Source of the DNA: a virus
Lineage: Duplodnaviria > Caudoviricetes
DNA: 53,900 nucleotides
Strand: one strand, 5' to 3'
IMG/VR virus record: IMGVR_UViG_3300030107_003563
Location: 1 to 53,900 of that record
Made by a program: the position numbers and the translations under genes. The notes beneath the pieces are model-generated. The model saw only the letters and a program-made list of their open reading frames with translations. It made no database searches and was not told where the DNA came from. Shown here piece after piece: positions 1-53,900 of the stretch. How positions within the stretch are numbered: position 1 is the first letter of the stretch; each line of letters begins with the position of its first letter.

Positions 1-574
1 AAAACTCATATCCAAACAGTTTGCTGTATATATAGGCTTGTGAGTCATAGTTATACTTTGACGCTGACCATTGAAATCTCTCAATGTCTGCTGTTGTTTT
101 TAAATCAATAATTAACTTTTCTTCATGATTAACAATATCCGCTTTACCTTTCCATTTATTACCGAATAACTCTGTGATCATTGGAACCTCGTATTCTTTC
201 CATGCTTTTTCACCATTATTTATAATAAGGTCTCTACATATATCATTATCATATAGCTTTGTTCTCATTAATTCAATTTGATCTACTTCGTGTTGCAGTA
301 GACATAGTTCGCCACCAGCAACATCTTTATAGGCCTTGGTATTTCTAGTAGTTGACTTAACAACTTTGTATTTTTCTAGCTTATCGGGTTCTAGAATACA
401 CGTATGGAAATACCCACCAACTAAAAACGCAGGAGATGGCTTGCTTGGTTCGAAGGCTCTTAATGGATCTTTTAATAATCTACCAACATGTGAGTTGGAT
501 AAAAATTGATTACCAAATTCACCATAATAGTCTTCATCATTTTTTAACTTCTGTAGTATCTTTTCTTTTTTCAT
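1..574 (-). CDS. PD-(D/E)XK exonuclease, RecE/ExoVIII (DUF3799)-like; 3'-truncated by window edge
   Basis: Not in ORF track; translated by hand from ATG at 574: MKKEKILQKLKNDEDYYG...LSNS...GGYFHTCILEP...WKGKADIV...IIDLKTT...YDSQAYIY; next to ERF gene. Confidence 0.8.
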   Translation of the reverse strand, partial: MKKEKILQKLKNDEDYYGEFGNQFLSNSHVGRLLKDPLRAFEPSKPSPAFLVGGYFHTCILEPDKLEKYKVVKSTTRNTKAYKDVAGGELCLLQHEVDQIELMRTKLYDNDICRDLIINNGEKAWKEYEVPMITELFGNKWKGKADIVNHEEKLIIDLKTTADIERFQWSASKYNYDSQAYIYSKLFGYEF

Positions 575-1133
575 TTTCTAATAATAAGTTTTGTTCTTGA
601 ACTACTGTTAGTTGATATTTAGATTTTATAGCATCAACCTCTCCTCCTGCGGCTACATATTCAATAGCTTTTTTCATTTGTGCTTCAGTTATCTTAGGTT
701 TAGCCGCTTGTTTGATTTTATTAACTACATTGGATTTTTTACCATGATCATTAGTAGCATCCGCGTCTTCAGTGTCATCAATTAAAAATAGATTACCCAA
801 CGCATATTTCTTACCATAAGAAGATGCGGCTCCAAATTGTTGAGCGGTTTGCATACCTTTTTGATTAAGGTCTACACCTACTATAGCGGTCGCGTGTATA
901 GCATTTTCGCCATCTGATATTGTTGCTGTTGATTTAATTGTTGGAACAGGGTCGTGTGCTATCATGTCCTCTTTAAGAGTAACCGTGACGCCTTGCTCCA
1001 TTAAGAAAGGCTTTGTAGCCTCTAAGATGTCTTCTGCTTTACGGAAATAGTATTTTCCAAAGCTATTATATGAAGACTTTTTTGCTTTTAGCTTAGTCTG
1101 AATGACTGCTAGTTTTTGGTTTAATTCTTTCAT
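537..1133 (-). CDS. erf: ERF-family single-strand annealing protein
   Basis: KSSYNSFGKYYFRKAEDI and GAASSYGKKYALGNLFLIDDTEDAD match ERF motifs. Confidence 0.85.
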   Translation of the reverse strand: MKELNQKLAVIQTKLKAKKSSYNSFGKYYFRKAEDILEATKPFLMEQGVTVTLKEDMIAHDPVPTIKSTATISDGENAIHATAIVGVDLNQKGMQTAQQFGAASSYGKKYALGNLFLIDDTEDADATNDHGKKSNVVNKIKQAAKPKITEAQMKKAIEYVAAGGEVDAIKSKYQLTVVQEQNLLLENEKRKDTTEVKK

Positions 1134-1157
1134 AATTTTGGTCTTTTGGTGTATATG

Positions 1158-1185
1158 TATAATTACACGTTTTTATTTAAATTTA
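1158..1185 (-). promoter_or_regulatory. Class-B bipartite promoter-like motif TAAAT-N14-GTAATTATA
   Basis: Same boxes and 14-nt spacer as four plus-strand copies; 25 nt upstream of erf. Confidence 0.6.
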
Positions 1186-1195
1186 CATTAGTAAC

Positions 1196-1954
1196 TTACA
1201 GGAAATCAAGCACTTGCGAGTGATCTACGTTTTCTATTAATTTATCTACTGCTTGCTTTTTTAACTGTGAAATACGCACATAAGCACTACTACCTTCTAT
1301 ACTTAAATGCTTAGCTATTTCAGCAGCAGAATGTTTGTCACAATTAAGTCCATAACTCATTCTTAAAACTTCATATTCTTTAATTGTTAAATGTTGTTTT
1401 AATAAAGATGTTAAATATGCGTTCATCATTTCTATATTGTATGGTTCTGTTTCGTCAGGTATTTCGTAAACAGAGTTATCGTCTTCATTTAATCCAGCAT
1501 CTAAACTTAAAAATACTGAATTAAAAAACATTGCAACTGTTTTCTTATCTTTACCAAAGCTTTTTCTTATTTCATTTAATTTATGCTCGGGTATTCTTAT
1601 ACTACCTCTGTTTATATCTATACCTCTTCGTATTGCCCCTTTAATACGTTTTGAAAAGAAAGATTTTAATGTTTTTTCCATATCGTCAGACTCTAAAAGT
1701 CTTTCCATATCTAATCTTTGAACTGCTTTTACTAAACCAAAACTTCCTTCTTGTATAAGGTCTAATATAGACATGCAACCACTAGCTTGTTGGGATGTTG
1801 CAAACTTTCTAGCTATGTTTTCTACTAAAGGTAAAAACTTTATTTCAAGTTCTTTAGTTGTGTATTCGTGCCATTGTTTTTTAGGTAAGCGTTTAATTGC
1901 TTTTTCTACATCATTTTTGTATCTAATATAGTTTTGTACATTGTAATATTTCAT
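1196..1954 (-). CDS. Phage sigma-70-family RNA polymerase sigma factor
   Basis: Region 2 (LVENIARKF...DLIQEGSFGLVKAV), IRIPEH, region 4 HTH (EYEVLRMSYGL...AEIAKHL...RISQLKKQAVDKL). Confidence 0.9.
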   Translation of the reverse strand: MKYYNVQNYIRYKNDVEKAIKRLPKKQWHEYTTKELEIKFLPLVENIARKFATSQQASGCMSILDLIQEGSFGLVKAVQRLDMERLLESDDMEKTLKSFFSKRIKGAIRRGIDINRGSIRIPEHKLNEIRKSFGKDKKTVAMFFNSVFLSLDAGLNEDDNSVYEIPDETEPYNIEMMNAYLTSLLKQHLTIKEYEVLRMSYGLNCDKHSAAEIAKHLSIEGSSAYVRISQLKKQAVDKLIENVDHSQVLDFL

Positions 1955-1965
1955 TAGTATTGTTT

Positions 1966-2076
1966 TTATTTATTAAATGGTTTTGATCTTACTACTTTAT
2001 CTCTTTTCATTCTCTTGAGCGTCCATAAAATATCTGTTAATAATTTAAATAATTGTTCTTCTTGTTTTCCTGTCAT
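1966..2076 (-). CDS. Small hypothetical protein (36 aa)
   Basis: MTGKQEEQLFKLLTDILWTLKRMKRDKVVRSKPFNK; ATGA overlap with upstream stop. Confidence 0.4.
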   Translation of the reverse strand: MTGKQEEQLFKLLTDILWTLKRMKRDKVVRSKPFNK

Positions 2077-2687
2077 AATTGCTTGTTTAATAATTCTTTT
2101 TCTCTTTTTAATTCTTCACACATGTTTCTATGTATGGTTCTAGTTGAGCAGTCTAACAAACCTGCTATTCTACTTATTGTAATTTTTTTACCCATATCAT
2201 TCATGTCTAACATACATTGGTAAATATCATCGGCATGTATACGTTTAGATCTACCTATTAATTCACCTACAACTCTAAGTTTTTCTTCTTTAGATAACCT
2301 GTTGCCATATTTAAATATTACTTTACGTAGTTTATTTTTTGGAGGTTCTTCTAGGTCTAACATACTAACTTCATATACTATTTTTCTTAGTAATTCAGCA
2401 TGTATAGTAAAGCTAGTAAACCCATTTGGTTTATGAGCTATAACCTCTGCTATTTTCATAAACTCATCTTGATCAAGTTGAGGATTTAAATACCATAAAA
2501 CTAGTAAATGCCATTTAAGAGATTTAAAAGTAGTTATTTTTGCTTTACTATTAAACAAATGATAACACTCATGTGTACCATTAAGATAAAACATATAACA
2601 TTCATTCTCTTGGTCTGGTTTATCAGTTATTGGGTCTCGTCTATAGACGATGCGGTTATTATTAAAATAATTTAAGTTACGTGACAT
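2073..2687 (-). CDS. DNA-binding protein with C-terminal HTH; possible origin-binding/replication initiator
   Basis: C-terminal KITISRIAGLLDCSTRTIHRNM helix-turn-helix; initiator role is inference. Confidence 0.55.
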   Translation of the reverse strand: MSRNLNYFNNNRIVYRRDPITDKPDQENECYMFYLNGTHECYHLFNSKAKITTFKSLKWHLLVLWYLNPQLDQDEFMKIAEVIAHKPNGFTSFTIHAELLRKIVYEVSMLDLEEPPKNKLRKVIFKYGNRLSKEEKLRVVGELIGRSKRIHADDIYQCMLDMNDMGKKITISRIAGLLDCSTRTIHRNMCEELKREKELLNKQL

Positions 2688-2725
2688 TAGCCTATTACTC
2701 TTTATATTTAGGGGCTGTTGTCACA
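2681..2725. promoter_or_regulatory. Long-spacer inverted repeat, copy 1 (GTGACATTAGCC...GGCTGTTGTCAC)
   Basis: 16-bp TGACATTAGCCTATTA (2682-2697) is identical to 8817-8832; overlaps start codon of HTH gene. Confidence 0.6.
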
Positions 2726-2815
2726 GTCCCCTCTGGTTTTAATGTTTTTAAAATAATTACTGTTCTATCAGGATAATCAATATTACCATATTTTTTATCT
2801 ACCCATTGTTTTATT

Positions 2816-3178
2816 CTATTTCTTAGGTTTTCGTTCATCTATTCTTTGTTTTATTATTTTTATATCATTTGCTTCTACAGTATAATCATTCATTAATTCT
2901 TGTGGTACTTTATCCCATGCGCCTATATAATTCTGTACATTAAATCCTCGTTTAATACATTCGTTATACAGGCTAATATATCTATTTTTAAGATATAACA
3001 GTTTATTATAAAAGAACTTAACGTGACCAGTACCTAATTTAAATTTATCAGGTATACCTTCCATATTATACTTGCCTTTGGCAATACAATTTGGTATACG
3101 TTTAATTTCTCTGTGTTCAGCTATTAAATGTTGATTAACTAAGTCAGCTGGCGGTATTCCTACATTTATTCTAGTCAT
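2816..3178 (-). CDS. denV: Pyrimidine-dimer DNA glycosylase / endonuclease V
   Basis: MTRIN...QHLIAEHREIKRI and FKLGTGHVKFFYNKLLYL...RGF match T4 DenV. Confidence 0.9.
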   Translation of the reverse strand: MTRINVGIPPADLVNQHLIAEHREIKRIPNCIAKGKYNMEGIPDKFKLGTGHVKFFYNKLLYLKNRYISLYNECIKRGFNVQNYIGAWDKVPQELMNDYTVEANDIKIIKQRIDERKPKK

Positions 3179-3270
3179 ATTGTTGTTTTGCTAATTTTTC
3201 TATTACTTTTACTAGTTTAGTTAAGGCTTTAGTTAAGTCGCTAATGTCCTTATACATTTGTTGTTGATTT

Positions 3271-4215
3271 CTATTCATAATCTCTAATACATTTAAATAA
3301 TGGGTGTCTATAACTACCCGCTTTAGTTCGTTCAAAATACGTGAACGTCGCTACACATCCAACCCATGTTTTCATTGTCTCAAAGTTTTCTTGTAAATAA
3401 TCAAACTTATCCATAACAGGCATACCAAATTCATTACCATCAGCATCTATAGCCATAAACTTACCAATAGTACCTTTACGCTTACCTTTACCTTCAACCC
3501 AAGAAGTTAATGTAGCTTCAGCGTCGTGAAAATCTTTAAATTTTCGTAATGACCAAGATCTACCACATTTATATACATCATTAGTACGCAATATAGAACC
3601 TTCATAACCTTCATTTAAATTATCTTGATGACAATCTTTAGCTTGTGCCTCTGTGTGCATTAATATAGTTGACACATGTTTAACACAATTGTTGCGTGGT
3701 ACAAATTTTGTAATAAATCTATTACGTTCATCAAATATTTTGGTTTCATCTATTATATCATAACAATGAAATTGCACGAGATCTTCTGATTCTAGCATGT
3801 CTATGTCATCGGGATTTTGTCTTCTGACCAAAGATATAATAGTCTCAAAATCGTCTCTTAGATCGTGATTATATAACTCACCATCAAGTATAACATTGGG
3901 GTGTTTTTGGAAGAAAGGAACTAAACTCTCAAGTATATGGTGCATATTTCTCCATTCTTTCCCCGTACGCGAATATGCTCTTACTACTGGAAGTCCCATG
4001 AATTCTTCAGATTGTATTAAACATCTAACACCGTCTAATTTTGGTTGCATAAATACATTTTGACTATAATCTATTGGTTTATCGCTTACTGGGTAAGCTA
4101 ACATTGGTTTCTTTCTCATTCCTTTTATTATTTTATCGTTTGAAAACACTATTTGAGGCATAAATGTCATAGCGACAGAGCCTAGTGTTATTTGTTTTAA
4201 GAATTGTCTTCTCAT
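3271..4215 (-). CDS. ATP-dependent DNA ligase
   Basis: KPMLA, QPKLDGVRC (motif I), LDGELY, EGSILR, KFKDFHDAE, C-terminal OB fold (YRHPLF). Confidence 0.93.
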   Translation of the reverse strand: MRRQFLKQITLGSVAMTFMPQIVFSNDKIIKGMRKKPMLAYPVSDKPIDYSQNVFMQPKLDGVRCLIQSEEFMGLPVVRAYSRTGKEWRNMHHILESLVPFFQKHPNVILDGELYNHDLRDDFETIISLVRRQNPDDIDMLESEDLVQFHCYDIIDETKIFDERNRFITKFVPRNNCVKHVSTILMHTEAQAKDCHQDNLNEGYEGSILRTNDVYKCGRSWSLRKFKDFHDAEATLTSWVEGKGKRKGTIGKFMAIDADGNEFGMPVMDKFDYLQENFETMKTWVGCVATFTYFERTKAGSYRHPLFKCIRDYE

Positions 4216-4556
4216 TTATTATGTTTTCTTAATATTTTATTTACTTCGTCCATTCGTTGTTTTATAATAGCACATTTTTCGTATGCTTCGTCTTCTTTGA
4301 ATAAATTCATTAGTGTCATAAGCTTTGCAGCCTCACCTAACGCATTTTCTTCTTCAGTGAGTTCAAGATCTTCATAAGCCGTTGACCAAGCTATGTCAGA
4401 CTTGGACACATGGATAAACCAGTCTTCCATAGACTTAAGTTTTACCATACGGCTTACGATCTTGATTGCTAATGTGTTAAGACCTTCTTCGCCAACTTTA
4501 AGGTCATTAATTTTATCTAATATTTGTTTGTTTGTTACACGTTTATTATCCGTCAT
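4212..4556 (-). CDS. Hypothetical protein with UVR-like C-terminal motif
   Basis: EDEAYEKCAIIKQRMD resembles UvrB/UvrC coiled-coil motif; start uncertain because it lies within a promoter-like motif. Confidence 0.55.
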   Translation of the reverse strand: MTDNKRVTNKQILDKINDLKVGEEGLNTLAIKIVSRMVKLKSMEDWFIHVSKSDIAWSTAYEDLELTEEENALGEAAKLMTLMNLFKEDEAYEKCAIIKQRMDEVNKILRKHNK

Positions 4557-4575
4557 TGTTCGTATTTATTTTGTA
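4545..4575 (-). promoter_or_regulatory. Class-A promoter-like motif TACAAAATAAATACG-N9-GGATAAT
   Basis: One mismatch to consensus of five copies; identical 9-nt spacer length. Confidence 0.6.
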
Positions 4576-4908
4576 TTTATCAATTAATTTCTGTGGTTCA
4601 CCTACGAATATACATTCAAAGTCATCACCATCACCATAACCTGCGAATATACTTATCCACGCGGCTTTACCTGGCGCCTGCCATACATAATATATGTACT
4701 CAAGATCGCCATGTCTAGCGTCAAGACGTTCTATTTCCCAACCTTCTACTTTGGTATATTTTTCTAAAGACTCTGCTATCTCTACACCTAATCCTTCTGG
4801 ATAACCATCACTGTGATTATAGAACTGCGCGTGTATAACATTTGGATGCTCGTTAAATGACACACCAACTTCTCTTGTTGCAAATCTAATCTGTGCTCTT
4901 GTGCTCAT
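4546..4908 (-). CDS. Hypothetical phage protein (HSDGYP motif)
   Basis: MSTRAQI...YNHSDGYPEGLG...EYIYYV pattern typical of a widespread phage family. Confidence 0.7.
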   Translation of the reverse strand: MSTRAQIRFATREVGVSFNEHPNVIHAQFYNHSDGYPEGLGVEIAESLEKYTKVEGWEIERLDARHGDLEYIYYVWQAPGKAAWISIFAGYGDGDDFECIFVGEPQKLIDKYKINTNNDG

Positions 4909-5170
4909 AATATTTCATTTTTAATGTTTCTATAATATTTCTACCTGTCGCTGTGTGAAAACCATAATTATGTGTATGTAATGCTGGTATTGGATCATTA
5001 AAGAATAACAATCTCATAAAATCTAATGCCTTTAATTCTTCATTAAATTCATTATTAAACTTTATAGCCATATCATTACAAGCTGCTGATATACAATCAG
5101 GACAATGTATTAGCTCTTCGTCTGATCTATAAGACATATAGTCTCTCACTTGTTTACTTGTTAATTTCAT
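4886..5170 (-). CDS. Hypothetical protein
   Basis: ORF in tightly packed minus-strand array. Confidence 0.6.
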   Translation of the reverse strand: MKLTSKQVRDYMSYRSDEELIHCPDCISAACNDMAIKFNNEFNEELKALDFMRLLFFNDPIPALHTHNYGFHTATGRNIIETLKMKYYEHKSTD

Positions 5171-5571
5171 TGTTGTAATTTTTCTACTGGGTGATTATCT
5201 GGTTCTGTTGTATCTAATTCCTCAGGGCACTTAGCTTCTTTAAATAGTTTACATACATTATTAACTATTTGCTCTGTTAATTCATAAGAACAAGATAAGT
5301 CAACGCTTTCAACATATACCTTACCATCATATTCCATACCAAACTCAAATTCATAGTTATCATTATTGCTAAAGTCAAAACCTTCAACGGCTTTTTCTAT
5401 AGCATTGTGAATATTATCAATCATCATTGGTGTAATTTCTGGTTTATTAATATCTTCAATTTGCTTTTCTAATTCTGCTATTTGATTTTGATACTCTCTA
5501 ACTTTATCGTTAGTTTCGCTTTGCAACAACTTTAATGCTGCCATGTTTGTTTCTAATTGTTCTTTTGTCAT
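5167..5571 (-). CDS. Hypothetical acidic coiled-coil protein
   Basis: ORF directly downstream of class-A motif; ATGA overlap with next gene. Confidence 0.7.
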   Translation of the reverse strand: MTKEQLETNMAALKLLQSETNDKVREYQNQIAELEKQIEDINKPEITPMMIDNIHNAIEKAVEGFDFSNNDNYEFEFGMEYDGKVYVESVDLSCSYELTEQIVNNVCKLFKEAKCPEELDTTEPDNHPVEKLQQ

Positions 5572-5594
5572 GTTTTTATTATTTATTTAATTAT

Positions 5595-5625
5595 ATTATC
5601 CGACTTACGTCGTATTTAGTTTGTA
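5595..5625 (-). promoter_or_regulatory. Class-A promoter-like motif TACAAACTAAATACG-N9-GGATAAT
   Basis: Consensus copy, 24 nt upstream of ORF start 5571. Confidence 0.7.
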
Positions 5626-5630
5626 ATAAA

Positions 5631-5779
5631 ACGAGGTCGGGCAGGTGTGGTTCTTTGCTTTATCCTGCCGTTCTGCCAAGTGAGTAAGATCGCTATATGA
5701 GTTAGTGGGCTACTGTCTTGCAGATTTATGCGCTAACTTCCAAGCGTACACGTCTCACGCGCTACCACCCTCACCTCGT
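5631..5779. ncRNA. Candidate structured RNA, family unknown
   Basis: GC-richer intergenic segment closed by ACGAGGT/ACCTCGT, with inner stems GGCAGG/CCTGCC, AGTTAG/CTAACT, GCGT/ACGC. Confidence 0.45.
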
Positions 5780-5810
5780 ATATTCACCTATGGTCTTTCG
5801 ACGAAGGGAA

Positions 5811-5948
5811 TTATTCATACCATATTGCGTATACTTTTACACCTTTAGGTTCACACATTAATATTTTTTTCTTTATTGGTTGTTCTTTTAATAGGCTTTT
5901 GTCCCAATATTTTGGATTCTTGCTGTTCAGTTTTCTTTTTTTCGTCAT
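5811..5948 (-). CDS. Small basic hypothetical protein (45 aa)
   Basis: Hand translation MTKKRKLNSKNPKYWDKSLLKEQPIKKKILMCEPKGVKVYAIWYE. Confidence 0.5.
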   Translation of the reverse strand: MTKKRKLNSKNPKYWDKSLLKEQPIKKKILMCEPKGVKVYAIWYE

Positions 5949-6013
5949 ATTTTTCTATGTTTTTTAATAGTTTTTCGTTTTGATCTTCTTGTTTTCTAAA
6001 TAATCTTATCATA

Positions 6014-6508
6014 TTATAGTATTTTATGTCTTACTCCGTTTACTGTTACACTTACTTCTGTAACAAAATTATTAATTTCGTCAATTCTTTTTTGTACTTC
6101 ATCTTCATATTTCCATTTAGGTATAAAATTACCACTTGATAACATATTAGCTTGACCAATATAATAGTTTTTGAGACAAAAGGCTATTAAATATTCTAAT
6201 CTATCTTGCTCGTTTGGTATTAATATTCTTTCAATTGAGTAATATTTATATCCACTTGGAAATGATTTTTCAAAGTTTTTCTTAGTTTTATTTAGCTGCC
6301 AACTCGGAGAATATCCACCTGCTTTAGTACGCCTTACATAACCACTAGCAAAAGTCGCTACATGCATTTCACCTCCATATTGATCTTTCATTGGTAACTT
6401 AAATTCACGTGTACCATTTTTCTTTTGTCTTTCAGTTGTAACCTCTTGAATATCAAGGAATTGCAACATTCTTTCTATTTCTACGAAATTGTTAAATTGT
6501 TTCTTCAT
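6014..6508 (-). CDS. Hypothetical protein
   Basis: 164-aa ORF in array. Confidence 0.7.
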   Translation of the reverse strand: MKKQFNNFVEIERMLQFLDIQEVTTERQKKNGTREFKLPMKDQYGGEMHVATFASGYVRRTKAGGYSPSWQLNKTKKNFEKSFPSGYKYYSIERILIPNEQDRLEYLIAFCLKNYYIGQANMLSSGNFIPKWKYEDEVQKRIDEINNFVTEVSVTVNGVRHKIL

Positions 6509-6509
6509 A

Positions 6510-6671
6510 TTACTCTGTTATTATTTTGTTATTACTATGTATCATCCACTCGCAATTAGACAAGTTGTGACCTTTTTCTTCCATAAATTCTATTAATTCT
6601 TCTTCTTGAAGACGCACTTTGTATTGGTATACTCTACCATTTTCAAAATCTAGTATTGTTACATATTCCAT
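6510..6671 (-). CDS. Small hypothetical protein (53 aa)
   Basis: MEYVTILDFENGRVYQYKV...GHNLSNCEWMIH; fills gap between neighbouring ORFs. Confidence 0.6.
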   Translation of the reverse strand: MEYVTILDFENGRVYQYKVRLQEEELIEFMEEKGHNLSNCEWMIHSNNKIITE

Positions 6672-6677
6672 ATTATA

Positions 6678-6890
6678 TTATTTTAATAGTGTTCCATAAC
6701 CTCTGCGTTGAGTCATCTTGGATATGCGAGCAGCATCACTCATCGACATGATTTGTATGCCGTTACCCGTTTTGTGATTGATTAGTGGCGCGCAACCATA
6801 TTGCTCTGTTGTAGAGCATTCAACACACACTTTATAGCCAAGATCGACTCTGCCTTGAGGTATTATATTATTACATTTACACTGCAACAT
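6678..6890 (-). CDS. DksA/TraR-like C4 zinc-finger protein
   Basis: CKC...IPQGR......CVEC spacing matches the TraR/DksA zinc-finger pattern. Confidence 0.55.
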   Translation of the reverse strand: MLQCKCNNIIPQGRVDLGYKVCVECSTTEQYGCAPLINHKTGNGIQIMSMSDAARISKMTQRRGYGTLLK

Positions 6891-7068
6891 AAGTAAGTCC
6901 TTTATAATTAAACCAACTAGTTATGTGAGAAAAGCCGTCTTTATCTACTTCACCGAATCTAGTGTCAGCAAGAGAGCAAATGGTATATGGTTTATAAGTA
7001 ATACCATTTAATTGGATTTTTTGTAGACCAGTGGTCATGCTTGGTTTTAAGAATTTAATTGTTTGCAT
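6877..7068 (-). CDS. Hypothetical protein
   Basis: First ORF after class-A motif at 7101-7131. Confidence 0.6.
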   Translation of the reverse strand: MQTIKFLKPSMTTGLQKIQLNGITYKPYTICSLADTRFGEVDKDGFSHITSWFNYKGLTYVAV

Positions 7069-7100
7069 AGTTATATAATTTTTATTTGTTTAACATTATT

Positions 7101-7131
7101 ATTATCCATTAGTGTTCGTATTTAGTCTGTA
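7101..7131 (-). promoter_or_regulatory. Class-A promoter-like motif TACAGACTAAATACG-N9-GGATAAT
   Basis: One mismatch to consensus; intergenic. Confidence 0.7.
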
Positions 7132-7133
7132 AA

Positions 7134-7478
7134 TTAGTCCATTTCATCACAGTTCATACAGTCATACATCTCTGACCTTGTAGTTCTTTCATCTATTCTG
7201 TAACGAAACAAGTCTGCCACTAAATTGTCATTTTCTGACTTTAGAGCTAATAATTCTTTAACATAATATATACCATTTTGTTGAGTAATTCTACCATAAT
7301 ACATATCCATTCTAATAGCACTTATAATATCGTCTATTTTTATATCTATCATATGGAATTTTGATATATTATTCTTGTAATTCACATCATTTATTGAGTC
7401 AACACATATTTGATTACATTGACTATAACCTACTCCTGCAATTAACAGTGCTGCTACACTTAATTTAATTTTCTTCAT
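7134..7478 (-). CDS. Hypothetical exported protein
   Basis: N-terminal signal-peptide-like MKKIKLSVAALLIAGVGYSQ. Confidence 0.6.
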   Translation of the reverse strand: MKKIKLSVAALLIAGVGYSQCNQICVDSINDVNYKNNISKFHMIDIKIDDIISAIRMDMYYGRITQQNGIYYVKELLALKSENDNLVADLFRYRIDERTTRSEMYDCMNCDEMD

Positions 7479-7614
7479 TTAATTTGTTTTTATGTTTAGT
7501 TTTTCTGTTGTATTTTTTCTTATTAACAAACGTCGAGGAGCCTGGTGGTCTCACACCTTGCTCGAGTTCTACTCGCCTTTTGACTCCTCGTTTCTGTTTG
7601 TTATTTAATTTCAT
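7465..7614 (-). CDS. Small basic protein with ArfA/BrfA-like C-terminal motif (49 aa)
   Basis: Hand translation MKLNNKQKRGVKRRVELEQGVRPPGSSTFVNKKKYNRKTKHKNKLNEEN; TAATG overlap with upstream gene. Confidence 0.55.
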   Translation of the reverse strand: MKLNNKQKRGVKRRVELEQGVRPPGSSTFVNKKKYNRKTKHKNKLNEEN

Positions 7615-7859
7615 TAATCTAGTGATGGTTCTATTCCGTTTTTTTCATCTATTTCTATACAGTTTGCTATTGCGTTTGCTAATAAATCTTGTGATTCTTG
7701 ACTATTAAACCAATCTTCTTTCTCCCATACATAGTAAATCCAATCATTTGCTTCACTCGCTGTCTCAAAGTAATTGTCGTAAGTATTACCATAACTATCA
7801 GTTACTTTTGCATGATACCAAGTATTATTATCTTTTCTTGTTATACTAAAATCTCTCAT
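7614..7859 (-). CDS. Hypothetical protein
   Basis: 81-aa acidic/aromatic ORF in array. Confidence 0.65.
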   Translation of the reverse strand: MRDFSITRKDNNTWYHAKVTDSYGNTYDNYFETASEANDWIYYVWEKEDWFNSQESQDLLANAIANCIEIDEKNGIEPSLD

Positions 7860-7861
7860 AT

Positions 7862-7975
7862 TTACTTTATTGTTAAAGTTATTAATTCAAATTCATCATT
7901 AGTAATCAATCCACTCATCAAAGCTAAGTATTCTGTACTAATATCTCTACCTGTTATTTTATTTATTATAGTCAT
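7862..7975 (-). CDS. Small hypothetical protein (37 aa)
   Basis: MTIINKITGRDISTEYLALMSGLITNDEFELITLTIK; stop 2 nt before next ATG. Confidence 0.5.
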   Translation of the reverse strand: MTIINKITGRDISTEYLALMSGLITNDEFELITLTIK

Positions 7976-8008
7976 AATTTCTATATTTTATTAGTTATAC
8001 ATTTTATT

Positions 8009-8051
8009 TAGTTGTAGTGTGAGAATCGAACTCACATTAACCATTACTACA
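8009..8051 (-). ncRNA. tRNA-like minihelix (acceptor stem plus T arm, no anticodon arm)
   Basis: TGTAGT-AATGGTTAAT-GTGAG-TTCGATT-CTCAC-ACTACA-ACTA. Confidence 0.55.
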
Positions 8052-8160
8052 TGTTACTCATTCGCATTTTTTATAACTCGCTAAACAAGTGGAACTACGA
8101 GTCTGCCCACTACACGCTAATCAGCACTTCACGTGTAGTTACTACTGGCAAGTTTTTATA

Positions 8161-8403
8161 CTACTCAGTAATTTGTAAGTCACGACAGAAAGCTGGTATT
8201 GCATTACTGTTTGTATATGACTTGTACTTTGCAAAACAATTCATTGCTTCAAATCTTTCTTTATGAGTATTATATACTTCATCATGATTATATGATACAT
8301 TTTCTTGTTTTTTGTTTACAAAAGTTATAATTGTATTTTTACCAATTAGACTTTTTCTAATTACAAATCTTTTAGTTGTTAAAGTGTTAGTTAATTTTGA
8401 CAT
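8161..8403 (-). CDS. Hypothetical protein, first gene of early arm
   Basis: Directly downstream of two tandem class-A motifs. Confidence 0.7.
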   Translation of the reverse strand: MSKLTNTLTTKRFVIRKSLIGKNTIITFVNKKQENVSYNHDEVYNTHKERFEAMNCFAKYKSYTNSNAIPAFCRDLQITE

Positions 8404-8449
8404 AGTTAATTTATTTTAGTTATTATTAATTTATTTTGTTTACATTTAT

Positions 8450-8480
8450 ATTATCCAATTTGTCTCGTATTTAGTTTGTA
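8450..8480 (-). promoter_or_regulatory. Class-A promoter-like motif
   Basis: Consensus copy; plus strand attatcc-aatttgtct-cgtatttagtttgta. Confidence 0.7.
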
Positions 8481-8589
8481 AAAGTATATTGTTTGTTTAT
8501 TATATAATTTACTATTGTATGTATTGCCGCGACTTTCTTATTGTATAATTTAATTTATTTAGTTGTTGTTATTTATTTGTTACATATAT

Positions 8590-8620
8590 ATTATCCAAAT
8601 GCTATCGTATTTAGTTTGTA
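8590..8620 (-). promoter_or_regulatory. Class-A promoter-like motif
   Basis: Consensus copy 140 bp from previous; plus strand attatcc-aaatgctat-cgtatttagtttgta. Confidence 0.7.
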
Positions 8621-8751
8621 GAAAAAAGCTAAAATGTTTTAATACAAATGAATTTTGAATTATATAATATAAATAAAATAAATATAAAAAATATACAATT
8701 TTAAATGAAAAACGAAGGCGAGGCGGCAAAAATGAATTGAGTTTTAAGCTA

Positions 8752-8777
8752 GGGGGGCGGGGGCCTATAGGAGGGGG
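8752..8777 (+). other. G-tract island at the strand switch
   Basis: GGGGGGCGGGGGCCTATAGGAGGGGG within very AT-rich intergenic DNA. Confidence 0.5.
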
Positions 8778-8816
8778 CTACATTTTACCCCAATATATAC
8801 AATGTACCCTTTTATA

Positions 8817-8861
8817 TGACATTAGCCTATTAATAATACCTAGTAACTAGCTAGTGTCACA
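8817..8861. promoter_or_regulatory. Long-spacer inverted repeat, copy 2 (TGACATTAGC...GCTAGTGTCA)
   Basis: Shares 16 bp with 2682-2697 and the distal TGTCACA. Confidence 0.6.
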
Positions 8862-8865
8862 CTTT

Positions 8866-8893
8866 TAAATAAACGAGTATATAAGTAACTATA
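8866..8893 (+). promoter_or_regulatory. Class-B promoter-like motif TAAAT-N14-GTAACTATA
   Basis: 5 nt upstream of first plus-strand ATG. Confidence 0.6.
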
Positions 8894-8898
8894 ATTAT

Positions 8899-9345
8899 AT
8901 GAACAAACTACTAATTACAATTCTACTATGCTTTAACTATGTTAGTGCTCAAACATTATGCGATTCTCTATCTTTTAGTATTGCCACAAGCTCAGCGCTT
9001 ACAGTTATAGGTACAAACATTTCTTCAGATAGTACCAACTTTATGTGGGGTGTTTGTGATAACAGTATGTGTTACTCTTCAAGTGGCGATACTGCATATT
9101 TCCTTTTAGTTAACCCACTCGACACGGTAAAAGTTTGCTATGACATATCTCCACAATGGTCGTGTACCGAGTGTTATTATGTTATGTTTAATGGTTTCAC
9201 GTGGCAATTGCTTAATACAATTACACATGTTAACGATTTAAAACCACAAGTAAATAATAGTAAAATATATGACTTATTAGGAAGAGAGTTAAAAAGTATA
9301 CCTAAAGGCAAGTTATATATTAGAAATGGCAAACTATATAAATAG
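8899..9345 (+). CDS. Secreted protein with T9SS C-terminal-domain-like tail
   Basis: Signal peptide MNKLLITILLCFNYVSAQ; C-terminal KIYDLLGREL...KGKLYIRNGKLYK. Confidence 0.65.
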   Translation: MNKLLITILLCFNYVSAQTLCDSLSFSIATSSALTVIGTNISSDSTNFMWGVCDNSMCYSSSGDTAYFLLVNPLDTVKVCYDISPQWSCTECYYVMFNGFTWQLLNTITHVNDLKPQVNNSKIYDLLGRELKSIPKGKLYIRNGKLYK

Positions 9346-9347
9346 TG

Positions 9348-9375
9348 TAAATTATAAATTAATTGTGTGATAATA
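9348..9375 (+). promoter_or_regulatory. Class-B promoter-like motif TAAAT-N14-GTGATAATA
   Basis: 5 nt upstream of ATG 9381. Confidence 0.6.
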
Positions 9376-9380
9376 GAGTT

Positions 9381-9647
9381 ATGAGTAAATTTAAACTAAA
9401 GGGGCCATCGCTTTATCCAAATATAATAAGATCTTCTTCTGGATATCGGATTAATTCCGATGCATACAATGAAAGTTGTTTAATTGTACCTGATAACAAA
9501 ATCAGCATGAAAGAAGAAAATGGCGATCCTTTAGAAAAAGGTAAGATAAAAGGTACTGGTTTAACAACTGGAACAACAATAATAATGGAACCTGGTAAAG
9601 AATACGAATTTCCTGGAGATGAGGAAGTATTAGAAGAACCAGTATAA
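9381..9647 (+). CDS. Hypothetical protein with variant leader (MSKFKLKGP)
   Basis: ATG 9381 preferred over TTG 9363; ISMK...MEPGKEYEFPG..V.EEP domain. Confidence 0.7.
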   Translation: MSKFKLKGPSLYPNIIRSSSGYRINSDAYNESCLIVPDNKISMKEENGDPLEKGKIKGTGLTTGTTIIMEPGKEYEFPGDEEVLEEPV

Positions 9648-9660
9648 AAAAAATAGTAAT

Positions 9661-10029
9661 ATGGCATTTAAAATGAAAGGTTTTCCATTTGCAGGAAAAT
9701 CACCAATAAAAGATATAACAAGAAATCCTTCGTACCCAGGTTCTCATAATGAGGCTCATCAATTATTTGACGAAGGAAAAGGTCCAGATCCACACGCAGA
9801 AACTAAGCCTCTTAAACAAAAAGAAGAAAAAAGCTTTACAGACAACGAAGAATCTTACATGGATAAAGTTTACGCAGAAGTAAGTAAAATGATGGGAGAT
9901 AGTGGTGGCTATGATATTGGAGAAATAGTAGCTATGTCTGAAAAAGAAAGAATAGGTAATATAGACGGTTATGAATCAGGAGATTTTGCTAAAATGGTAG
10001 CAAAAGCTAAAAAGAAAGTTAAAAGATAA
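9661..10029 (+). CDS. MAFKM-leader protein 1
   Basis: MAFKMKGFPFAGKSPIKD. Confidence 0.8.
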   Translation: MAFKMKGFPFAGKSPIKDITRNPSYPGSHNEAHQLFDEGKGPDPHAETKPLKQKEEKSFTDNEESYMDKVYAEVSKMMGDSGGYDIGEIVAMSEKERIGNIDGYESGDFAKMVAKAKKKVKR

Positions 10030-10035
10030 ATAAAC

Positions 10036-10293
10036 ATGGCGTTTAAGATGAAAGTACCTTTTCTTATCACCTATAAAATGAAAGGTGGCATCCTATGTGA
10101 TGCTCATGGTAAACCTGTTGGGCCCACAAATCCTAATAGGTGTAACCCATACGATCATCCTCCAGGTCCAGATAATCCATGTACTAAAAAAAATAAAGAT
10201 CCAAAATTAGCTGCAATAGGCGGTGAAACTAGTTGGCGAAATAAAGGAGGTCTTTTCGCGTATAAAAAGAAAAGATCTTGCGGTTGTAAATAA
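10036..10293 (+). CDS. MAFKM-leader protein 2 (Cys/Pro-rich)
   Basis: MAFKMKVPFLITYKMKGG. Confidence 0.75.
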   Translation: MAFKMKVPFLITYKMKGGILCDAHGKPVGPTNPNRCNPYDHPPGPDNPCTKKNKDPKLAAIGGETSWRNKGGLFAYKKKRSCGCK

Positions 10294-10307
10294 AAAATAA
10301 ATAAACT

Positions 10308-10838
10308 ATGGCATTTAAAATGAAAGGATTCCCAATGCACAATACATCTGCATTGAAAAACTATAAAAACCCACAAGACTACAAAGTATTTAACATGGGT
10401 AATAAACCATCACCATTTGAGCAAACAGATGGTGATCTAAGAGAGTGGTTATTAGGTGAAAAGGGGTTTAGCCAAGAAGAAGCTGACCAAATGATTACAT
10501 CTGGAGCTTATACTACTTCTAATGAAGATTTCTTAGCGTGGTATAATAAAAGAGGAGAAACTCAAGATTTAGCAGAAGAACGTGTAGATGCCCCAGTAGA
10601 AGATCCTCCAGTAGAAGGTTCTGCAATGAACTATAAATCTCCAATGGCGAATAGAGTAACAAGTGATGTAACCAAACTACCAGTTAATCATGAACATAAG
10701 GATAAAGATGGTAACGTTATAGAAACTCATACTTATGCGCAACCTAAATATTATGAAGGCACCAAAAGGATCAGACCAGGAGGAGTTGATAAAGTGGGAA
10801 CAATAACACCAGCTCCAAAGATGAAAAAGAAAAAATAG
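10308..10838 (+). CDS. MAFKM-leader protein 3
   Basis: MAFKMKGFPMHNTSALKN...PSPFEQ...SAMNYKSPMAN. Confidence 0.8.
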   Translation: MAFKMKGFPMHNTSALKNYKNPQDYKVFNMGNKPSPFEQTDGDLREWLLGEKGFSQEEADQMITSGAYTTSNEDFLAWYNKRGETQDLAEERVDAPVEDPPVEGSAMNYKSPMANRVTSDVTKLPVNHEHKDKDGNVIETHTYAQPKYYEGTKRIRPGGVDKVGTITPAPKMKKKK

Positions 10839-10884
10839 GGAAAGTCCCTAAACCAAGTCAATATTAACCAAAAAAACCAAAAAA

Positions 10885-11178
10885 ATGACTTATTTATACT
10901 ACAAGACTAGTACATTAACTAGCAACACAAAACCAAATGAGAAAACTATTAACCAATGGGAGCATTTAGCCAGTAAGAAAAACTGGAGAATTACGCAATT
11001 ACCTAATGGATTTTACCAAACAGAGGTAAATGATCCAGAAAATGACAAAAATTGGCATGACGTAACGCGTAGAGAGACCATAGAAGGCGCAGAAGCTGCA
11101 ATTGACGGCAGTGTTGAACATTTCTCAAAGAAATTAGAGGCTACAAAAGGCCCAAAAGTAATAAAAACGTTCGAATAG
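10885..11178 (+). CDS. Hypothetical protein
   Basis: 97-aa ORF with A-rich leader, upstream of groEL. Confidence 0.75.
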   Translation: MTYLYYKTSTLTSNTKPNEKTINQWEHLASKKNWRITQLPNGFYQTEVNDPENDKNWHDVTRRETIEGAEAAIDGSVEHFSKKLEATKGPKVIKTFE

Positions 11179-11206
11179 AGCACAATTTAATTAAATTTAA
11201 TCAAAT

Positions 11207-12772
11207 ATGGAATACAATCAGCCTAGCGAGATTGTCAAAGATGTAAATTTTGGCGATATTGCTAAAAACAAAGTAATTGCTGGTGTAGAAAAGCTAGCAA
11301 AAGCAGTAAAATCAACCTTAGGAGCATCTGGAAAGTGCGTAATTTACGAAGACGCCAGAGGTCTCCCGGTCATAACAAAAGATGGAGTAACAGTAGCAGA
11401 ATCTGTAGTCTTATTTGACCCGGTTGAAAATATGGGTGCTACCCTTATTAAAGAAGCTGCAAGAAATACAGTAAGAGAAGCAGGTGACGGTACTACTACA
11501 GCTACCGTCCTTGCTGAATCTTTGATAAAAGAAGTTAGTAAGTGTAAAGCTAATACAAGAGAAATAAAAGACGGGATTAAATCTGGTCTTACAAAAGTAA
11601 ATGATTACCTTAATAAGATTTCTGTCAAGATCGAGGGCGATATGCTGAAATCTGTTAGTTCAATTAGTTGTAATAATGATGAAGAGCTAGGAAAGATTAT
11701 AGCAGAAGCTTATACTAAAGTAGGTAAAGATGGTGTGGTGTTAATGGAGGAGTCTCCAACAGAAGAAACGTATGTTGAAGTCGTAGATGGTGTACAGATA
11801 GACTCAGGACTCACATCTCCACATTTTGTTACCGATAAAGACAAGCAAATTTGTGAGCTTGATAATCCTTTAGTATTAATCGTTTCTTCAGAAATCCCAA
11901 ATATAAGAAGAATACAAAAAATATTAGAGTATGTTATTAAGAATAAGAGATCATTATTAATTGTAGCACCAGTTGACCAGCAAGTTAAAGCTGCTCTTCT
12001 TATGAATAAGGTAAAAGGTAACATTAAAGTTAACATCGTTGACTTACCAGGCTTTGGTCCTACTAAAGAAGATACAGTTGCTGATTTAGCATTCTTGGTT
12101 GGAGCTAAAGTAATTAATGAGCAATTAGGTGATGATCTTGATTTAATCGATATAGATTGTTTAGGTGAAGCATACACTTCTATAACTGACGATAAAAACA
12201 CTGTTCTTACTATAGATACTCCAGAAGATCAAATGGAGGAGAGAATTAAAAGTATTAAGAAAACTATAGATAAGTGGGATAAAAATCCATTTATACAAAA
12301 GAAACATAAAGAAAGATTAGCTATGCTATCTGGATCAGTAGGAATGGTAAAAGTAGGTGCTGATTCTAAAGTTGAACTTAAAGAAAAGAAAGATAGAATA
12401 GAAGATGCTATCTACGCCACAAAAGCAGCTTTGAAAGAAGGTATTGTACCAGGAGGAGGTGTAGCGCTATTAAACGCTTCTCAAAAAATTTCGACCGACT
12501 GCGTCGGTGAAGAGATACTTTCCAAGGCTATTCAAGCTCCTTTCTACACTGTATTAGAAAACGCGGGTATTACCTACCCAGATTACGATGGTGTAGATGG
12601 TGAAGGTGTTGATGTTGTTACTGGAGAAAAAGTTGATATGATTAAAGCTGGTATCATTGATCCAGTGCTTGTAACTAAGTCAGCATTAAAAAACGCTGTA
12701 AGTGTAGTTTCAACAATTATATCTGCAGATTGTGTAATTTCAAATATGAGAATGAATGAAAGCGATCAATAG
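11207..12772 (+). CDS. groEL: Phage chaperonin GroEL
   Basis: ITKDGVTVA, AGDGTTTATVLA, EGIVPGGGVAL, GIIDPVLV; no C-terminal GGM tail. Confidence 0.97.
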   Translation: MEYNQPSEIVKDVNFGDIAKNKVIAGVEKLAKAVKSTLGASGKCVIYEDARGLPVITKDGVTVAESVVLFDPVENMGATLIKEAARNTVREAGDGTTTATVLAESLIKEVSKCKANTREIKDGIKSGLTKVNDYLNKISVKIEGDMLKSVSSISCNNDEELGKIIAEAYTKVGKDGVVLMEESPTEETYVEVVDGVQIDSGLTSPHFVTDKDKQICELDNPLVLIVSSEIPNIRRIQKILEYVIKNKRSLLIVAPVDQQVKAALLMNKVKGNIKVNIVDLPGFGPTKEDTVADLAFLVGAKVINEQLGDDLDLIDIDCLGEAYTSITDDKNTVLTIDTPEDQMEERIKSIKKTIDKWDKNPFIQKKHKERLAMLSGSVGMVKVGADSKVELKEKKDRIEDAIYATKAALKEGIVPGGGVALLNASQKISTDCVGEEILSKAIQAPFYTVLENAGITYPDYDGVDGEGVDVVTGEKVDMIKAGIIDPVLVTKSALKNAVSVVSTIISADCVISNMRMNESDQ

Positions 12773-13013
12773 ATATATAATAGTAGACAAGATAAAAACA
12801 GGGCCTAAAAAGGTTGCTGGTCTTATAATGACAGATGATACCGATGTTGACAATAGGTATTTAAAAGCAAAAATAATATCGTGTGGTAATTTAGTTGAAG
12901 GATTAAAAGATGGAGATACGATATATTACGATAAACATGCTGGACACGACATATCATGGAAAGATACTCTTTATAGAGTTATTCGTGATGGTGACGTTGT
13001 TCTAGTAGATTAA
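12756..13013 (+). CDS. groES: Co-chaperonin GroES
   Basis: MKAINRYIIV...AGLIM...GLKDGDTIYYDKHAG...IRDGDVV; overlaps groEL end. Confidence 0.88.
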   Translation: MKAINRYIIVDKIKTGPKKVAGLIMTDDTDVDNRYLKAKIISCGNLVEGLKDGDTIYYDKHAGHDISWKDTLYRVIRDGDVVLVD

Positions 13014-13083
13014 GCCTAAACCACAACCCTTAAACCTTAAACTTAAAAACGAAAACAAATTATTAATTAAAAACAAAAAAATT

Positions 13084-13398
13084 ATGAACAGAAGTGATGA
13101 AGTTTATTGTTTTGCTCAGGTTGCAGATAACGACTCTTGTGGCTTTCCTTTATCTAGATTAAGATCTATAAACGGAGGGACAGGGGAACTTATTCTAGCT
13201 ATTGATGAGCCATCAGGAAACGTTGATGCTATTACACTAACAACTGGAGCAGATGAGCTTACTGCAGCAATGCAATTATGTAGAGCTTTAAGTGAAGCTA
13301 CTAGAAACACACAATCAAACGTTGTAGTATTAGCTAACTTAGCTGCTGCCACGGTAACTGTTATTCCAGAAATTACTGGTTGCAGTACTATAGCCTAA
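13084..13398 (+). CDS. Hypothetical protein, paralog of next gene
   Basis: Shares FPLS/YPVS, DAITL/DILTI and DELTAA/DEFQAM with 13424-13708. Confidence 0.7.
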   Translation: MNRSDEVYCFAQVADNDSCGFPLSRLRSINGGTGELILAIDEPSGNVDAITLTTGADELTAAMQLCRALSEATRNTQSNVVVLANLAAATVTVIPEITGCSTIA

Positions 13399-13423
13399 TT
13401 ATTAACATTATAAAATAAAAAAA

Positions 13424-13708
13424 ATGATAGAGAAATTTTTAGTCATGCAAACTGCAGCAAACGATGTTATGGTATACCCTGTATCTAAAATGAAAGGTAT
13501 GGAAGGTAAAGATGGTACTGTTGACATTAGTTTTGACACGGTTGGAGCTGACGACATATTAACAATAAATACAAGTGATGAGTTTCAAGCAATGCAAGAT
13601 ATTGCTGAAGCTATAGGTGGTAACAAAGATGGTGCTATCTTACTTGGTGATGATGTAGCTGGTACTTATATTAGTACTAGTATCACATCTATCGGTGATT
13701 CAGCATAA
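13424..13708 (+). CDS. Hypothetical protein, paralog of previous gene
   Basis: Shares the same three motifs with 13084-13398. Confidence 0.7.
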   Translation: MIEKFLVMQTAANDVMVYPVSKMKGMEGKDGTVDISFDTVGADDILTINTSDEFQAMQDIAEAIGGNKDGAILLGDDVAGTYISTSITSIGDSA

Positions 13709-13713
13709 TCTGA

Positions 13714-14154
13714 ATGCGATTAACCGCGCAGGATCTGCGTGAAATGAATATCCTTAAGTATTACAGGCTCACTAGAAAGTGGGTCTGTAAAACTTACGGG
13801 TTAAAAGATGCAGATTTAGAATTATTAATTTATTTAGATTGTAAAGGAAGATTTACACGACAAGACTTTATAGACGGTGTTTATACATATTCGTGGGATA
13901 AAGCAAGATGGGACAGATTAAGAAACGAAGGTTGGATTGATGTATGGAGACATAGAAATAGAACAACTATAATGTATTCAGTTTTTAAAACCTCGTGGAA
14001 ATGTTCTCAAATGATAAGTAGGATATATCGTATCCTATTAGGCGAGGAAGACTTGCCCACTTCAGAAAGAAGTGTATTTTATAAGAATAAATCATATACA
14101 GATAAAGTTTACAATAAAGCTATAGATGATATGATTAAAGATAAAGATAGATAA
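13714..14154 (+). CDS. Hypothetical protein, possibly winged-helix DNA-binding
   Basis: YGLKDADLELLIYLD...RLRNEGWIDVWR pattern resembles MarR-like wHTH. Confidence 0.55.
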   Translation: MRLTAQDLREMNILKYYRLTRKWVCKTYGLKDADLELLIYLDCKGRFTRQDFIDGVYTYSWDKARWDRLRNEGWIDVWRHRNRTTIMYSVFKTSWKCSQMISRIYRILLGEEDLPTSERSVFYKNKSYTDKVYNKAIDDMIKDKDR

Positions 14155-14155
14155 T

Positions 14156-14362
14156 ATGGCATTCAAAATGAGAGGTTTTAGTCCCTTTACACAAAAAGTC
14201 GATCCAGATGCACCTGGTACTCCAGGAGAACCTGGATATGAACCACCGGTTAAACGTGAAGATTTAGACGAAATGGGTAAAAAGATTTGGGATTGTCACA
14301 GAAATCCAACAACTAGATGGAATAACAAGACTAAAAAGTGTGAACCAATAAAAAAAGATTAA
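14156..14362 (+). CDS. MAFKM-leader protein 4
   Basis: MAFKMRGFSPFTQ; C-terminal C-x7-WN-x5-C module. Confidence 0.75.
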   Translation: MAFKMRGFSPFTQKVDPDAPGTPGEPGYEPPVKREDLDEMGKKIWDCHRNPTTRWNNKTKKCEPIKKD

Positions 14363-14363
14363 C

Positions 14364-14780
14364 ATGGCTTTTAAAATGAAAGGTAGTCCTATGTATAGAA
14401 ACTTTGGTATTAGCTCTCCTATTCAACAAAAACGTTGTTTGGAGGGTTTTAAAGGTAGCTGTAGGTTAAACTTATGGGACAGAATAAAAAGTAATAGAGG
14501 TTGGAAAAAATTCAAATACAATTTAAAAGAAGGATTTAAAGATATTGGAGAGGGATTAAGAGATGCTGGAGATTGGACTGGTATAACAGACTTTGATAAA
14601 GATGGACGCTGGTGGCAAAGTAATGACGATCAAACTTCTTGGGGTAGTGGTAGAGATCTTAGACACAAACCTATAAATAGAGGTAAAGGTAAAGAAGAAG
14701 AGTATATAACGCTAGAAGATGATATTTGGCAGCAGCAGTTTGAGCAAGACGAATCGGGAGGTGAACAAAGATTATCATAA
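14364..14780 (+). CDS. MAFKM-leader protein 5
   Basis: MAFKMKGSPMYRNFGISSPIQQ. Confidence 0.8.
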   Translation: MAFKMKGSPMYRNFGISSPIQQKRCLEGFKGSCRLNLWDRIKSNRGWKKFKYNLKEGFKDIGEGLRDAGDWTGITDFDKDGRWWQSNDDQTSWGSGRDLRHKPINRGKGKEEEYITLEDDIWQQQFEQDESGGEQRLS

Positions 14781-14792
14781 ATAATAAAAGAT

Positions 14793-15014
14793 ATGGCATT
14801 TAAAATGAAAGGGTGGTCCCCACTTAACCAAAAAAAAATATGGAAAGAAGGTGAAGATTACGTAGATAAAGATGGGAACTATTGGAGTTGGGATACTTTT
14901 ACAAACAAACATAATAAAATAGATATCGATTTAAGAGGCGTTCCGGCTAAAGATTGGAAGAAAGAAATAAGAAAACAAGATCCTGATTTTAAATTTCCTA
15001 ACGAAGATAAATAA
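14793..15014 (+). CDS. MAFKM-leader protein 6
   Basis: MAFKMKGWSPLNQ. Confidence 0.75.
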   Translation: MAFKMKGWSPLNQKKIWKEGEDYVDKDGNYWSWDTFTNKHNKIDIDLRGVPAKDWKKEIRKQDPDFKFPNEDK

Positions 15015-15015
15015 T

Positions 15016-15423
15016 ATGGCATTCAAAATGAAACGCACTAAAGCAACTTTTCCTTTTAAAGGAGAAGGTCATGACTTCTTACATAAAGGAGATTATAAAA
15101 TAGTACGTAAAGATTTAGACGAAGGTGTACTTGGAGAGGCTGAAAATGGTAAAACTATCAATATAGATGTAAGTATACCTAAAGGTAGTAAAAAAGAAAA
15201 AGAAGTTGTTACACATGAAATACATCATCAAGAGGAAATGAACAATGGTGATTTATCATATGATGATGATAGTGTAGAAGATAAAATAGCAAATAAAACA
15301 TATACAAGAGAAAACGGTAATTTAATAGATGATGAAACCGGAGAGGTTTACGAAGAAGGAGATGATAGTTTACCGCATGAGCAAAGAGCATACAAAGCTA
15401 GTAATAAAATAAAAAACGCATAA
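15016..15423 (+). CDS. MAFKM-leader protein 7, zincin-like metallopeptidase
   Basis: GVLGEA...INID...THEIHH (HExxH) plus downstream LPHEQRAY. Confidence 0.7.
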   Translation: MAFKMKRTKATFPFKGEGHDFLHKGDYKIVRKDLDEGVLGEAENGKTINIDVSIPKGSKKEKEVVTHEIHHQEEMNNGDLSYDDDSVEDKIANKTYTRENGNLIDDETGEVYEEGDDSLPHEQRAYKASNKIKNA

Positions 15424-15424
15424 T

Positions 15425-16045
15425 ATGGCATTCAAAATGAACAGGCCCTTAAAAATGGCTGGAACAAGAAAATCAACAATAAACAGATACGGTAGAAAAA
15501 CAAAGCCAGCTATGGAGATGGAAAGCGGTTTATACTACAATAGTGCCATGGGCCCTATGAAAATGCACTCACCATCTGCATTAAAGCAAATGGAAGAAGG
15601 TATGGGTGATATGGGTGGTATGGAAGCAATGATGGGTATGATGGGTGGAGCTCCAGAAGGAGGAGGTGCACCTGCTGATACAACAGCAGCTCCAGCTGAA
15701 AAAACAGAAAAGAAACAAGAATCTTGGAGTTTTGACGAAACTGATCTTCAAGGTGGTGATATGGGAGAAGTTAAAACAGATGAGGCTACTGGACAACTTT
15801 ACGTTATTGTAGAAAACGAAGACGAGTTAATCGCAGGCTTAGGACAAGATATTAAAGTTATAATACCCCCAAACATTGCAAAGCAGGCCAACGCTAAACC
15901 TGGTGAATTACTTACTGGTGGTGATTATCAAGTTCAGTTAAACCCTGAAACTAACGAGTACGAAATACAAACTATGAACGACGAAAGCCAAGGAGAAGCT
16001 ATTGAGAAAATAGAACAAGGCGAAGGAGGAGAAAGCGATTACTAA
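15425..16045 (+). CDS. MAFKM-leader protein 8 (Met/Gly-rich linker, acidic C-terminal domain)
   Basis: MAFKMNRPLKM...SPSALKQ...GMGDMGGMEAMMGMMGG. Confidence 0.8.
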   Translation: MAFKMNRPLKMAGTRKSTINRYGRKTKPAMEMESGLYYNSAMGPMKMHSPSALKQMEEGMGDMGGMEAMMGMMGGAPEGGGAPADTTAAPAEKTEKKQESWSFDETDLQGGDMGEVKTDEATGQLYVIVENEDELIAGLGQDIKVIIPPNIAKQANAKPGELLTGGDYQVQLNPETNEYEIQTMNDESQGEAIEKIEQGEGGESDY

Positions 16046-16251
16046 TGGGTTGGTTTAAAGTAATGGGTGGCGTGACCACCCCGTTTTTACAAAAGAAACC
16101 TGTTTTTGATGAAAGTAAAGGTTGGAAAAAAGGTGAGGCTTATACGACTAAAAGCGGGGTAAAAGGTCATTATGTTTTCGATCCTAAAGGTAAAAAATAT
16201 TTTATGACTAGTGATGGTAAACTACACACTGGTCAAATAGACGATTTATAA
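16045..16251 (+). CDS. Variant-leader small protein
   Basis: MGWFKVMGGVTTPFLQK. Confidence 0.7.
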   Translation: MGWFKVMGGVTTPFLQKKPVFDESKGWKKGEAYTTKSGVKGHYVFDPKGKKYFMTSDGKLHTGQIDDL

Positions 16252-16252
16252 T

Positions 16253-16480
16253 ATGGGACTATTTAAATTTATAGGTGGTGTTGCTACACCATTTTTGCAA
16301 AAATCATACTGGTTTAAAAAAGATGGTAAAAATATAACGCAAAAAGAATATTGTGAATGGCAAGGTAAAATAGGGCCAGATGTACCACCTTCTTTTAATC
16401 TACAGACAAACCATCCAGATGCTTGTGGTTTAAAGGCTAAAAGAGAAAAAGCAAGAAAAGAAAACGATAAAAAGAAATAA
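16253..16480 (+). CDS. Variant-leader small protein
   Basis: MGLFKFIGGVATPFLQK. Confidence 0.7.
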   Translation: MGLFKFIGGVATPFLQKSYWFKKDGKNITQKEYCEWQGKIGPDVPPSFNLQTNHPDACGLKAKREKARKENDKKK

Positions 16481-16867
16481 ATGTTAGATAAATTATTTAC
16501 AGGTGGTGCAGCTGACCTAGTTAAAAGCGTGGGCGGTGTTATAGATGGTTTACACACTTCTGACGAAGAAAAACTAGCTGCAGAACAAAAAGTAAAAGAA
16601 TTAATCGCTCAATACGAAATAGAGATGGAGAAGAACATCACTGCTCGTTGGCAAGCGGATTTAAAATCAGACTCATGGCTTAGTAAAAATGTTAGGCCTA
16701 TGGTTTTAATATTTTTAATAATATGTACAATGTTATTAATATTTATTGACGCCGGCGCTATAAACTTCGATGTTAAAGATACATGGGTAGATTTATTACA
16801 ATTAGTATTAATAACAGTGATTGGCGCTTATTTTGGCGGTAGATCATTTGAAAAAGTAAAAAAATAA
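16481..16867 (+). CDS. Holin (3TM / GTA-holin-like)
   Basis: RWQADLKSDSWLSKNVRP, two TM segments, AYFGGRSFEK. Confidence 0.8.
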   Translation: MLDKLFTGGAADLVKSVGGVIDGLHTSDEEKLAAEQKVKELIAQYEIEMEKNITARWQADLKSDSWLSKNVRPMVLIFLIICTMLLIFIDAGAINFDVKDTWVDLLQLVLITVIGAYFGGRSFEKVKK

Positions 16868-16871
16868 AATT

Positions 16872-17207
16872 ATGGGAATAAATTCAACAGAAGTAGCTTA
16901 CAGTTTTGGTCAATTAGGTAGCGGTTTTAGTGACGAGGCTGTTGAGGTAACTCCTCCAGCTGGAAAGGTTATAGTGGCTATTCAATTTTTAGAAGACACA
17001 GTGCTTTCTACTTTAGTAGCGGCTACAGACACACCTGACACAGCTTACTTTAGTCATACAACAGCTGTAGCTAACAATGGTGGCGGTGCTGCAGAAACAG
17101 ACGCTGCAACAAGTTTTCCAAAGGGTTTGACTATATATGGAAGATGGGCTAGTTTTACTCCTCCTACTTCAACAGCTGGTGGCGTAATCTTTTATTTTGG
17201 ATACTAA
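16872..17207 (+). CDS. Hypothetical protein, probably virion-associated
   Basis: Beta-rich, FPKGLTIYGRW motif. Confidence 0.6.
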   Translation: MGINSTEVAYSFGQLGSGFSDEAVEVTPPAGKVIVAIQFLEDTVLSTLVAATDTPDTAYFSHTTAVANNGGGAAETDAATSFPKGLTIYGRWASFTPPTSTAGGVIFYFGY

Positions 17208-17983
17208 TGTTAGGATTAGGACATAATATAGCTACACCAATGGTAAGTGGGGAAACCCCATATTCAAACGATTATTATTACACAGGAACTCATGCTACCG
17301 CTACGTTTGTTAATACAAATTCTGCTATGCAATCGTTATTTAGAGATAGCTGGACGTTTTCTGGTTGGTTTAATTTTGATGACGGACAAACCAATCCTCC
17401 AAACGGTATATTTGGAGCTAAGCATGATAGTAACAATCAAGTTATATGTACTACTACTAAAAACGCTTCTGCAATAAATGTATCTTTTGTGGCTAATGGA
17501 GACACACATCTCACTGTGCTTGATGCAAACTCTTGGGGAAATGGGGCTACTGGTTGGCAGCATGTGGCTGTAACCTGCAATAAGGGGGCTAGTGCTGTTA
17601 CAATTACTATTTATGTAAATGGAAGTGCCCCAGCTCAAACATCAAACCCCTTAGTAAATCCAACTAACATGGCCGCTTTTACAAACACCCAAAGTATATA
17701 CATTGGTGCAATATATACTGGTAGTGTTATGGAAAGTCTTCGAGGTGATATGGATGATGTAGCTTTTCATTCTAAAGCTTTATCATCAAGTGAGGTTTCT
17801 GAAATTTATAACGGAGGAGTATCAGTTGATTTAACAAAAATTTCCACTTCTGGCGATCTTGTACATTATTATACGTTTAACAGTCAAAACGGTGATGATA
17901 GTGGTAGTGGGGAATCAGACGCTACTTTTGCTGAAGAAGGCCACTCTTTTAACGCACATTCAACACCAACCTCAGCACCATAA
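17207..17983 (+). CDS. LamG/concanavalin-A-like lectin-domain virion protein
   Basis: WTFSGWF, WQHVAVT, IYVNG, GDMDDVAFHSKALSSSEVSEIYN. Confidence 0.8.
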   Translation: MLGLGHNIATPMVSGETPYSNDYYYTGTHATATFVNTNSAMQSLFRDSWTFSGWFNFDDGQTNPPNGIFGAKHDSNNQVICTTTKNASAINVSFVANGDTHLTVLDANSWGNGATGWQHVAVTCNKGASAVTITIYVNGSAPAQTSNPLVNPTNMAAFTNTQSIYIGAIYTGSVMESLRGDMDDVAFHSKALSSSEVSEIYNGGVSVDLTKISTSGDLVHYYTFNSQNGDDSGSGESDATFAEEGHSFNAHSTPTSAP

Positions 17984-18018
17984 CATAATAAATAAATAAT
18001 TAACTTAAATTAAATAAA

Positions 18019-18297
18019 ATGGCAAAAAAAGAAAAAATAGTAGACTTAAAGTCTAAACCTAAAAAAATAACTAAAAAAGAACTAGAAGAAGTTCAAGATG
18101 TTGTTAACGATATGAATAGAGCACAAATAGAAGTTGGCTCTATAGAATCTAGAAAACTACAACTATTATTTAGAATAGATGGTTATAAAGAAAAATTAAA
18201 TTTAATGCAAAAGTCTTTCGGTGATAAATATGGAACGTTTGATATAAACATCTCCGATGGTACTATAAACTATCCAGAAAATGGCAAAGCTAATTAG
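18019..18297 (+). CDS. Hypothetical coiled-coil protein
   Basis: 92 aa; KYGTFDINISDGTI C-terminus. Confidence 0.7.
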   Translation: MAKKEKIVDLKSKPKKITKKELEEVQDVVNDMNRAQIEVGSIESRKLQLLFRIDGYKEKLNLMQKSFGDKYGTFDINISDGTINYPENGKAN

Positions 18298-18502
18298 AAA
18301 AATAAGTATTGGTAAAGATTATAAAAACGATGCTATGCACTACGCAGTTGGTCAAGAGGTTTATGGTGGTCATACTATTTGTGATATATTAGAAGAAGAA
18401 GATAAATACTCTGTATATATTAAAAAGAAAAAAGATGTACTACCTTGGAAAGACTTTAATAAAAACATGGCGGTATCCGTAGAATATAATTTAGAATACT
18501 AA
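18281..18502 (+). CDS. Hypothetical protein
   Basis: 73-aa ORF overlapping both neighbours. Confidence 0.7.
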   Translation: MAKLIRKISIGKDYKNDAMHYAVGQEVYGGHTICDILEEEDKYSVYIKKKKDVLPWKDFNKNMAVSVEYNLEY

Positions 18503-19083
18503 TGAAAAGTGTTTACAACTTTGTTGTAACACCAAAAGGAGGAAGATATAATAACACTAAAAAGGTTGGCGATTCAGAACTAATTATTAACACCGAAATA
18601 TATAATCATCAATTTGTAAATAGAGAAGCAGTTGTTGTTTCAACCCCGATTGTTGGTAGTACAAGCATAAAACCAGGAGATACAGTAATAGTACATCACA
18701 ATGTTTTTCGTAGATGGCACAATGTAAAAAGTATTGAAAAAAATAGTAGAAGTTACTTTAATGAAAATACTTACCTTATAAATCACGATCAAATTTTTTT
18801 ATACAAAAGAGATAAAGAATGGGTAGCTCCTAAAGGTTATTGTTTTATAAAACCTTTAAAAGCTATAGATCAGTTTAATATTGAGTCTGAAAAACCTTTG
18901 CAGGGCATTGTTAAATACTCAGATGGCACTGTAGATGTTAATGATTTAATTGGTTTTAGACCAAAAAGTGAATATGAGTTTATAGTTGACGGCGAAAGAC
19001 TATATAGAGTTTTATCTAATTTTATTACAATTAAATATGAATATCAAGGAAACGAAGAAGAATATAATCCTAGCTGGGCGTAA
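18502..19083 (+). CDS. GroES-like protein (apparently two tandem domains)
   Basis: EAVVVSTP...IKPGDTVIVHH and GIVKY...VNDLIGF...EYEFIVDGERLYRV. Confidence 0.55.
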   Translation: MKSVYNFVVTPKGGRYNNTKKVGDSELIINTEIYNHQFVNREAVVVSTPIVGSTSIKPGDTVIVHHNVFRRWHNVKSIEKNSRSYFNENTYLINHDQIFLYKRDKEWVAPKGYCFIKPLKAIDQFNIESEKPLQGIVKYSDGTVDVNDLIGFRPKSEYEFIVDGERLYRVLSNFITIKYEYQGNEEEYNPSWA

Positions 19084-19315
19084 AGCAGTTAACGAGTTGA
19101 TTAAAGTTGCTGAAGAAAAGATTATTACAAACACAGAAGATGATGTCTCGGCTGATAGATTAAAAAACGCTGCAGCTACAAAAAAATTAGCTATATTTGA
19201 CGCATTTGAAATACTTAACAGAATCCAAGAAGAGGAGAACTTGCTTGAGGGCAAAACACCTGAAGAGACAAAGAAAGAAGTCTTTAGAGGATTCGCAGAA
19301 GGCAGATCTAAGTAA
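19037..19315 (+). CDS. Putative terminase small subunit
   Basis: Helical 92-aa protein (ATG 19037) overlapping terL start by TAATG; call is positional. Confidence 0.5.
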   Translation: MNIKETKKNIILAGRKAVNELIKVAEEKIITNTEDDVSADRLKNAAATKKLAIFDAFEILNRIQEEENLLEGKTPEETKKEVFRGFAEGRSK

Positions 19316-21528
19316 TGTACGAGCAAAATTTAGTTAAAACAATAGAACCTATTAAACGCACGACTATAAGTCGGCTTAACAAATCTAAAAAATGGAAATA
19401 TGGATATGATAAAGAACACGATATCGTGGTTATCTCTAAAACTGGAAAAATTGGTGAAGTGGTTGAAATTCAAAACTTGCGAATTGGCTTGCCGTTGGAA
19501 CCAAAAAGAGTGTATATGCATCCCAAAAACAAATGGGAAAAAATAGAGTATCCAAAAGAATTAAATAGATTAAAAAATATATTTGATTGGAGAGCATACC
19601 CTGAAGAGCAAAAAGATCAGTGGTATGAGTATATAGACGAAGAGTTTAAGAGAAGAGAAGAAGGGTTTTGGTTTATGAACAATAGTAAGCCAACTTATAT
19701 AACAGGTACACATTATATGTATCTTCAATGGAGCAAGATAGATGTAGGCGCTCCAGATTTTAGAGAAGCAAATAGACTGTTTTATATCTTTTGGGAGGCA
19801 TGTAAAGCTGACAAAAGATGTTATGGTATGTGTTACCTAAAGAACAGAAGATCAGGATTTTCGTTTATGTCATCTGCAGAAACAGTTAACTTAGCCACAC
19901 TTGCAAGTGATAGTAGATACGGTATACTATCTAAAACAGGTTCTGATGCTAAGAAAATGTTTACAGACAAAGTCGTACCGATTAGTATAAACTATCCTTT
20001 TTTCTTTAAACCTATACAGGACGGTATGGATCGTCCAAAATCAGAGCTTGCCTATAGAGTTCCTGCTAGTAAGTTTACAAGAAAGAAAATTACTTCAAAC
20101 GAACAACTTGAAGATTTGCAAGGGTTAGATACGACTATAGATTGGAAAAATACTGGTGACAATAGTTATGACGGTGAAAAACTTAACTTACTAGTACATG
20201 ATGAAAGTGGTAAGTGGGAAAGACCTGATAATATATTAAACAATTGGAGAGTTACAAAAACATGTTTGAGATTAGGTAGTAAGATAGTTGGTAAGTGTAT
20301 GATGGGTAGTACATCTAACGCTTTAGATAAAGGGGGTGATAACTTTAAAAAATTATACAATGCATCAGATGTCACTAAAAGAAATAGAAATGGTCAAACA
20401 AAATCTGGTTTATATTCTTTGTTTATCCCAATGGAATGGAACTACGAAGGATTTATTGACGAGTATGGAGTTCCAGTATTCACTACTCCTGACACAGACG
20501 TGTTTGCCCCAGATGGCGAACTAATAGATATAGGCGTAGTAGATAGTTGGCAAAATGAAGTTGATGGTTTAAAAGGAGATCATGATGCTTTAAACGAGTT
20601 TTACAGACAGTTTCCAAGAACTGAAGAACACGCGTTTAGAGATGAAGCTTTAAATAGTATATTTAATTTAGTAAAAATATACGAACAAATAGATTATAAT
20701 GATGGAATAGGAAATGATGCTGTAGTATCTACAGGTAATTTTCAATGGGTAAATGGAGTTAAGGATACACAAGTTATATTTTATCCAGATCCAAAAGGTA
20801 GATTTAAGGTAAGTTGGGTGCCACCGTCTCATTTGCAAAATAAAATTATAGCAAAGAATGGAGTTAAATATCCTGGTAATGAGCACATAGGTGCTTTTGG
20901 TTGTGACTCATATGATATATCAGGAACAGTGGACGGTAGAGGATCTAATGGAGCGCTACACGGTTTAACTAAATTTTCAATGGAAGAAGCGCCTTCTAGT
21001 TCTTTTTTCTTAGAATATATAGCTAGACCACAAACCGCTGAGATGTTTTTTGAAGATGTGTTGATGGCATTAGTGTTTTACGGCATGCCAATACTTGCGG
21101 AAAACAATAAACCTAGACTTTTATACTATCTTAGAAGAAGAGGTTATAGAGGCTACTCAATGAACAGACCAGATAAAACATGGAAAAAATTATCTATAGC
21201 AGAAAAAGAAATAGGTGGTATACCAAACTCTAGTGAAGATATAAAACAAGCCCACGCTGCTGCTATAGAAATGTACATACAAGATAGAGTGGGTTTACAG
21301 TCTAACGGTAACTACGGCACGATGTATTTTAACCGCACGTTAAACGATTGGGCTAAATTTGATATAAACAAGAGAACAAAATTTGATGCCGCGATTAGCT
21401 CTGGTTTAGCCATAATGGCATGTAATAGACATTTGTACGCGCCAAATGCTAGGATTGAAAGACAAAAACTAAATATAAGCATAGCCAGATATAAAAACGA
21501 CGGCAATGTATCTAAAATAATTAAATAG
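19315..21528 (+). CDS. terL: Terminase large subunit
   Basis: LKNRRSGFS (Walker A-like), LLVHDESGK (Walker B), GSTSN, FGCDSYD nuclease Asp, ENNK. Confidence 0.9.
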   Translation: MYEQNLVKTIEPIKRTTISRLNKSKKWKYGYDKEHDIVVISKTGKIGEVVEIQNLRIGLPLEPKRVYMHPKNKWEKIEYPKELNRLKNIFDWRAYPEEQKDQWYEYIDEEFKRREEGFWFMNNSKPTYITGTHYMYLQWSKIDVGAPDFREANRLFYIFWEACKADKRCYGMCYLKNRRSGFSFMSSAETVNLATLASDSRYGILSKTGSDAKKMFTDKVVPISINYPFFFKPIQDGMDRPKSELAYRVPASKFTRKKITSNEQLEDLQGLDTTIDWKNTGDNSYDGEKLNLLVHDESGKWERPDNILNNWRVTKTCLRLGSKIVGKCMMGSTSNALDKGGDNFKKLYNASDVTKRNRNGQTKSGLYSLFIPMEWNYEGFIDEYGVPVFTTPDTDVFAPDGELIDIGVVDSWQNEVDGLKGDHDALNEFYRQFPRTEEHAFRDEALNSIFNLVKIYEQIDYNDGIGNDAVVSTGNFQWVNGVKDTQVIFYPDPKGRFKVSWVPPSHLQNKIIAKNGVKYPGNEHIGAFGCDSYDISGTVDGRGSNGALHGLTKFSMEEAPSSSFFLEYIARPQTAEMFFEDVLMALVFYGMPILAENNKPRLLYYLRRRGYRGYSMNRPDKTWKKLSIAEKEIGGIPNSSEDIKQAHAAAIEMYIQDRVGLQSNGNYGTMYFNRTLNDWAKFDINKRTKFDAAISSGLAIMACNRHLYAPNARIERQKLNISIARYKNDGNVSKIIK

Positions 21529-21533
21529 CAAAT

Positions 21534-23963
21534 ATGTTAAGATCAGGTGTAAAAGGTAATTTCCCGAGTCAAGTTGTTAGTGATCTAGAAAAGATGACTG
21601 GCGAGTATGGTTTAGAGGTTGGAAAAGCTATCTCAGGGGAATGGTTTAATAATGGCACTTATAATAATAAGTATTTAAATACAGCTAATAATTTTCATAG
21701 CCTAAGATTATACTCTAGGGGAGAGCAATCTATACAAAAATATAAGGATGAGTTATCTATAAACGGTGATTTGTCCTATTTAAATTTAGACTGGAAGCCT
21801 GTTCCAATTATACCTAAGTTTGTAGATATAGTTGTTAACGGAATGGCTGAAAGAATGTATGATATAAAAGCATACTCACAAGACCCTCATGGTGTAAGCA
21901 AGAGAACTGAGTATATGGAGTCTTTGTTAGGAGATTACCAAACTAAAGATTTAAACGCTTTAGTAGAAGAAACATTAGGTATAAGCTTAAATGAAAACGA
22001 CAAAGCAATGATACCGGCCTCAGAACAAGAGCTAGATCTACACATGCAGTTAACATATAAACAAGCCGTAGAAATAGCTGAAGAACAAGCTTTAAACGTT
22101 TTATTAGAAGGTAACAGATATGAGTTGATAAAAAAGAGATTTTATCACGACCTCACGGTATTAGGTATTGGCGCTATAAAGACAACTTTTAACCCTAGCG
22201 AGGGTGTTAAGGTAGATTACGTTGATCCAGCTAATTTAGTTTATTCTTATACAGAGTCTCCATATTTTGAAGATATATACTATGTTGGTGAGGTAAAAGA
22301 AATACCTATAAACGAACTAGTGAAACAGTTTCCAGATTTAACACATGAGAACTTAGAAGAGATAATAGATAACTCTGGTGGAAATAAAAATGCTTATAAG
22401 TTTGAAAGCGAAAGCGATGGTGACAATAACAAGGTTTCTGTTTTGTATTTTAACTATAAAACTCATATGAATGAGGTTTATAAAATGAAGCAAACAAAGA
22501 GTGGAGGGGAAAAAGCTATAGAAAAAGATGATACGTTTAATCCACCTGAAAATAAAGAAGGAGACTATAGCGCTTTAAAAAGATGTGTAGAGGTTTTGTT
22601 TGAAGGCGCTATGATTTTAGGTAGTGATAAATTACTTAAATGGGAGATAGCGGAAAATATGATGCGCCCTAAAAGTGATTTTACTAAAGTTAAAATGAAT
22701 TATGCTATAGTTGCACCTAGAATATATAATGGTAAAATAGAATCATTAGTTAGTAGAATAACAGGTTTTGCTGATATGATACAATTAACCCACTTAAAAC
22801 TACAGCAAGTTATGTCTCGCATGGTTCCAGATGGAATTTATTTAGATGCAGATGGACTTGCTGAAATAGATTTAGGTAATGGTACTAATTATAACCCACA
22901 AGAAGCTTTAAACATGTTCTTCCAAACTGGTAGTATAATTGGTAGATCGATGACTAGTGATGGGGAAATGAATCCGGGTAAAATGCCTATTCAAGAAATA
23001 CAGTCTAGTAATGGTGGTGCTAAAATGCAGAGTTTAATACAAACATACAACTATTATTTACAGATGATAAGAGATGTCACTGGATTAAATGAGGCTAGAG
23101 ATGGTGCTATGCCTGATAAATATTCTTTAGTTGGTGTACAAAAGTTAGCAGCTGCAAATTCTAACACAGCAACTAGACATCTATTGCAAGCTGGTTTGTT
23201 CTTAACACAAGAAGTATGTGAAGCTTTATCGCTTAGGATATCTGACATACTAGAGTACTCACCAACAAAAAATGCTTTTATACAACAAATAGGCGCTCAT
23301 AATGTTGCTACTTTAGATGAAATGTCAGAGTTACATCTATATGATTTTGGTATATTTATAGACTTGATGCCAGATGAAGAAGAAAAACAATTATTAGAAA
23401 ACAACATACAAGCGGCTTTAGCACAACAAACTATAGATATAGAAGATGCTATTGATCTTAGAGAGATAAGAAGTGTTAAGTTAGCGAATCAACTGCTAAA
23501 AGTACGTAGAAAAAAGAAATTAGAAAGAGATCAAAAGATACAACAAGAAAATATACTTGCTCAATCTCAAGCTAATATACAAACGCAACAGGCATCTGCT
23601 CAAATGGAAATACAGAAAAAACAATCTGAATCCCAGTCAATGCAGGAATTAGAGTCTATTAAAGCTAAATTTGAATCTGAAAGAATGATGCAAGAAACAG
23701 AGCTTAAAAAACAATTAATGGATCATGAGTTTGAAATTAAGATTAGAATAGCAAAACTAGAAGCTGACGCTATGAAAGCTAAAGAAGATGGTAAAGAAGA
23801 TAGAAAAGACAAAAGAACTAAAATACAGGCCACGCAGCAATCAGAACTTATAGATCAAAGGAAGAACGATAAACCACCTAAAAACTTTGAATCAGATGTT
23901 TTAGGTGGAGGAGCAGGGGTACCACCTCTACCAGGAGTAGGTGACCCACTTATGGGTGTGTAA
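21534..23963 (+). CDS. Portal protein
   Basis: Follows terL; PIIPKFVDIVVN, IRDVTGLNEARDG, Q-rich C-terminal coil. Confidence 0.85.
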   Translation: MLRSGVKGNFPSQVVSDLEKMTGEYGLEVGKAISGEWFNNGTYNNKYLNTANNFHSLRLYSRGEQSIQKYKDELSINGDLSYLNLDWKPVPIIPKFVDIVVNGMAERMYDIKAYSQDPHGVSKRTEYMESLLGDYQTKDLNALVEETLGISLNENDKAMIPASEQELDLHMQLTYKQAVEIAEEQALNVLLEGNRYELIKKRFYHDLTVLGIGAIKTTFNPSEGVKVDYVDPANLVYSYTESPYFEDIYYVGEVKEIPINELVKQFPDLTHENLEEIIDNSGGNKNAYKFESESDGDNNKVSVLYFNYKTHMNEVYKMKQTKSGGEKAIEKDDTFNPPENKEGDYSALKRCVEVLFEGAMILGSDKLLKWEIAENMMRPKSDFTKVKMNYAIVAPRIYNGKIESLVSRITGFADMIQLTHLKLQQVMSRMVPDGIYLDADGLAEIDLGNGTNYNPQEALNMFFQTGSIIGRSMTSDGEMNPGKMPIQEIQSSNGGAKMQSLIQTYNYYLQMIRDVTGLNEARDGAMPDKYSLVGVQKLAAANSNTATRHLLQAGLFLTQEVCEALSLRISDILEYSPTKNAFIQQIGAHNVATLDEMSELHLYDFGIFIDLMPDEEEKQLLENNIQAALAQQTIDIEDAIDLREIRSVKLANQLLKVRRKKKLERDQKIQQENILAQSQANIQTQQASAQMEIQKKQSESQSMQELESIKAKFESERMMQETELKKQLMDHEFEIKIRIAKLEADAMKAKEDGKEDRKDKRTKIQATQQSELIDQRKNDKPPKNFESDVLGGGAGVPPLPGVGDPLMGV

Positions 23964-23990
23964 ATTTATTAACTATTATTATATTATATT

Positions 23991-25112
23991 ATGGAAGAAA
24001 ACAAAGAAAAAGAACTACCTAAAAAAGAGGAAGTACTAAGTCAACAAGAAAATACTAATGAAAAAGTAGAGGGTTTAAAAGTAAAAAAATCAAAAAGTAA
24101 AGAAATACCAGATATTGTTAAGGTAAAACTAACAAAGCCTACAGAGGAAGTTAAACCGGAAGTTACTAAAGTTGATTTGACTAACGCAAAGCCTGTTACA
24201 GAGGAAGTTGTAGAACAACCTGAAGTTGAGCAGCAACCTATAGTTGAAATTACAAATGAAGAACCAGTAAAACCTCAACTACCTCCACAGCCAGAATTAC
24301 CAGAAGGTATACAAAAGGTTGTTGATTTTATGAAAGACACTGGTGGTGATTTAAACGATTATATAAATCTAAATAGAAGTTTTGAAGATTATGGTGATGA
24401 TGATTTACTTAGATCGTATTATAAAGACACAAAACCTCATCTAAATGACGAAGAAATAAACTTTTTAGTACAGGAAAGTTTTGATTGGGATGAGAAAATA
24501 GATGACGAAAGAGATATAAAAAGAAAAAAATTAGCGTTAAAAGAGCAAGTTGCCAGCGCTAAAAGCCACCTGGACGGGCTAAAGTCCAAATACTATGAAG
24601 ATATTAAAATGGGGTCTAAGCTCACTGAAGAGCAACAAAACGCTATTAAATTCTTCAACGAGTCAAAAGAGAGACAACAAGCGTCAGAAAACGCGCAATC
24701 TATGTTTTTAGAACAAACTAATCAAGTGTTTAATGATGATTTTAAAGGCTTTGAATACAAAATTGGTGACAAAAGATTTAGATATAACGTGAGTGATACT
24801 GAAAAGGTGAAAACAACTCAAAGCGACATTAACAATTTCATAAGAAAGTTTCTTAATGAAAAAAATGAAATGGAAAACGCGAGTGGTTATCATAAAGGAT
24901 TATTTACAGCTATGAATTCCGATGCTATTGCTAATCATTTTTATGAACAAGGTAGAGCAGACGCTTTAAGAGAAAGTGTTGCAAAATCTAAAAACATTAA
25001 CATGGACCCTAGGCAATCACACAGTGGAGAGGTTAGGTCTGGTGTTAAAGTAAGAGTTTTAAATGATAATCCAAATGACTTTAAACAATTTAAAATTAGA
25101 AAAAATAAATAA
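23991..25112 (+). CDS. Putative capsid scaffolding protein
   Basis: Acidic, disordered N-terminus then helical; between portal and MCP. Confidence 0.65.
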   Translation: MEENKEKELPKKEEVLSQQENTNEKVEGLKVKKSKSKEIPDIVKVKLTKPTEEVKPEVTKVDLTNAKPVTEEVVEQPEVEQQPIVEITNEEPVKPQLPPQPELPEGIQKVVDFMKDTGGDLNDYINLNRSFEDYGDDDLLRSYYKDTKPHLNDEEINFLVQESFDWDEKIDDERDIKRKKLALKEQVASAKSHLDGLKSKYYEDIKMGSKLTEEQQNAIKFFNESKERQQASENAQSMFLEQTNQVFNDDFKGFEYKIGDKRFRYNVSDTEKVKTTQSDINNFIRKFLNEKNEMENASGYHKGLFTAMNSDAIANHFYEQGRADALRESVAKSKNINMDPRQSHSGEVRSGVKVRVLNDNPNDFKQFKIRKNK

Positions 25113-25130
25113 CTTAAAAACAATTAAAAA

Positions 25131-26564
25131 ATGGCAATTACAGCAGGATCTCAGACTAGAGCTGCAGCAATACAAGCAGCTACATCTGAAAATTATTTAG
25201 ACATCCAAAATAATGGATGGGCACAGCAGTACTTACCTGACTTGATGGAAAAAGAAGCTGAGGTTTTCGGTAAGAGAACTATATCAGGTTTTTTAGCACA
25301 AGTTTCAGCGGAGGAAGCTATGCAATCAGACCAAGTTATTTGGTCAGAACAAGGTAGATTACATCTTTCATACAAATGTGATATGGTAGACGTTACAGCT
25401 AGTACAATCAATATTACTCATAATATTGATGATGTAGCACAAACAACTACACATGGTATTAGAGTTGGTGATCAAGTATTAATCGCTGGTGGTGGACAAA
25501 CTGTTACAGCTCGTGTAAGCGTTGCTGCAGCTGGTAACCAAACTATTACTGTACAACCTTACGGTTATGAACATATGACAAACGCAGGTTTTGTTAATGG
25601 TGATAACACTTGTACTATACTAGTATTTGGTTCTGAAAACGCAAAAGGAACTAGTTATGTTGGTGGTAGAGCTAATAAGCCTTCTTTCACTACATTTACT
25701 AACAAACCAATTATTTTAAAAGATATGTATGAAGTTTCAGGATCTGATGCTTCTCAAATCGGTTGGGTTGAAGTTTCTGGTGAAGATGGACAAAACGGTT
25801 ACTTATGGTACTTAAAAGCTGAAGGTGATACTAGAGCAAGATTTACTGATTACTTAGAAATGAGTATGATTGAATCTGAGAAAGTTCACGCTGATTCTGC
25901 TATCGCATTACCAACTGATGGTGGCGCTGGTACAGCGGGTACAGAAGGTTTATTCGCGGCTATTACATCTAGAGGTCATCAATCATCTGGTGTTACTGGT
26001 GTTAACGCAGCTACTGATTTAGCAGAATTTGATGCTATTTTAGCTGAGTTTGACAAAAACGGTGCTATCGAAGAAAACATGCTATTTGTAAACAGAGCTA
26101 CTAGTTTAGCAATGGATGACATGTTAGCTTCTATGAATTCTTACGGAGCTGGAGGTACTTCTTATGGAGTATTTGACAACGAAGAAGATATGGCACTTAA
26201 TTTAGGTTTCTCTGGTTTCAGAAGAGGTTCTTATGACTTCTATAAGTCTGACTGGAAATACTTAAATGATTTAGCAACTAGAGGTGGTATTAACGCTGCT
26301 GCTACTGGTGGTGAGGCTATCAGAGGGGTTGTAATCCCAGCTGGTGTATCTTCAGTTTATGATGAGCAATTAGGTAAAAACCTAAAACGTCCATTCTTAC
26401 ACGTTAGATACAGAGCTTCTCAAGCAGAAAGCAGAAAAATGAAAACTTGGGTAACAGGTTCAGTTGGAGCGCTTACTTCTGACTTAGATGCTATGACAGT
26501 CAACTTCTTATCTGAAAGATGTATGGTTGTTCAAGGTGCTAATAACTTCATGTTATTAAACTAA
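25131..26564 (+). CDS. Major capsid protein
   Basis: 477 aa, WSEQGRLH, GTEGLFAAI, FLSERC; strong codon bias; followed by terminator. Confidence 0.85.
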   Translation: MAITAGSQTRAAAIQAATSENYLDIQNNGWAQQYLPDLMEKEAEVFGKRTISGFLAQVSAEEAMQSDQVIWSEQGRLHLSYKCDMVDVTASTINITHNIDDVAQTTTHGIRVGDQVLIAGGGQTVTARVSVAAAGNQTITVQPYGYEHMTNAGFVNGDNTCTILVFGSENAKGTSYVGGRANKPSFTTFTNKPIILKDMYEVSGSDASQIGWVEVSGEDGQNGYLWYLKAEGDTRARFTDYLEMSMIESEKVHADSAIALPTDGGAGTAGTEGLFAAITSRGHQSSGVTGVNAATDLAEFDAILAEFDKNGAIEENMLFVNRATSLAMDDMLASMNSYGAGGTSYGVFDNEEDMALNLGFSGFRRGSYDFYKSDWKYLNDLATRGGINAAATGGEAIRGVVIPAGVSSVYDEQLGKNLKRPFLHVRYRASQAESRKMKTWVTGSVGALTSDLDAMTVNFLSERCMVVQGANNFMLLN

Positions 26565-26579
26565 GCAATTTTTAAAAGA

Positions 26580-26608
26580 CCGGGGCTTCGGCCTCGGCCT
26601 TTTATTTT
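26580..26608 (+). terminator. Rho-independent terminator after MCP
   Basis: CCGGGGC-TTCG-GCCTCGG followed by T-rich tract. Confidence 0.85.
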
Positions 26609-26632
26609 ATTAATTTTATTATATATTATATT

Positions 26633-27460
26633 ATGGCAAAAAAACAAGAAACAAAAACAAAAGTGGAAACAACTCCACCGGTTATAGAGCAACCAAAAGT
26701 TGAAACAAAGGTTATGGAAAAACCATTACCTAAAAAAGATACTTGGGAGATTAAAGATAGAACTTATTTGCTAAAAAACGGACAAAAACCGTTAAGTAAA
26801 TCTATTAAAGCAGCCAATATTTATTGGTTTGACGAAAAATTAGGACACGAAAGAGAACTTAAATATTGCGAAAACCAAAGAACTCCATTTGTAGATGAGA
26901 TGAAAGGAGACCAAAGATTATCACATATTATTTTTAGAGCTGGAGTATTACGGGTACCTAAAAACAAAGTAGTTTTACAGAAATTACTATCTTTATACCA
27001 CCCACATAGAGATAAAATATTTTACGAGTTAAAACCTCAAAAAATAGCGGAGCATCAAGTTAATTTTATAGAAATGGAAATAAAAGCTCTTAACGCGGCT
27101 ATGGAGTTAGATATAGATATGGCTGAAGCAGTTATGAGGGCTGAGATTGGTTCTAAGGTGTCTAAGATGAGTTCTAAGGAGATAAAAAGAGATTTATTAG
27201 TATTTGCTAAAAGAAATCCAATGTTATTCTTAGAGTTAGTTACTGATGAAAATGTAATGCTTAGAAACTTTGGTATTAGAGCTACAGAAATGAACATATT
27301 AAAGTTATCTCAAGACCAAAGAACGTTTACCTGGGGATCTAACGATAGAAAATTATTTACAGTTCCTTTTGATGAACACCCATACTCAGCGTTAGCAGCT
27401 TGGTTTAAAACCGATGAGGGAATGGAGGTTTATTCAAATATTGAAAAAAGATTAAAATAA
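26633..27460 (+). CDS. Hypothetical protein of head/tail module
   Basis: 275-aa ORF immediately after MCP. Confidence 0.75.
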   Translation: MAKKQETKTKVETTPPVIEQPKVETKVMEKPLPKKDTWEIKDRTYLLKNGQKPLSKSIKAANIYWFDEKLGHERELKYCENQRTPFVDEMKGDQRLSHIIFRAGVLRVPKNKVVLQKLLSLYHPHRDKIFYELKPQKIAEHQVNFIEMEIKALNAAMELDIDMAEAVMRAEIGSKVSKMSSKEIKRDLLVFAKRNPMLFLELVTDENVMLRNFGIRATEMNILKLSQDQRTFTWGSNDRKLFTVPFDEHPYSALAAWFKTDEGMEVYSNIEKRLK

Positions 27461-27474
27461 CAATAACAAGTAGA

Positions 27475-27498
27475 GCAACCATCTTAACGGGTGGTTGC
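27475..27498 (+). terminator. Intergenic hairpin (terminator or processing site)
   Basis: GCAACCATC...GGTGGTTGC; no strong U tract. Confidence 0.4.
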
Positions 27499-27517
27499 AA
27501 TACTAAAATCAAATAAT

Positions 27518-27691
27518 ATGAAATCAAAAGGTTTAGGAGACTCAGTAGAAAAATTTACATCAGCCACGGGAATAAAATCTTTTACAAAAATATTGGCCGA
27601 TAATGGAATATTTGGTAAAAAGAAAGATTGTGGTTGTTCAAAAAGAAAGGAAGCTTTAAACAAAGCTTTTCCTTATAAAAATAAAAAATAA
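27518..27691 (+). CDS. Small GLGD/CGC-motif protein
   Basis: MKSKGLGDSVEKFT...DCGCSKRKEALN; ATG 27518 preferred. Confidence 0.7.
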   Translation: MKSKGLGDSVEKFTSATGIKSFTKILADNGIFGKKKDCGCSKRKEALNKAFPYKNKK

Positions 27692-27693
27692 AT

Positions 27694-28422
27694 ATGGCGA
27701 TAAGTGTAGATACAGTATATCAAAGAGTTTTAGCTTTAGCTAACAAAGAACAAAGAGGATACATAACACCTCAAGAATATAATTTGTTAGCAGAGCAAGC
27801 TCAATTATTAATATTTGAACAATACTTCCATGATATTGATAGATATTTAGAGGCTCACGGTAATAGTGGTGAGTATAGTGATAAAATAGACATTCTACAC
27901 GAAAAAATAGCCCCATTTGAACAATGGAAAGTAGCTATGTCAGCTGTAAGTGGTAACGAGGCCACTCTTCCAACAAGTACAGCTGTTCATAAATTAGGTA
28001 CAGTTTTTTATGCCGCTGGTACTTTTGATGTTGAAGTAGAACGTGTAGAGAAGAATGACTTACATTATTTAGAAAGAACCGCTTTAGCCGCGCCAACAGA
28101 CGATAGACCTGTTTATGTTAGAAAAACAGAAGCAATTGTTAAATTGTTTCCATCGTCACCAACAGTTGCTTACACTACTAGTAATGTAACTTGTAACTAT
28201 ATAGCAAAACCCGCGACTCCAGTTTGGGGTTATACGGTTGTAAATAATCAAGCTTTATATAATGCAGGATCATCTACTGATTTTGAGTTACAAGGTTCAG
28301 AGGAAGCTGAATTAGTATATAAAATACTAGAGCTAGCAGGAGTAACGTTAAACAAACCAGGTTTAACACAATTAGCAGCAAACGAAGATAATACTATAAC
28401 ACAATTAAAAAACATGCAATAG
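27694..28422 (+). CDS. Putative tail tubular/ring (adaptor) protein
   Basis: ANKEQRGYITPQEYN N-terminus and position before muzzle gene. Confidence 0.65.
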   Translation: MAISVDTVYQRVLALANKEQRGYITPQEYNLLAEQAQLLIFEQYFHDIDRYLEAHGNSGEYSDKIDILHEKIAPFEQWKVAMSAVSGNEATLPTSTAVHKLGTVFYAAGTFDVEVERVEKNDLHYLERTALAAPTDDRPVYVRKTEAIVKLFPSSPTVAYTTSNVTCNYIAKPATPVWGYTVVNNQALYNAGSSTDFELQGSEEAELVYKILELAGVTLNKPGLTQLAANEDNTITQLKNMQ

Positions 28423-29292
28423 ATGGGATTAATAACACAAACAGGACAAGCATATTATACTGGTAGTAGTTTTGGAGATTATCAATTTACATCTTTAGAG
28501 CATATTATTAATCAATTTATAATTGCTTACGTAGGTGAAGATAAAATAATATCAAAAATAAGAAGAACAGACGTGGCTTTTCACGCTCAAAGAGCTTTGC
28601 AAGAACTATCGTTTGATACGTTTAAATCTACTAAGTCTCAAGAAATAACATTACCATCATCTTTAACAATGAAATTACCACAAGATTATGTTAATTATGT
28701 TAAAATTTCATGGAGTGATTCTAAAGGTGTTAAGCACGTAATACAACCTACATCAAAAACATCTAACCCAACAGACGTTGGTCAAGACGCTAATAACGAT
28801 TATACGTTTTCTACAAACGAATTAGTTACTGATACATCTTCAGAAACTTGGGAGAGCTACCAAGGTTTAACGCCAGTTTTGTTTGATGATGACGATTATG
28901 ACGATGATATATACGGCGCTTTGGTGGGACAAAGATATGGTATAGACCCAGAGCACTCACAGATAAACGGTACTTTTTATATGGATCCTAATACTGGTTT
29001 GATACACTTTAGTTCAAATTTAGCTGGAAAAACTATAGTATTAGATTATATAAGCGACAGTCTTGGTACTGATGCTGAAATGAAAGTTCATAAGTTTGCT
29101 GAAGAAGCTATGTACAAACATATTGCTTATGCTATATTATCAACGAGAGCTAACGTTCAAGAATATATAGTGCAAAGATTTAAAAGAGAAAGATTTGCTG
29201 AAACAAGAAAGGCAAAATTAAGGCTTTCAAATATTAAACTAGAAGAAATAACTCAAATTTTAAGAGGTAAATCAAAACACATTAAACACTAG
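28423..29292 (+). CDS. Putative tail ring protein
   Basis: LPQDYVNYVKISW motif; position. Confidence 0.65.
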   Translation: MGLITQTGQAYYTGSSFGDYQFTSLEHIINQFIIAYVGEDKIISKIRRTDVAFHAQRALQELSFDTFKSTKSQEITLPSSLTMKLPQDYVNYVKISWSDSKGVKHVIQPTSKTSNPTDVGQDANNDYTFSTNELVTDTSSETWESYQGLTPVLFDDDDYDDDIYGALVGQRYGIDPEHSQINGTFYMDPNTGLIHFSSNLAGKTIVLDYISDSLGTDAEMKVHKFAEEAMYKHIAYAILSTRANVQEYIVQRFKRERFAETRKAKLRLSNIKLEEITQILRGKSKHIKH

Positions 29293-29295
29293 TAT

Positions 29296-32200
29296 ATGCC
29301 AGAGTTAAATCATAATTTTACACAAGGTCGAATGAATAAAGACCTTGACGAAAGAATGGTACCTAATGGTGAGTATAGAGATGCGATGAATATCGAAATC
29401 TCAACATCAGAAGGTTCAGATGTAGGTGCTGTACAAACTTTAAAAGGTAACACAGCTGTAACAAGTTTATTTGGTGAAAACGCTACTTGTGTTGGTAGTA
29501 TAGTAGATGAAAGTAAAAATAAATTATATTGGTTTATTTCTGCACCAGACAAAAATACAGCTGCTAGTACCACTTATTCTCACGCGGAGCAAGATAGTTC
29601 TGGCACTGTTAGCGTGGTACATGATATATACTCTGATTATATTATGGAGTATGACGAGGTCAACGACGAATTAAGCTATGTTGTGGTTGAGCATTATAAA
29701 ATAGAAACAACAATATCTAATGACGCTCACGGTGATGGTGATCATTTACATGTAACTGATTTAAACAAAGGTAACGATATTAGATACATAGGCATACAAG
29801 TAGGTATGGATGTTTATATAAACAACATGAAAACATCTATTACAAAAATAGAGTATGACGCGGCCCCATGGAACGGTTGGAGAGTGTATACCGAACACGA
29901 TGCTACTGATAATGGTTATGGTGGTTTATCTAGTGTCTCCGCTGGCACAAGCGTAGTTTTTGAATTACCACCTGAAAAAAGAGCTTTAGGTTTTTCTCGT
30001 TTTGCCTCTGTAAGACCAAAAAAATTAATAACAGGAATTAATATTATTGACAATCTTTTGTTTTGGACAGATAATCTTACTGAACCAAAGAAAATTAATA
30101 TTGATAGATGTAAAGTTGGTAGCCAACAACCGGTTTCAAAACAAATAGCTTTATTTACTTTAAGTTATAATATACAACAAAACAATCCCCACACTTGGGG
30201 TACTAATCTATTTCCAACGCTTTTAATCGTAAACGGTGGAATCCCAAGTTTTTCTAACGGTAGATTAGCAAGTATGTCTGTAGAAGACTCAGTACTGTCA
30301 TATCCCTTTTTTACTTATCGAAATGCTACTGTTATCAGGTACTCGCCAACACGGCCTTTAGCGTTAACTATGTCTAATTCAACTCAAGATCCTCAACAAC
30401 CTTTAGACGGTATGGTTATAGTAGAATCTTCAGTTATGCTTCCTGGTGGTAATAATAACGGTAGTAGTGATTTTTTCTACGATCAAAACGGGTCTAGATT
30501 AGCGTATGATGATACAACGCCTTCGCTTACTTTTAATCAAAATATGGATTGGGAAGTTGGTGACATTATTGAGTTTATACCAAATGATGATGAGGCTGGT
30601 TTTAGCAATGAAACTTTAGTTACCGCTAGTGTTGCTTCTATTGTAAATGGAATTACATTTACTTTTAAAATAATATCAATATCTCGTAGTATATCAAAAA
30701 CATTTGTTTCGTTTAAAGCTAAACTTCAACAAGGTGACCCTTTGTTTGAATTTAAATTTCCTAGATTTGCTTATAGATGGAAGTATGAAGATGGTGAATA
30801 TTCTACTTATTCTCCTTTTTCTGAAGTAGCCTTTCTTCCGTCTAATTTTGATTATATGCCTAAAAAGGGTTATAACGTTGGCATGACAAACAACTTAAGG
30901 TACTTAGTACTTTCTGGTTTTAAACCGTACGATACGCCTTTAGATGTTGTTGAAATAGATATTTTATATAAAGAATCTAGCTCACCAAACGTATATACTG
31001 TTGAAACTATAAAATCACCTAGCTATAGAAATGAAACATTAGAAACTTATCAGCACGGAGGTGATATTGGTTGGTTTGGTAAAATAGTAAAAAATAACGT
31101 AGAAGTTGAAGCGCCTAACACATTATCTACAGATACTTATGTAGTATCATCTACTTCTTGGGGTTTTGATGATGAAACTGGGCAGCTGTTAGATGTTTTT
31201 ACCTCTAGTAGTGGTGTAGATTTTATAGCGCTAAATCACTCTATGGAGGAGATAAATATAAAAATAGGTGATGTAATTGTGTTTACAGATGGACAAACAG
31301 GTTTAAATGCAGATGTAAAAATAGCAAATATACATAATAAGTTAGTAGACGGTAAATATTTTACATATATAGCCTTAACTCATAACGGTGTTGCGGTTGA
31401 TGTGTCAAATATGATCACTACAAATTGGTTGTATACTAACGCTACTTTTGTTGATCCAGATGGAACCCTAAATAGTGGTGATGAATACTGGGGTAACGAA
31501 ACAAACACTTTTAACTTTACAAGATCTAAGGCCGTAAAACCAGCTATATACGTTGATGATCCACAGGGTTCATTACAAATCACAACAGATATGATTCATG
31601 CTGCTCTACCGGCAAATCAACTATTACGACCATGGGATAATGTACCTAGAAAAGCATTAGCACAAGAAATAACCGGTAATAGACTAGTATATGGTAATTA
31701 TTTGCAAAACTACAATCTACAAGGTAAAGATAATAAAATTGTAAACTCTAAATTTAAAGTTTCAATTAATAAAAGAAGAAATATTAGAAGCAATGTACAA
31801 TACGACGACAGGACATCGTTGAGACATCCTTTAACAGGTGCTACCGTAGACTGGTGGGATGCGGCAAATAACATACAAGTTATTCCAGCGAATCCGGAAA
31901 GATCGCTGAAATCTTTAAGAGATTACCAAGTGGGCGTTGTGTATTCTGACGAGTTTGGTAGACAAACACCGGTGCAAGCAGATGATTCAGGTGTTATAAG
32001 AATAAAAAAAGCATTAGCCGACGATTATAATGGTTTAACTATTAGATTGGAAAACGGAGAATACCCTGATTGGGCCACTCATTTTAGATATTACATAAAA
32101 GAAAATTCAAACGAGTATTATAATTTAGCAATGGACCGTTTTTATCCTGCTGAAGATGGTAATGCTTGGATTAGTTTTCCTTCTTCTGAAAGAAATAAAG

Positions 32201-35200
32201 TAGACGAAGAAACCTTTTTAATACTTAAAAAACAACATGATGCTGATGTTTTTGTTAAAGATGACGCTAGATACAAGATACTAGCTATAGAAAATGAAGC
32301 TCCTGACTATGTAAAATTAAAGTTTGATACGTTTGGTGTTAAGAATCTAACCTTTCATACTAGTGGTGAGCCAAAAGAATTTCAGCAACATGTAACAGTT
32401 CCATCTGGTCACTTTGCTTCTGGAGCGCCTTTTGCAAAAACTTTAACAGAAAACAACTTAGTAATAAGAATAGGTGATACAACAAATTTATCCAAATGGT
32501 ATAACGTATCCAGTATAATTGACGATACATCTGGGTATAAAAAAATTATACTAAGAAGTCCTTTTAAAAGTGATATAACTTTTACCACTGATGATGGTCT
32601 TCCTACAGGTGATATGAATCCTAATTTAAAAATAGAAATAGCGAAAAAAGAGATGAAAAACCTACCTGAATTTGCTGGTAGATTTTTTGTCAAAATACAA
32701 AAAGACGGCTTGTTTGAAAAACATATATCATCTAGGGCTCCTGAGAAAAGATATATAACTACAGATATGTTAAAGTTGAAAAATATGAAATCCACGTATG
32801 ATGTAGGCGAAGATCAATTAACTAGAGATTTTTGGAGAGAATCAGACTCAGGACTCGGCCTTCAGAAACAGTTTTTTATAGACTGGATAGCTGCTGAAGG
32901 ATGCCACGTGAAAAGCGGGGCACCAAATGGTTTTGAAAATGGAAAAGGTAAACAAAATATTACATATAATAACAAACCAGCTTCAACTTTAGATATAGCC
33001 TACCACTGGTTTAATAGCGACATGGGTAAAGATGTACCTTGGAATTTACCTAGTAGTAGTGACTCTGGCGTAAAAGAATATGATAAAAAAATAGACCGTA
33101 TATTAAGAACAGCTGGAACATTATTTAGATGGAGAGGAGATACTACGACTTATAGAATAGAAGCAACAAGAGGTGGTCATGCTGTTGAAAACTATGTTGC
33201 AAAAAGTGGTTCCATGTACTATGAAGATGCTTCAAATCATAGATACAAATGGAGAGTTACAGTAACACCTAGAATAGGTAGCACGGATAAAGACGCTTTG
33301 GGCGTAGATGGTACTGGTTATAATCCTTTTAGTAATAATGCGGAAGGAACAACTGGAGGTAATCTTAATGATGTAACTTATAATAGTAGTTGGCATAATT
33401 ATGACGGTGACAACACTGGATCAAGACATAGGTCAATCGAATTTTTAGATGAGTTTACTTCAGATGGTACATATACTAGTGATAATCCGGCTATATGGGA
33501 AACAGAACCCAAAGAAGACATAGATTTAGATATTTACAATGAAGCTAGTAGATCATATCCTATTGACTTAGAGTTTAATGTTTATAAGAATAGATTTGAT
33601 AACGTAGCCTTCTTTAATAGATATAACCCAATTAAATATTACAACTGTTTTTCTTTTGGAAATGGCGTAGAATCAAACAGAATAAGAGATGATTTTAACG
33701 CTGTTACTATTGATAAGGGCCCTAAAGCTTCTACTGTTTTAGCAGAACAATACAAAGAGGAACGTAGAAAATCAGGTTTAATACACTCTGGCATATATAA
33801 TTCAACTAGCGGTATTAATAGGTTAAATCAGTTTATACAAGCAGAACCAATAACTAAAGATTTAAACCCAACTTATGGTAGTATACAGAAACTTTGGTCA
33901 AAAGATACAAATTTAACAGCTTTTTGTGAGGATAGAGTTTTAAAAGTAGCAGCTAATAAAGATATATTATATAATGCTGACGGTAACCCACAGGTTATAG
34001 CATCAAGCAAAGTTTTAGGTAACGCACAACCCGCTGGTGGTGATTTTGGTATATCTACAGATCCAGAATCATTTGCTTCGGATCAATATAGAGCATATTT
34101 TACTGATAGATCTAGAGGCGCGGTTATGAGAATGTCTCAAAACGGTTTGTCACCTATATCAGAATCTGGTATGAAGACTTGGTTTAAAGACGTTTTAAAA
34201 ACAAATGATACCACTTTAATTGGTAGTTATGATGACAGAAAAGGTCTTTATAATTTAACATTAGAGCAAAATGCTAGTGGTTTGGAATCATCACTTTCAA
34301 TAAACACGCCTTTAGGTACTGTTGGTTATGAGTATGGTATAACGGGTAACCAAGGTTTAGGGTTAACGCCTGGCACGGTTCAAGCTTATGATTGGGTTGC
34401 ATTTAATTCCGCTGGTACTATAGAATATGATGCTGCAGATATTACCCACATAGAAGTATCTACACATGACTATAATCAAACAGATGTTTCAACATGGTTA
34501 GAGGCGCTAAGAACAAGCGTAAACGCTGGTAACAGTCACAACTTATCTATAGCGCCAAACAACTTTGGTGGTGGTGGTATATCACCTGGCTCTGAAGCTG
34601 TATATACAGTAACCGCCGTTAATGCAGCTGCAACAAGTACAAATGGTGGTAGTTATTATAGAATAACATTAAACTGGGATTTCGGTGTATTTAATCTACA
34701 TGCACACGCTGCTAAAATAAGCTATTACGATAAGCCATCTGCTTCTGATGGTGATTCTGCCTCAACAATAATTCCATACACTATAAGTTTTTCTGAACAA
34801 TCTAAAGGTTGGACTAGTTTTAAATCTTGGATTCAAGAAACTGGTATTAGTTTAAATGATAAGTACTTTACATTTAAAGGAGGTGAATTATATGAACACC
34901 ACACTAACGAAACTAGAAACACTTTTTACGGATTAAATTCTGTTGATTCTACTTTATGTTTATTATTTAACGAAATGCCAAGCAGTGTTAAAAACTTTTC
35001 ATCTTTAAGTTACGAAGGAAGTCAATCTAGAATAATAGAAAACACTACAGATGGAGAATACTATAACAATACTAGTGTTGATGGTTGGTGGGCAGAATCT
35101 ATAGAAACAGATCTAGAAAAAGGATTTATTCCAGAGTTTAGAGACAAAGAAGGTAAATGGTTTAATTTTATAAAAGGTAACGAAGAAAATACTTTAGCTA

Positions 35201-35322
35201 ACCTTAATGTAAAGCAATTTTCAGTACAAGGCATTGGAACACCTACAACTGTAGCTACAACAATAGTAACACCACTACCTCAATACAAACTTACAATTCA
35301 CGATACAGGTGATCAAGATTAA
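29296..35322 (+). CDS. Tail stabilization/muzzle protein (P22 gp10/crAss-like)
   Basis: GRMNKDLDERMVPNGEYRDAMNI, LFWTDNLTEPKKIN, GNRLVYGNY, KGWTSFKS, KEGKWFNFI. Confidence 0.8.
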   Translation: MPELNHNFTQGRMNKDLDERMVPNGEYRDAMNIEISTSEGSDVGAVQTLKGNTAVTSLFGENATCVGSIVDESKNKLYWFISAPDKNTAASTTYSHAEQDSSGTVSVVHDIYSDYIMEYDEVNDELSYVVVEHYKIETTISNDAHGDGDHLHVTDLNKGNDIRYIGIQVGMDVYINNMKTSITKIEYDAAPWNGWRVYTEHDATDNGYGGLSSVSAGTSVVFELPPEKRALGFSRFASVRPKKLITGINIIDNLLFWTDNLTEPKKINIDRCKVGSQQPVSKQIALFTLSYNIQQNNPHTWGTNLFPTLLIVNGGIPSFSNGRLASMSVEDSVLSYPFFTYRNATVIRYSPTRPLALTMSNSTQDPQQPLDGMVIVESSVMLPGGNNNGSSDFFYDQNGSRLAYDDTTPSLTFNQNMDWEVGDIIEFIPNDDEAGFSNETLVTASVASIVNGITFTFKIISISRSISKTFVSFKAKLQQGDPLFEFKFPRFAYRWKYEDGEYSTYSPFSEVAFLPSNFDYMPKKGYNVGMTNNLRYLVLSGFKPYDTPLDVVEIDILYKESSSPNVYTVETIKSPSYRNETLETYQHGGDIGWFGKIVKNNVEVEAPNTLSTDTYVVSSTSWGFDDETGQLLDVFTSSSGVDFIALNHSMEEINIKIGDVIVFTDGQTGLNADVKIANIHNKLVDGKYFTYIALTHNGVAVDVSNMITTNWLYTNATFVDPDGTLNSGDEYWGNETNTFNFTRSKAVKPAIYVDDPQGSLQITTDMIHAALPANQLLRPWDNVPRKALAQEITGNRLVYGNYLQNYNLQGKDNKIVNSKFKVSINKRRNIRSNVQYDDRTSLRHPLTGATVDWWDAANNIQVIPANPERSLKSLRDYQVGVVYSDEFGRQTPVQADDSGVIRIKKALADDYNGLTIRLENGEYPDWATHFRYYIKENSNEYYNLAMDRFYPAEDGNAWISFPSSERNKVDEETFLILKKQHDADVFVKDDARYKILAIENEAPDYVKLKFDTFGVKNLTFHTSGEPKEFQQHVTVPSGHFASGAPFAKTLTENNLVIRIGDTTNLSKWYNVSSIIDDTSGYKKIILRSPFKSDITFTTDDGLPTGDMNPNLKIEIAKKEMKNLPEFAGRFFVKIQKDGLFEKHISSRAPEKRYITTDMLKLKNMKSTYDVGEDQLTRDFWRESDSGLGLQKQFFIDWIAAEGCHVKSGAPNGFENGKGKQNITYNNKPASTLDIAYHWFNSDMGKDVPWNLPSSSDSGVKEYDKKIDRILRTAGTLFRWRGDTTTYRIEATRGGHAVENYVAKSGSMYYEDASNHRYKWRVTVTPRIGSTDKDALGVDGTGYNPFSNNAEGTTGGNLNDVTYNSSWHNYDGDNTGSRHRSIEFLDEFTSDGTYTSDNPAIWETEPKEDIDLDIYNEASRSYPIDLEFNVYKNRFDNVAFFNRYNPIKYYNCFSFGNGVESNRIRDDFNAVTIDKGPKASTVLAEQYKEERRKSGLIHSGIYNSTSGINRLNQFIQAEPITKDLNPTYGSIQKLWSKDTNLTAFCEDRVLKVAANKDILYNADGNPQVIASSKVLGNAQPAGGDFGISTDPESFASDQYRAYFTDRSRGAVMRMSQNGLSPISESGMKTWFKDVLKTNDTTLIGSYDDRKGLYNLTLEQNASGLESSLSINTPLGTVGYEYGITGNQGLGLTPGTVQAYDWVAFNSAGTIEYDAADITHIEVSTHDYNQTDVSTWLEALRTSVNAGNSHNLSIAPNNFGGGGISPGSEAVYTVTAVNAAATSTNGGSYYRITLNWDFGVFNLHAHAAKISYYDKPSASDGDSASTIIPYTISFSEQSKGWTSFKSWIQETGISLNDKYFTFKGGELYEHHTNETRNTFYGLNSVDSTLCLLFNEMPSSVKNFSSLSYEGSQSRIIENTTDGEYYNNTSVDGWWAESIETDLEKGFIPEFRDKEGKWFNFIKGNEENTLANLNVKQFSVQGIGTPTTVATTIVTPLPQYKLTIHDTGDQD

Positions 35323-35327
35323 TAAAT

Positions 35328-37640
35328 ATGGCAAATAACTATAACGTATCAAATGTTACAACTATGGAGGCCGCTGGAGAGTCAGTGGCAGGTGGTGGTA
35401 TTGCCCCTTCAACAGTACTAACTATAACGCCACATGCTGGCTATGTTATACAAGCAAGCGATTTTAGTATAGGTAATACTCTTCCTTCTGAGGTTACTTC
35501 TGTATCTTTTTCAGATACAACCACAGCCTTAGATGTTAACAATGAAGTTTTAGCAACGGTTAATTTAGCTACTTGGTTTACTATGCCGGCCAGCGGTAAC
35601 CTTGCAATTGGCGTGGATATAGATGGGGCCACACACACCGTAGTGCCTAGATTAAGTTTTTTTAATACTGTAGCTACTAACGTTACTAATGTTACAGCTT
35701 CTTTTGACTTGGTATCAATAACATCACCTGCGCAGAAGTCGATTAGTACATCTACTACAGACGGTATAGCACTAAGTACTTGTTATATAGATTTAGCAGC
35801 TAATCAACAAGTAGGCGTAGCAGCTTTAACAATAACAGCAGATAGTGGTTATCATTTAACTAGTATGCCTTCTTTTAGATTGGTGTCTAGTGATTATGAA
35901 AAATGGGTTATTTTAGAATCGCCTACATATAATAGTGACGGGCAAATTGATTCGGTGCTTTACAATATATCATATATAATGGGTGATTCTGACGTACCAG
36001 CTAGTCTTGGAGAGCATATTATATGGACTGTTCCAACCGCGGAGGCAGACATAGCTGTTACCTTACCAAAAATAGTTTCACTTGCTTATTATGATGGTTA
36101 TCCACATCAATCAATAATACCAGTTAATGCAAATAGTAACGACTTAATATTAAATGTACATGGTAATACAGACGCTAGTTATACCGTAAAAATAGTTGAT
36201 TCTAATGGGTTGTCTTATGATTTTAGTACTAATACTTTTACTAGACCAGCAACTGTTTCTGAAACTCAATATGTATATTCTCCATCTACTCAATTAGCAA
36301 TGGGTAGACATCCAAATAAAAATACCCACACTATAACAATACCTACTTATTCTAAAGAAATAAGATTTTCACGAACTTTTACAACTACAATAACACCTAT
36401 TGGAGATACGCGTACTGCTCAATCAGGAATGGAGACTGATGCTTCAGAGCCACTATCAATAATACTTTATCAATTAGGTCAAGTAGATTTTACGCTTCAA
36501 GCCGCAACAGCTACACATGGTGAGACTATTAGTACTTTAATTATAAAAAGTATAACTAATGGTTTCCCAATGCAAAAATTGTCTACTTTTAATCCAGCAA
36601 CAGCTCCTGGTTCTATTACTGGTTATAATGGTTATTTCACAACATCACAAGCCTTAGGATATACTATAACAAATGCTACAGAGGGAGCGGTAAGTGTAAG
36701 TGGTAGTCCTGCTACAATACAAATGGCCACAGCTCACGCTACTTTAAAGCTTCAAGAGGGTGATACTGTTACAGGTACTAATATAGCTGCTAACTCCACT
36801 ATAGCTTCCTTAGGTACAGGTGGGGGAGACGCACTTAAACAGTTTACACTGAACCAAGATGTTAGTGGTACTGTCGCTGATGAAACAACTCTAACGTTTA
36901 CTAGAACCGTTGGTATATCTAGACAACCAGTTGAAACAGATATAATAACATCTTCACCTATTACTTTAGCTGGAGGATTAAGTTCTAGCCAATCTTATCT
37001 TTGTAAAAATGATGTTAGTAACTCAGCAACTATACACTTAAAAAGCGATGATAACTCTCAAGTTGTATCTGGCTTAGTAGCTGGAATGTTAGTTAGTGGC
37101 GATGAAATAGTTGGTTTTCCAACCATACTATTTGTTAATGGTGATACTATAGCTATATCTAGCAGCCAAACAATAACCGCTGGACAAGCTTTAAAATTTA
37201 CCGTAGCAGGAACATCAACCCATATAACAGAGTTAAATGTTACAGGCGCTGGAACTGCTAATTGTAAATTAAACGTTTCTGGATATGTAGAAAGACTCGG
37301 TATTAATGATGTTGTAGCTAATTTAACTTTGGAAAACTTTGTTACAACATATGCAACACCAACAATAGTGGCTACAACGGCTAATTGTCCAGTGGGTGGT
37401 TCTGTTGTTATAGAGCCTTTGTCAGGTTGCACCGGGCATACTGGGACGTTAAATATAGCCACGGTACCTAGTAAGGGTGCAGGTGGAGCCGTTATAACTG
37501 AAGACGGCCAGTCTATACTTTATAGTTCCTCTGTTGGAGCTGGAGTAGAAATTGGAACAACAGATACTATAACATATACTATAAACGATGGGGTTAGTGC
37601 GAATACAAGCCCTGCAAATATAGTAGTAACTTTAACATAA
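35328..37640 (+). CDS. Tail/virion structural protein, S/T-rich beta domains
   Basis: Composition; C-terminal GTTDTITYTINDG Ig/cadherin-like motif. Confidence 0.65.
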   Translation: MANNYNVSNVTTMEAAGESVAGGGIAPSTVLTITPHAGYVIQASDFSIGNTLPSEVTSVSFSDTTTALDVNNEVLATVNLATWFTMPASGNLAIGVDIDGATHTVVPRLSFFNTVATNVTNVTASFDLVSITSPAQKSISTSTTDGIALSTCYIDLAANQQVGVAALTITADSGYHLTSMPSFRLVSSDYEKWVILESPTYNSDGQIDSVLYNISYIMGDSDVPASLGEHIIWTVPTAEADIAVTLPKIVSLAYYDGYPHQSIIPVNANSNDLILNVHGNTDASYTVKIVDSNGLSYDFSTNTFTRPATVSETQYVYSPSTQLAMGRHPNKNTHTITIPTYSKEIRFSRTFTTTITPIGDTRTAQSGMETDASEPLSIILYQLGQVDFTLQAATATHGETISTLIIKSITNGFPMQKLSTFNPATAPGSITGYNGYFTTSQALGYTITNATEGAVSVSGSPATIQMATAHATLKLQEGDTVTGTNIAANSTIASLGTGGGDALKQFTLNQDVSGTVADETTLTFTRTVGISRQPVETDIITSSPITLAGGLSSSQSYLCKNDVSNSATIHLKSDDNSQVVSGLVAGMLVSGDEIVGFPTILFVNGDTIAISSSQTITAGQALKFTVAGTSTHITELNVTGAGTANCKLNVSGYVERLGINDVVANLTLENFVTTYATPTIVATTANCPVGGSVVIEPLSGCTGHTGTLNIATVPSKGAGGAVITEDGQSILYSSSVGAGVEIGTTDTITYTINDGVSANTSPANIVVTLT

Positions 37641-37644
37641 TAAA

Positions 37645-38001
37645 ATGCCTACATTAACACTAACTTTTCCACAAAAAATACAAACTTCAACACAGGTTGG
37701 AGATATGGTTTTATATTGCAACCCAAGTACTACAGCTGGTTTTTCTACAGCAGCGCAATCAGATGTTGTTTTTTTAGGTGCTTGTTTAACTATAGCTGCT
37801 GATAGATTGTCTATGACCGTAGATTATGATGCTAGTACAGTTATACCTACATCTAGTAGCTTTATACTTTTTAGCAAAGATAAGTATTGTAATCCAAGTG
37901 GTTTACTAGGTTACTATGCTAAAGTATGTTTTAGAAATAATTCCACTACTAAAGCTGAACTTTTTGGAATAAATGCTGATATGTTTGAAAGTAGTAAATA
38001 A
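37645..38001 (+). CDS. Hypothetical tail protein
   Basis: SGLLGYYAKV...KAELF; end of tail operon. Confidence 0.6.
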   Translation: MPTLTLTFPQKIQTSTQVGDMVLYCNPSTTAGFSTAAQSDVVFLGACLTIAADRLSMTVDYDASTVIPTSSSFILFSKDKYCNPSGLLGYYAKVCFRNNSTTKAELFGINADMFESSK

Positions 38002-38022
38002 TTAGCAAAAAGTGTGACTATA
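37995..38022 (+). promoter_or_regulatory. Class-B promoter-like motif TAAAT-N14-GTGACTATA
   Basis: Upstream of probable ejection-protein operon. Confidence 0.65.
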
Positions 38023-38041
38023 GACATATAAATCAAATTAA

Positions 38042-38521
38042 ATGCCTAATAATCAAATAAAGAAAAAAGATTTACTCGTAACAGAGCGAGACAAAGTGTT
38101 GGATATAGAAAAAGCTTTGATTGAAAACGCTGACGGAGAAAATATTGTAACAACACATGATACCGATGCTTTTCCTTTAAAGCATATTTTTGCAGATGGA
38201 GTGTATGTAAGACAAATGTACATGGCAAAAGGAACCGTTGTTATAGGTGCTATACAAAATCATTTACATGTATGGTATTTGTTAACTGGAAACATAGTCG
38301 CCGCCACTGAAGATGGTATTGTTGATTACAAAGCACCTTGTTATGTAGTAGCTCAACCGGGGACAAAAAGAGTTATACATGCTGTTGAAGATTCTATATT
38401 TATAAATATACATAAGAACCCTACGAATACACAAGATTTAGATGAACTAGAAAAACAAATAGTTTCTAGTAGTTATGAAGAATATGAAAAATACGTTAAT
38501 AATAAAAATAATATAATATGA
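38042..38521 (+). CDS. Cupin-fold protein
   Basis: HIFADGVYVRQM...VIGAIQNHLHVW...PGTKRVIHAVEDS. Confidence 0.65.
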   Translation: MPNNQIKKKDLLVTERDKVLDIEKALIENADGENIVTTHDTDAFPLKHIFADGVYVRQMYMAKGTVVIGAIQNHLHVWYLLTGNIVAATEDGIVDYKAPCYVVAQPGTKRVIHAVEDSIFINIHKNPTNTQDLDELEKQIVSSSYEEYEKYVNNKNNII

Positions 38522-39153
38522 GCTGGATAATGGTTGGTGTTGCTGTTGTTGGTGGTGTATCTAAAATGATAAGCGCCAAAAAAGATCGTGACGCCAGAAA
38601 AGCAGAGCAAGAAAGAGCTAATAGAGAAATTGCTAAACGTAGACAAAGATTAGAAAGTCTAGACCTTACTAATCCATATGCTAATCTACAAAACACATAT
38701 GAAGATTTAACAATAAATCAACAGCAAGTTGACTTTCAAAGAAATCAAATGGCTATTCAACAAGCCAACGCTATGCAAAACTTACAAGCCGCGGCCGGTG
38801 GTAGTGGTGTAGCTGGTTTAGCACAGCAAATAATGAACCAAGGACAACAAATGTCAGGTCAAATAGCTGGAAGTATAGGTCAACAAGAAAGAGCTAATCA
38901 AATGGCTAGAGCACAACAAGAAGCAAGTATACAAAGCCAAAAAGCTCAAGGTGATCAATGGGTTTATAACAAGCAAGAGGCAAGAGAATCAGACTTTTTA
39001 TCTGCTGCTAGGGGTGAAAAAGCAGCCGCAGATAGAGCTAGAAGCGAAGCGGCAACGTTATCTTGGCAGGGTGCTAGCGAAATAGCGGGTGGCGTAGCAC
39101 AGGGAACTCAATACGGTGTGGATAACTACGGTTGGTTTGGTGGTGGAAAATAA
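38518..39153 (+). CDS. Putative ejection/internal virion protein
   Basis: Gly/hydrophobic N-terminus, Q/A-rich coiled coil; typical podovirus position. Confidence 0.6.
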   Translation: MSWIMVGVAVVGGVSKMISAKKDRDARKAEQERANREIAKRRQRLESLDLTNPYANLQNTYEDLTINQQQVDFQRNQMAIQQANAMQNLQAAAGGSGVAGLAQQIMNQGQQMSGQIAGSIGQQERANQMARAQQEASIQSQKAQGDQWVYNKQEARESDFLSAARGEKAAADRARSEAATLSWQGASEIAGGVAQGTQYGVDNYGWFGGGK

Positions 39154-39164
39154 CAATATAGAAT

Positions 39165-41879
39165 ATGGCAAAGAAAAAAGATAAGAAAGGTACAGGGTTT
39201 TTACAAAAAACTTACGACATAGCTACAGCTGGAGTTGATCAAGGTACACCAAGAGGTGGCTCTACTTTTGACGAAGCGTTTGCTGCCGCTGGAGGTGGTA
39301 GATATGGTAATCCTGGTGCTGGGAATACTGGTTATAGTGTAAACTGGAGTGAGGTTGATTTTGGTAAGAAAACCATTGAAGATTTAATGAAGCACCAAGA
39401 AAACCAACGTAATAAAAAAGACATCGACGCTAGAAGGAAAAAATGTATTGAACAAAAAGGACAGTGGAATCCAACAACAGGTACTTGTGATAAGGAAGGT
39501 TTAAAAGATGATCAGCAAATTTTCTTAAAAAAGAAAGCGTGTGCAAAAAGAGATGGATACGAGTGGAATGATGATTTACAACTTTGCGTAGAAATAGAAG
39601 GTAAAAAAGATGGCCCAATAATAGAGTGTAAATGTGGTGGTAAAGGAACACAAGAAGAGTGTGATAAAAAATGCAAGAAAAAAGATACAGATGATTGCCC
39701 AGAAGGTTATGAAAAAGTGGACGGGATATGCCAACCGAAAACAGATACGGATGGCGCGGTAGATAAGCCGTGTGAGTGTAATGGTGAAGTTACTAGAGTG
39801 CCAATCAGTCAAGATTGTCCACCTTGTGATGAACCAGACCCAAACCGATGTGCTGAAGACGAGTATTGGGATGGGGTAAGATGTGTTAAGAAAAGAAATC
39901 AAGGTAAAGATATACCTGGCTGTACAAATCCTGATTCTGAAAATTATAATCCTGATGCAACTATAGACGATGGTTCGTGTAAGCCTGTTAAAAAGAAAGA
40001 TGATGATGATGATGTTGTAATTGATGACGTAGATGAAATAAGTGAAGACGATATAGATAACACATATGCTAAAGGTTTAAATGACCCTTTTAACCCTGAA
40101 GTTACTTCCGATGAAGATATAGAAAAAATAAACAATTCGTTTACCGGTAGAAACGAAAATGAATCACTAATGCCAGGTTTAAGTCCAAACAATAGTTGGA
40201 ATGATTCAATTGGTGGTGGAGAATTTAAAAGTTTTGATCAAAAACAAAATTTTAAAAATGGTAAATTTTCCGGGTATCAAAGCAAAGGTAGAGATAGCCA
40301 GGGTAAGAGATGGAACTACAGCTTTAAAATAGATAAAAAAGGCTACATCCAGTTTGACAAGCCTTATAAAAAAATGGGGAGTGGTGTTAACTTGGTAATG
40401 CAGAAACTTGGTTTTAGTGGCAACAAGGGTAGGTTTACAAAAAGCGAATGGAATAGATTTACTAAAAAATACAATGAGGCTTTACAGGCCGCTATAAATA
40501 AAAGAACTGAACTAATAAAGCAATACGGTGAAAATCGTAATACAATAAACAAAATATTCTATGGATTAAATGCTGAGGAAAAAGCTTTACTTCGAATGCA
40601 CGCTAGGGGTTTTTTTAGAGGCGGTTCTACACCATTAAACTTTAAATCTCAATTTGATTATACGCAACCTATACCAGTTCAATTTAAATCACCATTTGCT
40701 AGTCGTTCTGCATTTAGAAGTCGTTTAAAAACACGTGAAAATTGGATGCCAATTCAATCGCCAATGAATTATGGTAGTCCACTACACCAGCAAGAACAAG
40801 ACATTAGCCAAATGCAGTTTGGAAGTATATGGGAAAAGATACAGGCATATGGCTCTGATATGGATAAGAAAATAGATAAGTTTATAAAACACAGTAATTA
40901 CAACGCTGAAACGGATAAACCTATAAATTCATTCCAAAACCAAGAGTGGATTGGTATAATAACAAAATGGTTGCAAGAGCAAAAGGCAGCGATGATTAAA
41001 GCTAAGAAGAATAATGATGAAAAACAAAGAATATCTACAGCTGTTAACACTTTAATACAAGATGTAACTACTTATTCAGGTAAGTTTTTAGATTGGATAG
41101 CTAGAAACGCTGGAGACGAAACAGAAGGTAATGCTGGTGGCTCTGTTGTTTCTCAGGGTTCTAGAAAAGATGAAAGATTTATTGGTAATATTACTTTTAT
41201 GGGTGATAAAAACACTACTATAGCTATTGGACCTGATGGTAAAATAGGTATAAAATCTTTTGGTTTACCTGAGGTTAAGTTTGTAGAAGAGTTAGACACC
41301 GATGTATTTGCTAAAGATGATATGGGTTATGCACAGTTTTTAAAAATATCAGAAGAACTTCAAAAGTTAGCAGAGAGTGGTAAGCCTTTAAATGAAAACA
41401 CTGTAAAGGGTAATGCTGATCAACTGTTAAAAAATGAAGATAGTATTTTATCTTGGGCGTTTGATCCTTTGTATGGTCAATCTTGGCTTCAAGATTATTT
41501 AGAAGTTGATCCTAATGTTGATGTTGATCAGTTTATGCCAGAAAGCTCTAAGTTTGACTTAGATCGTTTAACAGATGAAATACATGGTTGGTTAACTTCC
41601 AAAATGAAAGAGGCTTATAATCAAAATGTTCCACAGCAACCACAACAAAAAGGAGATGCTGCTCAAGCTATAATGGACCAAACGTTAGCTAGTGTAGAGG
41701 AGGAAAAACAAAACAAAGAAGGCGTTTATGCTGACTCACAACAAGGACCACCTCAAGGACCACCTCAGGGACCACCTCAAGGACCACCTCAGGGACCCCC
41801 ACCTCCGCAAGGAAGTCCAATGGCTTATTCAGAAAAGAAGAAAAGAGCTTTAAGATTGATAAACAAATATATTAAATAA
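39165..41879 (+). CDS. Putative ejection/internal virion protein with Cys-rich modules
   Basis: Cys-rich stretch, GCTNPDSENYNPDATIDDGSC, cluster of SP[FLM] motifs, QGPP repeat. Confidence 0.6.
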   Translation: MAKKKDKKGTGFLQKTYDIATAGVDQGTPRGGSTFDEAFAAAGGGRYGNPGAGNTGYSVNWSEVDFGKKTIEDLMKHQENQRNKKDIDARRKKCIEQKGQWNPTTGTCDKEGLKDDQQIFLKKKACAKRDGYEWNDDLQLCVEIEGKKDGPIIECKCGGKGTQEECDKKCKKKDTDDCPEGYEKVDGICQPKTDTDGAVDKPCECNGEVTRVPISQDCPPCDEPDPNRCAEDEYWDGVRCVKKRNQGKDIPGCTNPDSENYNPDATIDDGSCKPVKKKDDDDDVVIDDVDEISEDDIDNTYAKGLNDPFNPEVTSDEDIEKINNSFTGRNENESLMPGLSPNNSWNDSIGGGEFKSFDQKQNFKNGKFSGYQSKGRDSQGKRWNYSFKIDKKGYIQFDKPYKKMGSGVNLVMQKLGFSGNKGRFTKSEWNRFTKKYNEALQAAINKRTELIKQYGENRNTINKIFYGLNAEEKALLRMHARGFFRGGSTPLNFKSQFDYTQPIPVQFKSPFASRSAFRSRLKTRENWMPIQSPMNYGSPLHQQEQDISQMQFGSIWEKIQAYGSDMDKKIDKFIKHSNYNAETDKPINSFQNQEWIGIITKWLQEQKAAMIKAKKNNDEKQRISTAVNTLIQDVTTYSGKFLDWIARNAGDETEGNAGGSVVSQGSRKDERFIGNITFMGDKNTTIAIGPDGKIGIKSFGLPEVKFVEELDTDVFAKDDMGYAQFLKISEELQKLAESGKPLNENTVKGNADQLLKNEDSILSWAFDPLYGQSWLQDYLEVDPNVDVDQFMPESSKFDLDRLTDEIHGWLTSKMKEAYNQNVPQQPQQKGDAAQAIMDQTLASVEEEKQNKEGVYADSQQGPPQGPPQGPPQGPPQGPPPPQGSPMAYSEKKKRALRLINKYIK
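41742..41801 (+). repeat. 12-bp coding tandem repeat x5 (QGPP)
   Basis: CAAGGACCACCT / CAGGGACCACCT units. Confidence 0.9.
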
Positions 41880-41887
41880 AATATAAT

Positions 41888-44800
41888 ATGAAAAAACCAA
41901 GTCCTTTTTTACAGGAAGTAGTTGAAGACATGTTGGAAAATGGCGCTAGCGAAAACGAGATAAAAGACGTTGTAGAAGTATATAGCGAAACTGGTGAGAA
42001 TCTATATGAGCAAGATCAAGAGATTATAGATGACTGTAATCGGAGAGAAGGATACTTTTGGAACTCAGAGGCTAATAATGGTTTAGGTGCTTGTGAGTTA
42101 GAAGTACAGATAGAAGACACTCCTAAAGAAGAAGATATAGATTTAGATTTTTTAACAGAAACTAGTGAGATTCAACCAAAGCAAAACGTAGAAGATTACG
42201 ATACTTTTTCCGAGCAAGTAGTAAGACATTTCGAAAAACTCCCGGTAGAAATGTGGGAGTTTCCAGATCAAGGCGGTTATTTGTTAGAAAACGAAATGTT
42301 TTTAAATGGACTTGACGTTTTAAGTAGACAGCTGGAAGAGGGTATTATTGAGCATTGGCCAGTAGACGATAATGGCGCACAAATACCTCTTGACTTTGAT
42401 GATTTAAAAATCTTTAACAACTACTTAACTATACGTAAGGATTATAATCCTTATGATGATGGCGAAATAGGTGAATCAGGTTATAGTGTGAATTTTGAAA
42501 AAGCTATTTTTGACTCTTATTTTACAAACCTTTCTAAGATGTTTGTGAAAACTACTAGGCCTTTGGATGACGCTTATGCTAGTGGTTATGGTAAAAACCA
42601 AAGAAAAGGACTTTTACCTCCAGCTATAAATAAAAGCGGTGTAGAAAGTGATGAGTTTTTAAAATATCTAATACAAGAATGTGATCATGTAAGGTTGTCT
42701 AGAGAATTAGACAGACTTGCTGAACGTAAAGGAACGGAAAGTTATAACGAGCTAGAAGAAGAGTATAATAGTATAAACGGTATAGAAAGAAAACATTGTT
42801 ATACGCTATCTTTAAATGCTTATGAAGACTACAGGGAGTGGGTTAATAATGACAAATTACCAACGGATTTAGGTGAGCTTGGTTTTGATAAAGTAGTAGA
42901 AAAAAGAACTCAACAATTACAATCAAATTTTTCAATTGAATTATCACGTAGCAATTGGGATCGTTATGCTAAGTTTTGGATTCTTAGGAGTCGTATTACT
43001 CAAGTTACAACTGATGATATTAAAATAGGAATGGGTCTTACGGATCCTTGGCTTACTGACAAAGACATGCGGGAAAGAGCCGAATTAGATCCTTCCCTAT
43101 ATAACACTGAAGAATTTAGAAATGCTATAAGAGACGAGAAAAAGAGGTACTATCGAAACATGCTTCCTAATGTTGAGGACTTCGAAGAGCAATTAACTAG
43201 TTGGACAGGGGGTTTAAACGAAACTAATTTAAGAAAAATACTTGTAGAATCATTCAAAAATCAATTTGGTGCAAATTGGGAGGGAACAACCCATAGCGTT
43301 GCTGGTGTAGAAATAGCTGAAACTGGCGATTGGGTTAATAAAGATGATTTTTGGATAGAAGAGTTGGTGGTTGGACTGGATGCTATTAGAGTTCACCATC
43401 CAAGTGGTTTTTATATGGATATAAACTTAGAAGGTGAGCCTGAGTGTTATAAATCAGGGGTTATTATGAAAAGCTATGAGAGAGATATATGTAAAGATAA
43501 AACTCATAAATGGCTTCAAACTATAATTAATTCTATATCTAACTTTATGGCTGGACCAAGTGATAAGTCTATAGACGGTGGTTATGCGTTTTCAGATAAT
43601 TGGGATGAAATTGGTTTTAAAATCATGCATAAGGACGGGAGAACGTGGGATGAAGTTAGAGATGCTGGTTTAACAAAAAGAAAATTAAATACTCTTAAAT
43701 TTGCTTATCCAGATCAACCAGAGATATTGTTAGAAGACATGGTTCATTCAGACCAAGGCGTGCCCTATACTTATGAAATGGCTGGGGGAACAGGATCTGA
43801 TTTAGCATGGTATAGAATAGATCAAGATGGCAACAAGCAGTTAATAGAAACCTGTGAAGAACAAGTAGCTAGATACATAGATTATAGAAACAAAGGAAAA
43901 GAATGGTACGGAGATGTTCCAAAATGTCAAACTAAAAACGAAAGTGAAGACTCTAAGTATGCGAGGGCTTTAAAATCTTTTTTAACATATAGATATTATT
44001 TCCAAACAAGAAGTTTAAATGGTATTCACGTGGGTTTACAGGGACCTAAATTAGAAAACAAGTTTTATTATCAAGCTCAAGAGAACTCTGTATTTATGGA
44101 TACAGATGTCGATAAAACAATAAGTATTTTATCTGAATGGTATGGTAAGTTAGGATTTACTTTTAGTAACACTAAAGACAAATACGGAGGTATTTCAAAA
44201 GCTTTTGGGGATTGTGCTGGTGAACAAATTGTAGTTACATATAAAGGTGATTCAATTAAATTTCCAACAGGTTTAGACTGTATGGTTTCAGAAACCAAAT
44301 ATATGGGTAGTGAAATGGCTCCTACGCCCACAGAGATTATCGCAGCTATTATAGGTAGTGCTAGAAATAAACTAACGTCTTTTATTGACAGTAAAATTGA
44401 TCCTGTTTATCTAACAAATGTAGAGTTAGACACAGCTATTTGGGATAGAATGTATGGCCCAGAAGGAGTGTTAAATCTTACTAAAAAACAAAAAGGAGAA
44501 TTAGAAGATTTTTTATACAACGAAGAAGATAAAATAAGAGCAGGTATAACAACGGCAGATTATAATGATTTAACCGCTGTAAGAGAAAAAATATATAAAG
44601 GTGATAAAGATAGTGAATACGCTGCGCAAATAAATTTAGCTATAAAAACTTTTAGAGATCTAGGTATTCCAAGCGATAAAATAACAGAGGAAAGAATAAT
44701 TGAATTTGTAACAAATATAATTAAAGCTAATAAAATTGATGAGTTTAGAGAAATTAATTTTTCTAAATGGTATCACAGCTCGCAAGGTAAACAAGATAAA

Positions 44801-47800
44801 AAATTTTGGAAAGACGCAGATAAAGAAGATATAAAAATAAAACTAGAAGCTATTGGAGCGGTTAAAGCAGGTGAAATAGAAATTGAAGTAGAAAACTCAC
44901 TAGAATTAATAAAAACCAAAGAGCAGCAAATTAAAACTAGTCCAGAGTATCAATGGGTACAAAGTCATTTAGATAATATATTAAACCCCGACCATCAATA
45001 TGAGTTAACTAACGCAGAAATACTTACTGGTGATTGGTATCGTGTTGAAACTGGTCCTGCGGCTGGGAAAATTATGCCGATGCGTATTGCTATTCAGTAT
45101 GCTATTTATCTTAAAGCTGTTGAAGAAAAATATGAAGTTTTAAACAAACAACGCGAGGAAGTTGATAAAAAAATATTTCAAATTGAAGATATTGATGCGT
45201 GTTTAAGAACTCTTCAAAAATCATATTCAACTACAGCTTGGATAAATTGGGATCATTTTATAGCTGGAGGACCCTTAACTTATTCAGGTTTAGTTGCACT
45301 ATTGAACTGGAACTCAATGGGAAGAGAAATGTATACGCATAATACAAAAGCTAAGCAGCTACGAATGTCAGAAGTTAGCCAGCATGCTAGAATAAGTTGG
45401 GATGAAGTTCGTGGCATTGATGATGCTTTAGGTTTTGCAGCGCAATTTTTTTCTGAACAAGCTTTTACGTTTGCAGTAATGGGTCCTTTTGGACTTACAG
45501 GGTCTATAGCTGCTAGGGCGGTAGGTGGAATAGTTGGTGGTACTGTTATAGCGTCAACTATGATGACTGGTACTTATTTACAAGCCTACGCTGTTCACGA
45601 AGCTAATGGTGGTACTTGGGATAATTTTGACCCAGACGGGACTGCAATGATGCAGGCTGTAGGTGTTGGTATATTAAACGGTGTGTCAGCGTTTTTCTCT
45701 ATGAGATATTTAGGTAATGTAGCTCAATTAATGCAAAAGTCTGGTACTATAAGAAACATATCAAGAGAGAGTATAATGTCAATGATGAAAAAATCATTAA
45801 ACCTTCAATCAGGTTATTTAGGTTCTAAACTAGCTGATATGTTTGTTGAAACTAGTACTGAACTTATAGAAGGTTATATAACAGGAGAACCTTTAGAAGC
45901 CAACCAAGCTTTAGATGTTTTCATGGAAGTAGGTTTATTTAATACAATACTTGGTTTTATACCTTCAATGAAAGGCGCTGTGTATTCATTCCTAGGAGAT
46001 CATAAGACAACAGAACAAATTCGAAAGAATGAAAAAATAAAGTTAGAAAATGAACAGTATGTATTAAACTGGCAAAAAGAAAGCGGTAGAGAGTTAGTTT
46101 TTGATGAAAATGGTAATATAGATTGGGAAAAAACAAATCAAAATGTAACAGATGGTTCTAAAAACAAAACTAAAGCTCACCAAGCTGGGTTTACGATAGA
46201 AGGAGTTGAGGCTAAACTTGAAGAAAACAAAAAATTACACGAGCAAAACATGTCAGATTTAAAGACAATATTTAATGCTGGTAATAAGTTTGATAAAGTA
46301 GCTTGGTTTGCTATAGGTGATATTTATAGACAGCAAGAAAGACTTAGAGTAAAATTTGAAAATATTCAAAATGACACTAGCTTATCAGCTGATGAAAAAA
46401 AGAAAAAATTAACTGACTTAACTATAGAGTTTAATGAGTTAGAGCAAGTAAGGGTAATGATGGTTAAAAATCCTCAAAGTAATCTTAGTAGATGGGGAGC
46501 TTTAATAAGTAGTAAGAAACAAGCTGATATAGATAAAGCAAACACAATAAGAGAAAGAGTAATTGAAAAGTATAAAAAAGATAATAACGGTAAAACACCA
46601 AGTGATGAAGAAATCGCTTCTCTAGCCTCTCAAGAATACCATGCTGAGTTAATTAGAGAAGATGATGCAAATGTACCTAAAAGAACAAACCTATCTAAAA
46701 GTCATGAGTTAAAAGAATCTATAGATGATGCGGTAACATACTTAACAGATTTATTTAATGATGCTATACAAAAAGTAAAAGCATCAGGAGATTCTCCCGC
46801 AAGAGTGAACGCTCTAAAAAGAGAATTAGAAGCGGCTATTAATGGTATAAGAAATGGTAATCACGGTGTAAACTTTAGTTTAGAACCTTGGAAAAAAGGT
46901 GAAGATCAAAAAAGACAATCTATAACGGTTGTTGAAAATGCTTCTAGAGATGGTAGAACAGAAAATAGAACTCATGAGTTGGGTCACACTGTATTTATAG
47001 AGCAGCTAGGGTTAAACCCAGAGTCGTATCAAGCTTTATCACAAATGGCACTAGAGTTTTTACAAAAACACCATCCACAATTGTTTATACAAATACAATA
47101 TGGTGTTGAAAGAAAAAAGAATAATTTAACTGGTGCTAATGAACTTGTTGCTGATGAAGTTGTGATGAGGTTTTTGGAATTCGTTGGAGATGGTAAAGTT
47201 GATTTGAATAGTAAAAACGCTAATGGACTTGCCACTATGATGATGTATTTTTCAAGTAAAGCTATATCAAAAGATACTAATGCTCAATTTGGTTATAGAC
47301 TAGATGGCGAAGCTGGTGCTATTAATTTTTTAATATCATTAGGTAAAAAAATAAAAGAAGGAACGTTTACTAGAAAAGATGTAGAAACTATTCGTAAAAA
47401 CCAATTTATACAAGAAGCTAAAGACAAAAACGCTGCTAAAGTATACAATACCAACGTGAAAATGAGTGTAGCTCAAGCTGCAAAAGTTAACAAGATTCAC
47501 GAGGAAGAAGGTGATACTGAGATGGGTATTTGGAAAATTATGGAAGAATACGAAGGTATGCTTAATAAAATAGCAAGTGTTTATTCTAATGTACCTGGGT
47601 ATTTTGAAAGCAAGCAAGATTTTATTGATGAAGTTAAAGTTTCTTCTTTTACAAATAATAAAGGAGAACCATATAGAAGTTTATATACATTGATAAAAGA
47701 ATATGATCCATCTACTGGCGTACCTTTATCTGCTTGGATAAATAAATATATAAAAGTTAGGGCTATTGAAGCCGCGGAAAGAATATTTAATTTTGATGGA

Positions 47801-50800
47801 GCTAACATCCAGTACGACGAAAATGCTAGTTATGATATAGTTGATAACTCTGATTCAATAATAGAATCAACAGAAGGTGTTATTGAGACAGGCGAACTAA
47901 GGAAAATACTAGGTATAGATATAGAAAGTGATTTAGCAAAAGAAGTTATATCTACAGTAGAAAATATTATTGCAGAAGATCCAAGTTTTGATGTTAACGA
48001 AAAGAAATTTAGACAAGGTTTAGAAAAAAGATTTGTTGATGCTTTTAGAATTAAAATAAAAGAATTAATTGGTAAAGATAAAGAATCGTTTTCTAATTTC
48101 TTAATAGAAAATAAAGATGCTATTACTAGTTTAATAGCTTTTAAATATAAAAATAGATTTCCAGAATTAACTAAAGGAACAGGTGCAAGAGAAAAAACCG
48201 CACAAGGAAATCAGATATTTGAGTTAGTAAAAATGTCCGATGAAGATTTTGTTGCTTTATTCACAGAGGGTAGAAAAGGTTGGGAAACTAGAAGAAATAG
48301 TTTGATAGATGCATTATCTGCTGAACTTGGTTTAGATGCTACATTTGACGCTTATAAAACTGTTAATCCTGATGGTTTAGAAAATAATTTAGCTTATATA
48401 ACAACCGCTATAGATAGAGATTCCAATGTTAAGTTTAGTCACGCGGGAACAATATGGGATATAACCGCTGAATATCGAGGCGATTCACAACGTTTTACAA
48501 ATGATGTTAGAGCTATATTCATGACCATGACTACTAATCAAAATTTTTTAGAAAGATTAGATAAAGAAAACTGGACTTTACTTGGTTATGATTTCCCACC
48601 AGCAGCTGTAGCTTGGACTTATAAGAATTTTTATGATCCAAACGATAACGCTATAAGCCAAAGATATATGAGCGTTATAAAGAACAACCCTAACCTTAAA
48701 GGTAATCCTGCTTTAGAAGGCTTTTTAAATCAAGGTACTTTTAGATATGATGAAGACGCTCAAGCTGAACAACACAATGCTAACTATGTTGTTGTGACAG
48801 AGTTTTTACCTGCTAGTATATGGGAGTTATTAAATGGTAGAGGTTTTGGTTATATTAAAAGAGGTATGGATGCCGCTGCTAGTAAGCTTAACGAAAAAGG
48901 CCCTAGAAAAGATGGTAAGAAAATGCCAGCTAGCAACCTGTCACACCGTGGTAAAACTCCACTACAGGTAAAAAACTGGGAGTTTGATTATGAAAAAGGA
49001 TTATTTGTTGGAACCGTTAATGGTGAAATCGTAACTAGCTTAGACCCAGTAAAAGAACATGGAGCTAAACTTATAACTGGTAAGCATTTTTTAAATTATA
49101 ACAGTATAAACGATAATTTAAACGAAGACTTAGAGTTTGATCAAGAGATTATTGATAATGTTAGAATAATGAATAAGGATGTTAACGGTGGTATTATGGC
49201 TAGGTATGACGCTATTAGATATGGTAGTGTAGAGGAGTATGGAGAGTATGGCACTGTGGAAAGAAGAAACAAACAAATAGCAGCGATAAAACTAATGTTA
49301 CCAGAAGTAATAGCTGCTAACAAAGCTAATGTTGAAATAGTTGTTACTTTAAATCAAGCTTGGTTTAATGCTATGTTATCTGGAAAAGTTAATGGTGCTC
49401 AATATTTAAGATTTTTACAATTACAAACAAACGACACATTAGGACCTAAAGGATTATCAACTATCACTGGTATACAATTACCCAACGAACCTAGAAAAGA
49501 GGGTGATAAAACACAAGGAGAGCATTTAATCGTTAATGCAGAGACTATGGCTAAAACAGCTGATTTAATGGCTAGAGCTCTTGAGTTTGATTCTGATGGA
49601 AATGTTATTGGATATAAAAAAGGTTTTGACGCGGACAAAGTAAAGGCAGAATTACAAAAAATATACAAAGCAAATACTCAGTTATTATTAGATGGTACTA
49701 TCAGTCAAGAGATGGATGCTGGACCTGGTGGCAAGACTAGTAGTGCTGCCGAACAAAGAGTTAACTTTATAAAGAGTGACGTTGATTTAATATCTATTGA
49801 CGGTACAGATTATAACGAAAGTGTACAAGATCAAAAAATTAATGATGCGGTAGAAGAATTAACAGCAGAACAAGAAATTATAAATATTAAAAATAGTAAA
49901 GTACAATCTGCTATAGAAAATATTATAGATAAATCAAATAACAACGCGGAAGTACAAGGCGCTAGCGTGTTTGATTTTGACGAGACTGTTGGTATTAGTG
50001 ATAACTATGTTATAGCAACTCGTTATAACAAAGAAACAGGCGTAACAGAGGAAGTTAGAATATCATCTGCTGATTGGCCAACCATGGGAGAGAAAATGAT
50101 TAACGAAGGTTGGACTATGGATTTTTCAGACTTTAACAAAGTAACAGATGGAAAACCTGGACCATTATTACCTAAGTTAAAAAATCAAATAGAAAAATAT
50201 GGTGTTGATAACGTTTATATATTAACAGCAAGAGCAGCTGAAAGTGCTGAAGCTATAAAAGCTTGGTTAGCATCTGAAGGTATAGATTTACCTATAGAAA
50301 ATATCGTTGGATTAGGAGATAGTACCGGCCAGGCTAAAGCTGATTGGATAGAGCAAACTCTTATATTTAACGGGTTTAATGATATATATTTTGTAGATGA
50401 TGCATTTTCTAACGTAGATGCTGTTGATAAAATGTTTAATAAATATCCTCCAGGTTTAATTGCCGATGGAGGTAAGTCTGTTTTGGTTAGACCTGAGCAT
50501 AGAGAAACACATGTTAAGTTTAGTGATAAAACTAATAACGAAACAATGAATATTTTTATCGAACAAACTTCTGGCGTTGATAGAAATAAAAGATATTCCG
50601 CGGCTCAAGCTAGGTTAAAAAGCGCGGCTAAATCTATGTTTAGTTTTAACAATCTTATACCTTATTCGGCTGAAGATTTTAGAGGTTTGTTATATCAGTT
50701 TTTAGCTTCAGGGGATATTGGTGAATACCAAATGGCTTGGTTTGAGGAAAAACTTATAAAACCTTATAGTAATGGTGAATTAAAAATTCAAGAAGCTAAA

Positions 50801-52993
50801 GTAGCTATAACAGAAGCATTTAATAAGTTAAAGAAAGATTTACCTAAAATTCAAAAATCTTTAAAAGAAAGAATAGAAAGACCAGATGGTAGGGATAGTG
50901 GTTTTACGATAGACCACGCTATAAGATTATATCTTTGGCATAAAAATGGTATTGTAACACCAAAGAATGCTAGTAAAAAATTAGGAATATCTAAAAGAGA
51001 TTATGATTTACTATTAAACACGGTATTAGCCGACCAAGGCTTAATAACATTCGCCAATCATTTAGGTGCAGCAACAGGTTTAAAAGAAGGATATGTTCAA
51101 CCTGGTAAACACTGGACGGTAGAAAATATAGCTAGCGATATTAGTAATGCTATAAACGTTGTTGGAAGAGAAACATATTTGTCAGAATTTATTAAAAATA
51201 AAAACGAAATATTTTCTGAAGAAAACTTAAATAAAATAGAGGCTATACACGGTATTAAGTTTAGAGAAGCTCTTGAGAATATATTAGACCGTATGGAAAC
51301 CGGTAAGTCTCAAGGAAAAACAGTGGTAAAAACGGACAGAGTTACAAACATGTATAATAATTGGGTAAATAATTCTGTTGGTGCCATCATGTTCTTAAAT
51401 GGTAGATCCGCTGTGTTACAGACACTTTCGACTTTTAATTACGTTAAAATGACAGGGCCTAATAATATGGTTAATGCCGCTGCAGCTTTTGCTAATCAAC
51501 CTCAATTTTGGGCAGACTTTGTTGCTCTTTGGAAATCTGACTACTTAGTGTCAAGAAGATCTGGCCAACAACGTGGTATTAACGAAGCTGAATTAATGGC
51601 AGCTGTAGAAAAAGCAGACAACAAAGCGAAAGCAGCTGTAGCTTGGTTATTAGAAAAAGGGTTTTTACCTACACAAATAGCTGATAGTTTTGCTATTGCA
51701 GCTGGAGGAGCTGGATACGTTAGAAACTACGCTAATTCAATTGAGAGTATATTATCTGGTGATCCAGCTACTATGTTTGATGATCAAGTTATATTTACGC
51801 AATCAGACTTAGATGCCGCGCTAGAAGGTAGAAATTTAAGTGATTTAAGTCCAGAAGAGATAAATCAACTAGCTTTTGAAATGGCAAAACAAAAGTGGGT
51901 ATTAGAAACAGAATCTGGCCAGCAGTCGTCAAGACAAGATATGTTATCTCAACAACAAACAGGAGGTTTAGGTAGGTTGATACTTGCTTTTAAAAATACT
52001 CCAATGCAGTATACTAGAAAGATACTTAGATCTGTACAAGATCTTAAAAACGGTAGAGGTAATCCCGCTGATCATATTAGTAAAATAGCATACTACGGTG
52101 TTGTTCAAAACATGATGTTTACAGGATTACAACAAGCATTATTTGCTAAGCTAGGTGAAGATGACGAAGAGTGGGATAAATCTACTGACAAGGTTATACA
52201 AGGTATGGTTGATAATATATTAAACGGTATGGGATTAACTGGAGCTGTTGTAGTTACTGTTAAAAACGGAGTTCTTGAATTCCAAGAGCAAGATAAAAAA
52301 GGTTGGAATGCTGATCACACTTATACTGTTTTAGAATTTGCAAACTTCTCTCCTACAATAGGTAGTAAACTTAGGAAAATATATAGTTCAATAAAAGGAC
52401 AGCAAATAAATGAAGACGTAATAGCTGAAATGGACTTATGGGATCCTCAAAACCCAGCTTGGGCATCTGTTGCAAACTTAATATCTGGACTAACAAATGT
52501 ACCTTTAGATAGAGCTGTTAATAAAATAAACAATATAATAGCGGCTACAAATAGTGAGAACGAGTTTTGGCAACAATTAGCATTAGTTTTAGGTTGGAAC
52601 ACTTGGGATGTTAATGTTACAACAAAAAGAGATGAGGTTAGAGATATAGTTAAAGAAGAGAAAAAGTATATAAACAAGCAAAACAAGCGTATTGAAAAGC
52701 AGGTTGAAGTTGACAAAGAGGTTGAAGAAGAGGTTAAGGCTGAAGAAGAAGGAAAAGGTAAAGACGTTAATAGATGTGGTGCCACGAAAAGTGATGGCAC
52801 GGGAAGATGTAACGAACCTGTTGATAAAGCTGGACAAAAATGTCAATACCACGCCTCTAAAGAAGAGTTAAAAAACAGGCCAAAGTGCTCGTTCATAAAG
52901 AAAAATGGAAAACAATGTGGTAATTACGCGGTGACTGATGCCGGTGTGTGTAATGTGCCACAACACCAACCTGATTATAAAAAAAGTAAATAA
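41888..52993 (+). CDS. Giant polyvalent virion protein (3701 aa): TM region, HExxH metallopeptidase, sigma-like segment, HAD domain, C-terminal Cys/His fingers
   Basis: HELGH at aa 1696; YDPSTGVPLSAWINKYI; DFDET at aa 2696, ILTAR, FVDD; two C-terminal C..C..C..H units. Confidence 0.75.
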   Translation: MKKPSPFLQEVVEDMLENGASENEIKDVVEVYSETGENLYEQDQEIIDDCNRREGYFWNSEANNGLGACELEVQIEDTPKEEDIDLDFLTETSEIQPKQNVEDYDTFSEQVVRHFEKLPVEMWEFPDQGGYLLENEMFLNGLDVLSRQLEEGIIEHWPVDDNGAQIPLDFDDLKIFNNYLTIRKDYNPYDDGEIGESGYSVNFEKAIFDSYFTNLSKMFVKTTRPLDDAYASGYGKNQRKGLLPPAINKSGVESDEFLKYLIQECDHVRLSRELDRLAERKGTESYNELEEEYNSINGIERKHCYTLSLNAYEDYREWVNNDKLPTDLGELGFDKVVEKRTQQLQSNFSIELSRSNWDRYAKFWILRSRITQVTTDDIKIGMGLTDPWLTDKDMRERAELDPSLYNTEEFRNAIRDEKKRYYRNMLPNVEDFEEQLTSWTGGLNETNLRKILVESFKNQFGANWEGTTHSVAGVEIAETGDWVNKDDFWIEELVVGLDAIRVHHPSGFYMDINLEGEPECYKSGVIMKSYERDICKDKTHKWLQTIINSISNFMAGPSDKSIDGGYAFSDNWDEIGFKIMHKDGRTWDEVRDAGLTKRKLNTLKFAYPDQPEILLEDMVHSDQGVPYTYEMAGGTGSDLAWYRIDQDGNKQLIETCEEQVARYIDYRNKGKEWYGDVPKCQTKNESEDSKYARALKSFLTYRYYFQTRSLNGIHVGLQGPKLENKFYYQAQENSVFMDTDVDKTISILSEWYGKLGFTFSNTKDKYGGISKAFGDCAGEQIVVTYKGDSIKFPTGLDCMVSETKYMGSEMAPTPTEIIAAIIGSARNKLTSFIDSKIDPVYLTNVELDTAIWDRMYGPEGVLNLTKKQKGELEDFLYNEEDKIRAGITTADYNDLTAVREKIYKGDKDSEYAAQINLAIKTFRDLGIPSDKITEERIIEFVTNIIKANKIDEFREINFSKWYHSSQGKQDKKFWKDADKEDIKIKLEAIGAVKAGEIEIEVENSLELIKTKEQQIKTSPEYQWVQSHLDNILNPDHQYELTNAEILTGDWYRVETGPAAGKIMPMRIAIQYAIYLKAVEEKYEVLNKQREEVDKKIFQIEDIDACLRTLQKSYSTTAWINWDHFIAGGPLTYSGLVALLNWNSMGREMYTHNTKAKQLRMSEVSQHARISWDEVRGIDDALGFAAQFFSEQAFTFAVMGPFGLTGSIAARAVGGIVGGTVIASTMMTGTYLQAYAVHEANGGTWDNFDPDGTAMMQAVGVGILNGVSAFFSMRYLGNVAQLMQKSGTIRNISRESIMSMMKKSLNLQSGYLGSKLADMFVETSTELIEGYITGEPLEANQALDVFMEVGLFNTILGFIPSMKGAVYSFLGDHKTTEQIRKNEKIKLENEQYVLNWQKESGRELVFDENGNIDWEKTNQNVTDGSKNKTKAHQAGFTIEGVEAKLEENKKLHEQNMSDLKTIFNAGNKFDKVAWFAIGDIYRQQERLRVKFENIQNDTSLSADEKKKKLTDLTIEFNELEQVRVMMVKNPQSNLSRWGALISSKKQADIDKANTIRERVIEKYKKDNNGKTPSDEEIASLASQEYHAELIREDDANVPKRTNLSKSHELKESIDDAVTYLTDLFNDAIQKVKASGDSPARVNALKRELEAAINGIRNGNHGVNFSLEPWKKGEDQKRQSITVVENASRDGRTENRTHELGHTVFIEQLGLNPESYQALSQMALEFLQKHHPQLFIQIQYGVERKKNNLTGANELVADEVVMRFLEFVGDGKVDLNSKNANGLATMMMYFSSKAISKDTNAQFGYRLDGEAGAINFLISLGKKIKEGTFTRKDVETIRKNQFIQEAKDKNAAKVYNTNVKMSVAQAAKVNKIHEEEGDTEMGIWKIMEEYEGMLNKIASVYSNVPGYFESKQDFIDEVKVSSFTNNKGEPYRSLYTLIKEYDPSTGVPLSAWINKYIKVRAIEAAERIFNFDGANIQYDENASYDIVDNSDSIIESTEGVIETGELRKILGIDIESDLAKEVISTVENIIAEDPSFDVNEKKFRQGLEKRFVDAFRIKIKELIGKDKESFSNFLIENKDAITSLIAFKYKNRFPELTKGTGAREKTAQGNQIFELVKMSDEDFVALFTEGRKGWETRRNSLIDALSAELGLDATFDAYKTVNPDGLENNLAYITTAIDRDSNVKFSHAGTIWDITAEYRGDSQRFTNDVRAIFMTMTTNQNFLERLDKENWTLLGYDFPPAAVAWTYKNFYDPNDNAISQRYMSVIKNNPNLKGNPALEGFLNQGTFRYDEDAQAEQHNANYVVVTEFLPASIWELLNGRGFGYIKRGMDAAASKLNEKGPRKDGKKMPASNLSHRGKTPLQVKNWEFDYEKGLFVGTVNGEIVTSLDPVKEHGAKLITGKHFLNYNSINDNLNEDLEFDQEIIDNVRIMNKDVNGGIMARYDAIRYGSVEEYGEYGTVERRNKQIAAIKLMLPEVIAANKANVEIVVTLNQAWFNAMLSGKVNGAQYLRFLQLQTNDTLGPKGLSTITGIQLPNEPRKEGDKTQGEHLIVNAETMAKTADLMARALEFDSDGNVIGYKKGFDADKVKAELQKIYKANTQLLLDGTISQEMDAGPGGKTSSAAEQRVNFIKSDVDLISIDGTDYNESVQDQKINDAVEELTAEQEIINIKNSKVQSAIENIIDKSNNNAEVQGASVFDFDETVGISDNYVIATRYNKETGVTEEVRISSADWPTMGEKMINEGWTMDFSDFNKVTDGKPGPLLPKLKNQIEKYGVDNVYILTARAAESAEAIKAWLASEGIDLPIENIVGLGDSTGQAKADWIEQTLIFNGFNDIYFVDDAFSNVDAVDKMFNKYPPGLIADGGKSVLVRPEHRETHVKFSDKTNNETMNIFIEQTSGVDRNKRYSAAQARLKSAAKSMFSFNNLIPYSAEDFRGLLYQFLASGDIGEYQMAWFEEKLIKPYSNGELKIQEAKVAITEAFNKLKKDLPKIQKSLKERIERPDGRDSGFTIDHAIRLYLWHKNGIVTPKNASKKLGISKRDYDLLLNTVLADQGLITFANHLGAATGLKEGYVQPGKHWTVENIASDISNAINVVGRETYLSEFIKNKNEIFSEENLNKIEAIHGIKFREALENILDRMETGKSQGKTVVKTDRVTNMYNNWVNNSVGAIMFLNGRSAVLQTLSTFNYVKMTGPNNMVNAAAAFANQPQFWADFVALWKSDYLVSRRSGQQRGINEAELMAAVEKADNKAKAAVAWLLEKGFLPTQIADSFAIAAGGAGYVRNYANSIESILSGDPATMFDDQVIFTQSDLDAALEGRNLSDLSPEEINQLAFEMAKQKWVLETESGQQSSRQDMLSQQQTGGLGRLILAFKNTPMQYTRKILRSVQDLKNGRGNPADHISKIAYYGVVQNMMFTGLQQALFAKLGEDDEEWDKSTDKVIQGMVDNILNGMGLTGAVVVTVKNGVLEFQEQDKKGWNADHTYTVLEFANFSPTIGSKLRKIYSSIKGQQINEDVIAEMDLWDPQNPAWASVANLISGLTNVPLDRAVNKINNIIAATNSENEFWQQLALVLGWNTWDVNVTTKRDEVRDIVKEEKKYINKQNKRIEKQVEVDKEVEEEVKAEEEGKGKDVNRCGATKSDGTGRCNEPVDKAGQKCQYHASKEELKNRPKCSFIKKNGKQCGNYAVTDAGVCNVPQHQPDYKKSK

Positions 52994-53014
52994 TTATAAA
53001 AATAAGTGACTATA
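52987..53014 (+). promoter_or_regulatory. Class-B promoter-like motif TAAAT-N14-GTGACTATA
   Basis: 5 nt upstream of ATG 53020. Confidence 0.65.
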
Positions 53015-53019
53015 GAAAA

Positions 53020-53900
53020 ATGGTAAAAAGACTAATAATATTGCTATTACTTGTATCAAATATAGTAACAGCGCAAACGTTTAATAAAGAAGATGTTAAG
53101 GAGCTTTTAAAGTTCTCTACATTTTATGCCGCTGTTAACGGTGGGACATCGCTGTCTGACGTTGATGTGTTTTCTGTAGATAATGGTTTGTCTACACAAA
53201 CTATTTCAACTCCTTATGATTACAACTTGACCATAGGTTTACGTAAGATAGCTAGATTTGGGTATGAAAATAAAGCGAACACTTTTTATGATGGAACGGA
53301 ATCTAATTACAGTGATGCGGCCACTGTTGGTAAAGTTAGAGGAGTTGAATACTTATTTGAAGTAGATTATAAAAGACAGGAAGGCGTAGACTATATGGAT
53401 CAACACCATTTCATTAGATTTAGTTCTGATGATGGTTGTGAAGACGCTTTGTGTGTAAACTTCTTTGCTTTAAAATTAGAATATCTTGAAGATGGTTTTG
53501 CTGATGTAAAATATTTTGAAGCTTCAGAAAGATATAGACATCGTAAAGATAAAAACCTATCATGGAACATAGGTTTAACACATCGTTTAGCAGAACCATA
53601 CGGCTACAACGCATTGGACGAATGGATATTAGACAACGGAAATATACACTATACTTATCTAGCTTTGCAAGAAGGCTATAATGTTGACGTGGCTAATAGT
53701 GAATACTACAACCCAGCTGGAGAGCTTGTTGCTACTAGCGCTGAGGTTTGGGAGGCGGTTGTTATACCAGAAGTTTTATCAGATTATACACAAAGAAAAA
53801 GAAACGAGTTAAAGAAAACAATACAACACTCTTTAGTTATAGGTTTTGATTATTATAAATATTCTAAGTCAACGTGGTTGCACGCTTGGGGAAGTATTAT
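53020..53900 (+). CDS. Exported, possibly outer-membrane protein; 3'-truncated by window edge
   Basis: Not in ORF track; MVKRLIILLLLVSNIVTAQ signal peptide followed by aromatic-rich beta-strand-like sequence, open to window end. Confidence 0.7.
   Translation, partial: MVKRLIILLLLVSNIVTAQTFNKEDVKELLKFSTFYAAVNGGTSLSDVDVFSVDNGLSTQTISTPYDYNLTIGLRKIARFGYENKANTFYDGTESNYSDAATVGKVRGVEYLFEVDYKRQEGVDYMDQHHFIRFSSDDGCEDALCVNFFALKLEYLEDGFADVKYFEASERYRHRKDKNLSWNIGLTHRLAEPYGYNALDEWILDNGNIHYTYLALQEGYNVDVANSEYYNPAGELVATSAEVWEAVVIPEVLSDYTQRKRNELKKTIQHSLVIGFDYYKYSKSTWLHAWGSI

Follow-up and report, generated by a model that had tools for sequence, protein, structure and literature searches.

Short N-terminal peptides as the sole shared part of otherwise diverse small proteins are known from phage T4, where they are carried by the internal proteins IPI, IPII, IPIII and Alt, with gp21 as the head protease. 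According to the available text of two sources (PMC9026906, PMC3012670), this peptide is a targeting propeptide of 10–19 residues that is removed by the head protease. The protease itself may be targeted by a propeptide of its own, and the internal proteins and their genes vary among related phages. A similar arrangement is found in the window, by which we mean the whole stretch of 53,900 nucleotides of viral DNA (IMGVR_UViG_3300030107_003563:1-53900) that was analysed. No sequence relation between the two systems was found. Whereas T4-like phages are myophages with a serine prohead protease and a handful of tagged genes, the window stems from a podophage of Flavobacteriia, with a zincin of 100–145 aa as the candidate protease and with 9–11 tagged genes. 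Packaging and cleavage have been demonstrated in T4; the system described here is known from sequence alone.

Further points of comparison come from small peptidases and from precursor arrays. An HExxH motif on a very small scaffold is typical of the minigluzincins, i.e. selecase (MJ1213) and the Wss1/SprT group; the available text of PMC4559962 applies the term to Wss1 and Spartan. Compared with these proteins, the N-terminal tag is new; a distant homolog from the jumbo phage XacN1 is untagged at its N-terminus. The DUF4157 (eCIS_core) domain is likewise a small HExxH domain with genetic ties to many diverse payloads, which are encoded next to it or fused behind it, and the part of PMC8213781 that is available proposes roles in the loading, release or maturation of payloads. 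Unlike the eCIS domain, which goes with a contractile-tail locus and toxins, the peptidase described here resides in a podophage late arm in which no contractile injection system locus is present, and known toxin payloads are absent. RiPP arrays share with the locus a conserved leader, a variable remainder and several adjacent copies, but the tag described here is much shorter than a RiPP leader, its payloads are much longer, and no modifying enzymes were found in the window.

The tagged array and its late-arm setting

The window derives from a marine podophage of Flavobacteriia that is distantly related to Cellulophaga phage phi38:1, Flavobacterium phage elemo and Maribacter phage Panino. The clade that bears the tag consists of abundant, uncultured marine phages. 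A preliminary description had listed eight ORFs with MAFKM[K/R/N] starts and three with variant starts, arranged in two clusters on either side of the chaperonin genes, and all of this was borne out. The strict starts lie on the plus strand and make up eight of the 70 ORFs of at least 60 aa, whereas composition predicts 0.0004 MAFKM starts. The relevant features of the window are the following.

537..1133 (−): Erf-like single-strand annealing protein (phrog_155, E 6e-37)
9381..9647 (+): tagged ORF of 88 aa, variant start MSKFKLKG, no Pfam or PHROG family; the ORF lister places its start upstream, at a TTG at 9363
9661..10029 (+): tagged ORF of 122 aa, MAFKMKGFPF..SPIK; ortholog in L162, dN/dS 0.37
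10036..10293 (+): tagged ORF of 85 aa, MAFKMKVPF, basic (pI 9.8)
10308..10838 (+): tagged ORF of 176 aa, MAFKMKGFPM; mosaic of three shared modules
11207..13013 (+): GroEL (11207-12772) and GroES (12756-13013), the conserved core that separates two cassette slots
13714..14154 (+): conserved 146-aa protein that bounds the second cassette slot on the left
14156..14362 (+): tagged ORF of 68 aa, MAFKMRGFSPFTQK; missing from L016 and L162, unaligned in L089
14364..14780 (+): tagged ORF of 138 aa, MAFKMKGSPMYRNFGI; missing from L016 and L162, unaligned in L089
14793..15014 (+): tagged ORF of 73 aa, MAFKMKGWSPLNQKK; dN/dS 0.12 versus L016
15016..15423 (+): tagged putative minimal HExxH zinc metallopeptidase (mini-zincin) of 135 aa, constant member of the system
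15425..16045 (+): tagged ORF of 206 aa, MAFKMNRPLKM, acidic and rich in M and G
16045..16251 (+): ORF of 68 aa with variant tag, MGWFKVMGG..TPFLQKK; the L162 ortholog has a different start
16253..16480 (+): ORF of 75 aa with variant tag, MGLFKFIGG..TPFLQKS
16481..16867 (+): holin (phrog_3427, E 1.8e-28) that bounds the second cassette slot on the right
39165..52993 (+): two late proteins of 904 aa and 3,701 aa

The payload ORFs are real genes, as indicated by dN/dS values of 0.12–0.48 in seven ortholog pairs. They are tightly spaced (1–15 nt between tagged genes), and the DNA upstream of them shows no conservation apart from being A/T-rich and containing the stop codon of the gene before. Tagged genes invariably share the strand of the chaperonin, lysis and structural genes and never occupy the opposite one. 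In relatives, further tagged genes follow homologs of the window genes at 41888 and 53020; L003 and L045 also have them within the tail module. The two large late proteins carry at their N-termini GFLQ and PFLQ, a pattern that also occurs behind the tag, as its second-half motif, and that was picked post hoc from data already seen. The neighbourhood of GroEL is not specific for the tag, since untagged relatives also encode GroEL.

Both the tag and the peptidase are absent from four cultured relatives. The capsid, portal and terminase genes of the untagged relatives are nevertheless homologous to those of the clade, with 39–47% identity for the capsid-like protein; any receptor for the tag would therefore have to be clade-specific. 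Pfam and PHROG searches revealed no conventional prohead protease family, including the serine gp21 type, in the structural block of the window, and the mini-zincin is the sole peptidase-like gene found.

The tag peptide and a tagged candidate peptidase

The tag is a real, N-terminal and clade-wide feature that is conserved as a peptide. Its core, [A/G/P]-[F/Y]-K-[M/L]-[K/R/N]-[G/S], lies between 2 and about 20 residues into the protein, tolerates conservative replacements and is often followed within about 10 residues by P-[F/L/M]-x-Q or S-P-x-K. The tag measures about 7–11 residues. A total of 428 unique tagged proteins was collected with the help of 198 related IMG/VR loci (199 sources). 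The 79 loci found through GroEL yielded 148 tagged ORFs after filtering, and the tag scan located the aromatic residue at position 3 in 108 ORFs and deeper in the remainder, as in MSRPFKMK, MTYKPFKMKG and MYGKKPFKMHG. In 824,671 ORF residues the strict motif occurs 276 times, with 204 occurrences at residue 3 and just 4 at an index of at least 40. A search of PMC (8.1 million papers) and of preprints (0.36 million) found none that contains the string MAFKMKG.

It had been claimed that the leader DNA varies at synonymous positions (GCA/GCG/GCT, TTT/TTC, AAA/AAG) and that the peptide rather than the nucleotides is conserved. The synonymous variation was confirmed, and the second claim is upheld by the variable offset from the start codon, by the F/Y, M/L and A/G/P swaps and by the codons used: at the M/L position ATG occurs 67 times, CTA 53 times and TTA 12 times. 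The pattern that a mere translation-initiation signal would leave, a constant spacing from the start codon with nucleotides conserved in preference to amino acids, was not found for the tag. Its synonymous sites are, however, A-richer than those in codons 1–8 of other genes (AAA 96% versus 86%, TTT 95% versus 85%, GCA 77% versus 56%), and some nucleotide constraint, or shared descent, is present as well.

The constant partner of the tag is encoded at 15016..15423. By its sequence, this protein is a candidate processing enzyme, a minimal HExxH zinc peptidase with a selecase-like profile. Mini-zincins of 100–145 aa occur across the relatives, as a single copy per locus in 135 of the 199 sources; 127 of these 135 are tagged and 133 have an intact HExxH motif. 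In our alignment (A1), M1, K4, E68, H71 and E122 are invariant, and H67 is nearly so (at least 90%). Among 1,697 homologs from the database, the best 120 all have M[AG]FKL at the start, 119 directly and one behind four extra residues.

Over 53 residues, comprising the strand that precedes the motif and the HExxH helix, the A1 profile matches the selecase chains 4qhf, 4qhj and 4qhi with a weak but specific E of 7.7e-4. Four of 52 members match the 'metallo-protease' family phrog_87 (best E 1.3e-5). Minorities of the 52 also show weak Pfam matches to M90 (6.2e-5), and to M91, eCIS_core and SprT-like (near 1e-3); a weak M78 hit was seen as well. The eCIS_core (DUF4157, PF13699) match is seen in 10 of the 52 members, always below the cut-off (best E 0.0046). 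No family reaches its curated Pfam cut-off across the 52 members, and the window copy matches none. Five of seven longer relatives are in-frame fusions in which the peptidase is followed by a further M[AG]FKL tag and then a payload; each type of fusion is conserved over its entire length. The tag is thus linked to the peptidase through co-occurrence and through natural fusions.

Payload diversity and cassette joints

Payloads range from 40 to 561 aa, and 279 of them fall into 102 BLAST clusters. The preliminary description had regarded the payloads as unrelated to each other. This holds inside the window, where the proteins encoded at 9661, 10308, 14793, 15016 and 15425 are each found in a separate cluster among the clusters listed, but not across relatives, where payloads are mosaics of short, shuffled shared modules. 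The protein encoded at 10308 illustrates this: 43 of its 48 homologs carry the tag, in P0139-P0141 and P0149 its C-terminal module follows a tag of another type, and its module A resembles a degenerate tag. Payloads are hydrophilic (GRAVY −0.65 to −1.45), often K-rich and of low complexity, with repeated AMKMKKE-like and SPxK units; SPx[K/R/Q] occurs within 26 residues in 94 of 306 tag regions. Two or more motif copies in the first 45 residues are present in 19 of the 428 proteins and at least three AMKMK-like repeats in nine, and the motif is also internal in the fusions. These internal copies are more in keeping with a motif for binding or cleavage than with an address confined to the terminus. 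Variable effectors had been envisaged as the cargo; the payloads do vary across relatives, but domain and profile searches recognised no known effector domain in them.

As in T4, the tagged genes differ among closely related phages. A single slot shows 37 gene orders among 63 relatives whose GroEL is 81–92% identical to that of the window, and arrays of variable number with swapped payloads, which a scan of related phages had been proposed to look for, are indeed present. The leader DNA had also been suggested as a crossover point. In line with this, three insertion/deletion differences, versus L016, L162 and L089, begin and end inside tag DNA. Homology between the window and L016 covers 13856-14171 and 14791-16900 with an 18-nt subject overlap that corresponds to the tag, and the breaks are at 14161/15022 versus L162 and at 14175/15004 versus L089. 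Cassettes turn over, and the payloads do so quickly, with some breakpoints within tag DNA. Judged by its sequence, the Erf-like protein is a candidate enzyme for recombination at such short homologies.

Possible functions of the tag

The reading with which we work is that of a clade-specific sorting and processing tag akin to the T4 capsid targeting sequence and paired with its own peptidase; we regard it as the likeliest single explanation, though less likely than not. We infer a pathway of binding, packaging, cleavage and injection, in which an assembly component would bind the tag and thereby bring both the tagged proteins and the peptidase into the procapsid, where the tag would be trimmed by the peptidase. 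As such zincins usually cleave before a hydrophobic residue, the cut would likely fall just before the F/Y residue. The variable cargo would exit with the DNA at the next infection, and the approximately 20 nt that encode the tag would serve as joints for the gain, loss and swap of cassettes. Against packaging counts the phi38:1 protein gp080, which is small, basic and annotated as structural and has 38 homologs in the clade, all of them untagged.

The link between peptidase and tag, as well as the peptidase–tag–payload fusions, demands cleavage only and no packaging. The tagged proteins might be pro-proteins that are active inside the infected cell and never packaged, with the tag as the site at which the mini-zincin recognises and cleaves them for maturation, activation or release from fusions. 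This would suit the internal motif copies and the weak likeness to eCIS_core, a domain that stands N-terminal to toxins and for which maturation is among the roles proposed in the available text of PMC8213781. Yet it accounts neither for the peptidase's own N-terminal tag nor for the place of the tagged genes among lysis and structural genes, and we regard it as conceivable but doubtful. Rather unlikely, in our view, is a multivalent short linear motif on disordered lysine-rich proteins that binds DNA, RNA or a host or phage protein, the N-terminal copy being merely the first repeat, with neither cleavage nor sorting. The hydrophilic, repeat-bearing payloads, the frequent SPx[K/R/Q] units and the tag-like module A of the 10308 protein argue for such a motif. 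Nonetheless, the strict motif is nearly restricted to the first 20 residues, few proteins have a second copy close to the N-terminus, the window payloads span pI 4.4 to 9.8 and are not uniformly basic, and an enzyme-like peptidase is tagged too.

The invariant [F/Y]-K after a small residue or proline is reminiscent of bacterial N-end-rule degrons, and trimming before F/Y would expose an aromatic and then a basic residue, so that host proteolysis could time the activity of the proteins. Such a conditional degradation signal would be costly for 9–11 genes per genome and would destroy the peptidase itself, which makes it improbable. Still less credence can be given to conservation at the nucleotide level, either as a signal to start or resume translation at closely coupled genes where the host lacks Shine-Dalgarno sites or as a mere recombination site: the A-rich synonymous sites, the abutting stop codons and the breakpoints in tag DNA agree with it, but the distance to the start codon varies, and the motif survives non-synonymous conservative changes and different codons and is retained inside fusions. 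A RiPP-like precursor array, in which a leader peptidase accompanies conserved leaders with variable cores, would match the arrays of leaders with variable tails and the peptidase nearby, but the shortness of the tag relative to the payloads, together with the lack of a modifying enzyme in Pfam and PHROG searches of the window, makes it the most far-fetched of these explanations.

In its full form, the sorting and processing reading describes a modular system in which a portable tag of seven residues and a self-tagged zinc peptidase of 100–145 aa load and mature cargo, and in which the injected proteins are swapped via the 20-nt joint of the tag. It would be an independently evolved and mechanistically different second counterpart of the T4 capsid targeting sequence, a proposal that we put forward tentatively and with considerable doubt. 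If virion sorting is true, phage heads would have a second natural 'address label' in this tag, from a different virus family and with a different class of protease. The 428 unique tagged proteins in 199 sources would then represent a large natural cargo library, and the question would arise what marine phages inject besides DNA. Should the loading be modular, a tag this small might lend itself to use as a packaging handle. The peptidase is represented by 1,697 clusters in public metagenomes, and even if its role is peptidase recognition or binding instead, the tag would still mark a large uncharacterised protein system of abundant ocean phages.

Tagged genes and their setting in the window

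Genes of the window referred to in the text
Minus-strand arm: Erf-like annealing protein, sigma-factor-like protein, endonuclease V, DNA ligase
Plus-strand arm, in order: tagged genes; GroEL and GroES; holin (phrog_3427); GroES-like protein; large terminase; portal; capsid-like virion protein
Plus-strand arm, after the capsid-like protein: more virion proteins; giant ORFs (2,008 and 3,701 aa)
9381, +: variant-tag ORF, MSKFKLKG
9661, 10036, 10308, 14156, 14364, 14793, 15016, 15425 (starts), +: ORFs beginning MAFKM[K/R/N]
16045, +: variant-tag ORF, MGWFKVMGG
16253, +: variant-tag ORF, MGLFKFIGG
39165-41879 (904 aa) and 41888-52993 (3,701 aa): late proteins with GFLQ, PFLQ at the N-terminus

The eight ORFs with a MAFKM[K/R/N] start and the three with variant starts that a preliminary description had read from the DNA were all recovered by an ORF list, a six-frame motif scan and inspection of the 5′ ends, and the synonymous differences it had listed are present in the tag DNA. 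The pentapeptide is common to 8 of the 70 window ORFs of at least 60 aa, where composition predicts 0.0004. The tagged genes are tightly packed, with 1-15 nt between them, and upstream only A/T richness and the stop codon of the preceding gene are conserved. Since dN/dS of orthologous payloads, i.e. the portions behind the tag, ranges from 0.12 to 0.48 in seven pairs, we regard the tagged ORFs as real genes. Promoter and terminator scans of positions 7400-19400 gave counts no different from those of shuffled sequence; contigs from RNA libraries cover parts of the region, which is no demonstration of transcription. All 11 tagged proteins are hydrophilic (GRAVY -0.65 to -1.45), with pI values from 4.4 to 9.8. 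Pfam and PHROGs yielded no convincing family for ten of them; 16253 was compared with PHROGs only. PDB sequence searches with 15425 and 14364 returned no match, and an ESM Atlas search with 14364 no usable one.

The capsid-like protein is 47% identical to that of the uncultured podophage MW202828, 45% to that of Maribacter phage Panino and 39% to that of Flavobacterium phage elemo. Matches to 15 records of Cellulophaga phages were obtained as well, among them phi38:1, a member of the Pervagoviridae. DNA nearly identical to the window was found in marine metagenomes from several studies. Both giant ORFs (29296-35322 and 41888-52993) are without a Pfam family, the longer one having a sub-threshold primase zinc-finger match near its C-terminus. 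ORFs 8899-9345 and 53020-53898 have hydrophobic, signal-peptide-like N-termini, and Pfam did not bear out a suspected T9SS-type C-terminal domain in 8899. Directly behind the 53020 homolog, relatives have tagged genes, ORFs of tail-fibre size, and genes for small membrane proteins and an M15 endolysin. Relatives also encode, immediately upstream of the 10885 homolog, a basic protein of 76-78 aa (e.g. at 6709 in locus L155 and 8343 in L136) that is about 50-55% identical to gp080 of phi38:1, annotated as structural in the phi38:1 record; such homologs gave 38 matches in relatives, all untagged, and none in the window.

A portable peptide on a hypervariable gene set

A degenerate DNA pattern for the tag matched at least 119 IMG/VR contigs. 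At least one window gene has a homolog in 114 of these 119 loci, which places the tag in a single clade. A search with GroEL returned 80 loci whose GroEL is 81-92% identical to that of the window, only one of them already in the tag-pattern set. The preliminary description had anticipated tagged sets of variable number, and these were found: 148 of 199 sources hold one to eight MAFK[MLIV] ORFs and 51 hold none, counts that are minima per genome, the relative loci being pieces of 2-21 kb. The window, with eight, is the richest source. A looser motif gave 428 unique tagged proteins (424 in a separate count) of 40 to 561 aa in the 199 sources.

It is the peptide, at the N-terminus, that is conserved, as had been proposed. 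In 824,671 ORF residues there are 276 occurrences of the strict motif, of which 204 are at residue 3 and just four at index 40 or beyond. Loci found through GroEL, and thus unselected for the tag, contain 148 tagged ORFs after filtering; in a separate scan the aromatic residue stood at position 3 in 108 tagged ORFs and further in, mostly after proline, in the rest (MSRPFKMK, MTYKPFKMKG, MAGPFKMKG, MYGKKPFKMHG). The hydrophobic position is encoded by ATG (67), CTA (53) or TTA (12), and F/Y and A/G/P likewise alternate. Synonymous sites are richer in A in the tag (AAA 96%, TTT 95%, GCA 77%) than in codons 2-8 of 539 untagged genes (86%, 85% and 56%), so that shared descent or some nucleotide constraint comes on top of the peptide signal.

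A scan of 596 Gb of bacterial and archaeal genomes gave no tag arrays and 74 single matches only, and we rejected a host protein as the source from which the tag was copied. Of the 74, 22 are the same internal stretch of a conserved bacterial protein; for the remainder, about 35 are expected by chance on a rough estimate. This protein (MAFKMKGRVGDSPIIGAG), present in L204, L222, L224 and 19 further Bacteroidota loci, has the exact tag string in its interior: upstream of the string the reading frame stays open for 52-245 codons (209-245 in most). There is no relation between this stretch and the tag of the phages. Phi38:1, elemo, Panino and Manatee Spring phage, four relatives in culture, lack the tag as well as the peptidase. 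The scaffold-position structural protein of elemo (L202 27098-28117, between portal and capsid protein) starts with MFKMK even though elemo is without tagged genes, which may be due to chance. A full-text literature search for the tag string alone retrieved no papers, and passages of a phi38:1 methylation proteomics article (PMC13288928) contain nothing on the tag. A second shared N-terminus, MA[Y/F][I/V/K]Q[K/S]NNP[F/I], occurs on about 17 small basic ORFs of relatives (L042, L044, L048, L053, L054, L093, L102), in the part beyond the right end of the window, which itself has none; hybrids such as MAFKQINNPF and MPFKQLNNPF suggest kinship with the main tag.

BLAST grouped 279 payloads into 102 clusters, two of them large: the peptidase family, and a set joined by short shared modules and K-rich repeats. 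The tag is present on 43 of 48 database homologs of 10308; the other five are shorter gene calls from an internal Met, or a variant. In P0139-P0141 and P0149 the C-terminal module of 10308 sits directly behind a different tag type, and its 'NYKNPQDYKVFNMGNKP' module occurs with many different tails, a plain mosaic. Since no payload homolog clearly devoid of the tag was found within the length range searched, payloads are not domains borrowed from elsewhere. The ten largest tagged relatives match no Pfam family. Together the payloads are a superfamily of mostly low-complexity proteins that evolves fast and shuffles its modules.

The slot between the conserved gene for a 146-aa protein (13714-14154) and the holin gene holds zero to six ORFs in 37 gene orders among 63 relatives. 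In most relatives, homology to the window extends from 13714 to a few bases inside the tag at 14156 (29 loci end at 14167) and resumes only at about 16440-16500. In three relatives the differences from the window both start and end in tags, i.e. some cassette joints lie inside tag DNA. Locus L016 is homologous over 13856-14171 and 14791-16900 with an 18-nt overlap in the subject that is the tag, so the window carries two genes more. Against L162 it carries three more, with breaks at 14161 and 15022; the breaks of L089 are at 14175 and 15004. Gene borders are frequent break sites in this region in any case, as the untagged slots 11177-11179 and 13013-13714 also vary. In most relatives other small ORFs stand in place of the acidic ORFs 13084-13398 and 13424-13708, and many relatives have an insert of 240-940 nt that separates the 10885 gene from GroEL and that holds a tagged gene where inspected (L128, L145, L150, L155). 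The Erf-like protein is a plausible agent of cassette recombination. In two marine DNA runs, contigs of at least 88% identity had summed depths, not to be over-read, of hundreds to thousands on conserved genes and below 50 on cassettes, which fits shared cores with strain-specific cassettes. Tag-to-tag joints in read contigs were not counted, their sides being shorter than 30 nt and on a repeat.

A single-copy peptidase linked to the tag

The tag is tightly linked to a predicted minimal HExxH zinc peptidase (mini-zincin), in the window the 135-aa product of 15016-15423 (+). An HMM found exactly one copy in 135 of the 199 sources, tagged in 127 and with HExxH intact in 133 of these. Among the 1,697 mini-zincin clusters of a large protein database, M[AG]FKL stands at the start in all of the best 120, directly in 119 and behind four extra residues in one. 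Five residues do not vary in an alignment of 52 sequences (M1, K4, E68, H71, E122), and two hardly do (F3, H67). The profile matches selecase (MJ1213; 4qhf, 4qhj, 4qhi) over the HExxH strand and helix with E 7.7e-4; weak matches of members to Peptidase_M91, M90, eCIS_core, DUF6782 and SprT-like all missed the cut-off. In PHROGs, 23 of the 52 match phrog_16532, 17 phrog_10499 and four phrog_87 ('metallo-protease').

Five of seven longer relatives (P0170, P0172, P0173 and P0174, P0175) are fusions in which a peptidase part of 107-114 aa runs in frame into M[AG]FKL and a payload, each fusion type being conserved over its full length. Xanthomonas jumbo phage XacN1 encodes a distant homolog (E 2e-6) that is untagged at its N-terminus; its internal IAYKL falls under the tag in a MAFFT alignment, a hint at a possible origin of the tag in the N-terminal part of the peptidase itself. 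We rejected the mini-zincin as the endolysin of the clade: L044 and L093 encode a homolog of M15 endolysins downstream of the 53020 homolog, so that the clade does not require the peptidase for lysis. Pfam and PHROG family searches found no conventional prohead protease family in the structural block of the window.

Possible functions of the tag

The motif [P/G][F/L/M][L/T/N/Q]Q occurs six times in the first 25 residues of the 50 window genes, in four tagged proteins, where it lies behind the tag (14156, 14793, 16045, 16253), and in the late proteins of 904 and 3,701 aa. The other 15,346 residues contain it only twice (Fisher p = 4e-6, for a pattern chosen post hoc). This post hoc motif may link the tag to virion proteins. 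No locus was found when relatives were searched for the N-terminus of the 3,701-aa protein, and the giant proteins of elemo and Manatee Spring phage are without the motif. Portal N-termini (window 21534-23963 and homologs) read ..G[I/V]K[G/S][Y/N]FPSQ.., weakly like the K-G-x-x-P-x-Q of the tag region.

We rank a T4-like targeting-and-trimming tag first, as a possible rather than a probable function. T4 is, to our knowledge, the one known example of diverse proteins that have only an N-terminal propeptide in common, by which they are sorted into the core of the prohead. Tagged genes lie among lysis and structural genes and, in relatives, behind giant late proteins and inside the tail module. 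Against a T4-like role, however, relatives with homologous head genes manage without the system, and the homologs of the 'structural' basic protein of phi38:1 in the clade bear no tag. The main rival, which we consider unlikely, keeps the pairing of peptidase and tag and drops packaging. Somewhat less likely again, the tag would be a multivalent binding motif, for which internal repeats and SPxK-rich, lysine-rich tails speak. That it serves as a degron seems improbable, and a purely nucleotide-level signal, of which the A-rich synonymous sites might be a trace, is more improbable still beside the variable offset and residue swaps of a conserved peptide. A RiPP-like array can hardly be credited.

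To return to the T4-like tag, passages of two articles describe N-terminal propeptides of 10-19 residues in T4, which the head protease removes, a tagged set that varies among relatives, and a head protease that is possibly propeptide-targeted itself (PMC9026906, PMC3012670).

Follow-up and report, generated by a model that had tools for sequence, protein, structure and literature searches.

A 324-residue segment of a giant phage protein, which corresponds to nt 47468-48439 of the window (the whole analysed stretch of DNA, 53,900 nucleotides) and to aa 1861-2184 of a 3701-aa open reading frame (ORF), constitutes a conserved module of two domains in a protein of polyvalent type, and its first ~110 residues are, as judged from a structure model and sequence profiles, a divergent sigma-70 domain 2. 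An earlier, sequence-only reading had delimited this segment by the motifs VKMS and VKFS, and its coordinates, sequence and bounds proved exact upon re-translation. Domain 2 of sigma-70 clamps onto the beta-prime clamp helices of core RNA polymerase and holds the melted -10 strand, and the presence of such a domain beside virion genes suggests, short of proof, that a factor for targeting transcription may enter the cell with these phages.

The sigma-2-like domain and its partner domain

The module is composed of the following three parts, all of which carry a net acidic charge:

47468..47797, plus strand: sigma-70 domain-2-like domain (module residues 1-110), assigned from the model, the fold search and profiles, and matching regions 1.2-2.4 of the aligned sigma chains
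47798..47881, plus strand: acidic linker (module residues 111-138), predicted to be disordered (pLDDT <50), with a net charge of -7 and without K or R
47882..48439, plus strand: second domain (module residues 139-324), modelled as helices and one beta-hairpin (pLDDT 85.9, pTM 0.82)

When the AlphaFold (AF2) model of the module (pLDDT 85.6) was aligned to 48,161 PDB chains using VIA-align, the first 29 rows all fell on residues 1-115; 24 of these carry a sigma factor in their title and five are transcription-initiation-complex entries, with Z values (5.4-7.9) that lie within the range which the tool calls common for helical models. The top row, 8x6g_H, exhibits a Z of 7.9 and an rmsd of 2.7 over 89 aligned residues. 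The predicted fold of the domain superposes on domain 2 (PF04542) of SigB, SigC, sigma-28, AlgU, SigW, RpoS, sigma-32, sigma-E and sigma-70, for most rows with an rmsd of 2.4-3.9 over 73-95 residues.

The sigma-70 region-2 pattern that the sequence-only reading had recognized in the stretch IMEEYEG...AIEAAER (module residues 24-105, nt 47537-47782) is substantiated by these rows and by profile comparisons. A hhalign comparison of a 125-sequence profile of the N-terminal domain with a profile of six E. coli sigmas returned a P of 1e-4 over 58 columns, in the register of regions 2.1-2.3, versus 0.33 and 0.43 for reversed controls, while hmmsearch --max, in a set of seven sequences, matched four of the six E. 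coli sigmas (RpoS, FliA, RpoD and RpoH) at region 2 with E values of 5e-5 to 7.5e-4. In the hmmsearch alignment, the family motif DEIxTGxRG[IL]xDLIxxYxPxxGVPLAAY is paired with DLIxEGNxGLxxAVxKFDxxxGxxFSTYA in the E. coli sigmas. Furthermore, a Pfam scan of the 112-aa domain gave Sigma70_r2 as the sole family at E<=1, with 12.8 bits where the cut-off is 24, this family reached 12.2 bits on the module in a six-frame scan, and seven of the 30 ESM-Atlas feature matches of the module are Sigma70_r2 clusters. The likeness to sigma region 2 exceeds chance.

Plain sequence searches with the module returned no sigma match, PF04542 was found on the module in none of 30 relatives' records, and the 42 scanned module members had no family common to more than one of them among the matches listed. 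Several residues of sigma-70 regions 2.2 and 2.3 (Q406, E407, N409 and W433) are not kept in the hmmsearch alignment. The module also differs from the sigma-70 family in that its score remains under the Pfam cut-off, in that no region 3 or 4 was found, and in that it is contained within a protein of 2000-4000 aa, whereas sigma factors are free proteins of 170-620 aa. Regarding the two sigma domains that had been considered for aa 1861-2184, sigma-2 is recovered by VIA with the AF2 model, while sigma-4 was not found and Foldseek of the module model gave no match at E<=0.001.

Neither sigma-3 or sigma-4 nor another known fold was detected in residues 139-324 by VIA, Foldseek or hhalign: the best VIA row for the second-domain model has a Z of 5.3, no sigma chain occurs among its 50 rows and some winged-helix rows (Z 3.9-4.6) are leads only, Foldseek returned nothing at E<=0.001, and hhalign against sigma gave a P of 0.37. 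The layout of a sigma-2 domain, an acidic linker and a second domain resembles that of two-domain ECF sigmas. Row 4 of the VIA search for the module is chain F of 7d7d, a gp45-dependent activation complex of T4 (Z 7.2, rmsd 2.8, 92 aligned), and this chain is presumably T4 gp55. This minimal late sigma, a sigma-2-only phage factor, is newly synthesized as a separate late protein and depends on gp33 and the sliding clamp; the module, in contrast, belongs to a giant protein whose gene lies with those of the virion, and it possesses a second domain of its own.

Architecture and putative processing of the giant protein

The giant ORF is preceded by terminase, portal and virion structural protein genes, and in 80 of 80 viral loci the giant gene comes after one that encodes a relative of the 2008-aa virion structural protein. 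Its features are as follows:

41888..52993, plus strand: giant ORF, closing the virion block as its last large gene and, on the basis of its neighbours and a conservation map, a multidomain protein of polyvalent type
45494..45964, plus strand: two hydrophobic Gly-rich stretches (aa 1203-1225 and 1341-1359; Kyte-Doolittle 19-aa windows of at least 1.4), possibly membrane-active
46835..47455, plus strand: putative zincin-like metallopeptidase region, with HELGH (aa 1696-1700, nt 46973-46987) and a conserved Glu1757 (nt 47156-47158)
47456..47467, plus strand: VKMS delimiter (aa 1857-1860) directly ahead of the module, based on the VK[MF]S count and the boundary motif of relatives
48227..48238, plus strand: internal VKMS (aa 2114-2117) within the second domain, unconserved in relatives
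48428..48439, plus strand: VKFS (aa 2181-2184) closing the second domain, and end of the module
49955..50524, plus strand: HAD-phosphatase-like region with DFDET (aa 2696-2700), followed by the third VKFS, based on weak PHROG/Pfam matches and the motif
50513..50524, plus strand: third VKFS (aa 2876-2879), after the HAD-like region
50525..52747, plus strand: conserved ~720-aa C-terminal domain of giant proteins, based on conserved motifs and relatives' records
52748..52990, plus strand: Cys/His-rich C-terminal tail, zinc-ribbon-like (zf-primase E 0.0015, under the cut-off; DUF5763 in two relatives)

The HExxH region, the sigma-2-like module, the HAD-like region, the C-terminal domain and the Cys-rich tail are unrelated domains of one ORF, the interior parts of which are exchanged between relatives, one of these having Zeta-toxin and AAA kinase families. 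In 93 of 101 relatives, as compared to none of 185 control windows, an HExxH motif precedes the module by 140-319 aa. The module always sits some 150-250 residues past the single HExxH...E of the giant protein, and HE.lH together with a Glu 61 residues further on is at least 80% conserved among 105 sequences; Pfam returned no family and no MPTase match for this putative zincin region. The HAD-like region, which is common to ~54 relatives, has weak matches (PHROG 415, E 0.0056; Pfam HAD, E 0.14). The C-terminal domain is present in 45 of 45 records of sigma-bearing relatives (36-75% identity), and its nearest named ESM clusters carry LPD39 (28% of members) or LPD38 (63%), while none of the Pfam LPD or MPTase models was significant in the giant ORF.

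The motif VK[MF]S occurs four times in the giant protein against 0.063 expected (none of 2000 shuffles gave four copies), and homology coverage steps at three of these four sites, i.e., at aa 1857, 2181 and 2876. In 27 of 97 relatives [KR][FML]S is found at positions -12 to +3 relative to the module start, and KFS is approximately twofold enriched among 108 giant relatives (157 versus 73.4). We infer that the giant protein is cut by its own zincin. A parallel is provided by pro-sigma-K and pro-sigma-E, which are activated by proteolysis, a metalloprotease removing extra sequence ahead of sigma-2, and 8vjl (SpoIVFB:pro-sigmaK) is row 7 of the VIA search. The giant protein is similar in having a putative zincin in cis and a conserved K-[FML]-S site that borders the sigma-2-like domain on its N-terminal side, and different in that protease and substrate would share one polypeptide, the 'pro' part would comprise 1860 residues, and cleavage is here a proposal.

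No polymerase family was found in the giant ORF by Pfam, PHROG or PDB sequence searches, and no D.DGD string is present, which agrees with the earlier remark that no crAss-type RNA polymerase motif was found in it. Its two D.D.D strings are in N-terminal parts of little conservation, and the conserved C-terminal domain is without an acidic triad. The sigma-like module would need the core enzyme of the host. Packaged or giant virion RNA polymerases, such as N4 vRNAP, crAss-like phi14:2 gp66 and phiKZ vRNAP, are delivered with the DNA, early transcription then proceeding from non-host promoters; the present protein is likewise giant and may likewise be delivered. Polyvalent proteins of phages and conjugative elements are described as giant and multidomain, with a zincin-like HExxH + Glu peptidase proposed as processor and with delivery alongside DNA to 'jump-start transcription or replication' as a theme (Iyer et al. 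2017, PMC5512222). The protein studied here is likewise a giant multidomain polypeptide with HExxH, a conserved downstream Glu and LPD38/LPD39-like leads at its C-terminal domain. In the main text of PMC5512222 the start of transcription is assigned to fused N4-like RNA polymerases, the N4 enzyme being fused to zincin domains, and not to a sigma-like domain, and the word 'sigma' is absent from that main text.

Relatives, the class-A motif and the stand-alone sigma factor

The module has 149 relatives, nearly all of which reside within proteins of 1000-4000 aa, and 236 IMG/VR stretches encode one, while none was found among 50,697 records of cultured phages. Nearly all members of a group of uncultured phages of 58-96 kb have it, and the terminases of this group are similar to those known from phages of Flavobacterium and Cellulophaga; in full-length giants of sigma-bearing relatives the module is present in 31 of 37, each time in the same place after HExxH, and a search for a control genome clearly without the module found none. 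Its best-conserved stretch, RG[IL]xDLIxxYxPxxGVPLAAYIN, aligns to sigma regions 2.2-2.4, as would be expected if a sigma-like surface were constrained, and divergent relatives exhibit weak matches on the same profile positions (57-98). Outside this stretch conservation is very low, and in the copy of the window the region 2.2-like loop is enlarged by 9 inserted residues.

At the opposite end of the window two further features are relevant:

1196..1954, minus strand: stand-alone phage sigma factor with regions 2 and 4 (Sigma70_r2 24.2 bits, r4 19.5 bits, phrog_351 E 4.7e-23)
4544..8612, minus strand: early promoter-like class-A motif AAATACGA-N8-GGATAATA in five copies (4544-4567, 5594-5617, 7100-7123, 8449-8472 and 8589-8612), each directly upstream of a minus-strand ORF

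Both had been reported by the sequence-only reading and both were corroborated. The class-A motif is nearly invariant across the genomes of relatives and departs from the Bacteroidota promoter consensus; host-type promoters according to that consensus showed no excess (8 versus 7.9 in shuffles). For the class-B promoter set that had been put forward as served by the stand-alone sigma, the yield was a single candidate motif in two copies. In the window and in nine of nine relatives that have both features, the class-A cluster is followed, 2-6 kb downstream and on the same strand, by the stand-alone sigma gene. Something present at time zero must therefore start its transcription, and a factor preceding any phage protein synthesis would be useful.

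The proposal that the module is a sigma-like factor for class-A promoters is consistent with the sigma-2 fold and with a virion-block ORF in which no polymerase signature was found, but is weakened by the invariance of the motif as against the divergence of the module. Relative to the copies of the window, the modules of relatives are 14-37% identical, whereas the stand-alone sigmas of the same genomes are 60-93% identical. As the class-A motif is invariant where the module has changed to this extent, the comparison argues against the module as its specific reader, and the conserved stand-alone sigma fits better in this role; direct and specific reading of the motif by the module is accordingly considered unlikely.

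Possible roles at the start of infection

The best explanation as a whole, which we favour tentatively and with somewhat less than even confidence, is a packaged giant protein that is cut by its zincin and whose sigma-2-like module docks on the host core as a starter. The giant protein would be packaged and would exit the capsid with the DNA, like polyvalent proteins and the N4 virion RNA polymerase; the zincin would then cleave it and free the module, which would dock on the host RNA polymerase core at time zero. The use that we prefer is that of a 'starter' placing the host polymerase on the entering phage DNA, by which the early leftward genes, including that of the stand-alone sigma, would obtain their first transcripts, and later the stand-alone sigma would take over. 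An injected 'pro-sigma', borne by the capsid in a giant polyprotein, freed by the zincin on entry, and loading the host core so as to start the early operon that encodes the full sigma, appears rather doubtful.

The module might instead be a decoy or modulator of RNA polymerase, a delivered or late-made domain that occupies the beta-prime clamp helices, displaces host sigma and shuts off or retunes host transcription while starting none. This would accord with a sigma-2 fold for which no sigma-4 was detected, with the loss of some melting and core-contact residues, with a phage already equipped with a complete sigma to serve the promoters of its genome, and with the fast divergence of the module, such divergence being typical of conflict proteins. 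The beta-prime surface that sigma-2 targets is, however, highly conserved, so that there is no obvious need for such fast divergence, and a simple decoy leaves the conserved second domain and the linker unexplained; this role has a low, though not negligible, probability, also considering that polyvalent proteins are described as carriers of host-takeover effectors (PMC5512222, PMC7824862). A similarly low probability is given to reuse of the sigma-2 fold as a helical adaptor, e.g., for folding, capsid packing, DNA-end binding or handling of ssDNA in ejection, with no RNA polymerase contact. The likeness is at the level of the fold and weak in sequence, conservation is very low save for one stretch, the module is net acidic, and it is in the constant company of the zincin and the C-terminal domain, as expected of a structural unit; yet the stretch that is best conserved is the very one aligned to sigma regions 2.2-2.4, and the weak matches of divergent relatives fall on the corresponding profile positions too.

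It is quite improbable that the giant protein is not delivered and is a late cytoplasmic or assembly protein, with the module acting, if on transcription, late in the producing cell. Its gene is situated within the late structural block and the protein has no PHROG family match, but its place at the end of the virion block is kept in all 80 loci, and its giant size, putative zincin, hydrophobic stretches and LPD-like leads are in line with what has been described for packaged polyvalent and ejection proteins. Chance resemblance, i.e., an unrelated four-to-five-helix bundle that superposes on sigma domain 2, is likewise very unlikely: although every Z is below 8, Foldseek was not significant, and the Pfam match is under the cut-off and unreplicated in relatives, the first 29 listed rows are all sigma or initiation-complex chains, independent sequence tests put these residues into a single register on four of six E. 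coli sigmas, hhalign clearly separates the true from the reversed profiles (1e-4 versus 0.33-0.43), and the ESM features agree with sigma.

Phage infection is known to be started in two ways, either by host holoenzyme on host-like early promoters or by an RNA polymerase of the phage itself (N4, crAss-like, phiKZ). The injected 'pro-sigma', if true, would be a third route besides host-sigma early promoters and packaged RNA polymerases. A sigma-like domain in a virion-type polyvalent protein would be cheaper, as only the specificity or docking subunit is brought and the catalytic core is borrowed from the host. In the literature, no published sigma-like domain was found in a virion or polyvalent protein. 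The polyvalent-protein repertoire would gain a transcription-factor-like domain, and the module would represent a natural example of sigma-2 joined to a partner domain other than sigma-4. Should the module be a decoy or a reused fold, the result would be of less general interest, yet it would usefully annotate a large 'dark' protein family. As the module is common (236 IMG/VR stretches) and near-universal in its phage group, it bears on host takeover by abundant aquatic phages.

Genomic setting and composition of the giant protein

The 53.9 kb stretch is a whole IMG/VR virus record with a completeness rating of ~90%, in which a leftward block holds early-type genes (for an Erf-like annealing protein, a 252-aa sigma factor and a DNA ligase) and a rightward block encodes GroEL/GroES, terminase, portal and virion structural proteins. 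The sigma-2-like segment, here termed the module (P0001), belongs to a giant ORF at the end of this virion block. The peptide in which the sequence-only reading had recognized a sigma-70 region-2 pattern, together with the flanking VKMS and VKFS strings, is located exactly where that reading had placed it.

41888-52993, + strand: giant ORF, 3701 aa, rightward block, in which it is the last large gene
47468-48439, + strand: module (P0001), aa 1861-2184, within the giant ORF
1196-1954, - strand: stand-alone sigma, 252 aa, leftward block

Mapping of the relatives onto the 3701 residues of the giant protein revealed four blocks that are common to them:

aa ~1650-1860: block 1, holding the sole HExxH of the giant protein (HELGH, aa 1696)
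aa 1861-2184: block 2, the module, from relatives' coverage
aa ~2700-2870: block 3, HAD-like, with a DFDET motif (weak matches)
aa 2880-3600: block 4, a C-terminal domain of ~720 aa, from relatives' coverage

The module is coupled to the HExxH motif, which lies 140-319 residues upstream of it in 93 of 101 relatives as opposed to none of 185 control windows from the same proteins. Exactly one HExxH was found in 36 of 37 full-length giants, and HE.lH plus a Glu 61 residues further on are at least 80% conserved among 105 sequences. This motif pair is the HExxH + Glu signature described by Iyer et al. 2017 (PMC5512222) for the zincin peptidases of polyvalent proteins, i.e., giant proteins of many domains which enter the recipient cell together with phage or plasmid DNA and which, as the authors propose, are processed by these zincins. 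The giant protein fits this class. The word 'sigma' is absent from the main text of PMC5512222, the supplements of which list 40 novel domains, and literature searches brought up neither a packaged sigma factor nor a polyvalent protein with a sigma-like domain.

The VK[MF]S string occurs at aa 1857, 2114, 2181 and 2876, i.e., in four copies versus 0.063 expected (none of 2000 shuffles contained four), and homology coverage steps at three of these four sites. In many relatives K-[FML]-S, or -x-S, ends just before the module, while KFS is enriched approximately twofold in 108 giant relatives (157 versus 73.4). VK[MF]S was nevertheless rejected as a universal delimiter: as [KR][FML]S accompanies just 27 of 97 starts and 12 of 53 ends of the module, K-[FML]-S is regarded as a candidate cleavage site of a subgroup and not as a rule. 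The Pfam families LPD38 and LPD39 are named after large polyvalent proteins, and the nearest named ESM clusters of the C-terminal domain carry LPD39 in 28% of members and LPD38 in 63%; this likeness counts as no more than a lead, given that none of the LPD models in Pfam scores on the giant protein. Some giants with an N-domain (P0158 and BFVD entry A0A218MLT5) also contain Zeta-toxin-type kinase and AAA families (PF06414, PF13671, PF13238), indicating that interior cargo has been swapped between lineages.

Other features of the record were also noted. GroEL (phrog_5725, E 1e-133) and a GroES-like co-chaperonin (E 1e-14) are phage-encoded at 11207-12772 and 18502-19083 (+), respectively, and may be required for the folding of the very large phage proteins. 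Directly before the giant ORF, a 12-nt tandem repeat, CCACCTCARGGA, present in 4-5 copies at 41737-41800 (+), encodes a (GPPQ)n stretch located at the C-terminal end of a 904-aa ORF (39165-41879). Seven small ORFs at 9646-15440 (+), with ATG start codons near 9661, 10308, 14156, 14364, 14793, 15016 and 15425, have a MAFKMKG... N-terminus in common as well as a conserved upstream A-rich leader, and on these sequence features are assigned to one paralogous family. A hairpin of high G+C content with a run of T's behind it (ggggcttcggcctcggcc-tttt, ~26565-26605, +) resembles a terminator; it lies directly 3' of the virion structural ORF 25131-26564, which probably encodes the capsid protein.

Sigma-2 likeness of the N-domain

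The AlphaFold2 model of the module, for which an alignment of 42 relatives (A1) served as input, has a pLDDT of 85.6 and consists of two domains separated by a disordered stretch (residues 111-138). A Foldseek-independent search of 48,161 PDB representatives returned sigma factors or transcription-initiation-complex chains in each of its first 29 rows, all of which match model residues 1-115 with Z 5.4-7.9, mostly at an rmsd of 2.4-3.9 across 73-95 residues. The titles of 24 of these rows name a sigma factor (including SigB, ShbA, SigC, sigma-28, AlgU, pro-sigma-K, SigW, RpoS, sigma-32, SigR, CnrH and sigma-E), the remaining five being transcription-initiation complexes. Since the fold-search tool warns that Z < 8 is frequent for helical models, the fold argument draws on how uniform the list is and not on the score. 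Foldseek, by which the sequence-only reading had proposed to check its claim, returned no match for the module model at E<=0.001 against either PDB or BFVD; below significance, sigma rows were present at PDB ranks 15 and 34, and named phage sigma factors made up seven of the first 34 BFVD rows.

Ordinary sequence searches were negative. No sigma match was obtained for the module against Pfam and PHROG, by phmmer of the module and the family profile against PDB sequences, or in a Pfam scan across all 42 members of A1, while BLASTP against the phage's own sigma gave a best E of 0.62. Searches aimed at the hypothesis gave a weakly positive signal at the sequence level. An HMM built from 125 N-domains (filters off) matched four of the six E. 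coli sigmas (RpoS, FliA, RpoD and RpoH) at region 2 and in the same register, with E values between 5e-5 and 7.5e-4 for a set of 7 sequences; RpoE was at 0.11, and FecI did not appear in the list. By hhalign, the N-domain profile matched the six-sigma E. coli profile over 58 columns with P 1e-4, and the expanded N-domain profile gave P 9e-4 versus 0.33 and 0.43 for reversed controls. When the 112-residue domain was searched in isolation, Sigma70_r2 was the sole Pfam family at E<=1, at 12.8 bits versus a cut-off of 24 (12.2 bits in a six-frame scan), and this weak match was found in none of 30 relatives' records. Among ESM-Atlas feature neighbours, 7 of 30 were Sigma70_r2 clusters.

Ordinary searches thus speak against the claimed sigma-70 region 2, whereas the more sensitive tests are consistent among themselves. 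Taken together, residues 1-110 very probably represent a true, if very divergent, sigma domain 2. A chance resemblance would agree with the low Z values and with Foldseek and Pfam results short of significance; set against a uniform list of 29 rows and reversed controls that fail to match, it is considered very unlikely.

The second domain (residues 139-324) was modelled alone with a pLDDT of 85.9 and a pTM of 0.82. Fold searches against PDB representatives and by Foldseek yielded no sigma-3 or sigma-4 match and no other convincing one: the best Z was 5.3, some winged-helix domains scored Z 3.9-4.6, and the hhalign comparison with the sigma profile had a P of 0.37. The linker between the two domains is acidic and disordered, with a net charge of -7. 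As residues 139-324 match neither sigma-3 nor sigma-4, the module is read as sigma-2, acidic disordered linker and a second domain without a known fold. Because the N-domain scores below Pfam membership and region 4 is undetected, the module is not filed as a sigma factor, despite its sigma-70 domain 2-like fold.

Distribution of the module and the early motif

At E<=1e-3, a full HMMER scan of 1.84 billion representatives identified 149 relatives, 56 of which reach E<=1e-10; almost all of the 149 lie inside proteins of 1000-4068 aa. Among proteins of 178-567 aa, a word-indexed search with a cut-off of E<=1e-5 returned no free-standing module, and the short matches from the HMMER scan look like cut ORFs. 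The N-domain is encoded in 236 of 367 candidate IMG/VR stretches, and all 80 kept loci have, on the upstream side, a gene homologous to that of the 2008-aa virion structural protein. In tblastn searches for cultured relatives among 50,697 phage records, neither the module segment nor the C-terminal domain had a match; among bacterial genomes just two short MAG contigs matched, which points to neither a prophage nor a host.

In each of the 45 records with a relative of the stand-alone sigma, the C-terminal domain recurred in a giant ORF. Detection of the module in such records depended on the search: a quick profile screen found it in no more than 8 of the 44 records with the sigma, and a screen with a further profile (A3) gave 20 matches, many confined to the pre-module part. 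A local hmmsearch --max identified it in 19 of 37 full-length giants, rising after four profile iterations to 31 of 37, in each case at the syntenic position after HExxH, although iterated profiles can drift; it was undetected after iteration in G032, G035, G048, G049 and G053. On these sequence comparisons, the module thus appears near-universal yet fast-changing. The attempt to test the class-A motif against genomes lacking the module was dropped, as sensitive searches recover the module in 31 of 37 giants.

In MW202828.1, whose terminase is the closest among deposited phages (65%), the slot of the giant gene is occupied by an unrelated ORF of 3859 aa (741-12320, -), without BLASTP similarity to the giant ORF studied here, and neither the sigma nor the class-A motif was found in it. 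The annotation of this ORF as 'reticulocyte binding/rhoptry protein' looks spurious. The giant-ORF slot is hypervariable between phage groups.

The sequence-only reading had also proposed early (class-A) promoters, the motif of which is present as follows:

4544-8612, - strand: class-A motif AAATACGA-N8-GGATAATA, 5 copies, each just upstream of an ORF

The five copies are embedded in a longer conserved element, and the motif recurs in relatives as clustered, same-strand copies, being found in all seven records of a first set that are at least 90% complete (0-1 copies in the backwards-read control) and in 38 of 44 records of a second set. The stand-alone sigma gene is located 2-6 kb downstream of the motif cluster on the same strand, both here and in all nine relatives that have both. 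The Bacteroidota promoter consensus (TTG-N17-22-TAnnTTTG) showed no enrichment (8 matches versus 7.9 in shuffles) and was not found in the early intergenic regions. With this consensus unenriched and the sigma gene downstream of the cluster, a factor that precedes phage protein synthesis would be useful, and the earlier argument for a factor present before phage translation has a basis.

At least three motif copies were found in 23 of 36 records first screened as module-negative; as the module was later found in most giants, this apparent independence of motif and module is void. Within the same genomes, identity to the copy in this record is 14-37% for the module versus 60-93% for the stand-alone sigma. 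The motif is nearly invariant, AAATACGA and GATAATA being fixed; the varying position is the first base (G, A, C or T) of the -10-like half, the variants of which follow lineage (GGATAATA, AGATAATA, CGATAATA and TGATAATA). This base is A in G033, G070, G066, G045 and G056, C in G057 and G074, and T/C in G044, and its lineage variation might reveal the reader protein. Among the matches listed, no column of either the sigma or the module separates the G, A and C classes, which are few and related. Judged from sequence conservation, a near-fixed 16-base signal fits the conserved stand-alone sigma better as its reader than the module. The proposed early motif is real and conserved, but its specific reading by the fast-changing module is unlikely.

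The stand-alone sigma family is very abundant, with at least 8000 candidates at E<=1e-5, the best 120 of which are 70-99% identical; its relatives are mostly on short metagenome contigs, and some sources call it a sigma-70 family factor. A second signal, AGTAAATAATTA-N9-10-AAGTGACTATAGA, occurs twice (37988-38029 and 52980-53021, +), directly upstream of ORFs 38042 and 53020, and looser GTnACTATA-like strings precede ORFs 8899 and 17207; the two-copy signal is a candidate late ('class-B'?) promoter.

Possible role of the module in infection

Two known systems are close functional analogues of the module. T4 gp55 is a late factor made of sigma-2 only, and the T4 complex 7d7d is row 4 of the fold search; pro-sigma-K, row 7, is activated by a metalloprotease. 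With respect to delivery, the virion RNA polymerases of N4 and crAss-like phages are functional analogues, with the difference that, as the sequence-only reading had held for the crAss-type enzyme, sequence searches and motif checks detected no sign of a virion RNA polymerase in the giant ORF.

Docking on the beta-prime clamp helices is the role of sigma domain 2, and co-folding of the N-domain with residues 150-450 of RPOC_FLAJ1 scored 0.36 versus 0.29 for the control, a difference that speaks neither for docking nor against it. A reused fold that makes no contact with the polymerase would accord with the weakness of the sequence likeness; placed beside the region-2 register of the HMM matches, it is rather unlikely. 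A decoy that displaces the host sigma would draw on the same sigma-2 likeness and on the undetected region 4, but would leave the second domain and the linker unexplained, and is rated as rather unlikely too. A gene that closes the virion block would also suit a late protein that is not delivered, a very unlikely reading given the fit to the polyvalent class and the coupling to HExxH.

The favoured reading is that of docking and delivery, which we hold tentatively, at somewhat below even odds. The giant protein would be packaged and exit with the DNA, the putative zincin would release the module, and the module would dock on the beta-prime clamp helices of the host core polymerase. In this 'starter' role the module would help the host polymerase onto the entering genome, leading to the first transcription of the early operon, the true sigma included.
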